From NCBI GenBank assembly GCA_963575745.1, contig CAUYUJ010000026.1, positions 620,001-671,512 on the forward strand: a stretch of DNA of 51,512 nucleotides, written 5' to 3'. This document shows positions 1 to 51,512 of the stretch, piece after piece. Both the position numbers and the translations under genes were made by a program. Under the pieces are notes generated by a model. That model was not told where the DNA came from, did no database searches, and worked only from the letters and a program-made list of their open reading frames with translations. The DNA is from Prorocentrum cordatum. Its lineage: Eukaryota. Positions within the stretch are counted from its first letter, which is position 1, and each line of letters opens with the position of its first letter.

Positions 1-2076
1 GGCCCGGCCTAATGGTAGACTGACTGCGCGAGATCTGCTGCACGCGGCCGGCTTCCGCACCGCCGCGCGGGGCAGCTCCCTTACCAGCGGCGCCTCTGGC
101 GCGGGGAGGCGCCTAGAGAACCAGCGGTCCGGATGCGGGGACGTGTTTTGTTGATCTCGGAGCGCCGGCGGGTAGATAAAAAGTGTCCAAACCCATCGCG
201 CCAAGGTGATACGACATCGAACTGCGTCGGACAAATTTCCACAGCCCCCGCCCCCCCAACCCAAAGTTGACGGGGTTGGATGCGAGGCAACGCGCGGGGG
301 ACAAGAGATGGACACTTCAATTTTGGGAGGGGGGCGAGCAACATGTATATTGCAATTGTCGTTGCCATCATGCCTGATTGTCTTCACGCCGTCGACGTGG
401 ATACTTCTTGTCCGGGCACTGGCGACACGCCCGCAAAATTGCCGCCGTGGGTCGAGGCCTCCTCCGCTCTTCGCTTCCTGCAGCTGGGCCCGGCAAAGCC
501 CTGGTTCGCGTTTGCAGCGTCCTGGTGTACGGGGCCCTGAGAGAGCCAGCTGCACGAGCTACTGAGTCGCCCCCCCCCCCGACCCCTTGCGGAGGAGGAG
601 GAGGAAGAGGAAGAAGAGGAGGAGGAGGAGGAGGGGGGGAGGAGGAGGAGGGGGATCGAGGAGGAGGAGGAGGAGGAGAAGGAGGAGGAGGAGGAGGAGG
701 AAGAGGAGAAGAGGAGGAGGAGGAGGAGCGAAACCGGTATTTTTGGGGCGCAGCAGCGCTTGATTGACCAAAGCCGTTCGACAGCTCGACTTGGGCGGCA
801 CGTTGTTGTTGTGGTATTGACACTGCGTATCGGCTACGCGCCCAGGCCCCCGACGTCAGGATCGCTTCACAACGCGGACCCCCAGATGCCTCGACGCATT
901 CACCGGGATCTTGTTGCCACCCAAGTCCTGACTCGTTCTTGGACGGTCCCGGGGCCCAGCGATGGCCCCCAGAGGCAGAAGTAGCAACACAAGACGTCCG
1001 TCTTGGTTTTTCGTTTTTCCGACGCGAGGAGGTCAGGGCCACACACGATGTTGATTTGCCCCCCCCCCACCTTTGCTAGACAGCCCCCACCCTCGTCCGG
1101 CCCCCGATCCTCCAGCGTCTTCGCCCCGCGCGCGCGGTGCCTCTCCGGCGGCACGCGCCGGGCCCCCGACCGGCGTCGATGCACGCCGAGTCGGGCCGAT
1201 GTGTCTCTGCCAGCGCACCGTCCGCCTACAGGCCCCGGGCGGGGACTCGGCTGCTCGTCAGAGGAGGAAAAGGATCGATATATAGACGTAAGAGTGACCT
1301 TTCGCCAGAGTGACCCTTGAAGCGGGCACAGATGGGCCCTCAGATGGCTGAAGACGAAGCGGTAGCAGCGGCTTGCGCGCCCAGGTTTGGTCTCTCCCCG
1401 CGGCGCCCAAAAAGCCGCGCACCAAAGGTCACTCTTACCCAGGGTCATTCTTGCGTGTAGCCGAAAGGACAGCGATACCGCTGCCCTTAAGTCGGGCATG
1501 TGCCTCTGCAGGAGGAATGTTCCAGAACAGTAAGAACTAGCGTGTTTCGAGTGCTCGTGCCCTCCCGACTATGTTTGCTACTTGTTGTTGATTTTTTGAT
1601 TGTGTCTTCCAAAGTCCGCCTGTAGGAGGACGGGCCCGATCCAACGCTACCCGGTCCTCGTCGCCACGGCTGGATTCGCCTCGAGATGCTGGCCAGAAGC
1701 TGGCTGCAACAGGTGGCGTGGCGCCCATTGCCGCCTGCTCCTCCTTCCGCCTCCGCCTCCGCCTCGCCCCTCTTCCCTTATTCCTTCCTCCTCCCTTATC
1801 CTGACTCCTGACTCCCTCTTCTCCTGCTCCTGTTCCTCCCTCTTCCTTCCACCTCAGCCTTAGCCTCCTCCCCCCCACCTCCTCCTCTCTCCAGTCTGCT
1901 ATTCTTCCTCCTCCTCGTCCCTCCGTTGCCGCCTCGGAGGGGGCGCGAATCACCTCTGCCTCCACTCTCCTCCTTCTCCAGCTCGTCCTCCTCTTCCTCC
2001 TTCTTCTTCCTCGGATTCAGACTACGATCCACCTCGGGTGTTCCGTGCCCCATTTCACCTCTCCTAGCCTCTCAGC

Positions 2077-2480
2077 ATGATCTCCTGGAACGTCAGCTCG
2101 ACGTTTGGTTCTCAAGTCTCGTCTCAAGAAATCTACCGCCGCAACATTGCCCGTCTTTGGTACCTGATGCAACATTATTTGGTTATCTGCCTTCAAGAGA
2201 TGAGTGGATCAACATCTCTGCTTGACGCTTTCTTGTCCGAGATCGCTGATGCCTGGGGCATCGGCTCCTTCTGCACTTATCCTCACCAAGGTGGTTGCGT
2301 CATTTTGGTAGACCTTTTCTTTGGGAAAATGGGCTCCCGCATCACCACCACGTGCCTGTAGTGCGGGAGCGAATGCATATGCTCACACTTCTCAGCGACA
2401 CGTCCTGTTCACACCCTGTCACTATCCACAGCGATCCTGGGCTTCCAATCCACCAGCGTGCCCATGAGAGTTGGGGTGAC
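2077..2480 (+). pseudogene. Apurinic-endonuclease-like (EEP) N-terminus of a decayed non-LTR retrotransposon ORF2
   Basis: ORF 2077..2361 begins MISWNV and contains VICLQE and GGCVILV, matching the xSWNV...CLQE...GGVAIL motifs of LINE endonucleases. It is truncated by a stop and followed by unrelated repeats at ~2490. Confidence 0.65.
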
Positions 2481-2599
2481 CAGGGAAGTATCTGAGCAAG
2501 ATAAGGGGGCAGCCGTTATCTGTCGGATGAGGAGGTGGGTGGAGGAGTAAATGTAAGACGAGGGGGACATCGAAGGATGATACATAGGAAAATGAGAAG

Positions 2600-3655
2600 C
2601 AGTAGCAGGAGGGGCGAGCAGAAGGCCAGAGACCTCTTGGATGCACGGGGGCTTCGGGGGCTTCCTTGGAGGCCTCTTGGGCCGTCTTGGATGCCTCTTG
2701 CCGGTCTCGGGGGCCCCTTGGGCCCCTTTGCGGCGTCTTGGGTGCCGTTGAAGGGAGCCTCTTGAGGCTTACTGGGCTCTTTGGGCCGTTTAGGCACCTC
2801 TTGGGGGCCTCTTGGGGGCTTCTTGGGGCTCTTTCACACTCCCTGGAGGCCCTCTCGAGGCTATCTGATAGGACATCGATCAAAGAAGAGGGAGGTCCTT
2901 ACTTAGCGGCGCCCCTTCTAGAGCCTCTAAAATCGCCCTTAGGGCCTTCTTGGAGCGCTCTTGGAACGCTCTTAAGCGCTCTTGGGGCAGTCCTGGGGCC
3001 CTTTGGGGCCTCTGTTGGTGCTCGCGGGCCATCTTGGAGCCATTTTGAGGCTTCGGAAGGCCAGCCGAAGCGAAAAGGCGAGAACGCACAAACCATGAAT
3101 TTCCATTCTGGGTTTTGGAAGGACTTTGACCTCTTGTGGGCTCCCTTGGGGGTGCTCCGAGGCCACTTGGAGCCGCCTTGAGGCGGTCTTGGAGCCTCTA
3201 GGAGCATCTTGGAAGCCATCTTGAGCAATATTGATCAGGAGGGAAAAAACACAGACACAATGAATCGTCGACTCCCAGGAAATACAGGAAAATACAGGAA
3301 GTGGGGGGGAGGACGAAAATCCAGAAAATATGAAAAAAAAAAAAAAAAAAAAAAAAATGGGGAATCCTGTTATTCGTGTCTATTTATTTGTGTGTCCCAG
3401 GGCCCCTTCAATTGAAACATCTTGAGCTGTCTTGGAGGCCATCTTGGGCTCTCTGTGGCCCTCTTTGAGCCATCATGTGCAATTCTGGACGCTCCAAACG
3501 GCCGCGGGGCGCCCCGTCCAGGTCCGGGGGGGTAGCGGGAGGGGTAGCCCCCTCCCTGAAGGGGAAGAAGGGAACATAGACGAGAACACGTCCTAAACCA
3601 CTCACGCCCAGAGGGCTGGTGGGATGTCGGGCATGCGGGCTCCCGCCCATTTTTA
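2600..3655. repeat. CCAAGA/TCTTGG-rich dispersed repeat copies (reverse orientation) interrupting the LINE
   Basis: Dense ggcc(g/a)tcttgg / gcctcttgg motifs, the reverse complement of the gcccaaga-rich repeats at 17.6-24.4 kb and in the same orientation as the copy at 29.6-29.9 kb. It lies between the LINE endonuclease and RT parts. Confidence 0.6.
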
Positions 3656-3659
3656 TGGG

Positions 3660-6170
3660 AGACTTCAATTCTGTGGAGCTGATTGAAGGACGCCTTCACA
3701 TGGCCGGAGCGCTTACGCTCCCCTCCAACACGTTGTGCTCCTCCTTCCAGTCATAGCTCCTCGCGCTCGCGGAGGTGGAGCAGGTGCAGAGCACTCCCAG
3801 GGCCACGCGCGACGCACGCCGCGGGAAGACGGCGGTGCCCGGCTTCTGTGGGAGACCCCACACGTCGGCTTGATCGCCCAGACACCTCCCTGTCCACGGT
3901 CGAGCTGCTCAACCTTTGCCCGCGATCTTGCGGTACTGGATCGCCCGCTGATCTCAGCAAGCCTCTTGACCATGTCCCCGGTTTCCTGGGCCTCCGGCGG
4001 AGCTCTCGACCCAGGCGGCCCATCCTCCGCAGGTGGATCACGTCGGGTCCTCACTTTGCCACGCACGTCCAAGAGCTCATGGACGGCGCTGGGCCCTTTA
4101 GCGCAGACCCTTTCAGCGCCATTGATGACAGCCGCGATTGTCTCCGCGCGGCCGCCAGGAATCTGAAGGCAGACACAGAGCGGACTGGTGCCCGTTCTGT
4201 TGGGGAAGAGGTCTCATGGTGCTTGGTTGCCCCCCGCGCCTCGCACACGGTCCGATCCCGAGGCTTTCCGCCACCACCTGAACCAGCTCAAGATCACCGA
4301 ATTAGATGACTGCATCATCACCCTCGGAGCCGATGAGCAACTACTTGACCACATCAAGCAATCCAAGGATAACCATCTGGAAGGTAACACAGTGACCCGC
4401 ACTCCCTGTCAGACACGGTCCCTCACCCTGTCGAACACCGCGCAAAAACATAAAATGGTGGCCACATGTAAGCCGCTGGTTGCGGTCTGCGAGCAGGCTT
4501 GAGTTAGCAACCAACGAGGATTGATTAGGAACCTTTCATTGTTCAACAACATGTATGACATCGAGGCTAAGGCCATCCATTGCATCTGCCAGTGCAACTA
4601 CAAGCGCACTGGCATTCTCCTCTACGACCTTCAGACGGCTTTCCCCAGCCTCCTCCACCACGCGTTCTTGTGGGTCCTCTCGGAGACTCAGGCGCCCTCA
4701 TTCGCGATTGGTGCCCCCAGGATCCTTTACAACGAAGCATGGGTTGAGGTCTGTTTCTACGGGTGCGAAGGCGGCTGGTTCCTTTGTGCTCGGGCGTTAA
4801 GCAAGGATGCTCTGGCTCTGGTCGCCTCTTTGCATTGGCCCTCGATCCGATGAGTCGGTTTTAATTTCGCGTGTTTACCTTTCTGCCTTGAACATTTTGG
4901 GCTGCTTCGCCGGCAATGTTGCCAACGCCACAGGCGACCTCCCTGAGTCGTTCGCTATCTCGTTTCGGTTTTTGGCAGCTTGCTGAGCGCTCTCACGGAA
5001 CAGCCCTTTACACAACTATTATGGTTATATTCGACGACGGTTGCTCCGAAGAGCAGTTCTGGGCTCATCTGGCCATTTGGGGGTTCGCGAAGTTTGCAGG
5101 CCAAGTGGGATCGTCTGAGCGTTTCCAGGGTGGTATTGGACCCCAGGGTGCTGAGGCAACGTGAAAGGCTCCCACCACCAAGTTTGTCATGCGGGCTCGC
5201 TTGACGAGGTCTCTGGACCTCTGCACGGCCAAGACCAGAGCCCAGTATAACGAGATGACATGTCTATTTCTTTTTTTGTGACAGTGTTGCATGGCCCCGA
5301 AGTGCACGATAGCGGCGGAACGGGAAACTGTCATGTCTTTGGTTCGTGGCCACTGGAACTCCATGCCCGCCTCGATGATTCAAGGCCTGATGGTCTTGTA
5401 CTTCCCTGTTGGAAACATGTGATGTACAAGACTTCTGCCTTGCAGCTAGTGCACTTCGATGCCGCGTTATCCCTTCTTGGGAGTTTTGGGGGCGTGGGCC
5501 AACTGGATCCCAATGACGACCGTGTTGTCAGATGGTTTGGCCCTCGGCGGTGGCAGACATGCTTGATTAAGCAGTCTTGGGACAGTTGCTGTACGAAGGT
5601 AATCCCGGCTAGACCCGACTGGGCCTTCCAGCTTCAACGCCATGTTGGTTAGCAAACGTCATGGCCAAGTCTTCGACGGATGCCTTCAGGTCTTGCCGAG
5701 GCGCCTGCGCAAGTACAGGCTTGTCTTGGTCGCATGCCGCGTGGGCTCCTCCCCCGTCTGACCGGCTTGCCCCCCTCCTCTCTGCCTGCTTCCTCTAGTT
5801 CCATCTCTTGGTGCATTGCATGGTGCACGAGTGCTCGGTTTCGCATGCCCACGAGAGCGTTCATCGCATGCGGCTGTGATTCGACGCTTCACATGCCCGA
5901 TTGCCCTGTGTTCGATGGCCGTAGGCTTGCCCTTTCCCTGCTCCCTTCCTCCTCCTCCAGGGCTGGTAGGGTTTCTCGTCTCTGCCTCTGGGAACCCGCC
6001 CGCCGTTCGAACGAAGCCCTGATTCCCTGTGCCTTGTACATTGGCTTTGCTTTGAGCGCTCACCACAAGTTGCGTGCGGTAAGCCCCACTCGCAGCCTGA
6101 TCCTGGCCGCTGCTACCGCCAGAGGGCAACAGCTTCCTAGACGAAATGACCAGCTCAGTGTCGTAAGGGG
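3660..6170 (+). mobile_element. Degenerate non-LTR (LINE) retrotransposon: RT domain plus C-terminal Cys/His region
   Basis: Frameshifted fragments read TRSLTLSNTAQK (~4410), NQRGLIRN...NNMYDIE and LLYDLQTAFPSLLH (ORF 4521), GVKQGCSGSGRLFALALDP (from 4793), FAGN in place of YADD (~4905) and WCTSARF..CGCDSTLH..CP (ORF 5680). There are multiple stops and frameshifts. Confidence 0.8.
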
Positions 6171-9100
6171 CATAGGACCACATTTCTCAATCAGTGTTTG
6201 CACTGAAGGGGTCCTAGCAGAAATTGAAAGAGTTGGCGAAAGTGTCCCGCCGATTTTGGTGGCCGGCTGGGTTCCTGGGTTCCCAGTTCCAGGTTCCTGG
6301 TTTCTTGGTTATTGGTTCCGTGCCGATTTCGGTGGGTTGCCGGTTCCGGGGATCCCGGTCGATCTCTTTATCGATCAAACCATCCACTGATTGGGGTTGT
6401 TTTCTGGTGTAATATATGAATGCGAGGAACGTGGTGTGATTCCAAAGCGAGCGTGACCGCTCGTGCCGGCGAAGGCCAGAGCGCATCCGACATAGCGTGG
6501 CCTGGCTAACCAAGGCCTGGCAACACATGCAGCACGCCTGCGTCCACCTAGGATCGGCCGGCAAACGCAGACATGGATTTTCGCTTGCCTGTGCTGAAGT
6601 GCGTGTGTCAGAATAGACTGTGATGACGTGGTGGTGGGTGGGAACGTCCTTCTCTCTCCATGCTTGTGACTGATGGCTCGCCTCTGTCCCTCCCTCTCCA
6701 GGCGAGTCTACCCCGCTTTCTCCCCCCCCTCCATCCTGCCTCATCGTCGTCATCCTCCCCGCTTCACTCTTTCCGGCCAAGGGGTCGGGCTGGGCACCTG
6801 TTTGTGGGGGGGTTCTCGAGGTGGTGCTGGTTGACGACCACAGCCAGCTGGACGAGCTGTCCCTGCTGCCGGAGCATCTGGAACGACTCCAGAGGCCCCC
6901 CCACCTGTCGTACTCCTCCTACTCTTCGCTCTCCGATCCGCACTACACCTCGCCCTGAGAGCGGGGACGGGGAGAACGATGTGGAGGAATGGCAGAAATG
7001 AGGAGGGTCAGGAGGAAAAGGAGGAAGAGGAGGGCGAATATGAGGAGGAAGAGGGGGAGGAGGATGAGAAGACACAGGGGGATAAGAGGGCAGAAGAGGA
7101 GAGGAGCAGGAGGAGGGTGAGGAGGAGCAGGGGCACAAAGCCGAGGAGGAGGAGGAGGAAGAGGGGGAGAAGGAGCAGGTTGAGGAAGAAGAGGATAAAG
7201 AGGAGGCGGAGGAGGATGAGGAGCAGGACGAAGAGCAGGTTAATAAGGAGCAGGAGGATGAGGAGAGTAGACGAGGCTTAGGAGGAGGATAAGGAGACAG
7301 AAGGGGAGGAAGAGCAGGAAGAGGAGGAGGAGGAGAAGGAGGAGGAGGATTAGAAAGAGGAGGAGGAGGAGGGCGAGGAGGAGGAGGAGGAGGAGGAGAA
7401 GGAGGAGGAGGAGGAGGAGGATAGGGGGAGGAGCAGCAGGAGGATGAGGAGGAGGACCCTTCCACTTCCCCCAAGCCTGGGAACGCTGATGCCGGGGCTC
7501 GGGCCTGTTCCTCGTGGCCCCGACAAGGCAACTGCCCCCGGAGAAGGTCCGGCTGGTCCGCAGGAGCATCCACAACGGCATCGTTGGAGCGAGGAGCCGA
7601 CCGTGCGGCGTCCTTACCTCGGGAGGTGTCGTTGGTCCTGAAGGGTCTTCTGCTTCGGGATGCGCTCCGGCAGCTGAGCCTCGCCAATTTCGTTCCGGGG
7701 ATGCCCAGGCCGTCCCGAGTGGCCTCAGGAGCCCCGAGTTGTGGCCCGCAAGCCCAGGTCAGGCTCTTGGCGATCCGATGGATCCGCTCCGCTATCGACT
7801 CGGGGCGGCTCGCTCCGACTCTGCTACAATATTCTGGCGATCTTTCGCGGCCCGATGCTTGCATGACGCCGTCGTGCATCGTGGCGTAGCCAATCCGATT
7901 CGGTTTCGACCCCATGCCGACGCGACTCGATTCGACAGACACTTCGATTCGCTGCCACACGACGCGGCGTCCCAGCTCGATGCGGCTGATACTGCCATGC
8001 AGACGTCCATCTGGAACAGACAACGGCACACATGTTGTTCGTAGTGCTCGGCATTCTGGTGGGCCAGCTTCGGACTCCAGGGCCGTCGAGGAGCGGCTCG
8101 GGGCGAGAAGGCGGCCATGGGGAACGGGTCGGTACTTGTGGGTATCAGGTGTACCCGGCGTACCAAAACATGGAGAATTGTAGTGGCCGTTGGTCAGTGC
8201 CCTGGCTTGCCCATAGGCCCACCCAAGAATGTTCTAAGGACCTTGTGTGGTCTTCATACCATGTTCTTCGACCATGTCTGGCGGAGACTGCCTGGTTGAG
8301 ACAGCTACATAGGGCGTAGTTTGTGAGAGCATTGATTTGTTTTTCCGAACTTTTTGTTTGTAAGAAGATTTCGTGGCTGGCCTACAGGGATACCGGGACG
8401 GTCGGTCTCTGCTCATTTCTGGGGATCGCGTTGCTGAAGGAAGCCCGGACATGGATCTCGGGGCGTCGCCGCCATCGTTTCGGAGCTGTTCGTGGCGTTC
8501 TTCCCGGGGGTTCTCTTCGCCACGGCCGGGCGCAGCCGAGAGCCTCGGACCCCGGGAGCGCCGGGCAGGGCTTGGGCGGATCGCCCGGGCGCGCGGCCGG
8601 CTCGCGCCGCGGCGACGCGGGGAGGGGGGGGCCCTGGGGCCGGCGGCCAGGGTCGAGCGCCGCCGGAGGCCTGCGAGCCGGCCGACGCGGAACGATCGAT
8701 GATCCTCCGGACGTGTGTTAGCCTTGAGTCGGGCCTGTCCCTGTATACAGGGGAAAGATTCTGAAATAGTTTAAAATAGTCTGGGGATTATTTTTTACCA
8801 TGTTTAAGCATTTTTATTGTATTTTGTTTTTTTATTTTCCGTTCAAAATCGGCCTGCAGGGGGACAGGCCCGACTTAATGTTAGCCCGATGTTCGTACAC
8901 CACCTTGCAGCCCAACCAGTAGATCATTACATCGCCTGCGTCGTATCGAAGGGCCTCAAATGGACAACACGCACGTTGGGGCCGAGGCACGTTCTGAGGA
9001 GCATCGAAACGAGCAGCTCACTCTGCATGCCGCGATCGGGCAAGGCGGAGCGAGGCACGCGGTGTCAGAAATCCGGCGCCCACGCCGTCGCGGCACGAGC

Positions 9101-9288
9101 CTGCAGCGGGGGTGTCGGCCCCGGAGAGGCGCGTCCCGAGGGCCTCCCGCGGGGCCCTCTTCCCAGGCACCGGGGGGGCGTCCGAAGACGGCTCGGGACG
9201 GAAGGCGGGCGCCAGGGGCAGCCCCGAGGTCGAGGGCCCGCCTCGTTGACTGAGATCGGCGGCGGGCGCGGGGGGAAGCAAAAAGGAA

Positions 9289-9455
9289 AAGAGGCCTTCT
9301 CAGAAGGCGGCCGGGCATCCCAGAGGCCCTCCGGCCTCCTGAGCAGTTGGCTGTGTTTTCGGGGAAGGCTTATGCGCTTATGCGTGGAGGCTCAGAGAAT
9401 CTCTCAGAAGGCCGGGGGACTTGCGAGCCTTCTGAGGAGGCCCGCTTCTTCTCAC
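9289..9455. repeat. Small inverted-repeat element of the GCCTTCTCAGAAGGC family (MITE-like)
   Basis: ggccttctcagaaggc near the left end and gccttctgaggaggcc...ttctca at the right end. Related copies at ~27784-27938 and ~28190-28311. Confidence 0.55.
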
Positions 9456-9845
9456 CTCCTCCATGGGGACGCCGGGGCTGAACAAACTGACGCTTTCAGT
9501 TTGTGAGGACCCTTGCCTTTTAGTAAATGTCTTTCGGATTTGGCTTTCATCATGACTTCGAGCTTTGTGAAAGCCATGAATAATGTTCTAGCACCGTTTC
9601 GAGACTTGGTCGCGCCGCTCTTACATTATTACATGCTTCTCTCGAGGAACGCCGGCGCCAAAGAGGCCAGGTACCCCATCCTGGTCATATTGGACTCCCA
9701 CGCGCAGGTCGAGGGCTGACCTCCCGCTGCAGTGGATAGCCTCTCCCCCGTTGTCATGTCCCCTGGCCTCTGGTCCCCTCCCATTTCTTTGCTGCAAGAT
9801 TGGTGGGAACAGGAAGGGACAATGGGGCAGGAGGAGGATGGGGAT

Positions 9846-9875
9846 GCTGATGATGATGATGACGATGATGCTGCT

Positions 9876-9965
<90 letters not shown>
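9846..9965. repeat. (GAT)n microsatellite, left flank of the YR retrotransposon
   Basis: Direct reading: a long gatgatgat run interrupted by (gct)n. Confidence 0.95.
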
Positions 9966-9966
<1 letters not shown>

Positions 9967-10058
9967 GCCGTGTCTTGCACCTCTCATCTCAGGTGTAACC
10001 GAGGGCCGTCGTGGTCGCGCCGATGCGCCGCAACCGCGTCGGCTCACGCCTTTTTCTG
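9963..10058 (+). repeat. Split direct repeat A1
   Basis: gatggccgtgtcttgcacctctcat(c/t)tcaggtgtaaccgagggccgtcg...gccgca.ccgcgtcggctc..ttttct recurs at 16264-16359. Confidence 0.9.
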
Positions 10059-10342
10059 GAGGGTGAGGCCCTCGCCTGGATGCGCCTCAGTGGCACCGGG
10101 CTCGGCCTCCCGCTCGCGAGCAACGGTATCCTGCTGCTCCTGGCTTGCTGGTGGCTGCTGCCGTTGGCGCCTGCGGCCCCCGAGGCGCCCGCGGCGCCTC
10201 CGCAAGTGTCCGCCCCGCTCCCGCTGTTCGAGGCGGGCCCGTTCTCGGCGCCGGGTGAGGCCGCCGGGGTCCAGGTGCCGGTGGCTGACTGCCTGGCGGC
10301 CGCCTTGGACGCGAGGGAGGCGGGCCGCGCCTTTCCCTCGTT

Positions 10343-11872
10343 TTGCCCGCCTTGCCCGTCGTGCGAGGCAGGGAGCGGGCAGCGTGCCCCCCCAGCCTGG
10401 GAGGCGGCGCTCTGCGGCCTGCTCCTCCTGGCCTCCGAGCTCGTGCGCTGGGGGCTCTCGCTGGTCTCCGCGGCGGCCCGCTGCTCGTGCCGGGGCCGCG
10501 CCGCGCGGCCCGCCCTCGGGGGCGACCCCTGCTCGACCGCGCAGCAGGCTGTGTGGGTCGAGTCACCTGGTCGTCGCGCTCGTCGAGTTGGTGGCTTGGG
10601 CCGCTTTTCATGATCTCAGTTGGCGATGAGATGTGTGTGTGTGTGTGTGTGCACAGGGTGGAATACGACGAGCCGCCGCCCCGCCTGGCGCACAAGCGTA
10701 TTGTCGTGGGTGTCTCGTCTCGGGTGCTGGATCACCACGCGGTGCTCACTCCAGACTTCGACGTCTACATCGAGGAGTGCGACGCCGCGAACACGGACAT
10801 CCGCAACTGGTGGAGGGAGTGGGGCCCCGGCGTTGCGCCACGCGGCGGCGTCATCCCAGCGGGGATCCGACGGTGTGACTTCGCCGCGAGGCCTACGCTC
10901 TGGGTGCCGCGCGGCTCGTGGAACGGGACCAGGCCGCTGGCGGCAATTGGGCCTGCTGCTGCCGCTGCTCCTGGCCCTGGTGGAGGCGGTGGGGCGCTCG
11001 CAGTGGTCCCAGCTGGTGGCGGCGCAGGGCCGTTGGGAGTGGGAGGCGGCCTCGCCGCAGGTGCTCCCGCCGCTGCGCCTGGAGCCGCTGCCGTGGCGCC
11101 CGCTCCCGCCGTCCCCGCAGGCGGTGCGCCTGCGCCCGCCGCTGCTGGCGGGTTTGCCGGGCTTGCTGCGCAGGCGGGTGGAACTCCTGGTGCTGGACCT
11201 GACGGCGCGCCCCCCGCGGCCGTCCCAGCCCCGCCCCGTGCTGGAGGTGTCGGCGCTGGCGACCTCCGCGCGCTCGCCACCGCGCACGACGGACAACGGC
11301 AGCGGCACAGGGAGTATCGGGGCAGTGTGCAGTTCATGCGTCCTACGTCTTTCCCCGTCTGGCCAATGCCAGGACCATGCACTCACCATTTGGTCGCGAC
11401 TTACCAGGTGGAGAACGGTGGATGGCCCATGGGGCACCATCTCGCCAGGAAGGCTGCTCTCGGCCCGGCGGTGCCGCCAGACGACCTGATCGTGTCGATG
11501 CACCGCGGGTTCTCGAAGACGATGCAAGTGGCTCAGTCATATGACCAAGTTGGCGGCTCGAATCTTGCCTCGATGGAGCTCGTGGCCAGGCGGCGCCAGC
11601 TTTGCGAGGAAAGGTACAAGGACAAGCTGGTCTGCTCGCGAGCTCTCGGCAGTGGAGGCGACGAGCAGTTCTCCTTTACGGGGGCGCAGTCTACTCGCGG
11701 GCTCATGGTCGAGCCTGCCGTGGCCGAGTGGATCTCCAAGCAGCTGGCTGCCGAATCGGCCATCGCGAAGGAGCGCCGCAAGGCGCGCGAGGAGCGGCAG
11801 CTGCTCCACCAGCCCACTGGCGGCCGCGGCGGTGGACAGGGCGGCGGCGCGGGCAAGGATGGTAAGTCATAG
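10343..11872 (+). CDS. gag-like ORF of the YR retrotransposon (true start uncertain, probably nearer 10610)
   Basis: 509-aa open frame directly upstream of pol. It has ordered segments (VLTPDFDVYIE, WPMPGPCT, YDQVGGSNLASMELVARRRQLCEE, AIAKERRKAREER) separated by an Ala/Gly/Pro linker. Called mainly on position. Confidence 0.6.
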   Translation: MPALPVVRGRERAACPPSLGGGALRPAPPGLRARALGALAGLRGGPLLVPGPRRAARPRGRPLLDRAAGCVGRVTWSSRSSSWWLGPLFMISVGDEMCVCVCVHRVEYDEPPPRLAHKRIVVGVSSRVLDHHAVLTPDFDVYIEECDAANTDIRNWWREWGPGVAPRGGVIPAGIRRCDFAARPTLWVPRGSWNGTRPLAAIGPAAAAAPGPGGGGGALAVVPAGGGAGPLGVGGGLAAGAPAAAPGAAAVAPAPAVPAGGAPAPAAAGGFAGLAAQAGGTPGAGPDGAPPAAVPAPPRAGGVGAGDLRALATAHDGQRQRHREYRGSVQFMRPTSFPVWPMPGPCTHHLVATYQVENGGWPMGHHLARKAALGPAVPPDDLIVSMHRGFSKTMQVAQSYDQVGGSNLASMELVARRRQLCEERYKDKLVCSRALGSGGDEQFSFTGAQSTRGLMVEPAVAEWISKQLAAESAIAKERRKAREERQLLHQPTGGRGGGQGGGAGKDGKS

Positions 11873-11994
11873 CCCGCGTCGCTAACGGTGCTCGCAGCGG
11901 CCGCCAGGACCTTGGCCATCCTGGAGGGCCCCCCTCTGGCCCTTCGCACTTGACGTCGTGGTTCCCTCGTCATGGCCGTCAGTCGTCAGCGAAA

Positions 11995-12084
<90 letters not shown>

Positions 12085-12458
12085 TCTCCCGCTTCTTCTC
12101 CATGGCGATCCCCGCCGCGCTGCTGGCGGCGCCGCCGCGCGGGTTCGCATGGACTGGGCCAACGACGGCATCAAGGCGCTCAACTGGCATGGGGGGGACG
12201 CTCGCCTCCGACTCAGAAGCGACCGACGGTTTTGCAGCAGCGATCGCTCGACTACACCGCTGCTCAGCATGTCATGTTCGGCGGCCCGCCCCCTGACATC
12301 TCCCGCGTGCACGCTCTCTCCGACATCTGCTTCAGTTGCCCACTCTATGCCGCTGGGCGTGGCGACGTGGTCTCCTTCGGCGAGGACCTGGTGTCCTGGC
12401 CTCCTGGCGGCTCTGCGCCTGTGGCGCTTCATGACGCACTGCTGGAGGCTGACCGTTT

Positions 12459-14040
12459 ATGACTGCAGAACTGGAAGGCCCACGTGCCCACGTGCTTCGC
12501 CCACCGGCTGAGGCAGCGGCGCTTCGGCGAGAGCGCGGACTTGCCCAACCCCACGTCGACCCCAATCTACGACATCCTGCTACGTGCGGGGAGTTCATTG
12601 GGGAGCTCCTGGGCAGGGGCATGCTGCGCCTCTCTCCTGCCCGCGGTCGGCGCGGGCTCCTGGGAGTCTTCGTGGTCGCCGAGAAGTCAGGCCCGCAGCG
12701 GCTCATCTTCGACGCGCGCGTCTGCTATACACGGTTCAAACCACCTCCCTGCGCCGAGCTGCCCAGCGGCAGCGCGTTCGCCCGCGCGGAGACGCAGGGC
12801 AGCGGCGATTCCTGGTTCAGCAGCGGCGATATCTCGAACGCCTTCTACACTATGCCGGTCACCGAGGACCTCTGCGAGTTCTTCTCTCTGCCGCTTGTTC
12901 GCGCCGGGCTTGTTGGTGTGTCTCAGCTGGGCGGCGTCGCGACCAGCGCTCCGAGTTGGTTACTCCCTGAGCTCGCGATCCCCCCCATAGGCTGGTCCTG
13001 GTCTCTGCGCGTGTGCAAGTGCGCCCCGGAGGCCGCGCTCTCCTGGGCGCGCATCGCCCCCGCGCAGCAGGTGCGAGACCGCAGCCGGGGCGTCGTCCTG
13101 GGGCCCAAGCCCCCTGCCGCTGGAGCCACCTACGCAGGCAACTACCTGGTGGCAGGGTCGCAGCGCCCCAAGACGCAGGCCGCGGCCAGCAAGGTCGAGC
13201 GCGAGCTGTCCTCCCTCGGCTATGTCGTCCACGATCAGGTCGAGGCCACGAGGGCGACTAGCTTCGCTGGGCTCGAGCTCGATGGGCATCGCGACTCAGC
13301 GCGAATCTCTGCACGGCGTGCCTGGCGATCCCGACATGCGATCGAGAAGTTCCTCCGCCGCCCGAAGGTCCGCGGGCCCTTCCTGGAGACGGTCGTCGGC
13401 CACTGGGTCATGCTGCTCAAGAGGTGCTCCTTGGCGATCTTCGGCGCTGCGTGCGCCTTCATCCTGGCCTCGCCGCCGAGGGGCTGCCGCTTTGGCCCTC
13501 GGCGCGGCGCGAACTGTGGCAGGTGCGTTCGCCATTGCCCTTCTTCGTCGTCTTCGCCAATGCGGACTGGCACGACGAGATCGCGGCCAGCGATGCGTCG
13601 GGCCGGGGCCGCGGGGTGCGCCGCCGCCGCTACTGCCGCGAGGCGGCGGCCGAGGTCGGGCGCACCGCGGGGAGATGACAGTGCATCTTCGAGGAGTCGG
13701 CCCGCGCCCGCGAGCACGCCTTGGGGGGTGCTGACGCTGCTGCGCGACCCCGGGAGGCCGCCGTCGGACGAGGCGAAGGACTGGGACAAGTCGTTCGGCG
13801 AGGTCGACCCCGCCCCCTTCACCCGGGAGGGCTTGGCAATCGCGCGCGCCTTCCCCGGAACGGACTCCTTCGCCATCTGCCGCGCCGAGGGGCTCGCCGT
13901 CGCGCCCGCCCTGCGCCCCCAGCTCAGGGCCGCCGACGCCTTCGGGAAGAGGATCGCGTGCCTCGTCGACAACATGTCGCTCGCACTCGCGATCGGCAAT
14001 GGCCGTTGCTCTCCACCGCAGCAGCGCGGCCTTGCCTACA
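12459..14040 (+). pseudogene. Reverse transcriptase + RNase H of the YR retrotransposon (degenerate, frameshifted)
   Basis: GVFVVAEKSGPQRLIFDAR, GDISNAFY, PIGWSWS and YAGN (13131-13142, expected YVDN). RNase H ASDAS (~13587) is in another frame, followed by LVDNMSLALAIGNGR. Confidence 0.85.
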
Positions 14041-14249
14041 TCAGGGGGGTTGATGGCGAGGTGGCTGATGCCCTGGGCGATCGCCCCCGCGTTCGACGCG
14101 GCGTCGGCGGGGAAGCGAGGCCGAGCGGCCAGGCCCCTGATGCCGACGGGGCGGGCACCTCAGCTCCTGCCCGCCCCCCTGGCTGCTGGAGAGGGCATCC
14201 TGACCGCTCCTGTCCCGCAGTCGGCGGCCGCCCGCCAGCGGGGGCCCCT

Positions 14250-15197
14250 GCTGGGAAGCCTCCTGATTGGCTTCGCCTGCCTCGGGCAGCTGGCCGACTA
14301 CCAGAGAAGGGCCGGCGCCTTCATCGGATGGTGCTCGCAGCCCCACCCAGACTGGGACAACTGGGAGCAGCTGGACACGACCATGGCGACTTACTTTGAC
14401 CACCTGTACTTCCTGGCCGCGCTGAAGTTCTTTCTGCCGCCGATCGGCCGCCGTGGAGACCAGACGTTGCGCCGCGCCTTCCGCAGCCTTGCGAAGCGGG
14501 GGAAGTGCGCCCCCCGCAGGATGCGCGCGCCGCTACCTTGGTCGCTGGCGGCCGCGCTGCCAGGCGCGATGCTCCACCGTGGCCAGGTCCGGCAGACGAT
14601 CGCGATGATCATGAGCTTCGCCAGCCACCTCCGGCCGCCCGAGTGCGACCCGCTGACGGCCACGCAGGTCGCCCCCCCGTCGCGGCGGGCTCCGAGGGCT
14701 CGTGGCTCGCCGCCCTGCTGATCTATCCAGGCGAGCTGGGCCGACCGGGGAGGACGAGCCTCTGGGACATCACAGTGGTGATCGACACCTTCGCGTTCCT
14801 CGCCCCAGCTCTCCTCGGGCTGAAACGGCGAGCTCCGTCGGGGAGGTCACGGCTCTGGCCCTTCCCTCCCGCCTCGCTCGGCCGGAGCATGAGTGGAGCG
14901 GCCTGCGCTCTTGGGCCGAGTGCCTTCCCCGTCCTCGCCTGCAAGCTGCGACGCGGGGGAGCGTCATACGACCTCCGGTCGACGAGGCGGGCCGCCCTCG
15001 ACGTCCAGCAGCGCGGAGGGTGGGCCCCCGACAAGAGCTTCAGGCGCTGCGCGAAGCAGGCTCGGATCATCACCGAGCTCCAGCGCGTGGGCCCGCAGGT
15101 GGTCGCCTTCGGCCAGGTCGTGGACGCCGCGCTGCCTCGCGTCTTCACGCACGGGACGCCACTGCCCGCGCCGTGCCTGACCTCGAGCGGGCGGTAG
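14250..15197 (+). pseudogene. Tyrosine recombinase of the retrotransposon (catalytic residues mutated, frameshifted)
   Basis: HLRPPE (14626, expected YLRPxE), CKLRRGGAS (14940, expected YxLRHGGAS) and RGGW....SFRRCAK (expected RRY). Confidence 0.8.
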
Positions 15198-15299
15198 AGC
15201 TCGCTGGACCCATCGAGTGGGGCCCGTCGGCCACTTCCAGTCGTCGGCACCTCCTCAGTGAACTTCATGACAGATTCAGACGTCAGAAGGGTTCCCCTC

Positions 15300-16020
15300 G
15301 AACCGCCGCCCTGAAGCTGTTCGCCGGGACGGGCCGCCTGTCGACGGCGCTGCGGCGCCGAGGCATCGCCGCGTTGCCGATGGATTTCGCTTCTAAGCGT
15401 TGGTTCGATCTCGAGCATCCTACCGTCCGTCGGACCCTCCGTCGATGGGTGCGGGTCGGCGTGGCCTCAGCTGTCCGGGTAGCCCTGCCGTGCAGCTCCT
15501 GGAGCCAGGCCCGCCACGGACCGCCGGGGTTGGGGGCTGCCCGATCTGGGTGCCAGGCCGCAGGTGGCCGTCGACCTTGGGAACCAGCAGCTCAGGTTCG
15601 TCCTTGGCCTCATCGCTCTCTGCCGCTCGCTTGGAGTCCTAATCAACCTCTCGAACCCGGGGTGCTCGTGGGTTTGGTCTACACCGGCGCTGCAGGCCCT
15701 GCTCGGGGCCCAGGACGCCAAGTCGTTCAACCTTGACATGTGTGCGTTTGGGGCCCGTTGGAGGAAGCACACCCGCGTGGGCTGCTGGGCTCTTCACCAC
15801 CCTGAGGTTTCCGTGAAGCCCCGCAGCAGTTGTAGAGAAGGTTTTTTTCCAGGAAGGCCCCACATAGTCCTCTCTATCCTCGACCCCGTTTCTGGTATCT
15901 TTTGGACTCGCCTCGCCGAGCCGTATCCCGTTAAGTTTTGCAGCTGCTTCTCTGGTCTAATTGCGAGGTATACGGGGAATCAGGGCTTCGAACGCATGGT
16001 GACCTTAGCTTGTCCGATCT
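15300..16020 (+). pseudogene. C5 cytosine DNA methyltransferase domain carried by the retrotransposon (frameshifted)
   Basis: Motif I LKLFAGTG (15311-15334), motif IV LPCSSWS (15485-15505), then after a frameshift SNP (for ENP), DMCAFGARWRKHTR and AEPYP..FC (ORF 15564). Confidence 0.8.
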
Positions 16021-16089
16021 CTGCAGGATACTCTACTCCTGCTCACGTTTTGCAGTTTAAGTTTCTGTCTTATCGGCGCCGTTTTTCGT

Positions 16090-16544
16090 CGCCACTCCTC
16101 CTCTCGGGCTCGGGTTTCCTCCTCGGTGTTGCGTGGGTGCGTTGGGTCCTCCTCCTTCCTCTCTCTTCTGTGGGTCTCGCTCGCTCGCCGGTGCGCCCTT
16201 CGGTGGAATCGCCCAGGACGCCCGCCACACAGAAATGTTGGGGTGGCCTGAGGTGTAGCTGGAGATGGCCGTGTCTTGCACCTCTCATTTCAGGTGTAAC
16301 CGAGGGCCGTCGGTGTCGCGCCGATGAGCCGCAGCCGCGTCGGCTCGAGTCTTTTTTCTAGCCCGCCCTCCTCTCCGTCTTCTCTTTCCTCCTTGGTGTT
16401 GTGTGGGTGCGCTGGGTCCTCCTCATTCCTCTTCTGTCCTCTGTGCGTCTCGCTCGCTCGCTCGCCGGTGCGCCCTTCGGTGGAATCGCCCAGGACGCCC
16501 GCCACACAGAAATGTTGAGGTGGCCTCGGGTGTAGCTGGAGATG
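16090..16544 (+). repeat. Terminal B1-A2-B2 block of split direct repeats
   Basis: ctcgctcgccggtgcgcccttcggtggaatcgcccaggacgcccgccacacagaaatgttg.ggtggcct..ggtgtagctggagatg occurs twice (ending ~16267 and ~16544), bracketing the A2 copy. Confidence 0.9.
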
Positions 16545-16885
16545 ATGATGAAGAGGAGGAGGAGGATGCGAAGGTGGAGTGGTAAAGCGAAGGGCAGGCT
16601 AATGAGTAGGAGTCTGGTGAGGGGGCGGAGAGGGACGACTGGACTGTCGCTTCGGGGGGTGTTAATGATTTGCCCAGGCGGCTTGGGCTGAGAGGGCCAG
16701 CGACCTTCTGGGGTAGCCGATGTCCCGCCCAGTCCACGAAAACCCCCGCATGGGCACGGGACCTTTTTCTGGCGGAGGCCAGCGGAAGGTAGAAGGTGGG
16801 TGCGGAGCAGGGGCGGACTGCTGCGGAAGCAGGAAGTAAGACGATGTGAACCACCACTATCACGGGTAGGACAGGGCAGAAAGGA

Positions 16886-16985
16886 NNNNNNNNNNNNNNN
16901 NNNNNNNNNNNNNNNNNNNNNNNNNNNNNNNNNNNNNNNNNNNNNNNNNNNNNNNNNNNNNNNNNNNNNNNNNNNNNNNNNNNNN
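16886..16985. other. Assembly gap (100 N)
   Basis: Run of N. Confidence 1.
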
Positions 16986-17169
16986 TACTCCAGATTTCGT
17001 AATAAAAGGGAGGGGGTCTGGACCCTCCAAGACAAGCCATCTCAGACCCCCCCCCGTGGGAGAACCCTCCAAAACATCGTCCCCAGACCCCCCCAGGCCC
17101 TCCAAGATAGCCTGGAGGAGACCCCCCCCGAAATGAGACCCCCCTCCCTTTATTACGGAATCTGGAGTA
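16986..17169 (+). mobile_element. TA-flanked MITE (Tc1/mariner-type ends), copy 1
   Basis: TA-ctccagatttcgtaataaaagggagggggtct ... agacccccctccctttattacggaatctggag-TA: ~30-bp TIRs. The left end abuts the gap. Confidence 0.8.
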
Positions 17170-17522
17170 CCCAGGGTGGAGCCGAGCAGGGGTCCTGGGA
17201 CCGACTCTGAGCGGATGTGGTGGGTTCCCGCCGCGTTGGCGTGGCGGCGCCCCTTGCGCGGGCGCCCAAGTTCGAGCGTCGCTGGTTGCCCAGCGTCGGC
17301 CGGCGTCGAGCGATTCCCGCTATCGAGGATCTGTGATCGGTCAAGCTTGAACGATGCACGCGGCGTCAGGGTGCAACGCCGACCGTCGTCACTACGTGAA
17401 GTTGTCCTGTGCGCAATATTCCTTGCATCCTGGTCTTCCGATACGTACACACAGCCAGGCACCCTATGCTCATGGTTATGACGAAATATGTGTTTCTCTC
17501 TATGTATATAGATACTCATATG

Positions 17523-17559
<37 letters not shown>

Positions 17560-17560
<1 letters not shown>

Positions 17561-18421
17561 AGGGCCCCGGGGCGGTGCCTGTCATCTCCATGGGGTGTGC
17601 AGGGCGCCCCCGGGAGCGTCCGAAGCGTCCCGGAGGGCCCCTGGGACCGCCAGGAACAGATCGAGACCGCCCAAGACGGCCCGCGAGCGCTCCAAGACGC
17701 GCATAGATAGCCTCAGGAATGGCCAGGAAGCCCCGAAGACGTTCCAAGAGAGCTCCATGAGGCCCCGAAGGCATCCCAAGAGGCCTCCCAAGAGAGCCCC
17801 GACAAGCCAAAATCGTTGATTAGTATAGTTTTTTTTCGAGGTTGTTGGCCTTCTCGCTTTTTCGGGGTTCCGACGCTCCAAGGCCGCCCAAGAGTCTCCC
17901 AAGACCGCTTCAAGACGGCCGAAGAGGCCCCCAAGACCGCCCCAAGACGGCCCAAGAGACCCCCAAAATCGTCCCACGACGGCCCAGGAGAGCCCCAAGA
18001 TGGCCCAGGAGCCGCCCAAGACGGTTCCAGGAGTGCCCCGACAGGGCTTCAAGACTGCCTAAGCGAGCCCAGCGGTCCCCAAGAGGGCCCCGCGAGGCCC
18101 CAAGAGGCCCCAAAGAGGCCCCCAAGAGCCTCCCCGAAGGCCCCCAGAGGCCCCCAAGATGCCCAAAATGGCCCTGAGCGCGCCCCAAGACGCCTCCAGG
18201 AGAGCCCCACAGGCCTCCGAGAGGCCCCCAAGAGGCCCACTGGAGGCCCTCAGGAGGTCGTCCCCATCATGTTCCCGGAAGGCGGTCCGGGAACATGATT
18301 CCGCGCTTTGGAGGAGTATTCTGCGCTTTCCGAGGCGCCTTCCGAGGCGCCCTGGACGACGTACGTATGTTTCTATGCATTGTCCATCTCCTGTATACAC
18401 AATCCTACATGTCTTTCGTAT

Positions 18422-18456
<35 letters not shown>

Positions 18457-18474
18457 TTTTATATATGTATGTGA

Positions 18475-18505
<31 letters not shown>

Positions 18506-21060
18506 TGTATGTATGTATGTATGTATGTATGTATGTATGTATGTATGTATGTATGTATGTATGTATGTATGTATATCCTTATACACACACCTCCCCCAAG
18601 CCCTCCCGAGTCGTGCCACTTCCTTCCACATGTTTCAATTTCTTCCCTATATATTTATATGTATGTATATATATATATGTATATATATACATATATATAT
18701 ATATGTGTGTGTGTACGCCCCAAGACGCCTCCAGGAGAGCCCAGTAGGACTCCGAGAGGCCCCCAAGAGGCCCACTGGAGGCCCTCAGGAGGTCGTCCCC
18801 ATCATGTTCCCGGAAGGCGGTCCGGGAACATGATTCCGCGCCTTGGAGGAGTATTCTGCGCTTTCCGAGGCGCCTTCCGAGGCGCCTTGGACGACGTACG
18901 TATGTTTCTATAGATTGTCCTTCTCCTGTGTACACAATCGTACATGTCTTACGTATGTTTCTATATATATATATGTATATATACATAATATATATATATA
19001 TATATATATATAAGAGGCCCACTGGAGGCCCTCAGGAGGTCGTCCCCATCATGTTCCCGGAAGGCGGTCCGGGAACATGATTCCGCGCTTTGGAGGAGTA
19101 TTTTGCGCTTTCCGAGGCGCCTGCCGAGGCGCCTTGGACGACGTACGTATGTTTCTATAGATTGTCCTTCTCCTGTGTACACAATCCTACATGTCTTACG
19201 TATGTTTCTCTCTCTCATTCTCTCTCTCTCTCTATATATATATGTATACATACATATACATATGCGTGTGTGTATATATATATAGATATATACATACCCC
19301 TGCCCAAGCCCTGCCGAGTCGTGCCACTTCCTTCCACGTATTTCAACTTTTTCCGTATGCATATTTATATTTATATATATATATACAGATATATGTGTGT
19401 AGCCGTCCAAGAGTCCCCCACGACCGCTCCAAGACGGCCGAGGAGGCCCCCAAGACCGCCCCAAGACGGCCCAAAAGACCCCCAAAATCGTCCCAAGACG
19501 GCCCAGGAGAGCTCCAAGATGGCCCAGGAGCCGCCCAAAACGGTTCCAGGAGAGCCCCGACAGGGCTTCAAAACTGCATAAGCGAGCCCAGCGTGCCCCA
19601 AGAGGGCCCCGCGAGGCCCCAAGAGGCCCCAAAGAGGCCCCCAAGAGCCTCCCTGGAGGCCCCCGAGAGGCCCCCGAGATGTTCCAAAATTGCCCCGAGC
19701 GCGCCCCAAGACGTTTCCAGGAGAGCCCCACAGGCCTCCGAGAGGCCCCCAAGAGGCCCACTGGAGGCCCTCAGGAGGTCGTCCCCATCATGTTCCCGGC
19801 AGGCGGTCCGGGAACATGATTCCGCGCTTTGGAGGAGTATTCTGGGCCTTCCGAGGCGCCTTCCGAGGCGCCTTGGACGACGTACTACGTTTCTATAGCT
19901 TGTCCTTCTCCTGTGTACACAATCCTACACGTCTTACGTATGTTTCCATATATATATATATATGTATGTATGCATGTATGCATGCATGCATGCATGCATG
20001 CATGCATGCATGTATGTAATGTATGTATGTATGTATGTATGTATGTATGTATGTATGTATGTATGTATGTATGTATGTATGCATGCATGCATGCATGCAT
20101 GAATGCATGCATGCATGCATGTATGTATGTATGTATGTATGTATGTATGTATGTATGTATGTATGTATGTATATTATATTATATATACATGGTGTGCGCG
20201 TACAAATGTAATCATATATATATTATATATATATAGAGTCTATATATAATTGACCGGAGTCGGGCCCGGGGGCGGCCTGGGGCGGTGCCTGTAATCTCCA
20301 TGGGGGGTGCAGGGCGCCCCCGGGAGCGTCCGAAGCGTCCCGGAGGGCCCCTGGGACCGCCAGGAACAGATCGAGACCGCCGAAAACGGCCCGCGAGCGC
20401 TCCAAGACGCGTATAGATAGCTTCAGGAATGGCCAGGAAGCCCCGAAGACGTTCCAAGAGAGCTCCATGAGGCCCCGAAGGCATCCCAAGAGGCCTCCCA
20501 AGAGGGCCGCGACAAGCCAAAATCGTTGATTTTTATTGTTTCTTTCGAGATTTTGGGCCTTCTCGCTTTTTCAGGGTTCCGACGCTCCAAGACCGTCCAA
20601 GAGTCTCCCAAAACCGCTCCAAGACGGCCGAAGTGGCCCCCAAGACCGCCCCAAGACGGCCCAAGCGACCCCCCAAATCGTCCCAAGACGGCCCAGGAGA
20701 GCCCCAAGATGGCCCAGGAGCCGCCCAAGACGGTTCCAGGAGAGCCCCGACATGGCTTCAAGACTGCCTAAGCGAGCCCAGCGGGCCCCAAGAGGGCCCC
20801 GCGAGGCCCCAAGAGGCCCCAAACAGGCCCCCAAGAGCCTCCCTGGAGGCCCCCAAGAGGCCCCCAAGATGCCCAAAAATGGTCCCGAGCGCGCCCCAAG
20901 ACGCCTCCAGGAGCCCAACAGGCCTCCGAGAGGCCCCCAAGAGGCCCACTGGAGGCCCTCAGGAGGTCGTCCCCATCATGTTCCCGGAAGGCGGTCCGGG
21001 AACATGATTCCACGCCTTGGAGGAGGATTCTGCGCCTTCCGAGGCGCCTTGGACGAAGTA
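17560..21060 (+). repeat. Cluster of CCAAGA-rich dispersed repeat copies interleaved with (TA)n/(TATG)n/(CATG)n microsatellites
   Basis: Near-identical units at ~17570-18420 and ~20280-21060, partial at ~19400-19950. The module aggcccactggaggccctcaggaggtcgtccccatcatgttcccgg recurs five times. Confidence 0.85.
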
Positions 21061-21289
21061 CGATTCATATTCTTGAACGCTTTCCGGGAACATGATTTCT
21101 CACCATTTCGGAACGCTTTCCTACTGCGGTGCTCTGGGGGGAAGGGACGGGGGTCCGGGAACATGATCAGGAGGTTAGGGAACGAGGGTGTGGAGAGGAG
21201 CAGTAGGACAGACGGACGGGGCCCGGGGGCGGGGGTGGGGTGGTGCCACCGGTTGGCATGGCCGCCCCGGGCGTCCTGTGGGGTCTACG

Positions 21290-22023
21290 AACCCGCGCAA
21301 GACGGCCCATGAGGCCCCAAAGACAGCCCAAGAGACCCGCAAGACAGCCTCAGCGAGGCCCAAGAGGGCCCCAAGACGCTCAAGAGCGCCCCAACAGCGC
21401 CCGAGATGGCTTGAAGATGGCCGAAGAGGGCCCCAAGAGGGTCTTCAAGAGGCAAACACCGGCCCATTCCTATTCGTAAAGCATGCATTTTCAGCATACT
21501 CGTTTGCTTGGTCCTCACAGTGCCCCAGACGCCCCCGAGCCCCAAGACAGCCCAAGAGAGACCCAAGAGGGCCAACGACGGCCCAAACGGGTCGTCCTGT
21601 GAGGCTCACGGACCCCCCCAAAGACGGCCCAAGAGGCCCCAAAGTTGGCCCAGGAGGCCCCCAAGACGGCCTCAGGAAGGCCCACGAGGGCCTCGTTCGA
21701 AATCATGTTCCCAGAAGCCTCTCCGGGAACATGATTTCCGGGTTTCTAGGACGCCCAAGAGGGCCCCAGGACGGCCCCAAAAGGGCCCTAAAAGGACCTT
21801 CAAAAAGGCCCGGATGGCCACAGTTCGTTGATTTGCGTGAGATGGTGTTGGATTTCTTCCGCGCGGAGGAGACGGAGAGGGCGAAGGAGGAGGAGGAGGA
21901 GGAGGAGGAGGAAGAGGAAAAGGAGGAGGAGGCAGGGAGGAGGAGTGGAGGGGAGGAGGGGGGGAGAGAGGAGGAGGCTCGAGGGCGATCGACGATCGGC
22001 GACGACGACCGGCGACGGTGATT

Positions 22024-22067
<44 letters not shown>

Positions 22068-23649
22068 TCACGACGACGACGATCGACGACGGTCGACGAC
22101 CGACGACGACGACGATCGACGACGATGACAATAGTCGACGGCGCCGATCGACGATCGACGGCGACGACGACGGCCACGCCGACGGCGGCGACGCTGCCCG
22201 CGTGACAGCCCAAGAGGCACACAGGACAGCTTCATCGAGGCCCCAGAGGGCCCCAAGACGTCCAAGAGCGCGTCAAGAGGGCCCGAGACGGCTTGAAGAT
22301 GGCCGAAGAGGGCCCCAAGAGGGCCTTCAAGAGGGAAAATGTTACCCATTCCTCGTGTAAAACGTACAATTTCAGCATACTCGCTTGCTTCGTCCTCAGA
22401 GTGGTCCCCGAGGAGCCCCCAGACAGCCCAAGACGGCCCCAACGGCCCCAAAGCCGGCCCAGGAGGCCCCCAAGACGGCCTCAGGGAGGCCCAAGAGGGC
22501 CTCGTTCGAAATCATGTTCCCAGAATGTTCTCCGGGAGCATGATTTCCGGGTTCCCAGGACGCCCAAAAGGGCCCCAGGACGGCCCCAAAAGGGCTTAAA
22601 ATGACATTCAAAAATTCCCAGAGGGCCACAGTTCGCTGATTGTCGCGAAATGTTGTTGGATTTCTTCCACGCGGATGAGACGGAGAGGGCGAAGGAGGAG
22701 GAGGAGGAGGAGGAGGAGGAGGAGGAGGAGGAGGGGGAGGAGGACGAGGAGAAGGAGAAGGACGAGGCGGGGAGGAGGAGTGGAGGGGAGGAGGGGGGGA
22801 GAGAGGAGGAGGAGGCTCGAGGGCGATCGACGATCGGAGACGACGACCAGCGACGGTGATTCACGACGACGACGACCACGACCACGACGACGACCGATGA
22901 CGATCGACGACGATGACAACAGTCGACGCCGCCGATCGATGATCGACGGCGACGACGACGACGGCCACGCCGACGGCGGCGACGCTGTCCGACAGCCTTA
23001 GCGAGGCCCAAGAGGGCCCCAAAGACGTCCAAGAGCGCCTCAAGAGGGCCCGAGATGGTTTGAAGCTGGCCGAAGAGGGCCTTCAAGAGGCAAAAATCGG
23101 CCCATTCCCGTTGTTCAACGTACGTTTTCCGCATACTCGTTTGCTTGGTCCTCACAGTGCCCCAGACGCCCCCGAGCCCCAAGACAGCCCAAGAGAGACC
23201 CAAGAGGGCCCAAGACGGCCCAAAAGGGTCGTCCTGTGAGGCTCACGGAACCCCCAAGACGGCCCAAGAGGCCCCAAAGCCGGCCCAGGAGGCTCCCAAC
23301 ACGGCCTCAGGGAGGCCCAAGAGGGCCTCGTTCGAAATCATATTCCCAGAAGCCTCTCCGGGAACATGATTTCCTGGTTCCCAGGACGCCGGGCCCTAAG
23401 ACGGCCCCAAAAAACCCCTAAACGGATCTTCGAAAAGGCCCGGAGGGCCATAGTTCGTTGATTTACGCGAGATGTTGTTGGATTTCTCCCGCGCGGAGGA
23501 GACGGAGAGGGCGAAGGAGGAGGAGGAGGAAGAGGAGAAGGAGGAGGAGGCGGGGAGGAGGAGTGGAGGGGAGGAGGGGGGGAGAGAGGAGGAGGCTCGA
23601 GGGCGATCGACGATCGGCGACGACGACCGGCGACGGTTATTGACGACGA

Positions 23650-23686
<37 letters not shown>

Positions 23687-24492
23687 CGACGACCGATGAC
23701 GACGACGATAGAAGACGATGACAACAGTCGACGTCGCCGATCGACGAACGACGGCGACGACGACGACGACGACGGCCACGCCGACGGCGGCGACGCTGTC
23801 CGCGTGCGCAGAACGACCCTGGACCCAGTCTTTTCTGCATCGTTCGAAATCCTGTCCCCGGAAGCGTCTCCGGGAACATGATTTCAGGAGGAGGAGGAGG
23901 AAGAGGAAGAGGAGGCATATTAGGAGGAGGAGGAGGAGGAGGAAGAGGAGGAGGAGGAGGAGGAGGAGGAGGAGGAGGAGAGGAGGATGAGTGGGCGGGA
24001 GGGCTCGGGGCCGATCGACGATCGGCGACGGTGATCGGCGACGGTGATTGTCGATGACGACGACGGTCGTCGACGGCGACGACCGACGACGACGACGATG
24101 GACGACGATGACAACAGTTGACGCCGCCGATCGGCGAACGGCGACGACGACGACGTCTTCACAATGCCACCCCGAGGACGGCCCAAGATGGACCCAAGAG
24201 AGACCCAAGAGAGCTACAAGCCAGCCCAAGAGAGCCCCAAAAGGCACCCAACAGAGCCACAACGGGGGCAAGCAGAGCTGCCTAAAGAGATTCTCGGGAG
24301 GCCTCTTCCGCAGCGTCCGAAATCATGTTCCCCGAAGCCTTTATCGGAGCATGATTTCGGGGTTCCCAGGGCGGCCCCGACAAGTCCTAGAAGGACGTTC
24401 GAGAAAAAAGAAGAAGAACAACCAGAGAAAAAAAGAAGAGAACAACAGAGAACAAACAACAGAGAAAAATAAAAATAAAAAAGAAAGGGAAA

Positions 24493-24526
<34 letters not shown>

Positions 24527-24600
24527 AAACCAGAGGGGTACAGTAACGTTGATTTCCGCGACATGTCGTTGGATTTCTTGCAGCGCGAAGCGGTGGAGGA
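21290..24600 (+). repeat. Degenerate tandem array of ~0.8-0.9 kb units (CCAAGA-rich + (GGA)n + (GAC)n)
   Basis: Recurring gttcgaaatcatgttcccagaa...ggaacatgattt, ttggatttcttccgcgcggaggagacggagagggcgaagg and ggccacgccgacggcggcgacgctg at ~0.8 kb spacing. Confidence 0.8.
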
Positions 24601-24680
24601 GGAAGGAGGAGGAAGAGGAAAAGGAGGAAGTGGGGAATGGACGAAGGGGGGGCGGGGGGGGGGGGGGGGGGGGCGGGGGG

Positions 24681-24720
<40 letters not shown>

Positions 24721-26106
24721 GGGGGGGGGGAAGGGGGCCGGGGGGCGGGGGGAGGAGGGAGGGAAGGTGTATGATGATGATGATGCGAATCGATTCCGGT
24801 GATGCCGATTGTGATGATGATGAAATGATGTGATGATGTGATGGGGTAGGAGGAGGCGGAGGAAGAGGAGGATGGGGGAGGAGGAGGCGCAGGGGGAGGA
24901 GGGGAGGGAGGGGAGGGGAAAGGGGGGGCGGAGAAAAGTAGGGAGGAGGAGGAGGAGGAGGATTATGAGAAGGAGAAGGACGATGAGGAAGGAGGAGGAG
25001 GAGGAGGAGGGGGGGGGGGCGGAGGAGGAGGAGCAGGAGGAGGGGGGGGATGTGGAGGAAGAGGAGACATGGAGGAGGAAGGGGGATGTGGAGGAAGAGG
25101 AGACATGGAGGAGGAAGAGCAAGAGGGAGGCCTCCCCCGAGCGTTCCCTTTTATCCGATGTGGCCCAATGCTTGCGCGGCGTCGCAGTGCCGTTTGGCGA
25201 GCCATGCAGTCTGAACAGGAGGGGGAGAAGGAGCAGGAGAAGGAGGGGTGAGAGGATGAGGAGGACGACGAAGACGAGGGGGAGGCGGAGGAGGAGGAGG
25301 AGGAAGAGGAGGAGGAGGGAGGGGGGGAGGATGAGGATGAGGAGGAGGAGGAGAGGAGATGATGAGATTGATGAGTGTGATGTGATGATGAATGATGATA
25401 GGAGGAGGATGGAGGAGGAGGAGTAGGAGGAGGCGAGGGGGGAGGAGGAGGAGGAGGAGGGGAGAGGAGGAGGAGGAGGAGGCGTGGGGGGAGGAAAGGC
25501 AAATGAGGAGGAGGAGGAGGAGGAGAGGGAAAAGTAGGAGGAGAAGGATGGGAGGATGGCGGAAGGGGAAGGAAAAGGAGAAGGAGGAGGAGGAGGGAAA
25601 GGAGGAGGAGGGGAGGAAGGGGGCAGGGAAGGAGGAAGGGGAGAAAGGAGTGGACGACGGGGGGAGGAGGAAGAGCGGGAGGAGAGGAGGAAGAGCAGGG
25701 GGAACATGGAGGACGAGGACGAGGTGTCGTTTTCGGCCGCCTCGGGCCGCCTGGGGGTGAGGAGCGCCCAAAAGCTTTTCGAAGCACGACCGCGAAACTC
25801 GACGAATGACTGAAGTGCATTCAGCCTTCAACCTCCTCGTCCGTTGTCTGGCCGTTGCCCTGGGCGAAGCTAGAACCTAAGCGCGCGCGCAGCGCGCGCG
25901 TGGTTCTCGTGTGTGTATATATATAGTTATGTTCACACATGCAGCTGCACGTATCAAGTATGTAGATCGCTCCTCTTCTTAACGGTAGTATTAATGTTAT
26001 TAGCCTTATGATTCGTAGTAGTCTGTTTTTTCTTTTCTATTATTAATCGTAGTATTCGCATTGTTATCATTATTCGTATGATTATTATCTCCCTGTTGTG
26101 CGTTCT

Positions 26107-26139
<33 letters not shown>

Positions 26140-26279
26140 GCCCTTGGAATCTGGCGCGACCCGTGTCTCTAGATGCGTATGCCTATCTATATTTGGGTAT
26201 GTCTCTGTCTGAGAGCGGGGGCTCGATTTCAGCTGCCCGCAGCCTCCCCCCGATGGCGCGCAGTCGTTCCGATCCCGCG

Positions 26280-26700
26280 TGGCGCAGAGCGGCGTTCGCG
26301 AATTGTCTCGCGCGCGCGATCGTCTTCATATTGGGGCGCAAGATGAAAGGAGGACGTGGAGGGAGACGCTGAGGACGAGGGGAAAGCACGCTCCCTGTCC
26401 TGAACTTGTGGCGTTTGTCTATTCGCCCCCTGGGTGACGTGGAGCGGCGTTCGCGAACTATCGCGCGGGCGCGGCCGTCTTCGTTGGGCCGCAAGGGGGA
26501 GCGGGACGGGGAGGGGACACCGAGGGCGAGGGGAAGCACGTTGCCTGTTCTGGACGTGTGGCGTTTGTCTGCTGGTCCCCTGGGTGACGCAGGGCGGCGT
26601 TCGCGAATCATCGGGCGGGCGCTGTCGCCTTCCTTGGGGCGCGAGGGGAGCGGGACGGGGAAGGGTCGCTGATGGCGAGGGGAAGCACGTTCCCTGTGCT
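26280..26700 (+). repeat. Three degenerate tandem copies of a ~150-bp unit
   Basis: gcggcgttcgcgaa at ~26289, ~26443 and ~26594, each followed by gggaagcacg; tgtggcgtttgtct..ccctgggtgacg between copies. Confidence 0.7.
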
Positions 26701-26836
26701 CTGTATCGTTTCACCAGTCCCCATCCCCATCCCCACTCCCTTCGAGACCCCCACGAGATTGCCACGCGAGTTGGGGATGCACCCCTCGAAGCCCGAAGGG
26801 AACGAAGGGAACGACCCGCTGTGGATGGGGATCGGT

Positions 26837-27019
26837 TATTCCAGATTTCGTAATAAAGGGAGGGGGGTCTCATTTCGGAGGGGGGTCTCTTCCAGGCTAT
26901 CTTGGAGGGCCTGGGGGGTCTGGGGACGATGTTTTGGAGGGTTCTCCCACGGGGGAGGTCTGAAATGGCTTGTCTTGGAGGGTCCAGACCCCCTCCCTTT
27001 TATTACGAAATCTGGAGTA
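26837..27019 (-). mobile_element. TA-flanked MITE, copy 2 (inverted relative to copy 1)
   Basis: Reverse complement of 16986-17169 with a few substitutions, and TA at both ends. Confidence 0.85.
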
Positions 27020-27783
27020 AACGATACTCATCTGCTGGACCTGTGCCGTGTGCCTATTCGCCCGCACGTCCCAGGGGCTCCTCCTCGGAGAGCGGCCCTC
27101 CCGGCGGTTGCCTGCGATCTTCTTGGCCGCGACAGGCCCCTTCCGAGCCCAGCCTTCCACCCTAGGCGATGCTTAAGAGAACTTAAGTTTCGGCCAGAGT
27201 CTCGATGAGTCTTAACCTTTGAATGTAAATCCCAAGATTTTGATAGAAGTTCTGGGTTTTATTCCATTTCTGAGACTATGAATTTCTGAACCCATGATTT
27301 CTACAGCATTTCGCAGGGTGTACAGTGCGAGCGCGGTCGCAAGAAGCCGTCGCAAGAAGCCCAACCCTGAAGACCAGCGCGCGAGGTACACCCTGAGGGG
27401 AAACCCTCAGCACCCTCAACGCAGCAGCTTCTGAACGGCCGCGGGAAGTCACCGCGCAGCGCGAGAATCGAAGAAGCCCAGGGTACCCCTGGCGAAAAGC
27501 AGTTGGTTTCTTGGTGCGCGCCTCCACTGTAGCGGTCGAGCGTTTCTTTGCCCTCCCTCTCTGTCCCCGACTGCTGCCTGGAAGCTGGTGCTGCTGCGTG
27601 TTCCGTTGGGCGTCGCGTAGCGGGAGGGCGATCGGTGGGGGAGCAGCGCGGGCTGCAAAATAGAGGGCTCCAAAGGGCCCCGCAAGGGGGCCCTTTGGGG
27701 CCTCGAAAGGGGGTTCCTGGGCCCCCAAAGTGAAACTGTGCTACCCCCTAGCGATCTCGGAGGCGAGCGGGGGGGGGGGGGAA

Positions 27784-27938
27784 ATGAGAATGAGAAGGCC
27801 TTCTCAGAAGGCAGCAAAACTTCTCAGAAGGCCTCTGGCCTTCTGATCATGTTTTTTTTGTCCTCGGGGACGGCTTGGAAAACTTCTCAGAAGGCCGGAG
27901 CACTTCCGAGCCTTCTGAGAAGGCCCGCCTCTTCTCAC
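27784..27938. repeat. GCCTTCTCAGAAGGC-family inverted-repeat element
   Basis: tgagaa..ggccttctcagaaggc ... gccttctgagaaggcc..ttctca, with internal ttctcagaagg repeats. Confidence 0.6.
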
Positions 27939-30162
27939 TTCCCCCCGGGCTCGCCGCCGATGATCGCCCCCTCCGTTAAGCGACGCCCGGGTGCTGCCTG
28001 GAAGTTGCCGTCGCCTGCGCGTGGGAAGGGGATCTGTAGCGCCCGTTGCTCTGCCCCGGGCCCTCGCACTGCTCCGAGTGGCTTCGGGGTCGGCCTGCTG
28101 GCTGCTGCGCCTCCCCCTCCCGTCGCCTCCGCCCTCCCTCCTCGCCGAAGGAAGTCGGCGGCAAGCGAGGGGAGGGGAGGGGAGGGAGAAGGAGAGGGCC
28201 TTCTCACTCCAAGCCTTGGATCAGTTTTCCAGGTCGCCGGGGAAGGCCGGGGAAAGGTCTCAGAAGGCCGGGGGACTTGCGAGCCTTCCGAGGAGGCCCG
28301 CCCCGGCTCACCCCCAGGATCGCTGCCGAAGTGCAGGGGAGCTGAGCAGCCCTGCCATGTCCTCGCGCCCTGGCCGTCGTGTCAGCCTTGGCCAGCCTTC
28401 TCGACTGCCTCGGGCCCGTTCCGTCCTTAGCCTGAGGCGCCACAGGCTTCTCGGGTGAAGATGCTCCAACGCCAAAGGCTCCTCGATGTCTCCGGATGTC
28501 TCTGAAGGTCTCTGGAGCCGGCGGAAGAGAAGGAGGAGGAAGACGAAGTAGATGAAGAAGAGGAGGAGCAGGAGGAGGACTACGACTAATTACGACGACG
28601 GTGAGGGGTGTGGGGAGCGAGCGGGGGAGGAGGAGGGGTGGGAAAAGAAGGAGGGGCGAATCTTGAGGTCCGACATCGCGAAATAACAACATTACCAGAG
28701 TCCTGGACATCGTTCTGCTACATTGTCAAAGCCACATCGGTCCGTCGGGGCCCTGGGGCACGAGGCAAGGGGACAACGCCCGGCGTGAAAACAGTTTGAC
28801 GCTTGGATCTGACGGAGGAAAGGGGAAGGGGAGGAGGATGATGAGGAGGAGGAGGAGCAGGAGGGGGAGGAGGAGGAGGAGGAGGAGGAGGAGGAGGAGG
28901 AGGAGAGGCGGAGGAGGAGGAGCAGCAGGGGAGGAAGGAGTCGGAGAGAGGAGGAAGCGGTCGGGGAGAAGGAGGAGCAGAAGGAGGAGGAGAAGGAAAG
29001 GAGGAGGAGGAGGAAGCAGGAGGAGAGGAGGAGGAGGAGAGGAGGAGCAGGAGGGGGAGAGAAGAAGGGAGGCTGAGAGAGCAGGAGGAGAGGAGTAGGA
29101 GGAGGAGGAGGAGGAGGAGGAGGAGGGATGGGGGCGAGCGCTGGCAGCGAAGCAAGACGGCCTCCGCGCGCCAGACGCCCCCCCGCGGCCCGTCGCCGCC
29201 GCGGGCCGCCGCGCCCTCAGCCGCTTTGGGACAGGCACCTTCCCTCCCAGGGGTGGGGGGAGGCTCCTCCTCCCCCTCCTCCTCCGTCTCCTCCTCCTCC
29301 TCCTCCTCCTCCGCCTCCTCTTCCTCCACACTTGCACGCCAGTCGTTGGAAGTCGGTCTTTAGGGGTCATCCGGACCCCAATCGGCTTCAAGTGCCTTCC
29401 TGATTCAAGAGTCGATCTGCTTTTGCTGCTGTTGGTAATTGTTTACGCTTCGCGAGTCTCCGTCAGCCTATTCAGAAGCCCTGCCCACGAGAGCTGACGG
29501 GAAATGGAAAGCAGAGCCGCATATAGTGAAACAGAGCGGTCGAAGAGAGGAGGGGGAGGAACGTGTTGAGCCATGTTGGAGGCTATCTTGGAGCATCGCA
29601 GGCGTTCTTGGAGCTATGGGGCTGTTTGGGGGGGTCTTGGGGTCTTCTTGGGGCTCTTTTGGGGCCCTCTTGGGACCCCTCTTGGGACCCTCTTGGGGCT
29701 CTCTGGGGAGCTTCGGAGGGCTTCCTGGGGTCATCTTGGAGGCCATCGGTCAAAAGGGGGGGGGGTCCCTCATCTAGGCCCCTCCCTAAGAGCTCTCGAA
29801 ATCTCGTGGGGCGCTCTTGTGGCGATCTTGGGCGCTCTTGAGGTCGTCTTGGGGGCCGCTTGGGCCCTCCTTGGAGCTCTCTTAGGCCATCTTGGGGCCA
29901 GCTTGAGGCCTCAAAAGCGCATCGGAAGCAAATAGGCGAGAATGCCAACATCATAGATTTCCCACAGGTTGTTGGAGGATTTTGGCTTCTCGGGGAGGTC
30001 CCGAGGGGCCTGCAAAACATATCCCGGCAAAGCAACCTAACAGCGATGTGTACACGCATATCTGAAAGCATTCCCCTTAAGATTCAGGTGAGAATCCAGT
30101 TGTAGAGTTCTGTTGTTCTCACAGTCGCAGTCGCATTCGCAATGACAGTCGCAGTGGCAACG

Positions 30163-31097
30163 GCCTCAGCCTCAGCCTGCCTCAGCCTCAGCCTGCCTCA
30201 GCCTCAGCCTCAGCCTGTCTCAGCCTCAGCCTGCCTCAGCATCAGCCTCAGCCTGTCTCAGCCTGCCTCGGCTTGCCTCGGTCTCAGCCTCAGCCTGCCT
30301 CGGCCTCAGCCTTAGCCTCAGCCTGCCTCAGCCTCAGCCTCAGCCTGCCTCAGCCTCAGCCTGCATCAGCCTCAGCCTCAGCCTGCCTCAGCCGCAGCTT
30401 GCCTCAGCCTCCTAGCCTCAGCCTCAGCCTCAGCCTCAGCCTGCCTCGGCCTCAGCCTCAGCCTCAGCCTGCCTCCTCGGCCTCAGCCTCAGCCTCAGCC
30501 TCCTCAGCCTCAGCGTCAGCCTCAGCCTCAGCCTGCATCAGCCTCAGCCTCAGCCTCAGCCTGCCTCAGCCTCAGCCTGCCTCAGCCTCAGTCTCAGCCT
30601 GCCTCAGCCTCAGCCTTCCTAGCCTCCTGAGCCTGCCTCGGCCTGAGCCTCAGCCTGCCTCAGCCTCAGTCTCGGCCTCAGCCTCAGCCTCAGCCTGCCT
30701 CAGCCTCAGCGTCAGCCTCTCAGCCTTAGCCTGCATCAGCCTCAGCCTCAGCCTGCCTCAGCATCAGCCTCGGCCTCAGCCTCAGCCTGCCTCAGCCTGC
30801 CTCGGCCTAAGCCTCAGCCTCAGCCTGCCTCAGCCTCAGCGTCAGCCTCTCAGCCTTAGCCTGCATCAGCCTCAGCCTCAGCCTCAGCCTGCCTCAGCCT
30901 CAGCGTCAGCCTTTCAGCCTCAGCCTGCCTCAGCCTCAACTTCAGCCTGCCTCGGCCTCAGCCTGCGTCAGCCTCAGCCTCAGCCTGCCTCAGCCTCAGC
31001 CTGTCTCAGCCTCAGCCTCAGCCTGCGTCGGCGTGCCTCAGCCTCAGCCTCAGCCTGCCTTGGCCTCAGCCTGCCTCGGCCTCAGCCTGCCTCAGCT
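30163..31097. repeat. (CTCAGC)n / (CTGC)-interspersed hexamer satellite
   Basis: ~930 bp of gcctcagcctcagcctgcctca. Confidence 0.95.
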
Positions 31098-31305
31098 CGG
31101 GCATTCAAAATATGGCACAGGACTGGTGTTCTGGGAACACGAAGATCACGAAGTGGCCCACAGTTGGCTCCGGGCAATCAAAATATGGTACAGGAACTGT
31201 GTTCCGGGAACAGTGGCCTACAGTTGGCTCCGGGCATTCAAAATGTGGCCTGGGAATTGTGCTCTGGGAACACGAAGAACACGAAGTGGCCTACAGTTGG
31301 CTCGT
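31098..31305 (+). repeat. Three degenerate tandem repeats (~60-75 bp)
   Basis: gggcattcaaaat.tgg...gggaacac...agtggcc.acagttggctc repeated three times. Confidence 0.8.
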
Positions 31306-32265
31306 TTTGGGATCGGCGCTGTGTTCTCGTCGTTCAGAGTTGCGCTCTGGCCCCAGCGCGGACCATTCTTCGGGATCCGAGCAAGTTCTATCGTTGTCGC
31401 TCTCCTCACTTCTGCTCCTCCGCCTTCTCTTGCCCCCCCTGCTCCCCCCACGCCCTACACTCCAACCCCTGCTGCTGGTGTTCGTCCTCGTCCTCCTTCC
31501 TCCTCCCGCTTTTTCTCGCTCATCATCCTGCTCACCCGCCACCTCCTCCTGATCCACCTCCTATGTACGCGACTCCCCTTTATCCGATTGTGCATAACAC
31601 GATGGTTGTTGCTTTTGAGTTATAGGTCGACTATTACACGTCTACGAATAGAGAAACCATCAGCAACATTGGAAGGGATATATATAGAGGGAGAGATATG
31701 ACGTCAGATGTGGTGCGATCGCACCTGCTGGTCCTCCTCCATATCCTCCATCGCCCAGTAGTGCGAGCTTTCCACCTACGAAGTGACCACAGCAAGGTCG
31801 TACTAGATGTTTGACTGCAATGCCGCTCTAGCCGACGCGAAGCGGCCCCGAACGTGGCCCGACTGCTCGATCGATCGATCGATCCTTCTTCTCCTCCTTC
31901 CTTCCCCATCCTCAATGTGTCTCCTCGTCCTCCTCCGCCAGTCTGCAACGTGTGGAGCTTCGACCCCCACCCCACCCCTGCACGGGAGTCGTCCCGCATG
32001 ATGCTGCGCACTCGAGGAGCTGGAGCGGCTCCTTCGGTTCCCCGACGGGGGCACAATCTCATGTCAGGAGGGGGGAAAATGACAAAGACAGAAGCAAACG
32101 TCGATTCCCAGGACACTAGGAAATGCAGGGGAAGAGGAACGTCCAGAACATGGCGAAAAACAGTGGGAACCCTGGGATTTGTTTCTGTTTGTTTGTGTGC
32201 CCCAGGGCTCCTTCAGAGCCCGCCGACTCAGAGACGACGACGACTGCGAACTCGTCGTCGACCTA

Positions 32266-32321
<56 letters not shown>

Positions 32322-33879
32322 TGGCGACTGCGACGAGCCGGGCCTCTGCTGCAGTAGCCTCCCTGCCGACGCAAGCCGGCGGTCCCAGGCGGGGGGTTGT
32401 CCACATTCGGGAGTTGCCAAAGGTGCCCCTCGCCCTTGGCATCGCTCGGACGTGTGCGTTTTTTTCTCGGCGGGGACCATCTAGGAGCATCCTGGATCAT
32501 CGAGCAAACAAATACACGCACGAAACCGAAAAAAGACACGGGAATGGACGTCCGAGCGATGGCAAGTCGCCCAAGGTGTCTCCCAGCCTTTCGCTCCCTT
32601 TTGGAGCTCCAGGGGGCCTTCTGGCCTCGTGAGGGATGCTCTGGGGGCCGTGGTCCCGCCTTGATAATCCTGGGGGCACCTTGGGCCAGGGACACTTCTA
32701 GCATTGTGGAAGTCGATGAATGGAGAGGAAGCATGCTACCAAATACTTTCCAGATGTTTGAGCTATGTTTCAAACATGCTTTAAACATGTTAAAGCCATG
32801 TTCGAAACATTGTTTACACATGTTTTACACATTTTAACACATCTTTATTTCAATGATCGGATTGTTAGAGTGTCCATTGTCATGGCATCCACAATTCCAG
32901 CAACACTCAACTCATCCCCAGTACGAATCAACCGAACTATAAACATGTCAAATAACAACCAACTCTATACACACAGTAGGCATGTATCAGCTTGTCACAT
33001 CTACAGTAGAAGCAAATCTGAATCACACAAAAGAGATATCTGCCGAGGTCCTCGAAGATCGGTTCCCCTGGGCCGTGACCGTGAGTAAGCCGCCGCTTCG
33101 TACACGTGGCATGCCCCCAGTATCCCCTCAAAGAGGAGCAGGATGAGCAGGGAGCAGAGAGGGGAAGGAGAAAGGGCAGGATGCTGAAGGACGAGCAGGG
33201 AGCAGAAGGGAGGAGGAGAAGGAGGAGCAGAGAGGAGAAGGAGGAGCAGGGAACGCCTGAGGATGAGAAGGAGGATCAGAGTAAACCACACATGCATCAG
33301 CGATACTGCAACACACCATGCCGTCCCCAGTCCCCTCGTCATACGCATCTACGAGTTTTCCTTCCTACAGTAGGCACTTCTTTTCAGACACACTCACATT
33401 TGGGCCTGCCCTTGTGTCGAGGGCTCCGCTTTGGAAAAGGATTTGCTTGGAACACCTCTTGTGCATTGTTAACCAGGAGCGCGGGACACTGCGAGCATAC
33501 AGTTGAAGGAGGTGTCCAGCGATATTCATATTCCGGAGAAGGACTGCCTCCCATGTGGTTTATTGCAGGGGTGGACCTACACGGTATTTTGGCGATTTCG
33601 TGGCCCGTTTTCGTTTCGTTTTCGTTTTGCGGCAAAGGTGGATTGAAGACAGAACGCGGGACAACGAAAACAACACGAAAGCGAGAAACACCGTTTAGGT
33701 TCAGCCTTGTTTTCTTGATTCACAAGCTGAAGTTCGTGGTCATGAACTTCGAGGAGGAAGCCTCAAGCAGCAGCCCCATGATGAAACAACACCGCCATGG
33801 CTCTGTGCAGCGCTACGTGCCTTGTAGTTTCGTTCTTGTGCATACGATCTCTCGCGAAACTTCCACGTCGAAAGAATAG

Positions 33880-34320
33880 TCCTCCATCCCGCTTGACGCT
33901 GCACTGAATCAGCGAGCGCGCGCGGAGCGGAAGCGAGATCTCCGCTTTGAAAGCGGTCAGTCCTCAATCCTTGAAATTGATGCCAAACGTTGAGACGAAT
34001 GTGCGCGGCGCTAAGGCGAGAGCCACACTTTGTCAATTACCCCCTCCATCCGGAAAGCCAGCGAAACGTTGTCACACGACTGCTCACGGCGCTAAGCCGA
34101 GAGCTCCATTTTGAAAACGATCCGCCCTTCATCCGTGGAATTGGAACGTTCCAGATGCATGTTCGCGGCGCTAGAGCGAGAGCCGCATTTTGCAAAGCAC
34201 CTTCTCCATCCGCGAAATTGCTGCAAACTGTGAATTAAGACGAATGTGCGCGGAGATACGGCGAGAACCACATGTTGCAAGCCATCCTCCTCCATCCGTG
34301 AAGCTGTCAAACTTTCAGAT
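33880..34320 (+). repeat. Degenerate ~80-bp tandem repeat (about five copies)
   Basis: cctccatcc... gcgcggcgcta.ggcgagagcc.ca.tttg periodicity at ~33881, 33961, 34043, 34126, 34203 and 34287. Confidence 0.7.
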
Positions 34321-35068
34321 TTTGCGAGCAGAAGTGGGCAGGAAGTCTGAGGCGAAACGCCCTGCCCGCGCTGCCGACACACGTCTGGGGGTGCGTCAGG
34401 GAGGAGCCATTTAGAAGAAGAAGAAGAAGACGAATGATAAGCAGAAAAAGAAGAAGGAGGAGGAGGAGCAGGGACGGAGGAACAGGAGGTGGGAAGGGCG
34501 AGGAGGAATGTTTTGGAACGTTTTGATAAGCACAACGTGCAGAGGAAGGGGGGAAGAGGGCGGAGAGAAGAAAGCAGCACCCGCGGTGGTTGCCAAACAA
34601 ATGGCAACCACCCCCCGGCCCTTCGACCCCTCCTCAAGGAGGGTGGCGAGTGGTCGCCAAAGGTGGCGGGGTGGTTGCTGCCGAGAGCCCTCCTCCCGCA
34701 CGCTGTGCCAACGCGGCGCGACGAGGACCTCCACTGGCACTGCTGGCGCCGCAACCGCGAAGCGGGGACGCAGGAGGAGGACGAAGCACAGCAGGGGGAG
34801 CAGGCCCAGACCCCCGACGTCATGAGCTTGTCATGGCGCGACCCTCAGAGGTCTGGACCTATTCGCCGGGACCGGTTTTTCGCCCCGAGCCGTTTTTTGA
34901 CTGTCCCGAGGGCCGGGTAAGGGCCCCCGGAGGCCGAAAACATAGAAAAACCTCCCGTCGTGATTTTTTCATGACTCGAGGGGGTCTGGGGGCGCAGGAG
35001 GAAGAGACGGGGAGCAGCAGCTCGGGGGCCCGTGCCGGCAGCCCCTCTGCTTGGATGGCCGCGGCGGT

Positions 35069-35296
35069 TGCTAAGTACTTAACATACTTACTACGGTAAG
35101 TTAAGTACTTAGTAAGTAGTTAGCGGACTTAGCTAAGTACTTACCCAGTCATTACTAAGTGGCCCACTTAGTAATGATTTAGTAAGTACTTAGCTATCCA
35201 CTTATAACCAGTTAGCTAAGTGCTTAGCGCACTTAGCTAACCACTTATAACCGCTTATAGCTAGTTTGCTAAGTAGGTTATAAGTGACTTAGCGGT
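35069..35296. repeat. AT-rich array of TAAGTACTTA-like palindromic motifs (candidate subterminal repeats)
   Basis: ctaagtacttaa, ttaagtacttag, gctaagtacttac, gtaagtacttagc, gctaagtgcttagc and many half-sites in ~230 bp, immediately before the palindrome-rich gene block. Confidence 0.75.
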
Positions 35297-35951
35297 TACA
35301 TTGCACTTGTTATCCAAGGGCCATGCACAGGGAAAAAAGGTAAATCCACGCCTTGAAAGAGCTGAGTTTGTTCGTTGAGCGCTGCAGCGCTACAATTTTT
35401 GCATTTTGATTTGGAGTCGGTGTCCTGGATTTTTGCTTTAAATATGAGAGGCGCTGCAGCGCTGCCTTCGGATTTATATGAACATGAAGCGCTGCGTGCG
35501 CTGAATATGAAGCGCTGCAGCGCTGAATGTTGAGTTAAATGCATGTTTTCTAGTTGCACGTTGTTCGGATCTTCATTTTCGCCCAGCTCCGTTTGCAAGG
35601 AATTTGAATGCACATGTCAATTATGTTTTGTTGTATTCGTTGTTTTTCAATGGTCGCATTGAGCGCTGCAGCGCTCCAAATTTGATAGCACGTATGTTAC
35701 TTTGCGCTGCAGCGCAAAAAAATGGTTGTCGTCGTGATGTCGCATCGCGCTGCAGCGCGTGCGCGCTCGTGCTTCATGGGCCTCGGGCTGCAGCCCAGAT
35801 CAACATTTTTGCTCGCAAGTTGCATGTCCATGCAAGTCGATGTTCACGCGCACGCCGCGCGACAGCTTGTCTCAAGCTGCGGCCGCGCGCCGCATCCGCC
35901 GTCGCGCCCGCGGGCTCGCACGTTGCATTCGGCGCTATATATAGCGCTGGC

Positions 35952-38861
35952 ATGGCGCTGCAGGCGCGTCAGGAGGAGCAGATCTTGCAGTACATCGAGG
36001 AAAGCAATTCCTCGGGGAGGTTGGCATCGGGGTGGGATCAACTGAAGGAGTTCCTGCTGGCGGAGGGGCTAGCGTATTACCAGCAGGTCCCACCGAACCA
36101 GATGGGCATCGACATTCGGAACCGCAGCGGTTCGTTAGTGAACCCTGCGCGGGCTCACAATTTAGGCGCGAAGATTTGCGCCCAGGGCTTCGTCTTGGCC
36201 AAGACGGCTGCAGCCACTGCCTTCGAGGCCCCGCAGGGGGCGCAGTTGGAAGAGACCGCGATGGCGAACGACCGCCTTTCGCGGCTCAGCGGGGGTCGGT
36301 GCCCCCCGCTGGACTCATTGCGGTATACGTCAGTGGGCGGCTCCCACACGAACGTCTTCCTCCGCTGCGTGCTGGCCAAGGCGCCGACCACAGTGAAGGC
36401 GCTGGCAGACTCTCGGGGCAACATCGACTCCGAAAAGCTGTGCGCGTTGCATCCGCAACTTGCGACGGCAGTCAAAAAGGGCCTGACGTGGTTGATCATC
36501 AAGCACGCGGTGGCCAAAGTGAAGGGCCTCAAGAACTTCGTGCAGAGGGCTTTGAACGCCGACGTCAGGGAGGCGGTTCACGAGACCGAGATCATTCGGT
36601 CAGGCTGCAGCCTATCCCCACTATAGTATATAGCGGTATGTAGTAAGGACCAGGATGATGCACGAGGAGGGTGATGAGTGGGAGCGCGTTGGGGAGGAGG
36701 TGAGAACGAGGAGCAGGAGCATTATATCTTACAGTGCTGCAGCACTTGATCGGCTCGGCGCTTGCTGCAGGCAGGTGGGCGGATGCTCTTGGCACACAGC
36801 CTCGCTGAGGGTTCCAGCAAGCCCGACTGGCGCGACATCGCCGAGCAAGCGGGCCACGCGAACCCACCTTGCAAGGCGTGGATCGCTGACTTGTGCAAGT
36901 TTGTTGAGCTCGGGCCACAAAACGGAGAACTTCTCCGTGAAATAGATGAAGCCCTCAAGACCTTCACGAATGTGGACGTCTCGGGGCAAACTTTGATGTG
37001 CGGCTCTGAATTTTGGCGCAAGTTGAATTCGATTAAATGGGGGAAGCACCAGGAGTCGTACCCGCATGTCGTAGCGGCGCTCGTGAAGGCCAACTATTCA
37101 GGCGAGCACGTGGTGGATAGCATGTGCAGGACCATCCATAAGCTTGTCGGCGCCCCCTTGTAGTGACATGCGCTGCAGCGCATCTATGCATTGCGCTGCA
37201 TTGTTAGAACTGCGTGCCCACCCCTCCCCCCTCCCCCCACACACACACACGCACCGTTACATTGCTTTATTCCCAAACGCAATCGCTGAAGCGATGTGCG
37301 GATCAAGGCAAACGAGATCGTCCACGTCGCGTCCCGCAAGGCGGACGTGGCTGCGGCCGACAATCTCATGGCCGACGCAAGGTCGCTCGTGAAGAGGTTG
37401 GATATCGGAGCGGAGCAGGGCTTCTTGCACATCACAAAGTTGGATGTCCGCTGTGCCATGTACCTGGTGAAGAAGCGAGCGCCAGGAGACCGCACTTTCG
37501 GATGCGTAGCAGATATAGCACAGGTATCTTCTCACGCCACCTTTCGTGTGCTCCTTGTTTCCCCCCCTCCCTGCTTTTCGCCATTCAATGTCGCTGCAGC
37601 GACCCTCCAGAGAGGTCTTCCTCCATGAGCTCGGGGAGCCAGCCCAGCTGCAGATGAAGAGCTTGGGGATCGAGTTCGGCAAGGCGGTGCAGACCGACAA
37701 GCAAGGCGATGGCGCGCCCGAGTTCCCAGCGAGCGCCGATGCAGACGCGCCGCGCGCGGCAGCGTCGTCGGCCGCTGAGTTGAAGAGCAACGTCTTCCGC
37801 ATGCGGCGTGCAGGGTTCGACGTGGGGAAGCACATCGTCCAGAAGAAGGAGGTGGATGACGTCTTCGAGGTGCTCTCCATCTCGGAGAATGGGATCACCG
37901 CTCAGAAGAAGTTGCACGGCGACCTGGTGGGCGAAGAGATCTCCATTGCGTGGCTGCAGCCACCCCGCCGCCCGTGCAGGGAGCAGGGAGGGGGGAGGAG
38001 GAGGTAGTAACTGCGATATTGTATTTCCTGTACTTAAGTTGCAATGGGTTGGTCGATGCGCTGCAGCGCACGGAGCAGTTAGCCGAGCGGGCGGATTGAA
38101 GTAAACATATTGCTCGAGAATTACAAGTTGACGTCCAGGGTGCAGGAGCAGTTGCCGTTCACGAAGGAGCACTTGCCGCCAGCCCACGAGGGTTGGGCGA
38201 TGGACGCGTTCAAGGGGGCATGCAACATGGCGCTGCGGCTCCAAGCGCTGAAGTACCAGGCGAACATTTTGCACTTGGAGATCCTGCAGGACCCACCTGC
38301 CGTGCGCTGCAAGCGAGCGTTCAAAGTGGGTGAGCTCGTCAGACTTGTGCTTCCGCAATCGTCCGCGCCCCCCTCCGACGACGCCGCGCTGCAGCGCTGC
38401 GCTGGGCACGAGGTAGCGAGGATTTCGGGGCACGTCAGGCCGTAGCGACGAGGTCAGTGACGTTACCGACTGCGCGCCATGTAGCTCCACGCGGTGGGAG
38501 TGGTCGCATTTCAGCCTCGTCCACGCGGGTCAGCACGGGCTGCGTTGCGGAGAGCATCTCGTTGGGGAAGGTTGGCCTCTACGAGTTCTTCGTGGGCCCG
38601 CAGTTCGCAGGGCCCCCCGCTGAGGGGTCGCGGGGCCCCGACGCCTTTGTCAGCCCCTTCTGGGTGGTGGCAAAGTCCGACTCAGAGCCCAACATGGAGC
38701 TCCGAAAGGAGACCGTGACGTTCGGGACAGGCGTCAACAAGGTGCAGGTGGGGGTGCCCCAGATGCATAACACTTGCGCCCTGTCCGCGGGCGACTTCCT
38801 GGTGGTGAAGCCGTGGCCGCGGCTGCAGCCGCGGCCAGCCAAGAAGCTCAGGGCGGCCTGA
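35952..38861 (+). CDS. Six-exon gene (~710 aa): ParB/Srx-like N-terminus, SET-like C-terminus (both tentative)
   Basis: Exons approx. 35952-36593, 36783-37133, 37302-37523, 37615-37944, 38095-~38340 and ~38508-38861, joining ORFs 35604, 36762, 37296, 37546, 38110 and 38457. Motifs: RNRSG..V....HNL...I..QGF, VGGSHTNVFLR, VRCKRAFKVGEL and PQMHNTCALSAGDFLVV. The last junction is ambiguous. Confidence 0.7.
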
Positions 38862-39358
38862 GCTGGCGATATAGAGGGACCACGCGGGAGGATGAGGCAG
38901 GAGGGAGGGGTGATGCGGAGGAGGAGGAGGAGGAGGCAGGGTAAGGTTTGGCATAGGGAGGAGGATGAGGGGGCTTAAGGAGCGGCGAGCGCACATGACG
39001 GCACCGAGCGTGGCCCTCCGATTGGTGTAAACAGTGTGCGGGTTGGTGCGAAGTGCGATACTTGCCGCGGCGCTGCAGCGCGCGGAACGATTCGTTGCGC
39101 CAGCATCGTCGCTGCAGCGACTGTACAATATTGGTGCTGACATCAGCCTTTCCCACAGACATGCCGCTGCAGCGGCTTCGTCATCACTGTTGTGCTCGAT
39201 GTGATCGTTGCTCTTCGCTTCATCTTTCACATGCGCTGCAGCGCACCTCATCATGAGCACCTCGTCCGCGCACATGTTGCCTCATCACTCCATCGCAGCA
39301 ATTTTGGCGCTGAAGTGCGACCGCGCTCGGGCTGCAGCCTCGGCGCGCCGCGCGCGCG

Positions 39359-40122
39359 ATGACGACGATCAAGCGCGACTGCGTCGTGCTGCACGACAAC
39401 CGTACGGGGCGCGAGCTGGTCGCGGCCGTCGAGGTCATCGGAGACCGCGAGTGTATCACCGTGACCACCGCAGGTTGGAGCAAGTGGGTGTGCGGCAAGG
39501 CTCAGGGCTTGCGAGGCACGATGTTCCTAACGTGGCTGAAAAATCAGCGCACCGCGTCGTCGGGGCCAACGGCGCCGACGACGCTCTTCGCTGCAGCGGA
39601 GCCAGGCCGCCGCCCGACCACGCGGTCCGGCCGCGCCAGTCGCCAGGTTCCAGTGGACAAGTGCTTCAAGACAGTGCAGCTGCCGCCGTTTGGCGATACT
39701 GAGGCAACAGAGCTGCAGATTGTCATTCCCCCACCTCATAGGGGGGGAGGGACAAGCTGCAGGTGGTGCTGCACGAGAAGGGCGTAGAGTACATCAAGGC
39801 CAAATTGCTTCAGGAGGCGGCGGAGGCGGCAGAGGCGAGCACGGTGCTGAAGCGCCCGCGGCGCCACGAGACCGACGTTCCTTGCGGCGCCCGCATCTAT
39901 TGGGTGCAGCGGCTCCAAGCTTGGCGGGCCGTCCGCACAGACTGCGGTTGCAGCAGGACGGCCTTGTTCCGCACAAACCGCGGCTGCAGCAAGGATGCCG
40001 CTGAAGCGGCCGCGGCGAAGTGGTGCACCGCCGAACTCAAGGATTGCGAAGCGGATGAGCTCCAGGAGATGGAAGCGGAGGCGGAGGGCGATGCGGAGGA
40101 GGAGGAGGCCGACTCGGACTGA
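39359..40122 (+). CDS. Hypothetical protein with AP2-like C-terminal domain; frameshift at G7 run 39741-39747
   Basis: ORF 39359 continues in the frame of ORF 39763 (DKLQVVLHEKGVEYIK...). IYWVQRLQAWRA.....RTALFRT......AAEAAAAKW resembles the AP2 beta-beta-beta-alpha pattern, followed by an acidic tail. Confidence 0.55.
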
Positions 40123-40631
40123 GCTGCGGCGCGCTCGGTCGACCGCATCGCTGGGGCGTGCGATCACGGTCGGCAGTGCGATTGAGAATGGCAGCGAGGA
40201 GGACGAGCACGAGGACGAGGGCGAGGAGGAGAAGGAAGAGGAGGATTGGGATAATAATTGCGGATTGTTGGTGGATCCCCCAATGTTCGCTACTGTTGGT
40301 GTCATTGCGAATCGTTGGTATGATCAAGCGTGCTGCAGCACGACGACACTACGATCAAGTGTGCCTCTCACGCGTTGCCGCCGTCGATGTGTGACCTCAC
40401 GGCGCTGCAGCGCTGACTTACGTTTCGTGTGTTTGGAGTCCATCGTGCTGCAGCGCTGATTTACGTTCGGGTGTCTGGCGTGCCGATATCAGATTTTTGC
40501 GTCGCGCTGCAGCGCTGACTTACATTTTGTGTGTCTGGCGTGTTGATGTAGCGCTTCGATCGCGCTTGCAGCCCGCATGTTCGCTTTATGTTATTGCATG
40601 TGGTTCGCAGCCACTTGTGATCAGAACATCA

Positions 40632-40985
40632 ATGGCTGCCAACATGAGTGCAGCGACGCCGCCATGGCGGCTTCCCTCGGAGCCAGTGCCGCCGCCGAAG
40701 GCGAAGTCCGCTGCATCGGATGCGACATATGCGGCTACTCCCCCTCCTCCGCCGCCGCCGCCGCCACCACCGCCTCCGACGTCGACGAGGACCGCGGCTG
40801 CAGCCGCCAGTGATGTGCCAGCCCCGCGCGCGGCTGCAGCCGCGCGCAAGCGCGATGCTGATACCAAGGTTGGCATGTGGAAGCTTGTGTGCGACATGAT
40901 TCGGGAAGCGCTTCAGCGCGGGGACCGCGAGGCAGCGTTTGCGCTGGCAGTCCAATACCACGTCGCGAAGAAGCCGCGGAAGTGA
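40632..40985 (+). CDS. Small Pro-rich hypothetical protein with C-terminal helical motif
   Basis: ATG 40632 within ORF 40497; ends GMWKLVCDMIREALQRGDREAAFALAVQYHVAKKPRK. Confidence 0.55.
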   Translation: MAANMSAATPPWRLPSEPVPPPKAKSAASDATYAATPPPPPPPPPPPPPTSTRTAAAAASDVPAPRAAAAARKRDADTKVGMWKLVCDMIREALQRGDREAAFALAVQYHVAKKPRK

Positions 40986-42073
40986 CGGGCGCGCGGCGCG
41001 CGCGCGGTCAGTGCTGCAGCACCACTGTTTCAGTCGGATACAGCATCGCGACGGCGGCGACGGCGACAGAGACAACGACGACGGCGTTAAAGACGACGTA
41101 ATTCAGAGCAGTGCATGCAGGAGAAGAAGGTGGAGGGAGGATGATGATGAGGAGGAGGAGGGTGATCAGGAGGACGACGACATTGAGGACGACGTTCTGG
41201 AACGCCCTCATTTTCACAGGTTCCCACCGCTCGCTGCCAGCACCTCGGAGCAGGGGAAGGGGGAGCAGGATGATGATGATGAGGAGGAGGAGGAGGAGGA
41301 GAAGGAGGCCGAGGACGAGGAGTATGACGAGGAGGAGGAGGAGGAAGACAACCAGTTGGCACCCATGCCCCGCCCCCCCGATCCTTCTGCCTATTCCTGC
41401 CTCCGCATACTCCCTCTCCTCCTCCTCCTCCTCCTCCTCATCCTCCTCCTCCTCCTCCTCATCCTCCCTCTCATTCTCCTACTCCTCCTTCTCCTCCTCC
41501 TTCTCCTCCTCCTCCCTCTCCTTCTTCTCCTCCTCATCAGCGTCCTCCTCCTCCTCCTCCTCCTTCTCCTGCCCCCCCCTCCTCCCCCCCCTCCTCCTCT
41601 CCCTCCAATCCTCCTCCTCCCCCTCATCCTCCTCCCCCTCCTCCTCCTATCCTGAGGGGGCAGCCCTGGGGAGGTCAATCCAGTCGTTGGCCTTCGGAGG
41701 TTCAGTTGGGGGTGATGTTACTTTGCGGGGTGATGTCACTTTGGGGGGTCAGTCGATTGGTTAGCAGGGGTCCGTCGTCGTCAGCGTCGTCGTCATCGTA
41801 TTCGTCGTTGGCACCGCCGCTGTTTTTGTTCCGTGCAGCTGCAGCTGCAGCTTCGTGCGCTGCAGCGCCCGCGCGCCGCCCTGCGGCGCCCACGCGCCCG
41901 AGCTCAGCTTCAGCTGCAGTGATGGGACTGGTTTCCACCACCACTATACCATATGTTGGAGAAGGAGGAGGAGGAGAAAGAAGAGGAGGAGGAGGACCTC
42001 TCCCTCCAACTTATGGTACTGGTGGTGAAAACCAAGCCCATCATGCAGCTTGGCGAGCTGCAGCCTCGCTGCG

Positions 42074-42685
42074 ATGGCGTACCTCGACTACGACGAGGAC
42101 TTCGAGGAGTTCGAGGCCGCGGCCACGGCGGGGCCGCGGCCTCCCTCGGCGCCGCCGCCAGGCGCGCTGCTGGCCAAGGCGCGGCCGCGACCGTCGCCGT
42201 ACGGCAGCGTCGGCCGCGCCTTGGCCAAGGGCACGGGCAAGGACAAGGACAAGGACAAAGACAAGGACGGCGGCCCACCTTGCGCCTCGGGCAAGGGCAA
42301 TGACAAGGACAAGGACGTCGGCGGCCCACCTTGCCAGGGCATGGGCAAGGGCAAGGACAAGGACAAGGACGTCGGCGGCCCACCTTGCAAGGGCAAGGGC
42401 AAGGACAAGGACAAGGACGACGGCGGCCCTTGCAAGGGCAAGGGCAAGGACAAGAGCAAGGGCGGCAAACTTGCCCAAGGGCAAGGGCAAGGGCAAGGGC
42501 GGCGGGGCGGCTGGTTCAACAGGGCGCAGCGGCTCTGCGAGCTGCTGCTGGCGGGCGAGTACGCCGCCGCCGCCGCCCTGGCCGAGGAGTACTACGCGGG
42601 CCCAGCAGAGGTCTGGGTCGGCCAGGGCGGCGGCGGCGGCGAGGAGGCCGCCGAGGAGGCGCTGCAGGCGCCGTGGGGCGCCTGA
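42074..42685 (+). CDS. KG/KD-repeat hypothetical protein with C-terminal motif shared with 40632-40985
   Basis: ATG 42074 within ORF 42050; GKGKDKDKD.GGPPC repeats, then GGWFNRAQRLCELLLAGEYAAAAALAEEY. Confidence 0.6.
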   Translation: MAYLDYDEDFEEFEAAATAGPRPPSAPPPGALLAKARPRPSPYGSVGRALAKGTGKDKDKDKDKDGGPPCASGKGNDKDKDVGGPPCQGMGKGKDKDKDVGGPPCKGKGKDKDKDDGGPCKGKGKDKSKGGKLAQGQGQGQGRRGGWFNRAQRLCELLLAGEYAAAAALAEEYYAGPAEVWVGQGGGGGEEAAEEALQAPWGA

Positions 42686-43922
42686 GGAGGCGCAGGCGCC
42701 GAGGAGGGCGCCGAGGGCTGCGCGCAGGCGCTGCAGGCGCCGAGGGCTGCGCGCGGGCGCTGCAGGCGCCGAGGGCTGCGCGCGGCGCCTCCCTCAGGCG
42801 CCTGGCGCTGCAGGCGCGGGCGGCGCCTCCCTCAGGCGCCTGGCGCTGCAGGCGCGGGCGCCAACATGAGAGCCGCGGCAGGCCGGGCCGCCGCGGAGCA
42901 TCCAACTGTCTGGGCGACGGAGAGGGTGGACTATAGTAGAGGTAGAGGTAGACAGGGGGAGAGGGTGGACTATAGTAGAGGTAGACAGGGGGGAGACGTA
43001 ATATACATAGGGAATGCGAGGGGGACGATGGAGACGCAGCGTGGGGGTGGAGTGAAGACACATTGGAGAGAGACGGTAGACAGGATGCCCGCTGCAGCGG
43101 GTATCCACTCTCCCGTGAGCGAGGGGGACAACGAACGCATAGTGATAGGATACATGCTGTAGCAACCCAACATGTAAGATCAATGGGAGCAATGGGGGGG
43201 GTGGATTGGATCAGTTCGCGAGCATAGCCTGCCGACGCATGCATGTGTTTTAGGCCAGGTTATATTTCGTGCGCCAGATCGCGTGGTGCGCCCGCGCTGT
43301 CGCCCAGAAAGGCGCTCCGATATCCTCATCACATCTATCTGCCATCGTCGACGTTCACATCCTGATCCGCTGACATTTTTTTGTATGGACTGATGTGCCA
43401 GGGGTCGGCCTTGGATTGGCCAGGAAAGTTTGGGGGCACTTGGGGGGGTCCTGGGGCACTTCAGATGGCAAACAGTCTCGCATCGCATCGCCCTTCGCCA
43501 CTCTCCCTGCTCCCCTTCAGCACAGTTCGTTGCGCCGCCGAGTAGCTCCCCCCATGGCCTCCTGGCAGCCTCACCAGCTCCCATCAGCCTTGTCCTCAGC
43601 AGTCTCGAGCCATCGCGACGCTGCTGCAGCAGAGCCGTGAGCGTAAATCTTTGCAGTTGACAGCGGTGTCGGCATCGTCAACCTCGTCGCGACGCTGCTG
43701 CAGCAGCGCCGCGTGATGTACTTCGCGCATCTCTTAGTTTCACTCCCACCTCGAAATCAGCAGTGTGGACAGTGGTCTGGGACTGCGTGGGTGGGCGTTG
43801 GGGTGGGCTGGAGTGCTGGATGTTGGCTTCAGGATGGCTGATATGAGGTCGAACGGGAGCTTCGGGTGAAGCGATCTGAGAGCGTCGGTGTCCCTCTGCA
43901 GGGGTGATGCTGTCTGACAGCG

Positions 43923-44073
43923 GCGTGTCTGTTCAATAGCCCCCTCTATTGAACAGCCACGCCCGTGTCTGTTCAATAGCCCCCTCTATTGAACATGCCA
44001 TGTTCAATAGCCCCCTCTATTGAACAGCCACGCCCGTGTCTGTTCAATAGCCCCCTCTATTGAACAGACACGC
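43923..44073. repeat. Four tandem identical hairpins TGTTCAATAG-CCCCCT-CTATTGAACA
   Basis: Copies at 43930-43955, 43970-43995, 44001-44026 and 44041-44066. The block is bounded by a 17-bp inverted repeat gcgtgtctgttcaatag / ctattgaacagacacgc. Confidence 0.95.
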
Positions 44074-44894
44074 TTCTGTCGATGTCCCAGCTGCCTTCGA
44101 GGCTCCCAGATCGCTTCGGTATTTGCTCCTGATCACACTTCGCGCATCTCCTGAATCCGCCCCGCGCCCTCCTCGGACACCTTCCGTGTCCCTCCTGTGT
44201 CTGCCCGCCCGCCCGCTCCCGAGCTCCCGTGTATACCTATCCGTCTCCCGTGTCTCTCCCGCGTCTCTCCCGTGCCCCTTCCGTGTCTCCACATGCCTTC
44301 CGTGCGCTCCCGCCCGTGTCCCTCCGCACCGCTTCCGCGTCCGTCCGCCCGCTCGCCCCCGAACTCCCGTGCCCCTCCCGTGTCTCTTCCGTGCCCCCCC
44401 CCGTGTTTCTCCCATGTCCCTCCCACCCCTCCGTGTCTTTCGCACCGTCCCTTCCGTGTTCCTCAAATGATCATGCATCCCCCCCCCGCGTCCTGCCCGC
44501 CCGCCCGCCCGCGCTCGTGTCCTTCCCTCCCGTGTCTCCTCGCATCTCCCCCCGCCCCCCCCCCCCCCCTCGTGTCCCTCATTATCTCCCTCCTCTCCTT
44601 TCCATCACTCTATATCTCTCTCCCTATTGCCCACTACCATGCGTTCCATCATGGTGCGCATGCATAGCGCTGCAGCGCTTCATGTTACTTTGTGACGATG
44701 ATTTCTGCTGAGCGCTGCAGCGCTCACGTGTGTTCCTTAATTGCATGCGATCGTTGCGCTGCAGCGCATCTGTACTGTTGTGGCCTCTCTTCCACCTCAG
44801 CAGCCGAGTGCTTCAGCTCTCGCAGTGTGGGAGGCCCTCCCTCGCGCTTCCCCTCGGAGCGTCCGCGCACCCCCTCGCCCTCGCGGAGGGCATC

Positions 44895-46756
44895 ATGTCT
44901 GCCGCGGCTGCGGCCACACCCATCAACCACATCCTGGATAACCTGGACAGCTGCGACGCCTTCTTCGCATCGCAGATCGGCGTCATCGCCGCCGACGCGA
45001 TGGCGCAGAGCCAGTCCGCCTTGTCCATGAGCGTGCAGCTGCAGCTTCACAACTTGGGGACGATCGGGGCTGCCCAAGCAGCTACCCTGCAGAATCGAAT
45101 CACCGCGTCGGGCTTCGCGGACAGCCATAAGGCGCGCCTCAGCGCCGTGCTGGCCGCGCGCGTGGGCACGGCGACGCCCACGCTCCAGATGCGCGTGCAG
45201 ACGCTCGCGTCAGGGCGGTGCTATCCATCGTGCTGTGCACATCGGACCGCCGAAGTGTTATTCACATGTATGGTTTAATTGTTTGTTCTGTACTTTATGT
45301 ATGTTACCATGTTCATTTTTCAAATGTACTTATGTTAGCATGCTGCAGCATGCCTGCGTCGATTCGTAGGCTGGTGGGCTTTACCATGCAGGACTGGGGT
45401 TTATTTCGCGACCCCAGCCAGAGCATCGTCGCGAAGGTGCGCGCGTTGATCAAACGTTGCGGTGCCATCGGCTTGACGGTTCCGAGCGAGAACACGCTGA
45501 AAGAGTTGGCGGCGTTGATGGCATGCGCCCATCTTCCAGACGCAAACCCTGGGCAGCTCTACGGGATCGTGACGGAGATGAAGGTTTGGGATTCGGCGGG
45601 AACGCCTAACGCAGACGCATCATATCGCACTGACTGCAGCCAATGCGATGCGGCGCGTCAGCGTTAGGGTTTCCCGACGAGTCGCCCTTTACAGGGTCAG
45701 TTCTTGGCGAGCCGCAGGGGCGCGACGGGGCAAGCGGCGACAGTGACTTGGAATTTCCCAGCAGATCCTCGGCAGCTCCCTCAGCACATCTTCGACGCGG
45801 CGTACACCGATGCGGACCCGCCGATCGATGTGACGCGCGACCTCGCCAACGTGGTATCGCATCTACGAGGCTGCTGCCACCCCGTCATGCGCTGCAGCGC
45901 TGATTGTTCTGGATGTCTTGGGTGCTTCGGTGAGCTCGGTCCTTTAGGTCCACCTCGCATAGAGCATGATAGGTTTCATGCTACGCGTGCGCCGCTGAAG
46001 CGGCCTGCGGGTCTCAACGCCATCAAGGCTCGCGTGCCTCTCAGGCTGACCAACAAGGGCTTGCGGGCTGCCGCCCCACCGCATCAGCCGAGCACTGCCA
46101 TTGTGCCATGGACACCATCGGGGTCACCCTCCGTGCCGCCTGCAGCGCCAATGCAACCCATGGACGCGATGGCCGTGATGCAGCAAATGCTGGCAGCGTT
46201 TGCGCCACCGCCATCGCCGCCCAACGAGCTGCAGCTGCAGCTCTTCCCGCGCCGCCCTGCGGCGCCCACGGCGAGCCCCCCCGCGAGTCCCCCCGCGATT
46301 GGTGATTCGCCAGCTGGGCCAGCATTGTCAGCGGCGGCGCCAGATGCTGCTGCAGCAGCGCCAACGCCGCCAAACGAAGATGCTGCTGCAGCAGCAGACG
46401 GAGACGAGGATGCTGTGCTGCAGGCGATCGAGACCTTGGCTGCGGGCAGCGCGAAAGGCGAGCTGCCTCGCAAGGGCAAGGGCAAGGGCAAGGGCAAGAA
46501 GGGCAAGGGCAAGAGCGCGATCAAGGGCAAGAGCAAGACAGGCGCTGGCAAGGGCAAGACGGCGGCCAAGGGCACGGCCAAACCGAAGGCCAAGGGCAAA
46601 GGGAAGGCCAAAGCCAAGGCCAAGGCCAAGCCCAAGGGCAAGGCGGCAGCCAAACGGGGCCAAATGGCACTCGGGTGCAGCAAATGCCGCTACCTGCCGA
46701 ATGGCTGCGGCACGTGCCGCGACCCGAACTTCACTGGCCGTCGCGGCAAGCCGTGA
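44895..46756 (+). CDS. Multi-exon hypothetical protein with Lys/Ala-rich basic tail and terminal CxxC-x6-CxxC motif
   Basis: Exons approx. 44895-45214 (GC-AG intron 45215-45369), 45370-45583 (GT-AG intron 45584-45694), 45695-~45840, a probable in-frame intron to ~46003/46010, then to the stop at 46756. Ends KGKAKAKAKAKPKGK...LGCSKCRYLPNGCGTCRDP. Confidence 0.7.
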
Positions 46757-47497
46757 GCGCGCAACGGGCACTGTCGGCATATGGAGGTGAGGATGAGGAT
46801 TATGAGGGCGAGGAGGAGGATGGGTAGGATGATGAGGAGGATGAGCATGTGGAGGAGAAGGAATGAGGAGGATGGTGAGGATTAGTGCGAGGTTGGATGG
46901 AACGCTGGCCGATGATATGAACGGTAGTGGCGATGGTCTTGCCTGGCGGTCGCGCGGCTCGCACGGACGACGAGGAGGATGAAAGTCAAATATGTTGACG
47001 GGTTCTCTTGGGTGCGGGCGCTGCAGCGCTGGCGCCTTTGTGGTCAACGTTTACATCGCCATCATCATCACGATGCAGCGCTGCAGCGCTCGCTTTCCTG
47101 GATGGTGGCGTAGATATTGCGCGCTGTTGTGTTCCCATGCAGCGCTGCAGCGCCTGTCAGACTTGTGGTGCCGTTGTAGCGTTGGCGCGTTTGTGAGCGT
47201 GCAGTTGCAGCCGCGGTGTCCATGTATTGCGTGACGTGCTCGTATTGAGTGCCAGTCGTTCCTCGTCGATACGCGCTGCAGCGCCATCATTCGTGATGTC
47301 GAGCGTTGTCTCCCGCATGGTTGTTGCCAAGTCACGCGCTGCAGCGCTGTGATTCGCTCATGTTGCGCGTTGCCGATGGCATGCCCTCCTCCCCCTTCCT
47401 CCTCCTCCTCCTCACTTGGCTCGCGCGTCGCAGTCGCCATCGTTCGCTGCAGCGGGTGCTGGCAACGGACCTCCTCCGCCTCCTCACTGGGCTCGCA

Positions 47498-47928
47498 ATG
47501 GCGGCGCGCCGCTGCGACAAGCCGTTCGAAGCGCAAGCGCGCGCCGACCGTCGCGACGAGTTGCGCGAGGCCCGCGCGAGAGCGACGGCGACTGCTACAG
47601 CAGAGGTGAAGGAGGCGCGGAAGAACGCCAGGAAAGCGGAGAAGCAGGTGCAGATCCGCACCGCGGAGCTGCAGGTGGATGAGGAGGCGGATGAGAAGGA
47701 GGACGGTGGGGTTCATGAGTGCGGCAGGCTACTCCCCCGCTGCAGCGGGGGAGAAGGACGACAGGGGGGATGATCAGGAGGAGGTGGAAGGCGATGATGT
47801 GGGAGGATGAGGAGTATGAGTAGCAGGGTCGGGGTCAGATGGACATCGCCGCTTCGGACGTGGCCAACCAGAAACTCAACGAGGCGTTGACCTCGCTGCG
47901 GAACGCCAAGAAGATGAAGGTGACCTGA
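47498..47928 (+). CDS. Small two-exon basic coiled-coil-like protein
   Basis: 47498-47674 (MAARRCDKPFEAQ...AELQ), GT-AG intron 47675-47838, then 47839-47928 (MDIAASDVANQKLNEALTSLRNAKKMKVT*). Confidence 0.5.
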
Positions 47929-48605
47929 GTGAGGTCGGCCTCGGCGACCGCCTGCTGAAGCATGCTGGTTCGATTGATTGGTAAAGGCTGGAGGGAACGT
48001 GGTTGAGCGTGTTGTTTGAGTTGCGCTGCAGCGCTTCTCCGTGGACCACGGTTGAAAGTTTGCGCGCGGATCATGATGTGTTAATGTGTTGCGCTGCAGC
48101 GCAGTTTCGCTTGCAGTTTCTCGTTGGATGGTGATGTGGCGGATGATGAGGGCGAGTGATATTGATGCTGTTGACGATGAAGGTGATGGTGACGGGGGGA
48201 TGAAGGGACGGGAGACGGATGATGAGGAGGATGGGTAGGTTGAGGAGGAGGATGGGGAGGATGAGGGGGCGCATGAGGCGGAGGAGGAGGAGGAGGAGGA
48301 AGAGGAGGAGGAGGAGGTATAGGAGGGGGAGGAAGAGGAGGAGGACGAGGGGGATGGCGAGCAGGATGGAGGAGGAGGAGGACGTTCGCGCTGCAGCGCG
48401 TCAGATTGTCATCATTGAACGTTAGCGGCGCTGTAGCGCCATGTGCTCCCAGACTGTTGCTTGGCAGTTAGCGCTGCAGCGCGCATTTGGTTGCTCTCCA
48501 CGCGGTGCAGCCTCATTTCCATCCGTAGTCGCCGTGGCCCCTAGCGGAGGGGCCCCTCCGCGCGCGCGCAGCGACGGAGGCAAGCTTGCCTCGGGAACGC
48601 GCGCG

Positions 48606-49116
48606 ATGGCGGCAGAGGACGACCGCCCAGCGAAGCTGCGGCGGCTGTCCCGCCTTCGCGCGGAACTGCCATTCATGCATTGTAATGCGATGGCGCAATT
48701 CCTGGCGTCCGTTAAGCGAGACGGAACCCCCGAATTGGGATCCCGACGCCAGGATATCAGAGACGCTCGGGAGCTCATGGTCGGTGAGAACACGCCGTAC
48801 GGCAAGCTCCACCAGAACATGGTAGTCGGGCAGCACACGGTGGAGATCTGCAGTCCAGCAGCAATGCTGTGGTATTGCAGCGCCCTCCCCGCGATGCAGC
48901 CTCTGTGGCAGCGGGCGCTGGAGCTGCCACGCCCGTGGCACATCATCATTTACGGCGATGAAATAGGCGCTGGCAACGCGCTGGCGCACGTGCAGAACCG
49001 CAAGTCGTGGGGCATCTACTGGACGATCGCGGAATTCGGCCCGCAGGCGCTTTCGTCGGAGGACTTTCGCGATAGCGTTGCTGCAGCAACGATATATGCG
49101 GGGGGGGGGAGGGGGG

Positions 49117-49164
<48 letters not shown>

Positions 49165-51048
49165 CTGCAGCGCCAGTTGTGCTGCGATTTGTTCGCAGGA
49201 TGCGTGGTTCCAGCTCGCGACGATGCGGGCCAAGACCGCGAACGACATCCAGCCGCACGGACTGACGATGCTACTGGACGCAATCCTCGCGCAGTTCTGG
49301 CCTGATCAGGGGCGCAACTTCAGCGCAGGCATCAGCTTGCGGCTGCGCCCCGACGGCGCGACGGAGCTCATCCAGATGGACCTCGGAATTTACATTCAGC
49401 CGCTGCAGCGGTCGCCGCATAGCACCCAAGATTAGTTAGCATACATGTGCACATGTATATATCCATTACGCCTTCTTGCGTCGCTGCAGCGGCTCTGTCG
49501 GATCGCGGACGAGGATGCAATACACCGCTTGATCGGAATGAAAGGTTCGTCAGGAATCAAACCATGTTTTATGTGCCGCAACGTGTTCTTGAAGGGCGAA
49601 GTTCGGGATATAGTTGCTTCTGATGCGACGGGTGTCGCTGTTCACCACTCGGAACCAGATGCGTCGCGGCTGCAGCCGATGACGGCGCCGTTGCTCGATG
49701 CCATCTGCAACAGATTGATCGAAGGGGTCAACATCATGAACAAGGGCGAGTTCCAGGAGTTGGAGCGCCGACTTGGCTGGAACTGGGACCCCCATTTGCC
49801 TGAGCGGGTTCGGAAACTCAAGCCGCTCGAGACAGTCATGTTTGATTGGATGCATTGTATTTTCGTCAACGGTACATATAACATTCTGGTGTTCCAAATG
49901 TTTCGAAGGTTGAAGGGTTACTGGGCGCGCGCAGACGCATATTTCCAGGACTGGTCGTTTCCAGGGTGCCACTCCATCTCCCCCGACACGCACGCGATCT
50001 TCGGCGAGAAGCGCGCGAGGTCCCACGTTGACAGCAAGCATTTCAAGTGTACCGCCAGCGAGGGGCTCACAACCATGCAAGTATCATTGCATGCTTCGCG
50101 CCCCCGCCAGACCAATAATACATGCGCTGCAGCGCACGTGAATTTCTGTAGGATATGTACTGCACCCCTCTTGTTCGGACATGCGTTCGCGCGGGCGGAT
50201 TGACGTGTTTCTTCAGGGAGGTGGCTAGCGACGCTGCAGCGCCTGCAGTCCGATCTGCTTGCGCAGTGTTCGAGGCGCACACGATCGTTGTGGAAGAAAT
50301 CCTACGAGTATCCAGGCGTCAGGCAGACGCGGATAAGCTGCAGGCTGCGGTTAACATGTTTTTGTTGTCATACAGCAGCGTCTTTGGCAAGGAAACGATG
50401 GCGCAGAAGTTCCATTACCTGCACCACTTCGCCAACTACGTGAGGCGTTGGGGCCATGTGGCGCTGCCGTCGTGCTGGGTTTTGGAGCGCAAGCACAAGA
50501 CCAGCAAGCGCTTTGCGAACGCTCTTCAGGTGGGGGCTGCAGCCTCCAGCGGCTGGGACGCCAATGTCCTGAAGAGCGTCACCGAGCGGCACCTGTGGCA
50601 GCTCATGGATGGCGGCACCTTTAAGGTTAACTGCCTGGTTAACGCCACCAGGCCGTCCAAGGCCATCTCGCGCGAACTGCTGCAGCAGTTCGGGCCTGCG
50701 GACTTTGTTACGTCCGCTGCAGCGCGGCGCCGCTACCACGACGTCAAATACGGCGACGTCGTGCTGTTGGAGGACGGAGGAGGGGAACACATTGCGGCCG
50801 AGGTGTTGAAACACCTCTCCTTCACCAAGAACGGCCACTACTATGGCTTGAGCTTGGTCCTGCCCTACTTCTTCAAGGAGAAGCTGCACCCGCGCGCCTC
50901 CGCGCACGTGCTTGGCGGCGATGCCGACGCCTTTTGGGCGCACACGGCGAGCATCGTGCGCTCGCTCGCGTGGGCGCCGCGCGAGGGCGGCGGCATCCGA
51001 GCGGCGCGCCCGATATGGTCGCAGCCGCGGTGGTGCGCTTTAGCCTAA
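48606..51048 (+). CDS. CACTA/CMC-EnSpm-like DDE transposase, four exons, ~693 aa, apparently intact
   Basis: Exons 48606-49061, 49199-49393, 49502-50082 and 50199-51048 (2082 nt, in frame). Motifs in the order known from EnSpm-type transposases: IYGDEIGAGNAL, IADEDAIH, KPCFMC, FDWMH, KFHYLHH, CWVLERKHK. Confidence 0.8.
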
Positions 51049-51441
51049 AACGTGGATTCCTTACTGGCGCTGCAGCGCACTTTTTTACATTGCTAAATGC
51101 TTCGGTGCTGCAGCACCTGAACGTTGCATGGTCGACGACTCCTCTTCTCCGCCTTGAAAACGTGGATTCCTTCTGCATGGCGCTGTAGCGCACCTTTTTC
51201 ATTGACACTTCGGTGCTGCAGCACCTGAACAGTGCATGGTCGCCGATTCCTCTCCTCCGCCTCGTTCCTCCTCCTCCTCTTGCGCTGCAGCGCTAATGTC
51301 GTTGATCAGTGGTGCGGTCGTTCAAACTCCTCCTTCCCCGCGTCCTCCCCCTTCTCCCCCTCCTCCTCCTGCTCCTACTGCTGCTCCTCCTCCTCATCTT
51401 GCTCCCCCTCCCCCTTCTCCTCTCCCCCCCCCTCCTCTGAC

Positions 51442-51443
<2 letters not shown>

Positions 51444-51512
<69 letters not shown>
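51444..51512. other. Terminal poly-G run (probable contig-end/sequencing artefact)
   Basis: Unbroken G to the end of the window. Confidence 0.7.

Follow-up and report, generated by a model that had tools for sequence, protein, structure and literature searches.

The locus and its genes

The window, that is, the whole stretch of DNA analysed, was 51,512 nucleotides of a Prorocentrum cordatum contig (CAUYUJ010000026.1, positions 620,001 to 671,512). The block from 35 kb onward is one large mobile element, made up of a terminal array, a two-gene core and cargo (Table 1). Motifs of the left array occupy 18 positions at 35071-35287 and just one elsewhere in the window, and the same motifs are arrayed at contig ends of related loci, i.e., L071, L077, L079, L080, L081, L087, L104, L107, L135 (right end) and L108 (left end). 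The right end of the element lies beyond the window, and the left array alone is readable here. Gene models were derived from reading frames and homology, and the intron limits are all inferred ones.

Table 1. Features of the element, with positions in the window
Feature	Position	Strand	Basis or remark
Left subterminal repeat array, units e.g. cttagctaagtac, with palindromes TTAGCTAA and AAGTACTT inside	35071..35293		marks left terminus of element
GCTGCAGC zone, all 72 palindromes, one per ~220 bp	35381..51291		core of 8 bp invariant; arms of 2-3 bp covary
7 palindromes clustered 5' of gene 1	35381..35794		motif count
Separate 16-bp palindrome GCGCTATATATAGCGC	35932-35947		directly before gene 1 ATG at 35952
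Gene 1, multi-exon cargo gene, candidate N-terminal ParB/Srx-like fold	35952..38861	+	ORFs, relatives, structure model
5 palindromes, arms all different, between gene 1 and gene 2	39072..39338		motif count
Gene 2, former 'AP2-like' candidate	39359..40122	+	ORFs
4 palindromes 5' of gene 3 (ATG 40632), three within local GCTGCAGCgctgacttacgttt-like repeat units	40332..40513		motif count
Low-complexity, repeat-rich stretch, 7 palindromes; 66-bp direct repeat 43930-43995/44001-44066, inverted repeat 43916-44080	41100..44600		ORFs, repeat analysis
3 palindromes clustered 5' of gene X	44669..44765		motif count
Gene X, first core gene, lysine-rich protein, C-terminal CxxC...CxxC	44895..46756	+	adjoins transposase-like gene in many relatives
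Spacer between core genes, 11 palindromes; site 48473 kept in L069	47020..48480		motif count, L069 comparison
Transposase-like second core gene, three inferred introns (~49071/49077-49198, 49402-49489, 50081-50151)	48606..51048	+	homology
~110-bp tandem units 3' of stop codon (51047-51154, 51157-51262), 4 palindromes, two being ggtGCTGCAGCacc	51047..51291		repeat analysis

The C-terminal part of the transposase-like protein was 92% identical to its closest match, a Prorocentrum cordatum protein, and its ESM Atlas neighbours were the Plavaka (PF18759) and Transposase_21 (PF02992) clusters, with scores of 0.91-0.96. Pfam scans of the window's transposase pieces and of two full-length intronless relatives gave no direct match. 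Judged by these sequence relationships, the second core gene product is a putative, Plavaka/CACTA-like transposase. Scoring of 8000 candidates gave 209 relatives at E<=1e-3, and the 120 transposase relatives listed were all unnamed, 'hypothetical' or without a meaningful name. Metagenome contigs yielded 93 relatives, and the searches thereby reveal an extensive family of two-gene elements, so far without annotation, in marine metagenomes. The 14-mer ggtGCTGCAGCacc recurs in the post-stop tandem units of relative L081. The CxxC protein that had been expected of the element is encoded by gene X.

Gene 1 belongs to a large family of unannotated, roughly 750-aa proteins (1052 relatives at E<=1e-3); relatives P0015, P0025 and P0031 cover its exons, and Pfam gave no match in 14/14 gene 1 relatives. 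The 'ParB-like' label given to this gene in the original prediction received moderate structural support. An AlphaFold2 model was made of the N-terminal 216 residues (pLDDT 96), and the top 9 VIA-align rows were all ParB, PadC, Noc or KorB, with Z of 5.8-7.0, under the tool's caution line of 8, and rmsd of 2.7-4.4 over 93-101 residues. The next rows were SbnI and sulfiredoxin (Z 4.1-4.7), Foldseek returned E-values of ~1 for the model, and a PDB profile search with gene 1 gave no ParB match. The 'AP2-like' label of gene 2 found no support in Pfam, PDB sequences or homologues, and the single-sequence model was poor and all-helical.

Number and placement of the palindromes

Some 70 copies of the palindrome, confined to the gene block, had been predicted. 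An exact-match count over the whole window gave 72 copies of GCTGCAGC, running from 35381 to a final copy at 51284-51291, versus about 2 expected; positions 1-35380 contained none. In 100 dinucleotide-preserving shuffles the mean count was 2.34 (sd 1.47, maximum 7) and 0/100 shuffles reached 72, while the Markov expectation within the block was 1.56 at order-1 and 1.5 at order-2. G+C was 0.614 in the block and 0.606 in the first 35 kb, and CTGCAG was found 93 times in the block versus 9 times in the flank. The zero count of GCTGCAGC in the flank is not a depletion, because only ~1.6 copies are expected there by chance. Eight individual palindromes singled out in the original prediction were all found in place, with arms of 5, 3, 3, 8, 7, 4, 7 and 4 bp.

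The inferred gene models place 34 sites between genes, 18 in exons, 13 in introns and 7 in low-complexity DNA, in agreement with the predicted placement 5' of genes, in almost all introns and also within coding sequence. Upstream clusters of 3-7 sites lie ~20-160 nt 5' of the ATGs at 35952, 39359, 40632, 44895 and 48606. Each inferred intron of gene 1 contains 1-2 palindromes (36604, 36736, 37172, 37593, 37953, 38060), and the 13 intronic sites are 0-31 nt from the nearest inferred intron end. Six of the 18 inferred-exon sites use the in-frame rare codons GCT-GCA (Ala).

It might be supposed that GCTGCAGC is common throughout the transcribed regions of this dinoflagellate group, and looks element-specific only because the 35-kb flank holds no ordinary gene. 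The flank is indeed a weak control, being repeat-rich with long ORFs of no recognisable family, and the enriched clade of elements described below may share a host group (47-61% G+C, apparent introns), as opposed to its AT-richer, intronless sister clade. We nevertheless consider a host-wide feature improbable. The palindrome zone begins 94 bp inward of the element's left terminal repeat array, two members of the enriched clade (L080 and L097) have few sites, and a full-text literature search on the 8-mer and on palindromic dinoflagellate transposons gave no report of such a motif. Further, the mean host intron is 4.7 kb, and only 2.4% of host introns have any end-to-end inverted repeat (PMC10666404).

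Introns and splice borders

GCTGCAGC lies near both ends of at least four inferred introns, i.e., introns 1 and 4 of gene 1 and introns 1 and 2 of the transposase-like gene. In the inferred models, site 36604 contains an in-frame GC donor, consistent with relative P0015, and site 37593 an in-frame CAG acceptor. The borders of transposase intron 2 are identical CGCTGCAGCG(G) repeats of 10-11 nt, which lie 81 nt apart in the window and 76 nt apart in L069 with no change of codon phase; within its inferred limits the window intron has no canonical GY-AG solution. The intron interiors compared have no similarity in common.

These introns resemble dinoflagellate introners, and the palindromes might then be the terminal inverted repeats of miniature, intron-forming transposons that colonised the element. 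The likeness includes short inverted repeats close to the two ends of introns, the capacity to form hairpins, borders that are non-canonical or repeated, and a shared host group. In at least four inferred introns there is an inverted repeat at both ends, as in the P. cordatum rule, which asks for a repeat of 8-20 nt no more than 30 nt from either end of the intron (10.1101/2022.07.25.501386). Sites 37593 and 49483 resemble the Symbiodinium elements whose inverted repeats terminate at the 3' splice site (10.1101/2020.10.14.339549). Introners of Amoebophrya bear palindromic hairpin motifs, and their borders vary and are non-canonical (PMC7789003). The boundary repeats of transposase intron 2 are identical and 10-11 nt long, the introner criterion being direct repeats of 3-5 nt across the exon/intron borders. 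We doubt this origin, and give it only a small chance. With 34 sites intergenic and 18 exonic by the inferred models, the feature is not an intron property; one fixed 8-mer is common to all sites, unlike in introners, and its complementarity and covariation are found inside each site rather than between two intron ends. The interiors lack mutual similarity. Site positions are kept with L069 across a divergence so deep that the interiors can no longer be aligned, which argues for old maintained sites, not recent insertions. Just 2.4% of P. cordatum introns satisfy the introner rule (PMC10666404). The results further suggest that certain dinoflagellate introns whose ends carry inverted repeats may rely on one particular motif that they share.

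Complementarity and covariation of the arms

The contiguous arms averaged 2.63 bp, versus 0.73 +/- 0.10 (maximum 1.10, 2000 shuffles) when right flanks were re-dealt among sites. The Watson-Crick fractions at +-1, +-2 and +-3 were 0.96, 0.81 and 0.58, versus 0.41, 0.41 and 0.28 in the shuffles (0/2000 each), a complementarity beyond that expected of a GCGC-biased consensus. Pairing at +-4 and +-5 was not significant versus partner shuffles, and at +-6 it was 0.43 versus 0.24 (0/2000). Each site is a true 12-14 bp palindrome, since complementarity over +-3 bp is far above the partner-shuffled controls. The covariation score, computed on 70 sites with two overlapping sites excluded, was 0.430, versus 0.152 +/- 0.019 in shuffles (0/500) and <=0.154 with partners slid, and the arms covary also in relatives L069, L081, L086 and L073. 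Control palindromes in the window extend far less often, in a fraction of 0.31-0.33 of cases for other 6-mers and 0.26-0.48 for other 8-mers. At four sites, some of them exonic, the arms reach 6-8 bp; among these is 50679, which is missing from L069. Arms of that length exceed what hairpin stability needs, a hint of a generating process.

Conservation among related elements

The window was compared with L069, at 59% protein identity. Non-coding cores were identical at 77/103 positions (0.75), versus 485/1133 (0.43) for other non-coding positions and 0.51 for third codon positions. Fully conserved at the aligned place were 6/13 non-coding and 4/10 coding window sites (10/23), the exonic sites 50233, 50536 and 45038 among them. 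Compensatory changes at +-2 were found at site 45342 (A:T to G:C) and site 45891 (G:C to T:A). Because the cores surpass the non-coding background, and because of the compensatory arm changes, we conclude that the sites are maintained, and are not the product of chance or simple copying. The original prediction, that symmetry here reflects selection or active generation and not mere copying, is borne out by the shuffle and covariation tests together with these orthologous sites and the two compensatory changes.

In a tree of transposase sequences (51 rows), the enriched loci were all within one 13-row clade (support 100/98). Site density was >=0.7 per kb in 11/13 clade rows, and <=0.7, mostly 0, in the other 38 rows; loci of the enriched clade had 2.9 sites per kb outside conserved coding sequence versus 1.0 inside. 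On these sequence comparisons, the palindrome trait is both old and clade-bound. The palindromes are maintained as cis-acting signals in a single clade of large, probably Plavaka/CACTA-like DNA transposons of dinoflagellate-type genomes, and the palindrome is almost certainly a working signal kept very long by related elements.

Possible hairpins in transcripts or sites in duplex DNA

As to how the signal works, our leading reading, held tentatively and at less than even odds, is that in transcripts of the element itself the sites fold into hairpins, which are either read by a protein or pair among themselves during RNA processing. A single-stranded site would fold into a short stem-loop, in which a UGCA loop is closed by two fixed G-C pairs above a lower stem that is free to vary. 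In RNA folding, a centred hairpin was found in 65/72 sites, and the mean energy was -7.87 kcal/mol, versus -5.04 kcal/mol for partner-shuffled 20-mers; DNA folding energies were weaker (-4.88 vs -2.9). Stems of such length are short for cruciform extrusion out of duplex DNA. A fixed top combined with covariation lower in the stem usually marks hairpins that proteins read, and therefore favours one. The placement of the sites, i.e., the clusters 5' of ATGs, the intron ends, the GC donor and CAG acceptor and the intron 2 borders, also fits transcripts: the hairpins would mark the spacers 5' of each gene in a one-directional gene array, and would also be found on or close to the ends of introns, some of them seemingly supplying the donor or acceptor.

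Several observations speak against transcript hairpins, among them the four sites with arms of 6-8 bp and the lack of a canonical GY-AG solution for transposase intron 2 in the window. G:U-type pairs at +-1 to +-3 numbered 27 on the sense strand and 18 on the antisense strand, and among 152 sites arm extension favoured sense in 33 and antisense in 26 (p = 0.43), so that neither measure gave a strand signal; a stem formed only in sense RNA should tolerate G:U pairs. The loop is itself self-complementary, which makes the whole site a perfect palindrome, a symmetry more readily expected of a dimer bound to duplex DNA. And a splicing signal needs none of the 18 inferred-exon sites, nor the rare GCT-GCA used by six of them.

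The same observations bear on the alternative that the palindromes are duplex-DNA marks, the binding or loading sites of a dimeric element-encoded protein, a possibility to which we give less credence than to transcript hairpins and which we regard as somewhat unlikely. Candidate readers would be the gene 1 ParB/Srx-fold protein, the CxxC protein and the transposase-like protein, and the sites would be distributed across the whole element in the way that parS, KorB operators and Noc sites are across their replicons, serving expression control, insulation or self-marking. The entire 12-14 bp site including the loop is perfectly palindromic, and its strands are symmetric. Sites run from terminus to terminus across intergenic, intronic and exonic DNA, those in exons being retained via rare codons and conserved in L069 as noted above, and the clusters 5' of each gene look like promoter-proximal site arrays. 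The best matches of the gene 1 N-terminal domain also point, moderately, to a reader of this kind, but they fall below Z 8 for a 216-residue model, and no helix-turn-helix or other DNA-binding domain was identified. Further, no gene-1 relative was found at any of the 80 related loci, which are on short contigs, and the enriched relatives examined had the two core genes only.

A dimer on duplex DNA would by itself leave the covarying arms unexplained. Under the duplex-DNA alternative, symmetry might arise if a local process at the centre, e.g., template switching or nick-and-foldback repair, made one arm a copy of the other, and the decay of pairing with distance (0.96, 0.81, 0.58, 0.31), together with the tail of 6-8 bp arms, is consistent with short conversion tracts from the centre. 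Against this, the control 6-mers and 8-mers give no sign of a general drive to perfect palindromes here. Nor would duplex-DNA marks give a reason for the placement near intron ends.

In a fuller version, which we think quite unlikely, the palindromes would be an element self code. One fixed palindrome every ~200 bp, in cargo genes, introns and codons, would be read by an element protein, the gene 1 ParB/Srx-fold protein being the obvious candidate, that loads onto or marks the DNA of the element, much as ParB-parS, KorB or Noc work in bacteria but within a nucleus. It might keep the element expressed or insulated in histone-poor dinoflagellate chromatin, and the arms would be made symmetric by centre nicking and fold-back repair.

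Self-marking of the modification or restriction type, in which a DNA methyltransferase or nuclease would act on the CTGCAG-centred sites and so distinguish element from host, is very improbable. The core does contain a PstI-type hexamer, the sites are palindromic and element-wide, and a weak, sub-threshold Methyltransf_23 row was obtained in Pfam with gene 1 exon 2 (E = 0.019, 15 bits vs a cut-off of 27). No methyltransferase or nuclease domain was above threshold in the Pfam scans; moreover, restriction-type systems usually deplete their own sites rather than enrich them, and the covarying arms would be left unexplained.

Comparison with known palindrome systems

HIP1, REP and organellar GC palindromes are long-standing puzzles, with reader and benefit rarely known. 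The present case is unusually clean, being a single element whose terminus is defined, whose palindromes pair a fixed core with arms that covary, whose sites are conserved across a deep divergence of its transposase-like gene, and which encodes very few proteins. The list of candidate readers is therefore short, and the choice between DNA marks and RNA hairpins could be decided directly.

In ParB-parS, KorB-operator and Noc-NBS systems, a 13-16 bp palindrome is repeated many times on a bacterial chromosome or plasmid that also encodes a ParB-fold protein. The element is similar in its many palindromes and, with moderate support, in the nearest structural matches of gene 1, but differs in its eukaryotic host, far higher site density and varying arms. 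The GC-rich PstI palindromes of Neurospora mtDNA, and REP elements with their RAYT transposases, have a fixed short core (CTGCAG in Neurospora) and variable complementary arms, and are dispersed between genes. Those systems are organellar or bacterial and genome-wide, whereas the palindromes described here fill a nuclear-type element with spliceosomal-looking introns and belong to one transposon clade; Pfam scans run on the element proteins found no Y1 (HUH) transposase domain.

The analogies to HIP1 and to the Neurospora palindromes drawn in the original prediction are fair as likenesses, not as membership. HIP1 (GCGATCGC) of cyanobacteria is a G+C-rich 8-bp palindrome, tens-fold over-represented in coding and non-coding DNA and under selection, of unknown function (PMC5861425). 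GCTGCAGC is likewise an octamer palindrome far above composition (72 vs 2.3 shuffled or 1.5 Markov) and conserved among relatives beyond neutral expectation. HIP1 is bacterial and genome-wide, whereas GCTGCAGC fills one eukaryotic mobile element and is absent from the adjacent 35 kb, its arms covary, and its sites are tied to introns and gene starts. A eukaryotic parallel is provided by maize Sirevirus LTRs, with conserved hairpin-forming palindromes that are retained in old copies (PMC4728375). Both are conserved, hairpin-capable palindromes within a transposon; the Sirevirus palindromes are limited to the LTR cis-regulatory part of a retrotransposon, whereas here one 8-mer extends over 16 kb of a DNA transposon, introns and exons included.

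Number and symmetry of the palindromes

The original prediction placed about 70 palindromes with a fixed core in the gene block and none in the first 35 kb of the window. By exact count the 8-bp core, GCTGCAGC, is present 72 times, every site lying within 35381-51291, with zero copies in the first 35 kb, and the eight palindromes quoted as examples were all found as written. Dinucleotide-preserving shuffles gave 2.34 ± 1.47 copies with a maximum of 7, and 72 was reached in 0 of 100; under low-order Markov models of the block the expectation is 1.5. The G+C content is equal, at 0.614 for the block vs. 0.606 for the flank, and there are 93 copies of the hexamer CTGCAG in the block vs. 9 in the flank.

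The arms, i.e., the self-complementary bases flanking each core, had been claimed to pair beyond what a GCGC-biased consensus would give. The claim held against a control in which right flanks were dealt to other sites, which retains that consensus: the mean contiguous arm was 2.63 bp vs. 0.73 ± 0.10. Watson-Crick pairing at ±1, ±2 and ±3, counted outward from the core, was 0.96, 0.81 and 0.58, vs. 0.41, 0.41 and 0.28 on shuffling, and at each of these positions the observed value was attained by 0 of 2000 shuffles; pairing at ±4 and ±5 was not significant against shuffles. The covariation score, taken over 70 sites with two overlapping sites excluded, was 0.430 vs. 0.152 ± 0.019 (0 of 500 shuffles), and slid partners gave at most 0.154. 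The pairs at ±1 in this set were CG 42, UA 11, GC 10, AU 3, UG 1 and other 2. A general leaning of this DNA towards perfect palindromes was ruled out by the low arm extension of other palindromes in the same DNA, which occurs 0.31-0.33 of the time for 6-mers and 0.26-0.48 for 8-mers. Because the arms are complementary beyond the controls, the unit is a perfect palindrome of 12-14 bp with a fixed 8-bp core. Arms of 6-8 bp are found at 4 of the 72 sites, and one-mismatch cores in the block have arms of at least 2 bp in only 13 of 59 cases. Where the right flank of a GCTGCAGC core is GCTG, the two create the palindrome CAGCGCTG, of which the block has 11 copies and the flank 0; some GCTGCAGC sites thus belong to alternating GCTG/CAGC runs.

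The element and its relatives

The principal features are collected in the table. The last long ORF, which is 92% identical to a Prorocentrum cordatum protein, ends the transposase-like gene; this identity places the host among dinoflagellates of this type. Gene X ends in CxxC...CxxC, which bears out the proposal that a CxxC protein is encoded here.

Features of the element and of the DNA around its genes
Feature	Position in the window	Remarks
Left terminal repeat array	35071-35293	short repeats on TTAGCTAA, AAGTACTT and ACTTAG
16-bp perfect palindrome	35932-35947	GCGCTATATATAGCGC
Gene 1 (cargo)	35952-38861	several exons
Imperfect inverted repeat, 165 bp	43916-44080	encloses a perfect 66-bp direct repeat (43930-43995, 44001-44066)
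Gene X	44895-46756	precedes the transposase-like gene; other half of the two-gene core
Transposase-like gene	48606-51048	~690 codons, three inferred introns; ORF 50152-51048 is the C-terminal exon

The two-gene core recurs in metagenome contigs, with 404 stretches fitting the patterns, 93 confirmed relatives and 80 retained. Many of these relatives are AT-richer and without introns, on contigs of ~6.0-6.6 kb; L089, L101, L103, L108, L121, L126 and others are whole contigs of ~6.0-6.6 kb with just the two intronless core genes. The basic element may be ~6.0-6.6 kb in size, perhaps with the window copy as an enlarged, intron-bearing, cargo-carrying form. A short minus-strand ORF of L103 (262-678) has a cysteine/histidine pattern resembling a MYND-type zinc finger.

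Pfam matches were below threshold for all block ORFs and for two full-length relatives per core gene, and the 120 relatives listed bore no meaningful names, being unnamed or "hypothetical". In the ESM Atlas the large core protein adjoins clusters with Plavaka (PF18759) or Transposase_21 (PF02992) at 0.91-0.96, and it has motifs that we take to resemble those of transposases; from these neighbours and motifs, its transposase-like nature is a lead. Large gene clusters flanked by Plavaka are described for Amoebidium in the available text of PMC11244446. Viral contigs held no relatives of the transposase-like protein and none of gene 1. Scanning viral contigs for paired motifs yielded 68 loci, and the 10 sites in 6.1 kb of the richest one most likely reflect G+C-rich sequence. 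An Rfam scan of the window gave zero matches. Use of the palindromes as a modification target is very unlikely, the element proteins having no domain that supports it.

The motifs of the left terminal array also form arrays at the contig extremities of relatives, ~400-700 bp past the transposase-like gene, with right-end arrays in L071, L077, L079, L080, L081, L087, L104, L107 and L135 and a left-end array in L108. Since the same arrays lie at the contig ends of relatives, the block is one element with its left terminus at ~35.05 kb; its right terminus should lie just beyond the window end. Arrays of TTAGCTAA, AAGTACTT and ACTTAG are common to the whole family, including clades without GCTGCAGC, and probably serve it as subterminal repeats to which the transposase binds. 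The relatives' contigs tend to stop within these arrays. The first GCTGCAGC is 94 bp past the last terminal-array motif. That the palindromes are a host-wide genic feature is improbable: the palindrome zone begins at the element's terminus, and the available text of PMC10666404 gives host introns an average of 4.7 kb, with an end-to-end inverted repeat of any kind in only 2.4% of them.

Among the relatives, GCTGCAGC is present 25 times in 6.1 kb of L069, 13 times in 4.0 kb of L073, 14 times in 5.9 kb of L081 and 8 times in 2.4 kb of L086, with mean arms of 2.08, 1.08, 2.36 and 3.38 vs. partner-shuffled values of 1.01, 0.44, 0.49 and 1.38, respectively. L069 is 59% identical to the window element in the C-terminal domain. 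A tree was built from 51 C-terminal domains, with two loci dropped for stop codons and truncated loci such as L086 not entered. All of its enriched loci fell in one clade of 13 (support 100/98), in which 11 of the 13 have 0.7-4.5 GCTGCAGC sites per kb; the other 38 rows have at most 0.7 per kb and mostly 0. That the fixed core is old follows from path lengths of up to ~2 changes per column within the clade. GCTGCAGC is a long-standing trait that a single transposon clade has maintained. Past the stop codon of the transposase-like gene are tandem units each with a palindrome, at 51047-51262 in the window, 5537-5733 in L081 and 5767-5802 in L069, and the 14-mer ggtGCTGCAGCacc is common to the window and L081 despite only ~28% protein identity.

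A first count, which gave ATAGCTAT in L076, CCCATGGG in L124, CATGCATG in L119 and AAGCTT in several loci, raised the idea that each family lineage has its own iterated palindrome, and this idea was rejected. ATAGCTAT of L076 and CCCATGGG of L124 are tandem subterminal arrays; AAGCTT, ATGCAT, CATGCATG and GCATGC lack arm covariation; and CTGCAG in L138/L144 (22 sites) resembles ordinary 3' splice sites or Leu-Gln codons. With an order-2 background the top hexamer was palindromic in only 5 of 66 loci. In L119 (913-4987), which is a relative not placed in the tree, CATGCATG is scattered 23 times and TGCATGCA 14 times over 5.5 kb, again without arm covariation.

Cargo genes

Between the left terminus and gene X lies ~9.5 kb of cargo. 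The family of the gene 1 N-terminal domain comprises 1052 proteins at E<=1e-3; Pfam gave no match for it (14 relatives scanned), and the ESM Atlas gave nothing usable for gene 1. A ParB-like protein had been proposed as an element product, and this stands in part. The domain was modeled with a pLDDT of 96 and is closest to ParB, PadC, Noc and KorB (Z 5.8-7.0, rmsd 2.7-4.4, 93-101 residues), although Z below 8 may, by the structure-alignment tool's own caution, reflect a common arrangement, and the Foldseek E-values are ~1. After the ParB group, the domain resembles SbnI and sulfiredoxin (Z 4.1-4.7). The predicted ParB/Srx-like fold thus has moderate support. The AP2-like assignment of a piece of gene 2 is unsupported: there is no Pfam or PDB sequence match and no near-length homologue, and the model, a single-sequence prediction, is helical with a pLDDT of 59.5.

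The 16-bp palindrome GCGCTATATATAGCGC, distinct from GCTGCAGC and 4 bp ahead of the gene 1 ATG, is TATA-like, which is unusual in a dinoflagellate gene. The 165-bp inverted repeat is in the low-complexity stretch that divides cargo from core.

Conservation and placement of the sites

The window was aligned to L069 across gene X and the transposase-like gene. In non-coding DNA the cores are identical at 77 of 103 positions (0.75), vs. 485 of 1133 (0.43) for other non-coding positions, a value close to that given by forced alignment; identity is 0.62 for coding positions and 0.51 for third codon positions. Of the 13 non-coding window sites, L069 keeps 6 in full and in place (45342, 45891, 48473, 49164, 49402 and 49483), and of the 10 coding sites it likewise keeps 4 (45038, 46385, 50233 and 50536), the homology of 46385 being doubtful because of a low-complexity stretch. 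Site 49080 has a one-base difference in L069, and transposase intron 3 has one site each in the window and L069, at shifted places. Two intronic sites have compensatory changes at ±2, A:T to G:C at 45342 and G:C to T:A at 45891. In exons the motif is spelled with otherwise rare Ala codons, the Ala codons outside cores being GCG 124, GCC 65, GCA 38 and GCT 29; in-frame GCT-GCA-GC is present at 6 sites in 5.9 kb.

Placement was inferred from reading frames and homology. In these models 34 sites are in spacers, 13 in introns and 18 in exons, in agreement with the earlier description of sites upstream of genes, in introns and inside coding sequence; the low-complexity stretch at 41.1-44.6 kb holds 7. 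Spacer clusters of 3-7 sites stop ~20-160 nt short of the ATGs at 35952, 39359, 40632, 44895 and 48606, and spacer sites also follow the last stop codon. The inferred intronic sites are 0-31 nt from an intron end. In the inferred gene models site 36604 supplies an in-frame GC donor, consistent with P0015, a relative of gene 1, and site 37593 an in-frame CAG acceptor. Both borders of transposase intron 2 carry CGCTGCAGCG(G), identically and at the same codon phase, 81 nt apart in the window and 76 nt apart in L069, and palindrome-to-palindrome removal would therefore be frame-keeping in both. The window intron has no GY-AG solution; in L069 one exists, beginning at the palindrome. The gene X intron of L069 has nine in-frame GY-AG solutions, one of which begins at the palindrome, and hence is not discriminating. 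In the other clade loci, sites occur at 1.0 per kb where coding matches are conserved (23 sites in 23.1 kb) vs. 2.9 per kb elsewhere (59 in 20.0 kb).

How the sites may work

A centered hairpin folds at 65 of the 72 sites, with energies of -7.87 vs. -5.04 kcal/mol as RNA and -4.88 vs. -2.9 kcal/mol as DNA. The top of such a hairpin, i.e., the loop and two closing pairs, would be fixed, and the lower stem would be paired but free in sequence, which would be the pattern typical of a hairpin that a protein recognises. Because of this pattern, and because the sites lie close to intron ends and in front of genes, we tentatively rank an RNA-level processing signal first. Against it, the sense strand has no G:U preference (27 vs. 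18; 33 vs. 26 of 152 sites, p = 0.43), the loop is palindromic too, exonic sites are kept, and the arms have a tail at 6-8 bp, including one (50679) that arose within a codon run absent from L069. The G:U comparison, a strand-specific wobble test of RNA vs. DNA, gave no signal in either direction. The missing G:U preference, palindromic loop, kept exonic sites and long-arm tail would all suit a site in duplex DNA bound by a dimeric protein of the element, the arms being symmetrised by a local copying process; this is a possible though rather doubtful explanation, made attractive by the predicted ParB-like fold of gene 1.

The RNA signal also has to be set beside an introner-type origin of the sites, which would fit the paired introns and agrees with the published dinoflagellate introners, described in the available text of those reports as having inverted repeats of 8-20 nt at most 30 nt from both intron ends, hairpins, odd borders and repeats that stop at the 3' splice site (PMC7789003, 10.1101/2022.07.25.501386, 10.1101/2020.10.14.339549). 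Such an origin is unlikely, being a misfit with the intergenic and exonic majority of sites and with their deep positional conservation.

ParB-type palindrome systems, the PstI palindromes of Neurospora mitochondria and REP/RAYT are near kinds. The nearest kinds also include, as the available portions of these papers present them, HIP1 (PMC5861425), dinoflagellate introners (PMC7789003, 10.1101/2022.07.25.501386, 10.1101/2020.10.14.339549) and Sirevirus LTR palindromes (PMC4728375). None of the nearest kinds, as so presented, combines a fixed octamer and covarying arms over the genes, introns and spacers of a nuclear DNA transposon clade, and the full-text literature searched, the host paper's introner tables being outside its scope, held no description of such a motif.

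Other observations in the window

Long ORFs of up to 648 codons lie at 10289-16361 in DNA of 69-71% G+C; a retroelement identity for them is unsupported, and they have no Pfam match. A run of N is present near 16.9 kb. At the other end of the window, eight DNA sequencing runs contain 0.71-0.87 of the words sampled from 44600-51300; these include marine metagenomes no larger than 129-206 million letters and three organisms under different labels. If the host is multi-gigabase, so much of 44600-51300 in such small runs would point to a greatly raised copy number or to a high-copy form that exists separately, as only a lead.

Follow-up and report, generated by a model that had tools for sequence, protein, structure and literature searches.

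Recurrent AT…GG interruptions in transposon genes of Prorocentrum cordatum, probable introns with non-canonical boundaries

Genes and interruptions at the locus

The DNA analyzed (hereafter the window) comprises 51,512 nt of one strand of Prorocentrum cordatum (GCA_963575745.1 CAUYUJ010000026.1:620001-671512). It contains gene A, transposase gene T and a zone rich in short palindromes. An earlier note on this DNA had proposed that five interruptions of these genes obey a single rule, beginning with AT, ending with CGG and being followed by a further AT. Checked against the window sequence, all five lie at the coordinates claimed, and removal as AT…CGG/AT keeps the reading frame in every case. 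The features are as follows (a slash marks a junction).

35381..51291, no strand: palindrome zone with 72 GCTGCAGC palindromes, lengthened to 8–24 nt by varying complementary flanks
35952..38858, + strand: gene A, which holds int1, int2 and int3; at least 14 annotated P. cordatum paralogues
36594..36782, + strand: int1 (gene A), 189 nt; gagatc/ATTCGG…GTGGGCGG/atgctc; boundary repeat AT; candidate AT…GGGCGG/AT
37134..37301, + strand: int2 (gene A), 168 nt; aggacc/ATCCAT…GATGTGCGG/atcaag; boundary repeat ATC; candidate AT…GTGCGG/AT
37945..38094, + strand: int3 (gene A), 150 nt; atctcc/ATTGCG…GAGCGGGCGG/attgaa; boundary repeat ATTG; candidate AT…GCGGGCGG/AT
48606..51048, + strand: transposase gene T, exons 48606–49061, 49199–49393, 49502–50082 and 50199–51048; 693 aa, no internal stop
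49062..49198, + strand: control intron of gene T, GA–AG, 137 nt; AGGA boundary repeat; top of the junction scan and best canonical option
49394..49501, + strand: int4 (gene T), 108 nt; atttac/ATTCAG…CTCTGTCGG/atcgcg; boundary repeat AT; AT…GG/AT
50083..50198, + strand: int5 (gene T), 116 nt, phase 2; gcaagt/ATCATT…GCGCGGGCGG/attgac; boundary repeat AT; AT…GG/AT

The peptides previously claimed across the junctions (ETEIMLLAH, MCRTIKANE, EISIEVNILL, LGIYIADEDA and TTMQVLTCFF) are all present in the spliced translations. The 13-mer GCGGGCGGATTGA occurs, as claimed, in exactly two copies in the window, at 38087 (int3) and 50191 (int5); its sole further match in the window at up to two mismatches is on the opposite strand. 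Position 37297 in int2 is G in runs X1 and X2, which gives GGGCGG/AT, and some X1 and X2 contigs carry a 2-nt deletion at 37977 in int3. The termini AT…GG recur in seven of seven non-canonical introns when those of the window are taken together with those of L001, a metagenomic orthologue of gene T. The last 12 nt of the AT…GG introns are rich in G (0.42–0.67, versus a median of 0.25 in 13 canonical controls).

Gene A gave no match in Pfam or the ESM Atlas, and homologue searches found none outside P. cordatum. For each of its three interruptions there is a same-length GA–AG or GT–AG alternative (e.g., GA 36582–AG 36770 for int1). Among 18 canonical control introns, an in-frame, stop-free AT…GG/AT solution was present within ±45 nt in five, so the rule alone is weak evidence for any single intron. 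Int4 and int5 go beyond chance because independent homology and orthologue evidence bears on them. The pattern also fits int1–int3, which may belong to the same class.

Paralogues in P. cordatum agree with a dinoflagellate origin of the window. The designation of gene T as a transposase gene was borne out by structure: a RAG1/Transib-like fold extends over most of the protein, judged by a model of its homologue P0017. A Pfam search assigned gene T to no family, and the protein has 1036 homologues at E ≤ 0.001. The P0017 model (pLDDT 94.4) gave 45 Foldseek matches in the PDB at E ≤ 0.001; the top match was RAG1 (E = 1.5e-9, TM 0.44–0.56), and the cores of ProtoRAG (7.4e-5) and Transib (1.2e-4) were matched too. 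By fold, the product is thus a predicted RAG1/Transib-like DDE transposase. The first intron of gene T had been described as GC–AG ending at 49195; the junction scan instead places a GA–AG intron at 49062–49198. This intron is of the ordinary dinoflagellate GA–AG type and lies in the same gene as int4 and int5; within it are a (GA)n run and two of the palindromes.

Junctions of int4 and int5

When spliced at the proposed int4 and int5 junctions, the gene T protein aligns gap-free with 45 uninterrupted, distant homologues (23–47% identity), in the contexts LGIY/IADE and TMQV/LTCFF. Ten homologues were looked up and proved to be metagenome, ENA or Logan contigs; they are therefore contiguous ORFs and not splice predictions. 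The junctions were also probed by a motif-blind scan, in which an HMM of 79 homologues gave a score to every donor/acceptor pair within ±36 nt. The pairs 49394–49501 and 50083–50198 ranked first. Int4 scored 112.5 bits, against 102.7 for the best canonical option within ±60 nt (9.8 bits worse), and int5 scored 85.4 bits, against 75.3 (10.1 bits worse). No G[TCA]…AG pair of the length required by homology was found within ±15 nt of either. The validity of the scan is indicated by its recovery of GA–AG at 49062–49198 in gene T itself and, in relatives, of G[TCA]…AG/G at 19 of 20 breaks at the control-intron position (as the best or second-best group, at most 0.4 bits below the top). The exact register is only weakly fixed by the HMM within ±3 nt, where same-length shifts are 0.6–5 bits apart. 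For int4, the ambiguity amounts to at most 3 nt, two arising from the AT repeat and one from a further protein-neutral shift.

L001 (58–72% protein identity) carries both introns, and their AT…GG/AT ends are kept. Its int4 (2898–3000, 103 nt) and int5 (3592–3707, 116 nt) are each AT…GG/AT at the top of the scan, with the best canonical options 5.7 and 12.2 bits worse, respectively. No canonical junction solution is common to the window and L001, whereas AT…GG/AT is common to both. The earlier proposal of an AT…GG/AT class thus holds for int4 and int5 as the only solution consistent with both the homologues and the orthologous copy. As judged from these sequences, int4 and int5 have non-GT–AG termini at junctions fixed by homology and the orthologue. 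A standard dinoflagellate intron was rejected at both positions, as there is no G at +1 at the required length and canonical solutions score about 10 bits lower. A standard AG 3′ end was likewise rejected; the ends are CGG/AT in the five window introns and L001 int5, and AGG/AT in L001 int4.

The earlier note had cautioned that canonical alternatives exist, and they are numerous: in-frame, stop-free canonical options in the search range number 40 for int1, 27 for int2, 70 for int3, 18 for int4 and 33 for int5. All five might then be ordinary introns spliced at nearby GT/GC/GA–AG sites, leaving a protein that differs by a few residues from the one proposed in the earlier note. Some options at int1–int3 preserve length, CTGCAG within the palindromes resembles a good acceptor, and NCBI models of P. 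cordatum use such sites. Those models come from a pipeline described, in the available part of its source, as restricted to GT/GC/GA–AG (PMC10666404). The models of the paralogues conflict at every one of the five sites and leave out conserved residues; they use three different canonical junctions for int1, three for int2 and four for int3, with near-identical paralogues assigned different sites. At int4 and int5, every canonical option has a deficit of about 10 bits and causes residues conserved in the family to be lost or replaced (IADE…CK; PV/LA.F), and a canonical solution would not be shared with L001. We consider canonical splicing improbable. Exact removal of int4 and int5 is beyond current gene-prediction pipelines.

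Conservation, gain and palindromes

Alignments of the window and L001 introns are conserved over the first ∼20–25 nt, the last ∼10–20 nt and the palindromes, but not over the interiors, and the intron ends are better conserved than synonymous sites. Across 655 codons, the exons have a dN/dS of 0.19 at a dS of 1.46, which indicates that gene T is under purifying selection and functional with the introns in place. L001 has a 1-nt frameshift in exon 3, suggesting that this copy may be dead or misassembled.

Evidence for the same sites extends further. In the more distant relative L002 (44%), the int4 site is occupied by an intron, for which AT…CGG lies at most 0.7 bit below the top and which has no boundary repeat. 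Its int5 site, which would begin with AT, is provisional, as the contig ends ∼20 codons past the junction. The int5 site is probably also present in P0006–P0010, P0023 and P0037, where identity falls to roughly 40%. Besides L001 and L002, seven relatives have an ORF that departs from homology at the int5 V/I codon or no more than two residues away; the residues that follow (S, F, C, C, C, Y and S) have T-initial codons (S also AGY), as an AT intron start at int5 predicts. The non-canonical introns of L011 and L012 end in TC and not GG, so the GG 3′ end is not universal. Most relatives are without the introns: 56 of 63 covering loci read straight through junction 5 and 74 of 76 through junction 4 (corrected for read-through of L001 and L002), which suggests that int4 and int5 were gained in one sub-clade.

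This distribution bears on a second alternative, in which the segments are small, non-autonomous and palindromic elements, flanked by an AT target duplication, which disable their host copies and are never removed. The 2–4 nt boundary repeats do resemble target-site duplications, there is a likeness between the palindromes and MITE or foldback ends, and the segments are missing from most relatives. No transcript was found, and the frameshift in L001 would also fit a disabled copy. However, the insertions predate the split between the window and L001, and yet the exons bear the purifying signature given above. The window copy retains an intact 693-aa frame, the intron ends evolve more slowly than synonymous sites, and the positions persist in relatives (int4 in L002, both in L001, and int5 by extrapolation in L002 and the seven proteins named above). 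Permanent disabling insertions are very unlikely.

A third possibility, raised in the earlier note, is excision at the DNA level before or during expression, as with the internal eliminated sequences of ciliates or a self-excising transposon. Contigs of three DNA runs (X1, X2 and X7) span the introns, and no joint skipping any of the five was detected in them, although rare forms may be hidden. We know of no germline/soma separation in dinoflagellates. DNA excision is extremely unlikely.

The palindrome zone contains 72 GCTGCAGC palindromes against 2.3 expected, and there are none before 35381. In gene T, five fall within 361 nt of intron and another five within 2082 nt of exon, and L001 has kept the palindromes in its orthologous introns. 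Int1 and int3 each contain two, int2 and int5 have one centrally placed, and int4 has one 4 nt inside its 5′ terminus and another 7 nt inside its 3′ terminus. The two palindromes of int4 allow a 13-nt pairing that closes the intron ends (z = −4.6; z = −2.2 for L001 int4). This stable end-closing helix is confined to int4 and its orthologue. Relative to shuffled sequences, only int4 and int2 folded significantly better (z ≥ −0.3 for int1, int3 and int5), and pairing of the 5′ and 3′ termini was no better than in shuffles. A repeated intron family was not found in the window plus 80 loci, where only palindrome cores of 14–18 nt were common; beyond that core and the 3′ motif, the five introns share nothing.

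Known systems and proposed explanation

Programmed translational bypass (T4 gene 60, mitochondrial byp type) requires that the take-off and landing codons flanking a short gap match. It was rejected: a codon is interrupted by int5 (phase 2), at int4 TAC precedes the gap but CGG precedes the point of resumption, and the gaps here are 108–189 nt. Euglenid nonconventional introns have variable non-GT–AG borders and a secondary structure proposed to juxtapose their ends. The present introns share non-GT–AG borders and an end-juxtaposing structure with them, but the lineage differs and, of the introns here, int4 and its orthologue alone show a stable end-closing helix. Introners, reportedly the subject of studies by Huff (2016) and Roy (2023), are similar in that gain is limited to one sub-clade, the repeats are compatible with target-site duplication and there is palindromic content. 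These intron-generating transposons of Micromonas, Aureococcus and Polarella have, in the part of the source available, canonical splice sites and recognizable multi-copy families (PMC12130899), whereas the int4 and int5 junctions are not canonical and an introner family is not demonstrated here. Standard dinoflagellate introns, as far as the available text describes them, have GT/GC/GA donors, AG acceptors and identical repeated boundaries, AG/G…AG/G (PMC11453091). The present introns resemble these in repeated boundary, short length and occurrence in the same genes, but have A at +1, GG last and a 3′ end that is G-rich instead of pyrimidine-rich.

U12-type AT–AC introns, which also start with AT, have a 5′ ATATCCTT box and a terminal AC. 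They were rejected as a match, since the 5′ ends here (ATTCGG, ATCCAT, ATTGCG, ATTCAG and ATCATT) differ from the box and the 3′ end is GG. Other alveolates have been reported to be without a minor spliceosome (earlier work cited in the accessible part of PMC7789003).

The closest known case, by analogy, appears to be that of Amoebophrya sp. A25 and A120, for which non-canonical introns have been described with short repeats at their boundaries and with inverted repeats able to form hairpins (Farhat et al., 2021, PMC7789003). In both systems the termini are neither GT–AG nor another single standard pair, a short direct repeat over the exon/intron boundaries makes the cut register ambiguous, internal palindromic or inverted-repeat motifs can form hairpins joining the ends, lengths are ∼100–250 nt and a transposon-like insertion is suspected as origin. 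Here, however, the introns occur in a free-living core dinoflagellate whose other introns are of the normal GT/GC/GA–AG kind (gene T has one), and the termini are recurrent AT…GG where those of Amoebophrya are broadly scattered. The boundary repeat is 2–4 nt rather than 3–5 nt, the 8–20 nt end-pairing inverted repeat used as a criterion in Amoebophrya occurs in only some introns, and the introns are known from DNA alone, with no multi-copy intron family seen. The class had been put forward as undescribed. Our search of the literature and reviews, within the text available, found no such non-canonical introns reported from a core dinoflagellate; comparable introns are described for Amoebophrya A25 and A120.

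The comparisons above require exact removal at int4 and int5, with boundaries and palindromes conserved. The segments are probably true introns that belong to a multi-copy DNA transposon of a P. cordatum-like dinoflagellate and are precisely removed from the transcript at non-canonical boundaries. Such an intron would start with AU(Y) and end in a G-rich tract, …(C/A)GG, the next exon usually starting with AU; because of the AT boundary repeat, there are two or three equivalent registers for the cut. Int4 and int5 most likely originated when short introner-like segments carrying palindromes were inserted and a 2-nt AT target was duplicated, and would since have been kept under selection for exact removal. 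Hairpins centered on GCUGCAGC could form inside every such intron and, in int4, may pair both intron ends. Removal would take place at the RNA level, presumably by a spliceosome able to accept A at +1 and a terminal GG, possibly aided by the hairpins; the earlier note had also entertained element-specific or non-spliceosomal processing. Of the runs listed as containing the DNA, none is recorded as RNA. Coverage by X21, a run guessed to be RNA, is limited to low-complexity parts of the window, and the protein collection searched yielded no spliced full-length product of at least 495 aa.

Annotation of dinoflagellate genomes presumes GT/GC/GA–AG introns. Int4 and int5, in a gene under selection, appear not to be removable in that way, and the public models of all examined paralogues are consequently inconsistent and lose conserved residues. 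It is conceivable, though doubtful, that AU…GG introns with a 2-nt repeat and GCUGCAGC hairpins form a genome-wide second class in Prorocentrum and related core dinoflagellates, spliced efficiently without G at +1 or a 3′ AG. If so, all current annotation pipelines would miss such introns, many public dinoflagellate models would be systematically wrong and non-canonical splicing would no longer be peculiar to the parasitic Amoebophrya. Should RNA confirm the AT…GG junctions, non-canonical splicing would reach from Amoebophrya to a free-living core dinoflagellate, and a defined terminal motif would be available for a genome-wide search. It would also offer a concrete example of a recent intron gain that can be compared with intron-less relatives, and in which one could ask how newly gained introns acquire the ability to be spliced.

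Int4 and int5 in the transposase gene T

The five segments of the earlier note were inspected in the sequence and are as first described: each starts with AT, ends in CGG, is followed by an exon that again begins with AT, and can be removed in frame. Their lengths are 189, 168, 150, 108, and 116 nt (int1–int5), and each contains one or two GCTGCAGC palindromes. Two copies of the 13-mer GCGGGCGGATTGA lie in the window, both at 3′ junctions, those of int3 and int5 only, as had been noticed. A G-rich 3′ end is one clear compositional contrast between these segments and canonical introns, by which we mean those with a GT, GC, or GA donor and an AG acceptor (G[TCA]…AG). Further GCGG|AT sites (40051, 40260, 47687, 48066, 48139, and 50329) were rejected as introns, being coding or low-complexity sequence.

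Genes and candidate introns (window positions)
35952–38858: gene A, with 14 or more annotated P. cordatum paralogues
36594–36782, 37134–37301, 37945–38094: int1, int2, int3 of gene A
48606–49061, 49199–49393, 49502–50082, 50199–51048, plus strand: exons of gene T, 693 residues without internal stop
49394–49501, 50083–50198: int4, int5 of gene T

A search of gene T exon 3 against 1.8 billion representative proteins gave 1036 matches at E ≤ 0.001, the majority of which begin their alignment at the first residue of the exon. Ten homologues that were looked up lie on ENA, Logan, JGI, or NCBI contigs of 1.1–7.5 kb. Contigs this short (e.g., 3.4 kb for a 691-aa protein) indicate that these homologues are contiguous open reading frames rather than spliced predictions. 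Pfam returned no family for 35 element ORFs or for 25 gene T homologues. The AlphaFold model of one homologue, P0017 (pLDDT 94.4), matches the RAG1 core (E 1.5e-9, TM 0.44–0.56) and also the ProtoRAG and Transib transposases, and the ESM Atlas is concordant (Plavaka, Transposase_21, and RAG1 clusters). The original description of gene T as a transposase is therefore borne out at the level of the fold. The large family to which it belongs (proteins P0011–P0153) is one of RAG1-like transposases, with abundant members on metagenome contigs of dinoflagellate type.

With the proposed junctions, gene T aligns without gaps to 45 homologues across both int4 (…LGIY|IADE…) and int5 (…TMQV|LTCFF…). An HMM was built from 79 homologues, each of at least 450 aa, and every junction within ±36 nt was scored with the dinucleotides unconstrained. 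For int4 and int5 alike, the proposed junction came top of this motif-blind scan. The only ties were protein-neutral shifts, two arising from the AT repeat, plus a synonymous CA…TC shift for int4. No G[TCA]…AG pair occurs among same-length shifts within ±15 nt of either intron. When any length was allowed within ±60 nt, the best canonical junction scored 102.7 versus 112.5 bits for int4 and 75.3 versus 85.4 bits for int5. The same scan placed the first intron of gene T at 49062–49198, a normal dinoflagellate GA–AG intron with an AGGA boundary repeat. Across 80 related metagenome loci there were 26 alignment breaks, 20 of them at this first-intron position, and in 19 of those 20 a G[TCA]…AG|G solution was in the best group or no more than 0.4 bit below it. 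The scan thus finds canonical sites where they are present.

Conservation in relatives of gene T

Of the 63 loci spanning junction 5, 56 read straight through it, and of the 76 spanning junction 4, 74 do. These counts exclude two metagenome loci, L001 and L002, which stand in the raw lists as read-through yet bear introns. Identity between L001 and the window protein is 72% in exon 3 and 58% across the longest match.

Introns of L001 at the sites of int4 and int5
2898–3000, 103 nt: int4 site, AT…GG|AT, top of the blind scan
3592–3707, 116 nt (the window length): int5 site, AT…GG|AT, top of the blind scan

The AT and GG ends are kept in this orthologous copy. The best canonical options in L001 score 5.7 (int4) and 12.2 (int5) bits lower, and none is common to the window. 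Over 655 codons, the window and L001 exons differ with dN 0.28, dS 1.46, and dN/dS 0.19. Alignment of the introns shows conservation of the first ∼20–25 nt, the last ∼10–20 nt, and the palindromes, with variable interiors; two palindromes are likewise conserved in the GA–AG intron at 49062–49198. Positions of GCTGCAGC are conserved in the orthologous L001 introns. An extended (GA)n microsatellite and a run of G are also present in the window copy of the GA–AG intron, and both are missing from the L001 orthologue. Since int4 and int5 are older than the split between the window and L001, and purifying selection has acted on the protein ever since, the two segments must be removed, and removed exactly. 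The same argument rules out that they are simple disabling insertions.

At the int4 site, L002 (44% identity) contains an intron of 260 nt, for which AT…CGG|GT is at most 0.7 bit below the top, and at the int5 site an AT start immediately precedes the contig end. In seven further relatives (P0006–P0010, P0023, and P0037), ORF homology stops at, or no more than two residues from, the V/I codon of int5, and the residue that follows (S, F, C, C, C, Y, or S) is in each case one with codons starting with T (S also AGY), which agrees with the predicted AT start of the intron. In a relative with 39% identity, a non-canonical intron lies elsewhere.

Non-canonical intron of loci L011 and L012
L011 3847–4195, L012 3773–4121: 349 nt, AT…TC|AT or AT…TG|AC

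Its ends show that the AT start recurs and that the GG end is common, not universal. The interior of this intron is rich in (GAT)n, and two GCTGCAGC-type palindromes lie close to its ends. Within the same gene there is also a GC–AG intron of 63 nt whose boundaries share an identical 13-nt repeat (4425–4496).

Mechanism of removal

The earlier note had allowed that the segments might be excised from DNA. Three DNA runs have contigs that extend across the introns, and among the joints listed none skips any of the five, which leaves DNA-level excision without support, with the reservation that contigs may hide rare forms. IRE1/XBP1-like cutting at CUG|CAG in both palindromes was worked through by hand and rejected: int1 would retain a stop codon, int3, with its palindromes 107 nt apart, would be shifted out of frame, and int4 would gain nine residues that are absent from homologues. 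Bulge-helix-bulge splicing of the tRNA-endonuclease type was rejected because the flanking exons, compared by eye, are not complementary. A-to-I editing of AU to a GU-like donor was also rejected, since by this route the 3′ GG cannot become AG. Translational bypass was rejected, as was the identification of the segments as U12-type introns or IESs. RNA splicing at non-canonical boundaries is the explanation that remains, as judged from sequence comparison.

A hairpin that brings the intron ends together is partly supported. In int4 and its L001 orthologue the two palindromes pair, with 2–4 and 6–7 unpaired end bases (z −4.6 and −2.2). Folding of int1, int3, and int5 was no better than that of shuffled sequences, nor was terminal pairing of a C-rich 5′ tract with the G-rich 3′ end. 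The machinery may be spliceosomal or other. Among the sequencing runs listed as containing window sequence none is on record as RNA, and the matches of run X21, guessed to be RNA, are confined to low-complexity stretches of the window.

Gene A, the element, and known systems

Protein searches, viral-contig scans, and the ESM Atlas gave no usable homologue of gene A outside P. cordatum. Two results limit the case for int1–int3: each has a same-length canonical alternative, and an AT…GG|AT solution arises by chance in 5 of 18 canonical introns. In their favor, the ends of int1–int3 match the int4/int5 class, the shared 13-mer GCGGGCGGATTGA included, and in DNA runs X1 and X2 the 3′ end of int2 reads GGGCGG|AT. 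The earlier interpretation of an AT–GG intron class thus has strong comparative support for int4 and int5, and that for int1–int3 is from pattern; on balance, we favor placing int1–int3 in the same class. A further intron in the vicinity of 37524–37614 has many canonical solutions.

The NCBI models of near-identical gene A paralogues also speak for this placement: they vary among three canonical junctions at int1, three at int2, and four at int3, and junction choice is likewise inconsistent at int4 and int5. Among the NCBI proteins on 35952–38858 and 48606–51048 (P0001–P0004 and P0170–P0183), paralogue models disagree at all five junctions and lose conserved residues, such as the opening 32 residues of exon 3 or the stretch LTCFFRE. 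The UniRef name "RNA-directed RNA polymerase" on some of these proteins has no support here. The P. cordatum genome pipeline, as described in the part of the paper available to us, admitted no splice sites other than GT, GC, or GA donors paired with AG acceptors, and in 2.4% of those introns it identified "introner elements" (inverted plus direct repeats) (PMC10666404).

Gene T's last exon matches four NCBI P. cordatum proteins at 82–97% identity on four different contigs, and the window sequence or a close relative is present in DNA runs of three organisms and several marine metagenomes. Together with the gene A paralogues, these matches indicate that the element is multi-copy and belongs to a P. 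cordatum-like dinoflagellate. For gene T, at least 7 annotated paralogues were counted. Word depth over 35300–51512 in DNA runs X1, X2, and X7 was ∼130–280 across most bins of a 547-million-letter run and ∼30–100 and 3–10 in two larger runs, with low-complexity bins far higher, which points either to a high copy number in the genome or to a source that was enriched.

The interval 35381–51291 contains 72 GCTGCAGC palindromes where 2.3 would be expected, a feature that the earlier note does not mention; the first 35 kb has none. The palindromes are lengthened to 8–24 nt, with flanks that vary by copy and keep their complementarity. Their density is high in the 5′ non-coding stretch 35381–35794 (seven copies), and they occur in every examined intron and also in exons. 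They are possibly binding sites for the transposase or an accessory protein, or splicing hairpins. Just upstream of the palindrome zone, an AT-rich block (35060–35300) with reiterated ACTTAG, TAAGTA, and CTTATAAC-type motifs in both orientations is probably the left-end subterminal repeat region of the element. A cluster of ∼100-nt imperfect inverted repeats at 41247–41590 (72–77% complementary) is probably low-complexity sequence within it. Positions 1–35000 range in GC content from 0.51 to 0.71 and include stretches of strong skew (GC skew 0.51 at 24–26 kb); Pfam gave no match for the 26 longest ORFs of this first 35 kb.

The earlier note did not recognise the class as described. In the literature searched, as far as its text was available to us and with general introner surveys (e.g., PMC12130899) included, we found no report of such introns in core dinoflagellates, and the accessible part of a 2024 review of dinoflagellate genomics gives boundaries other than GT/GC/GA–AG for Amoebophrya only (PMC11453091). 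Similar introns are, however, known from Amoebophrya. According to Farhat et al., non-canonical introns make up more than 60% in Amoebophrya A25 and A120, with 3–5 nt direct repeats at the boundaries and 8–20 nt inverted repeats that form hairpins (PMC7789003, in the part available to us). Compared with that account, the window introns appear to work alike; they differ in their host, in their recurrent AT…GG signature, and in sharing one gene with normal introns.
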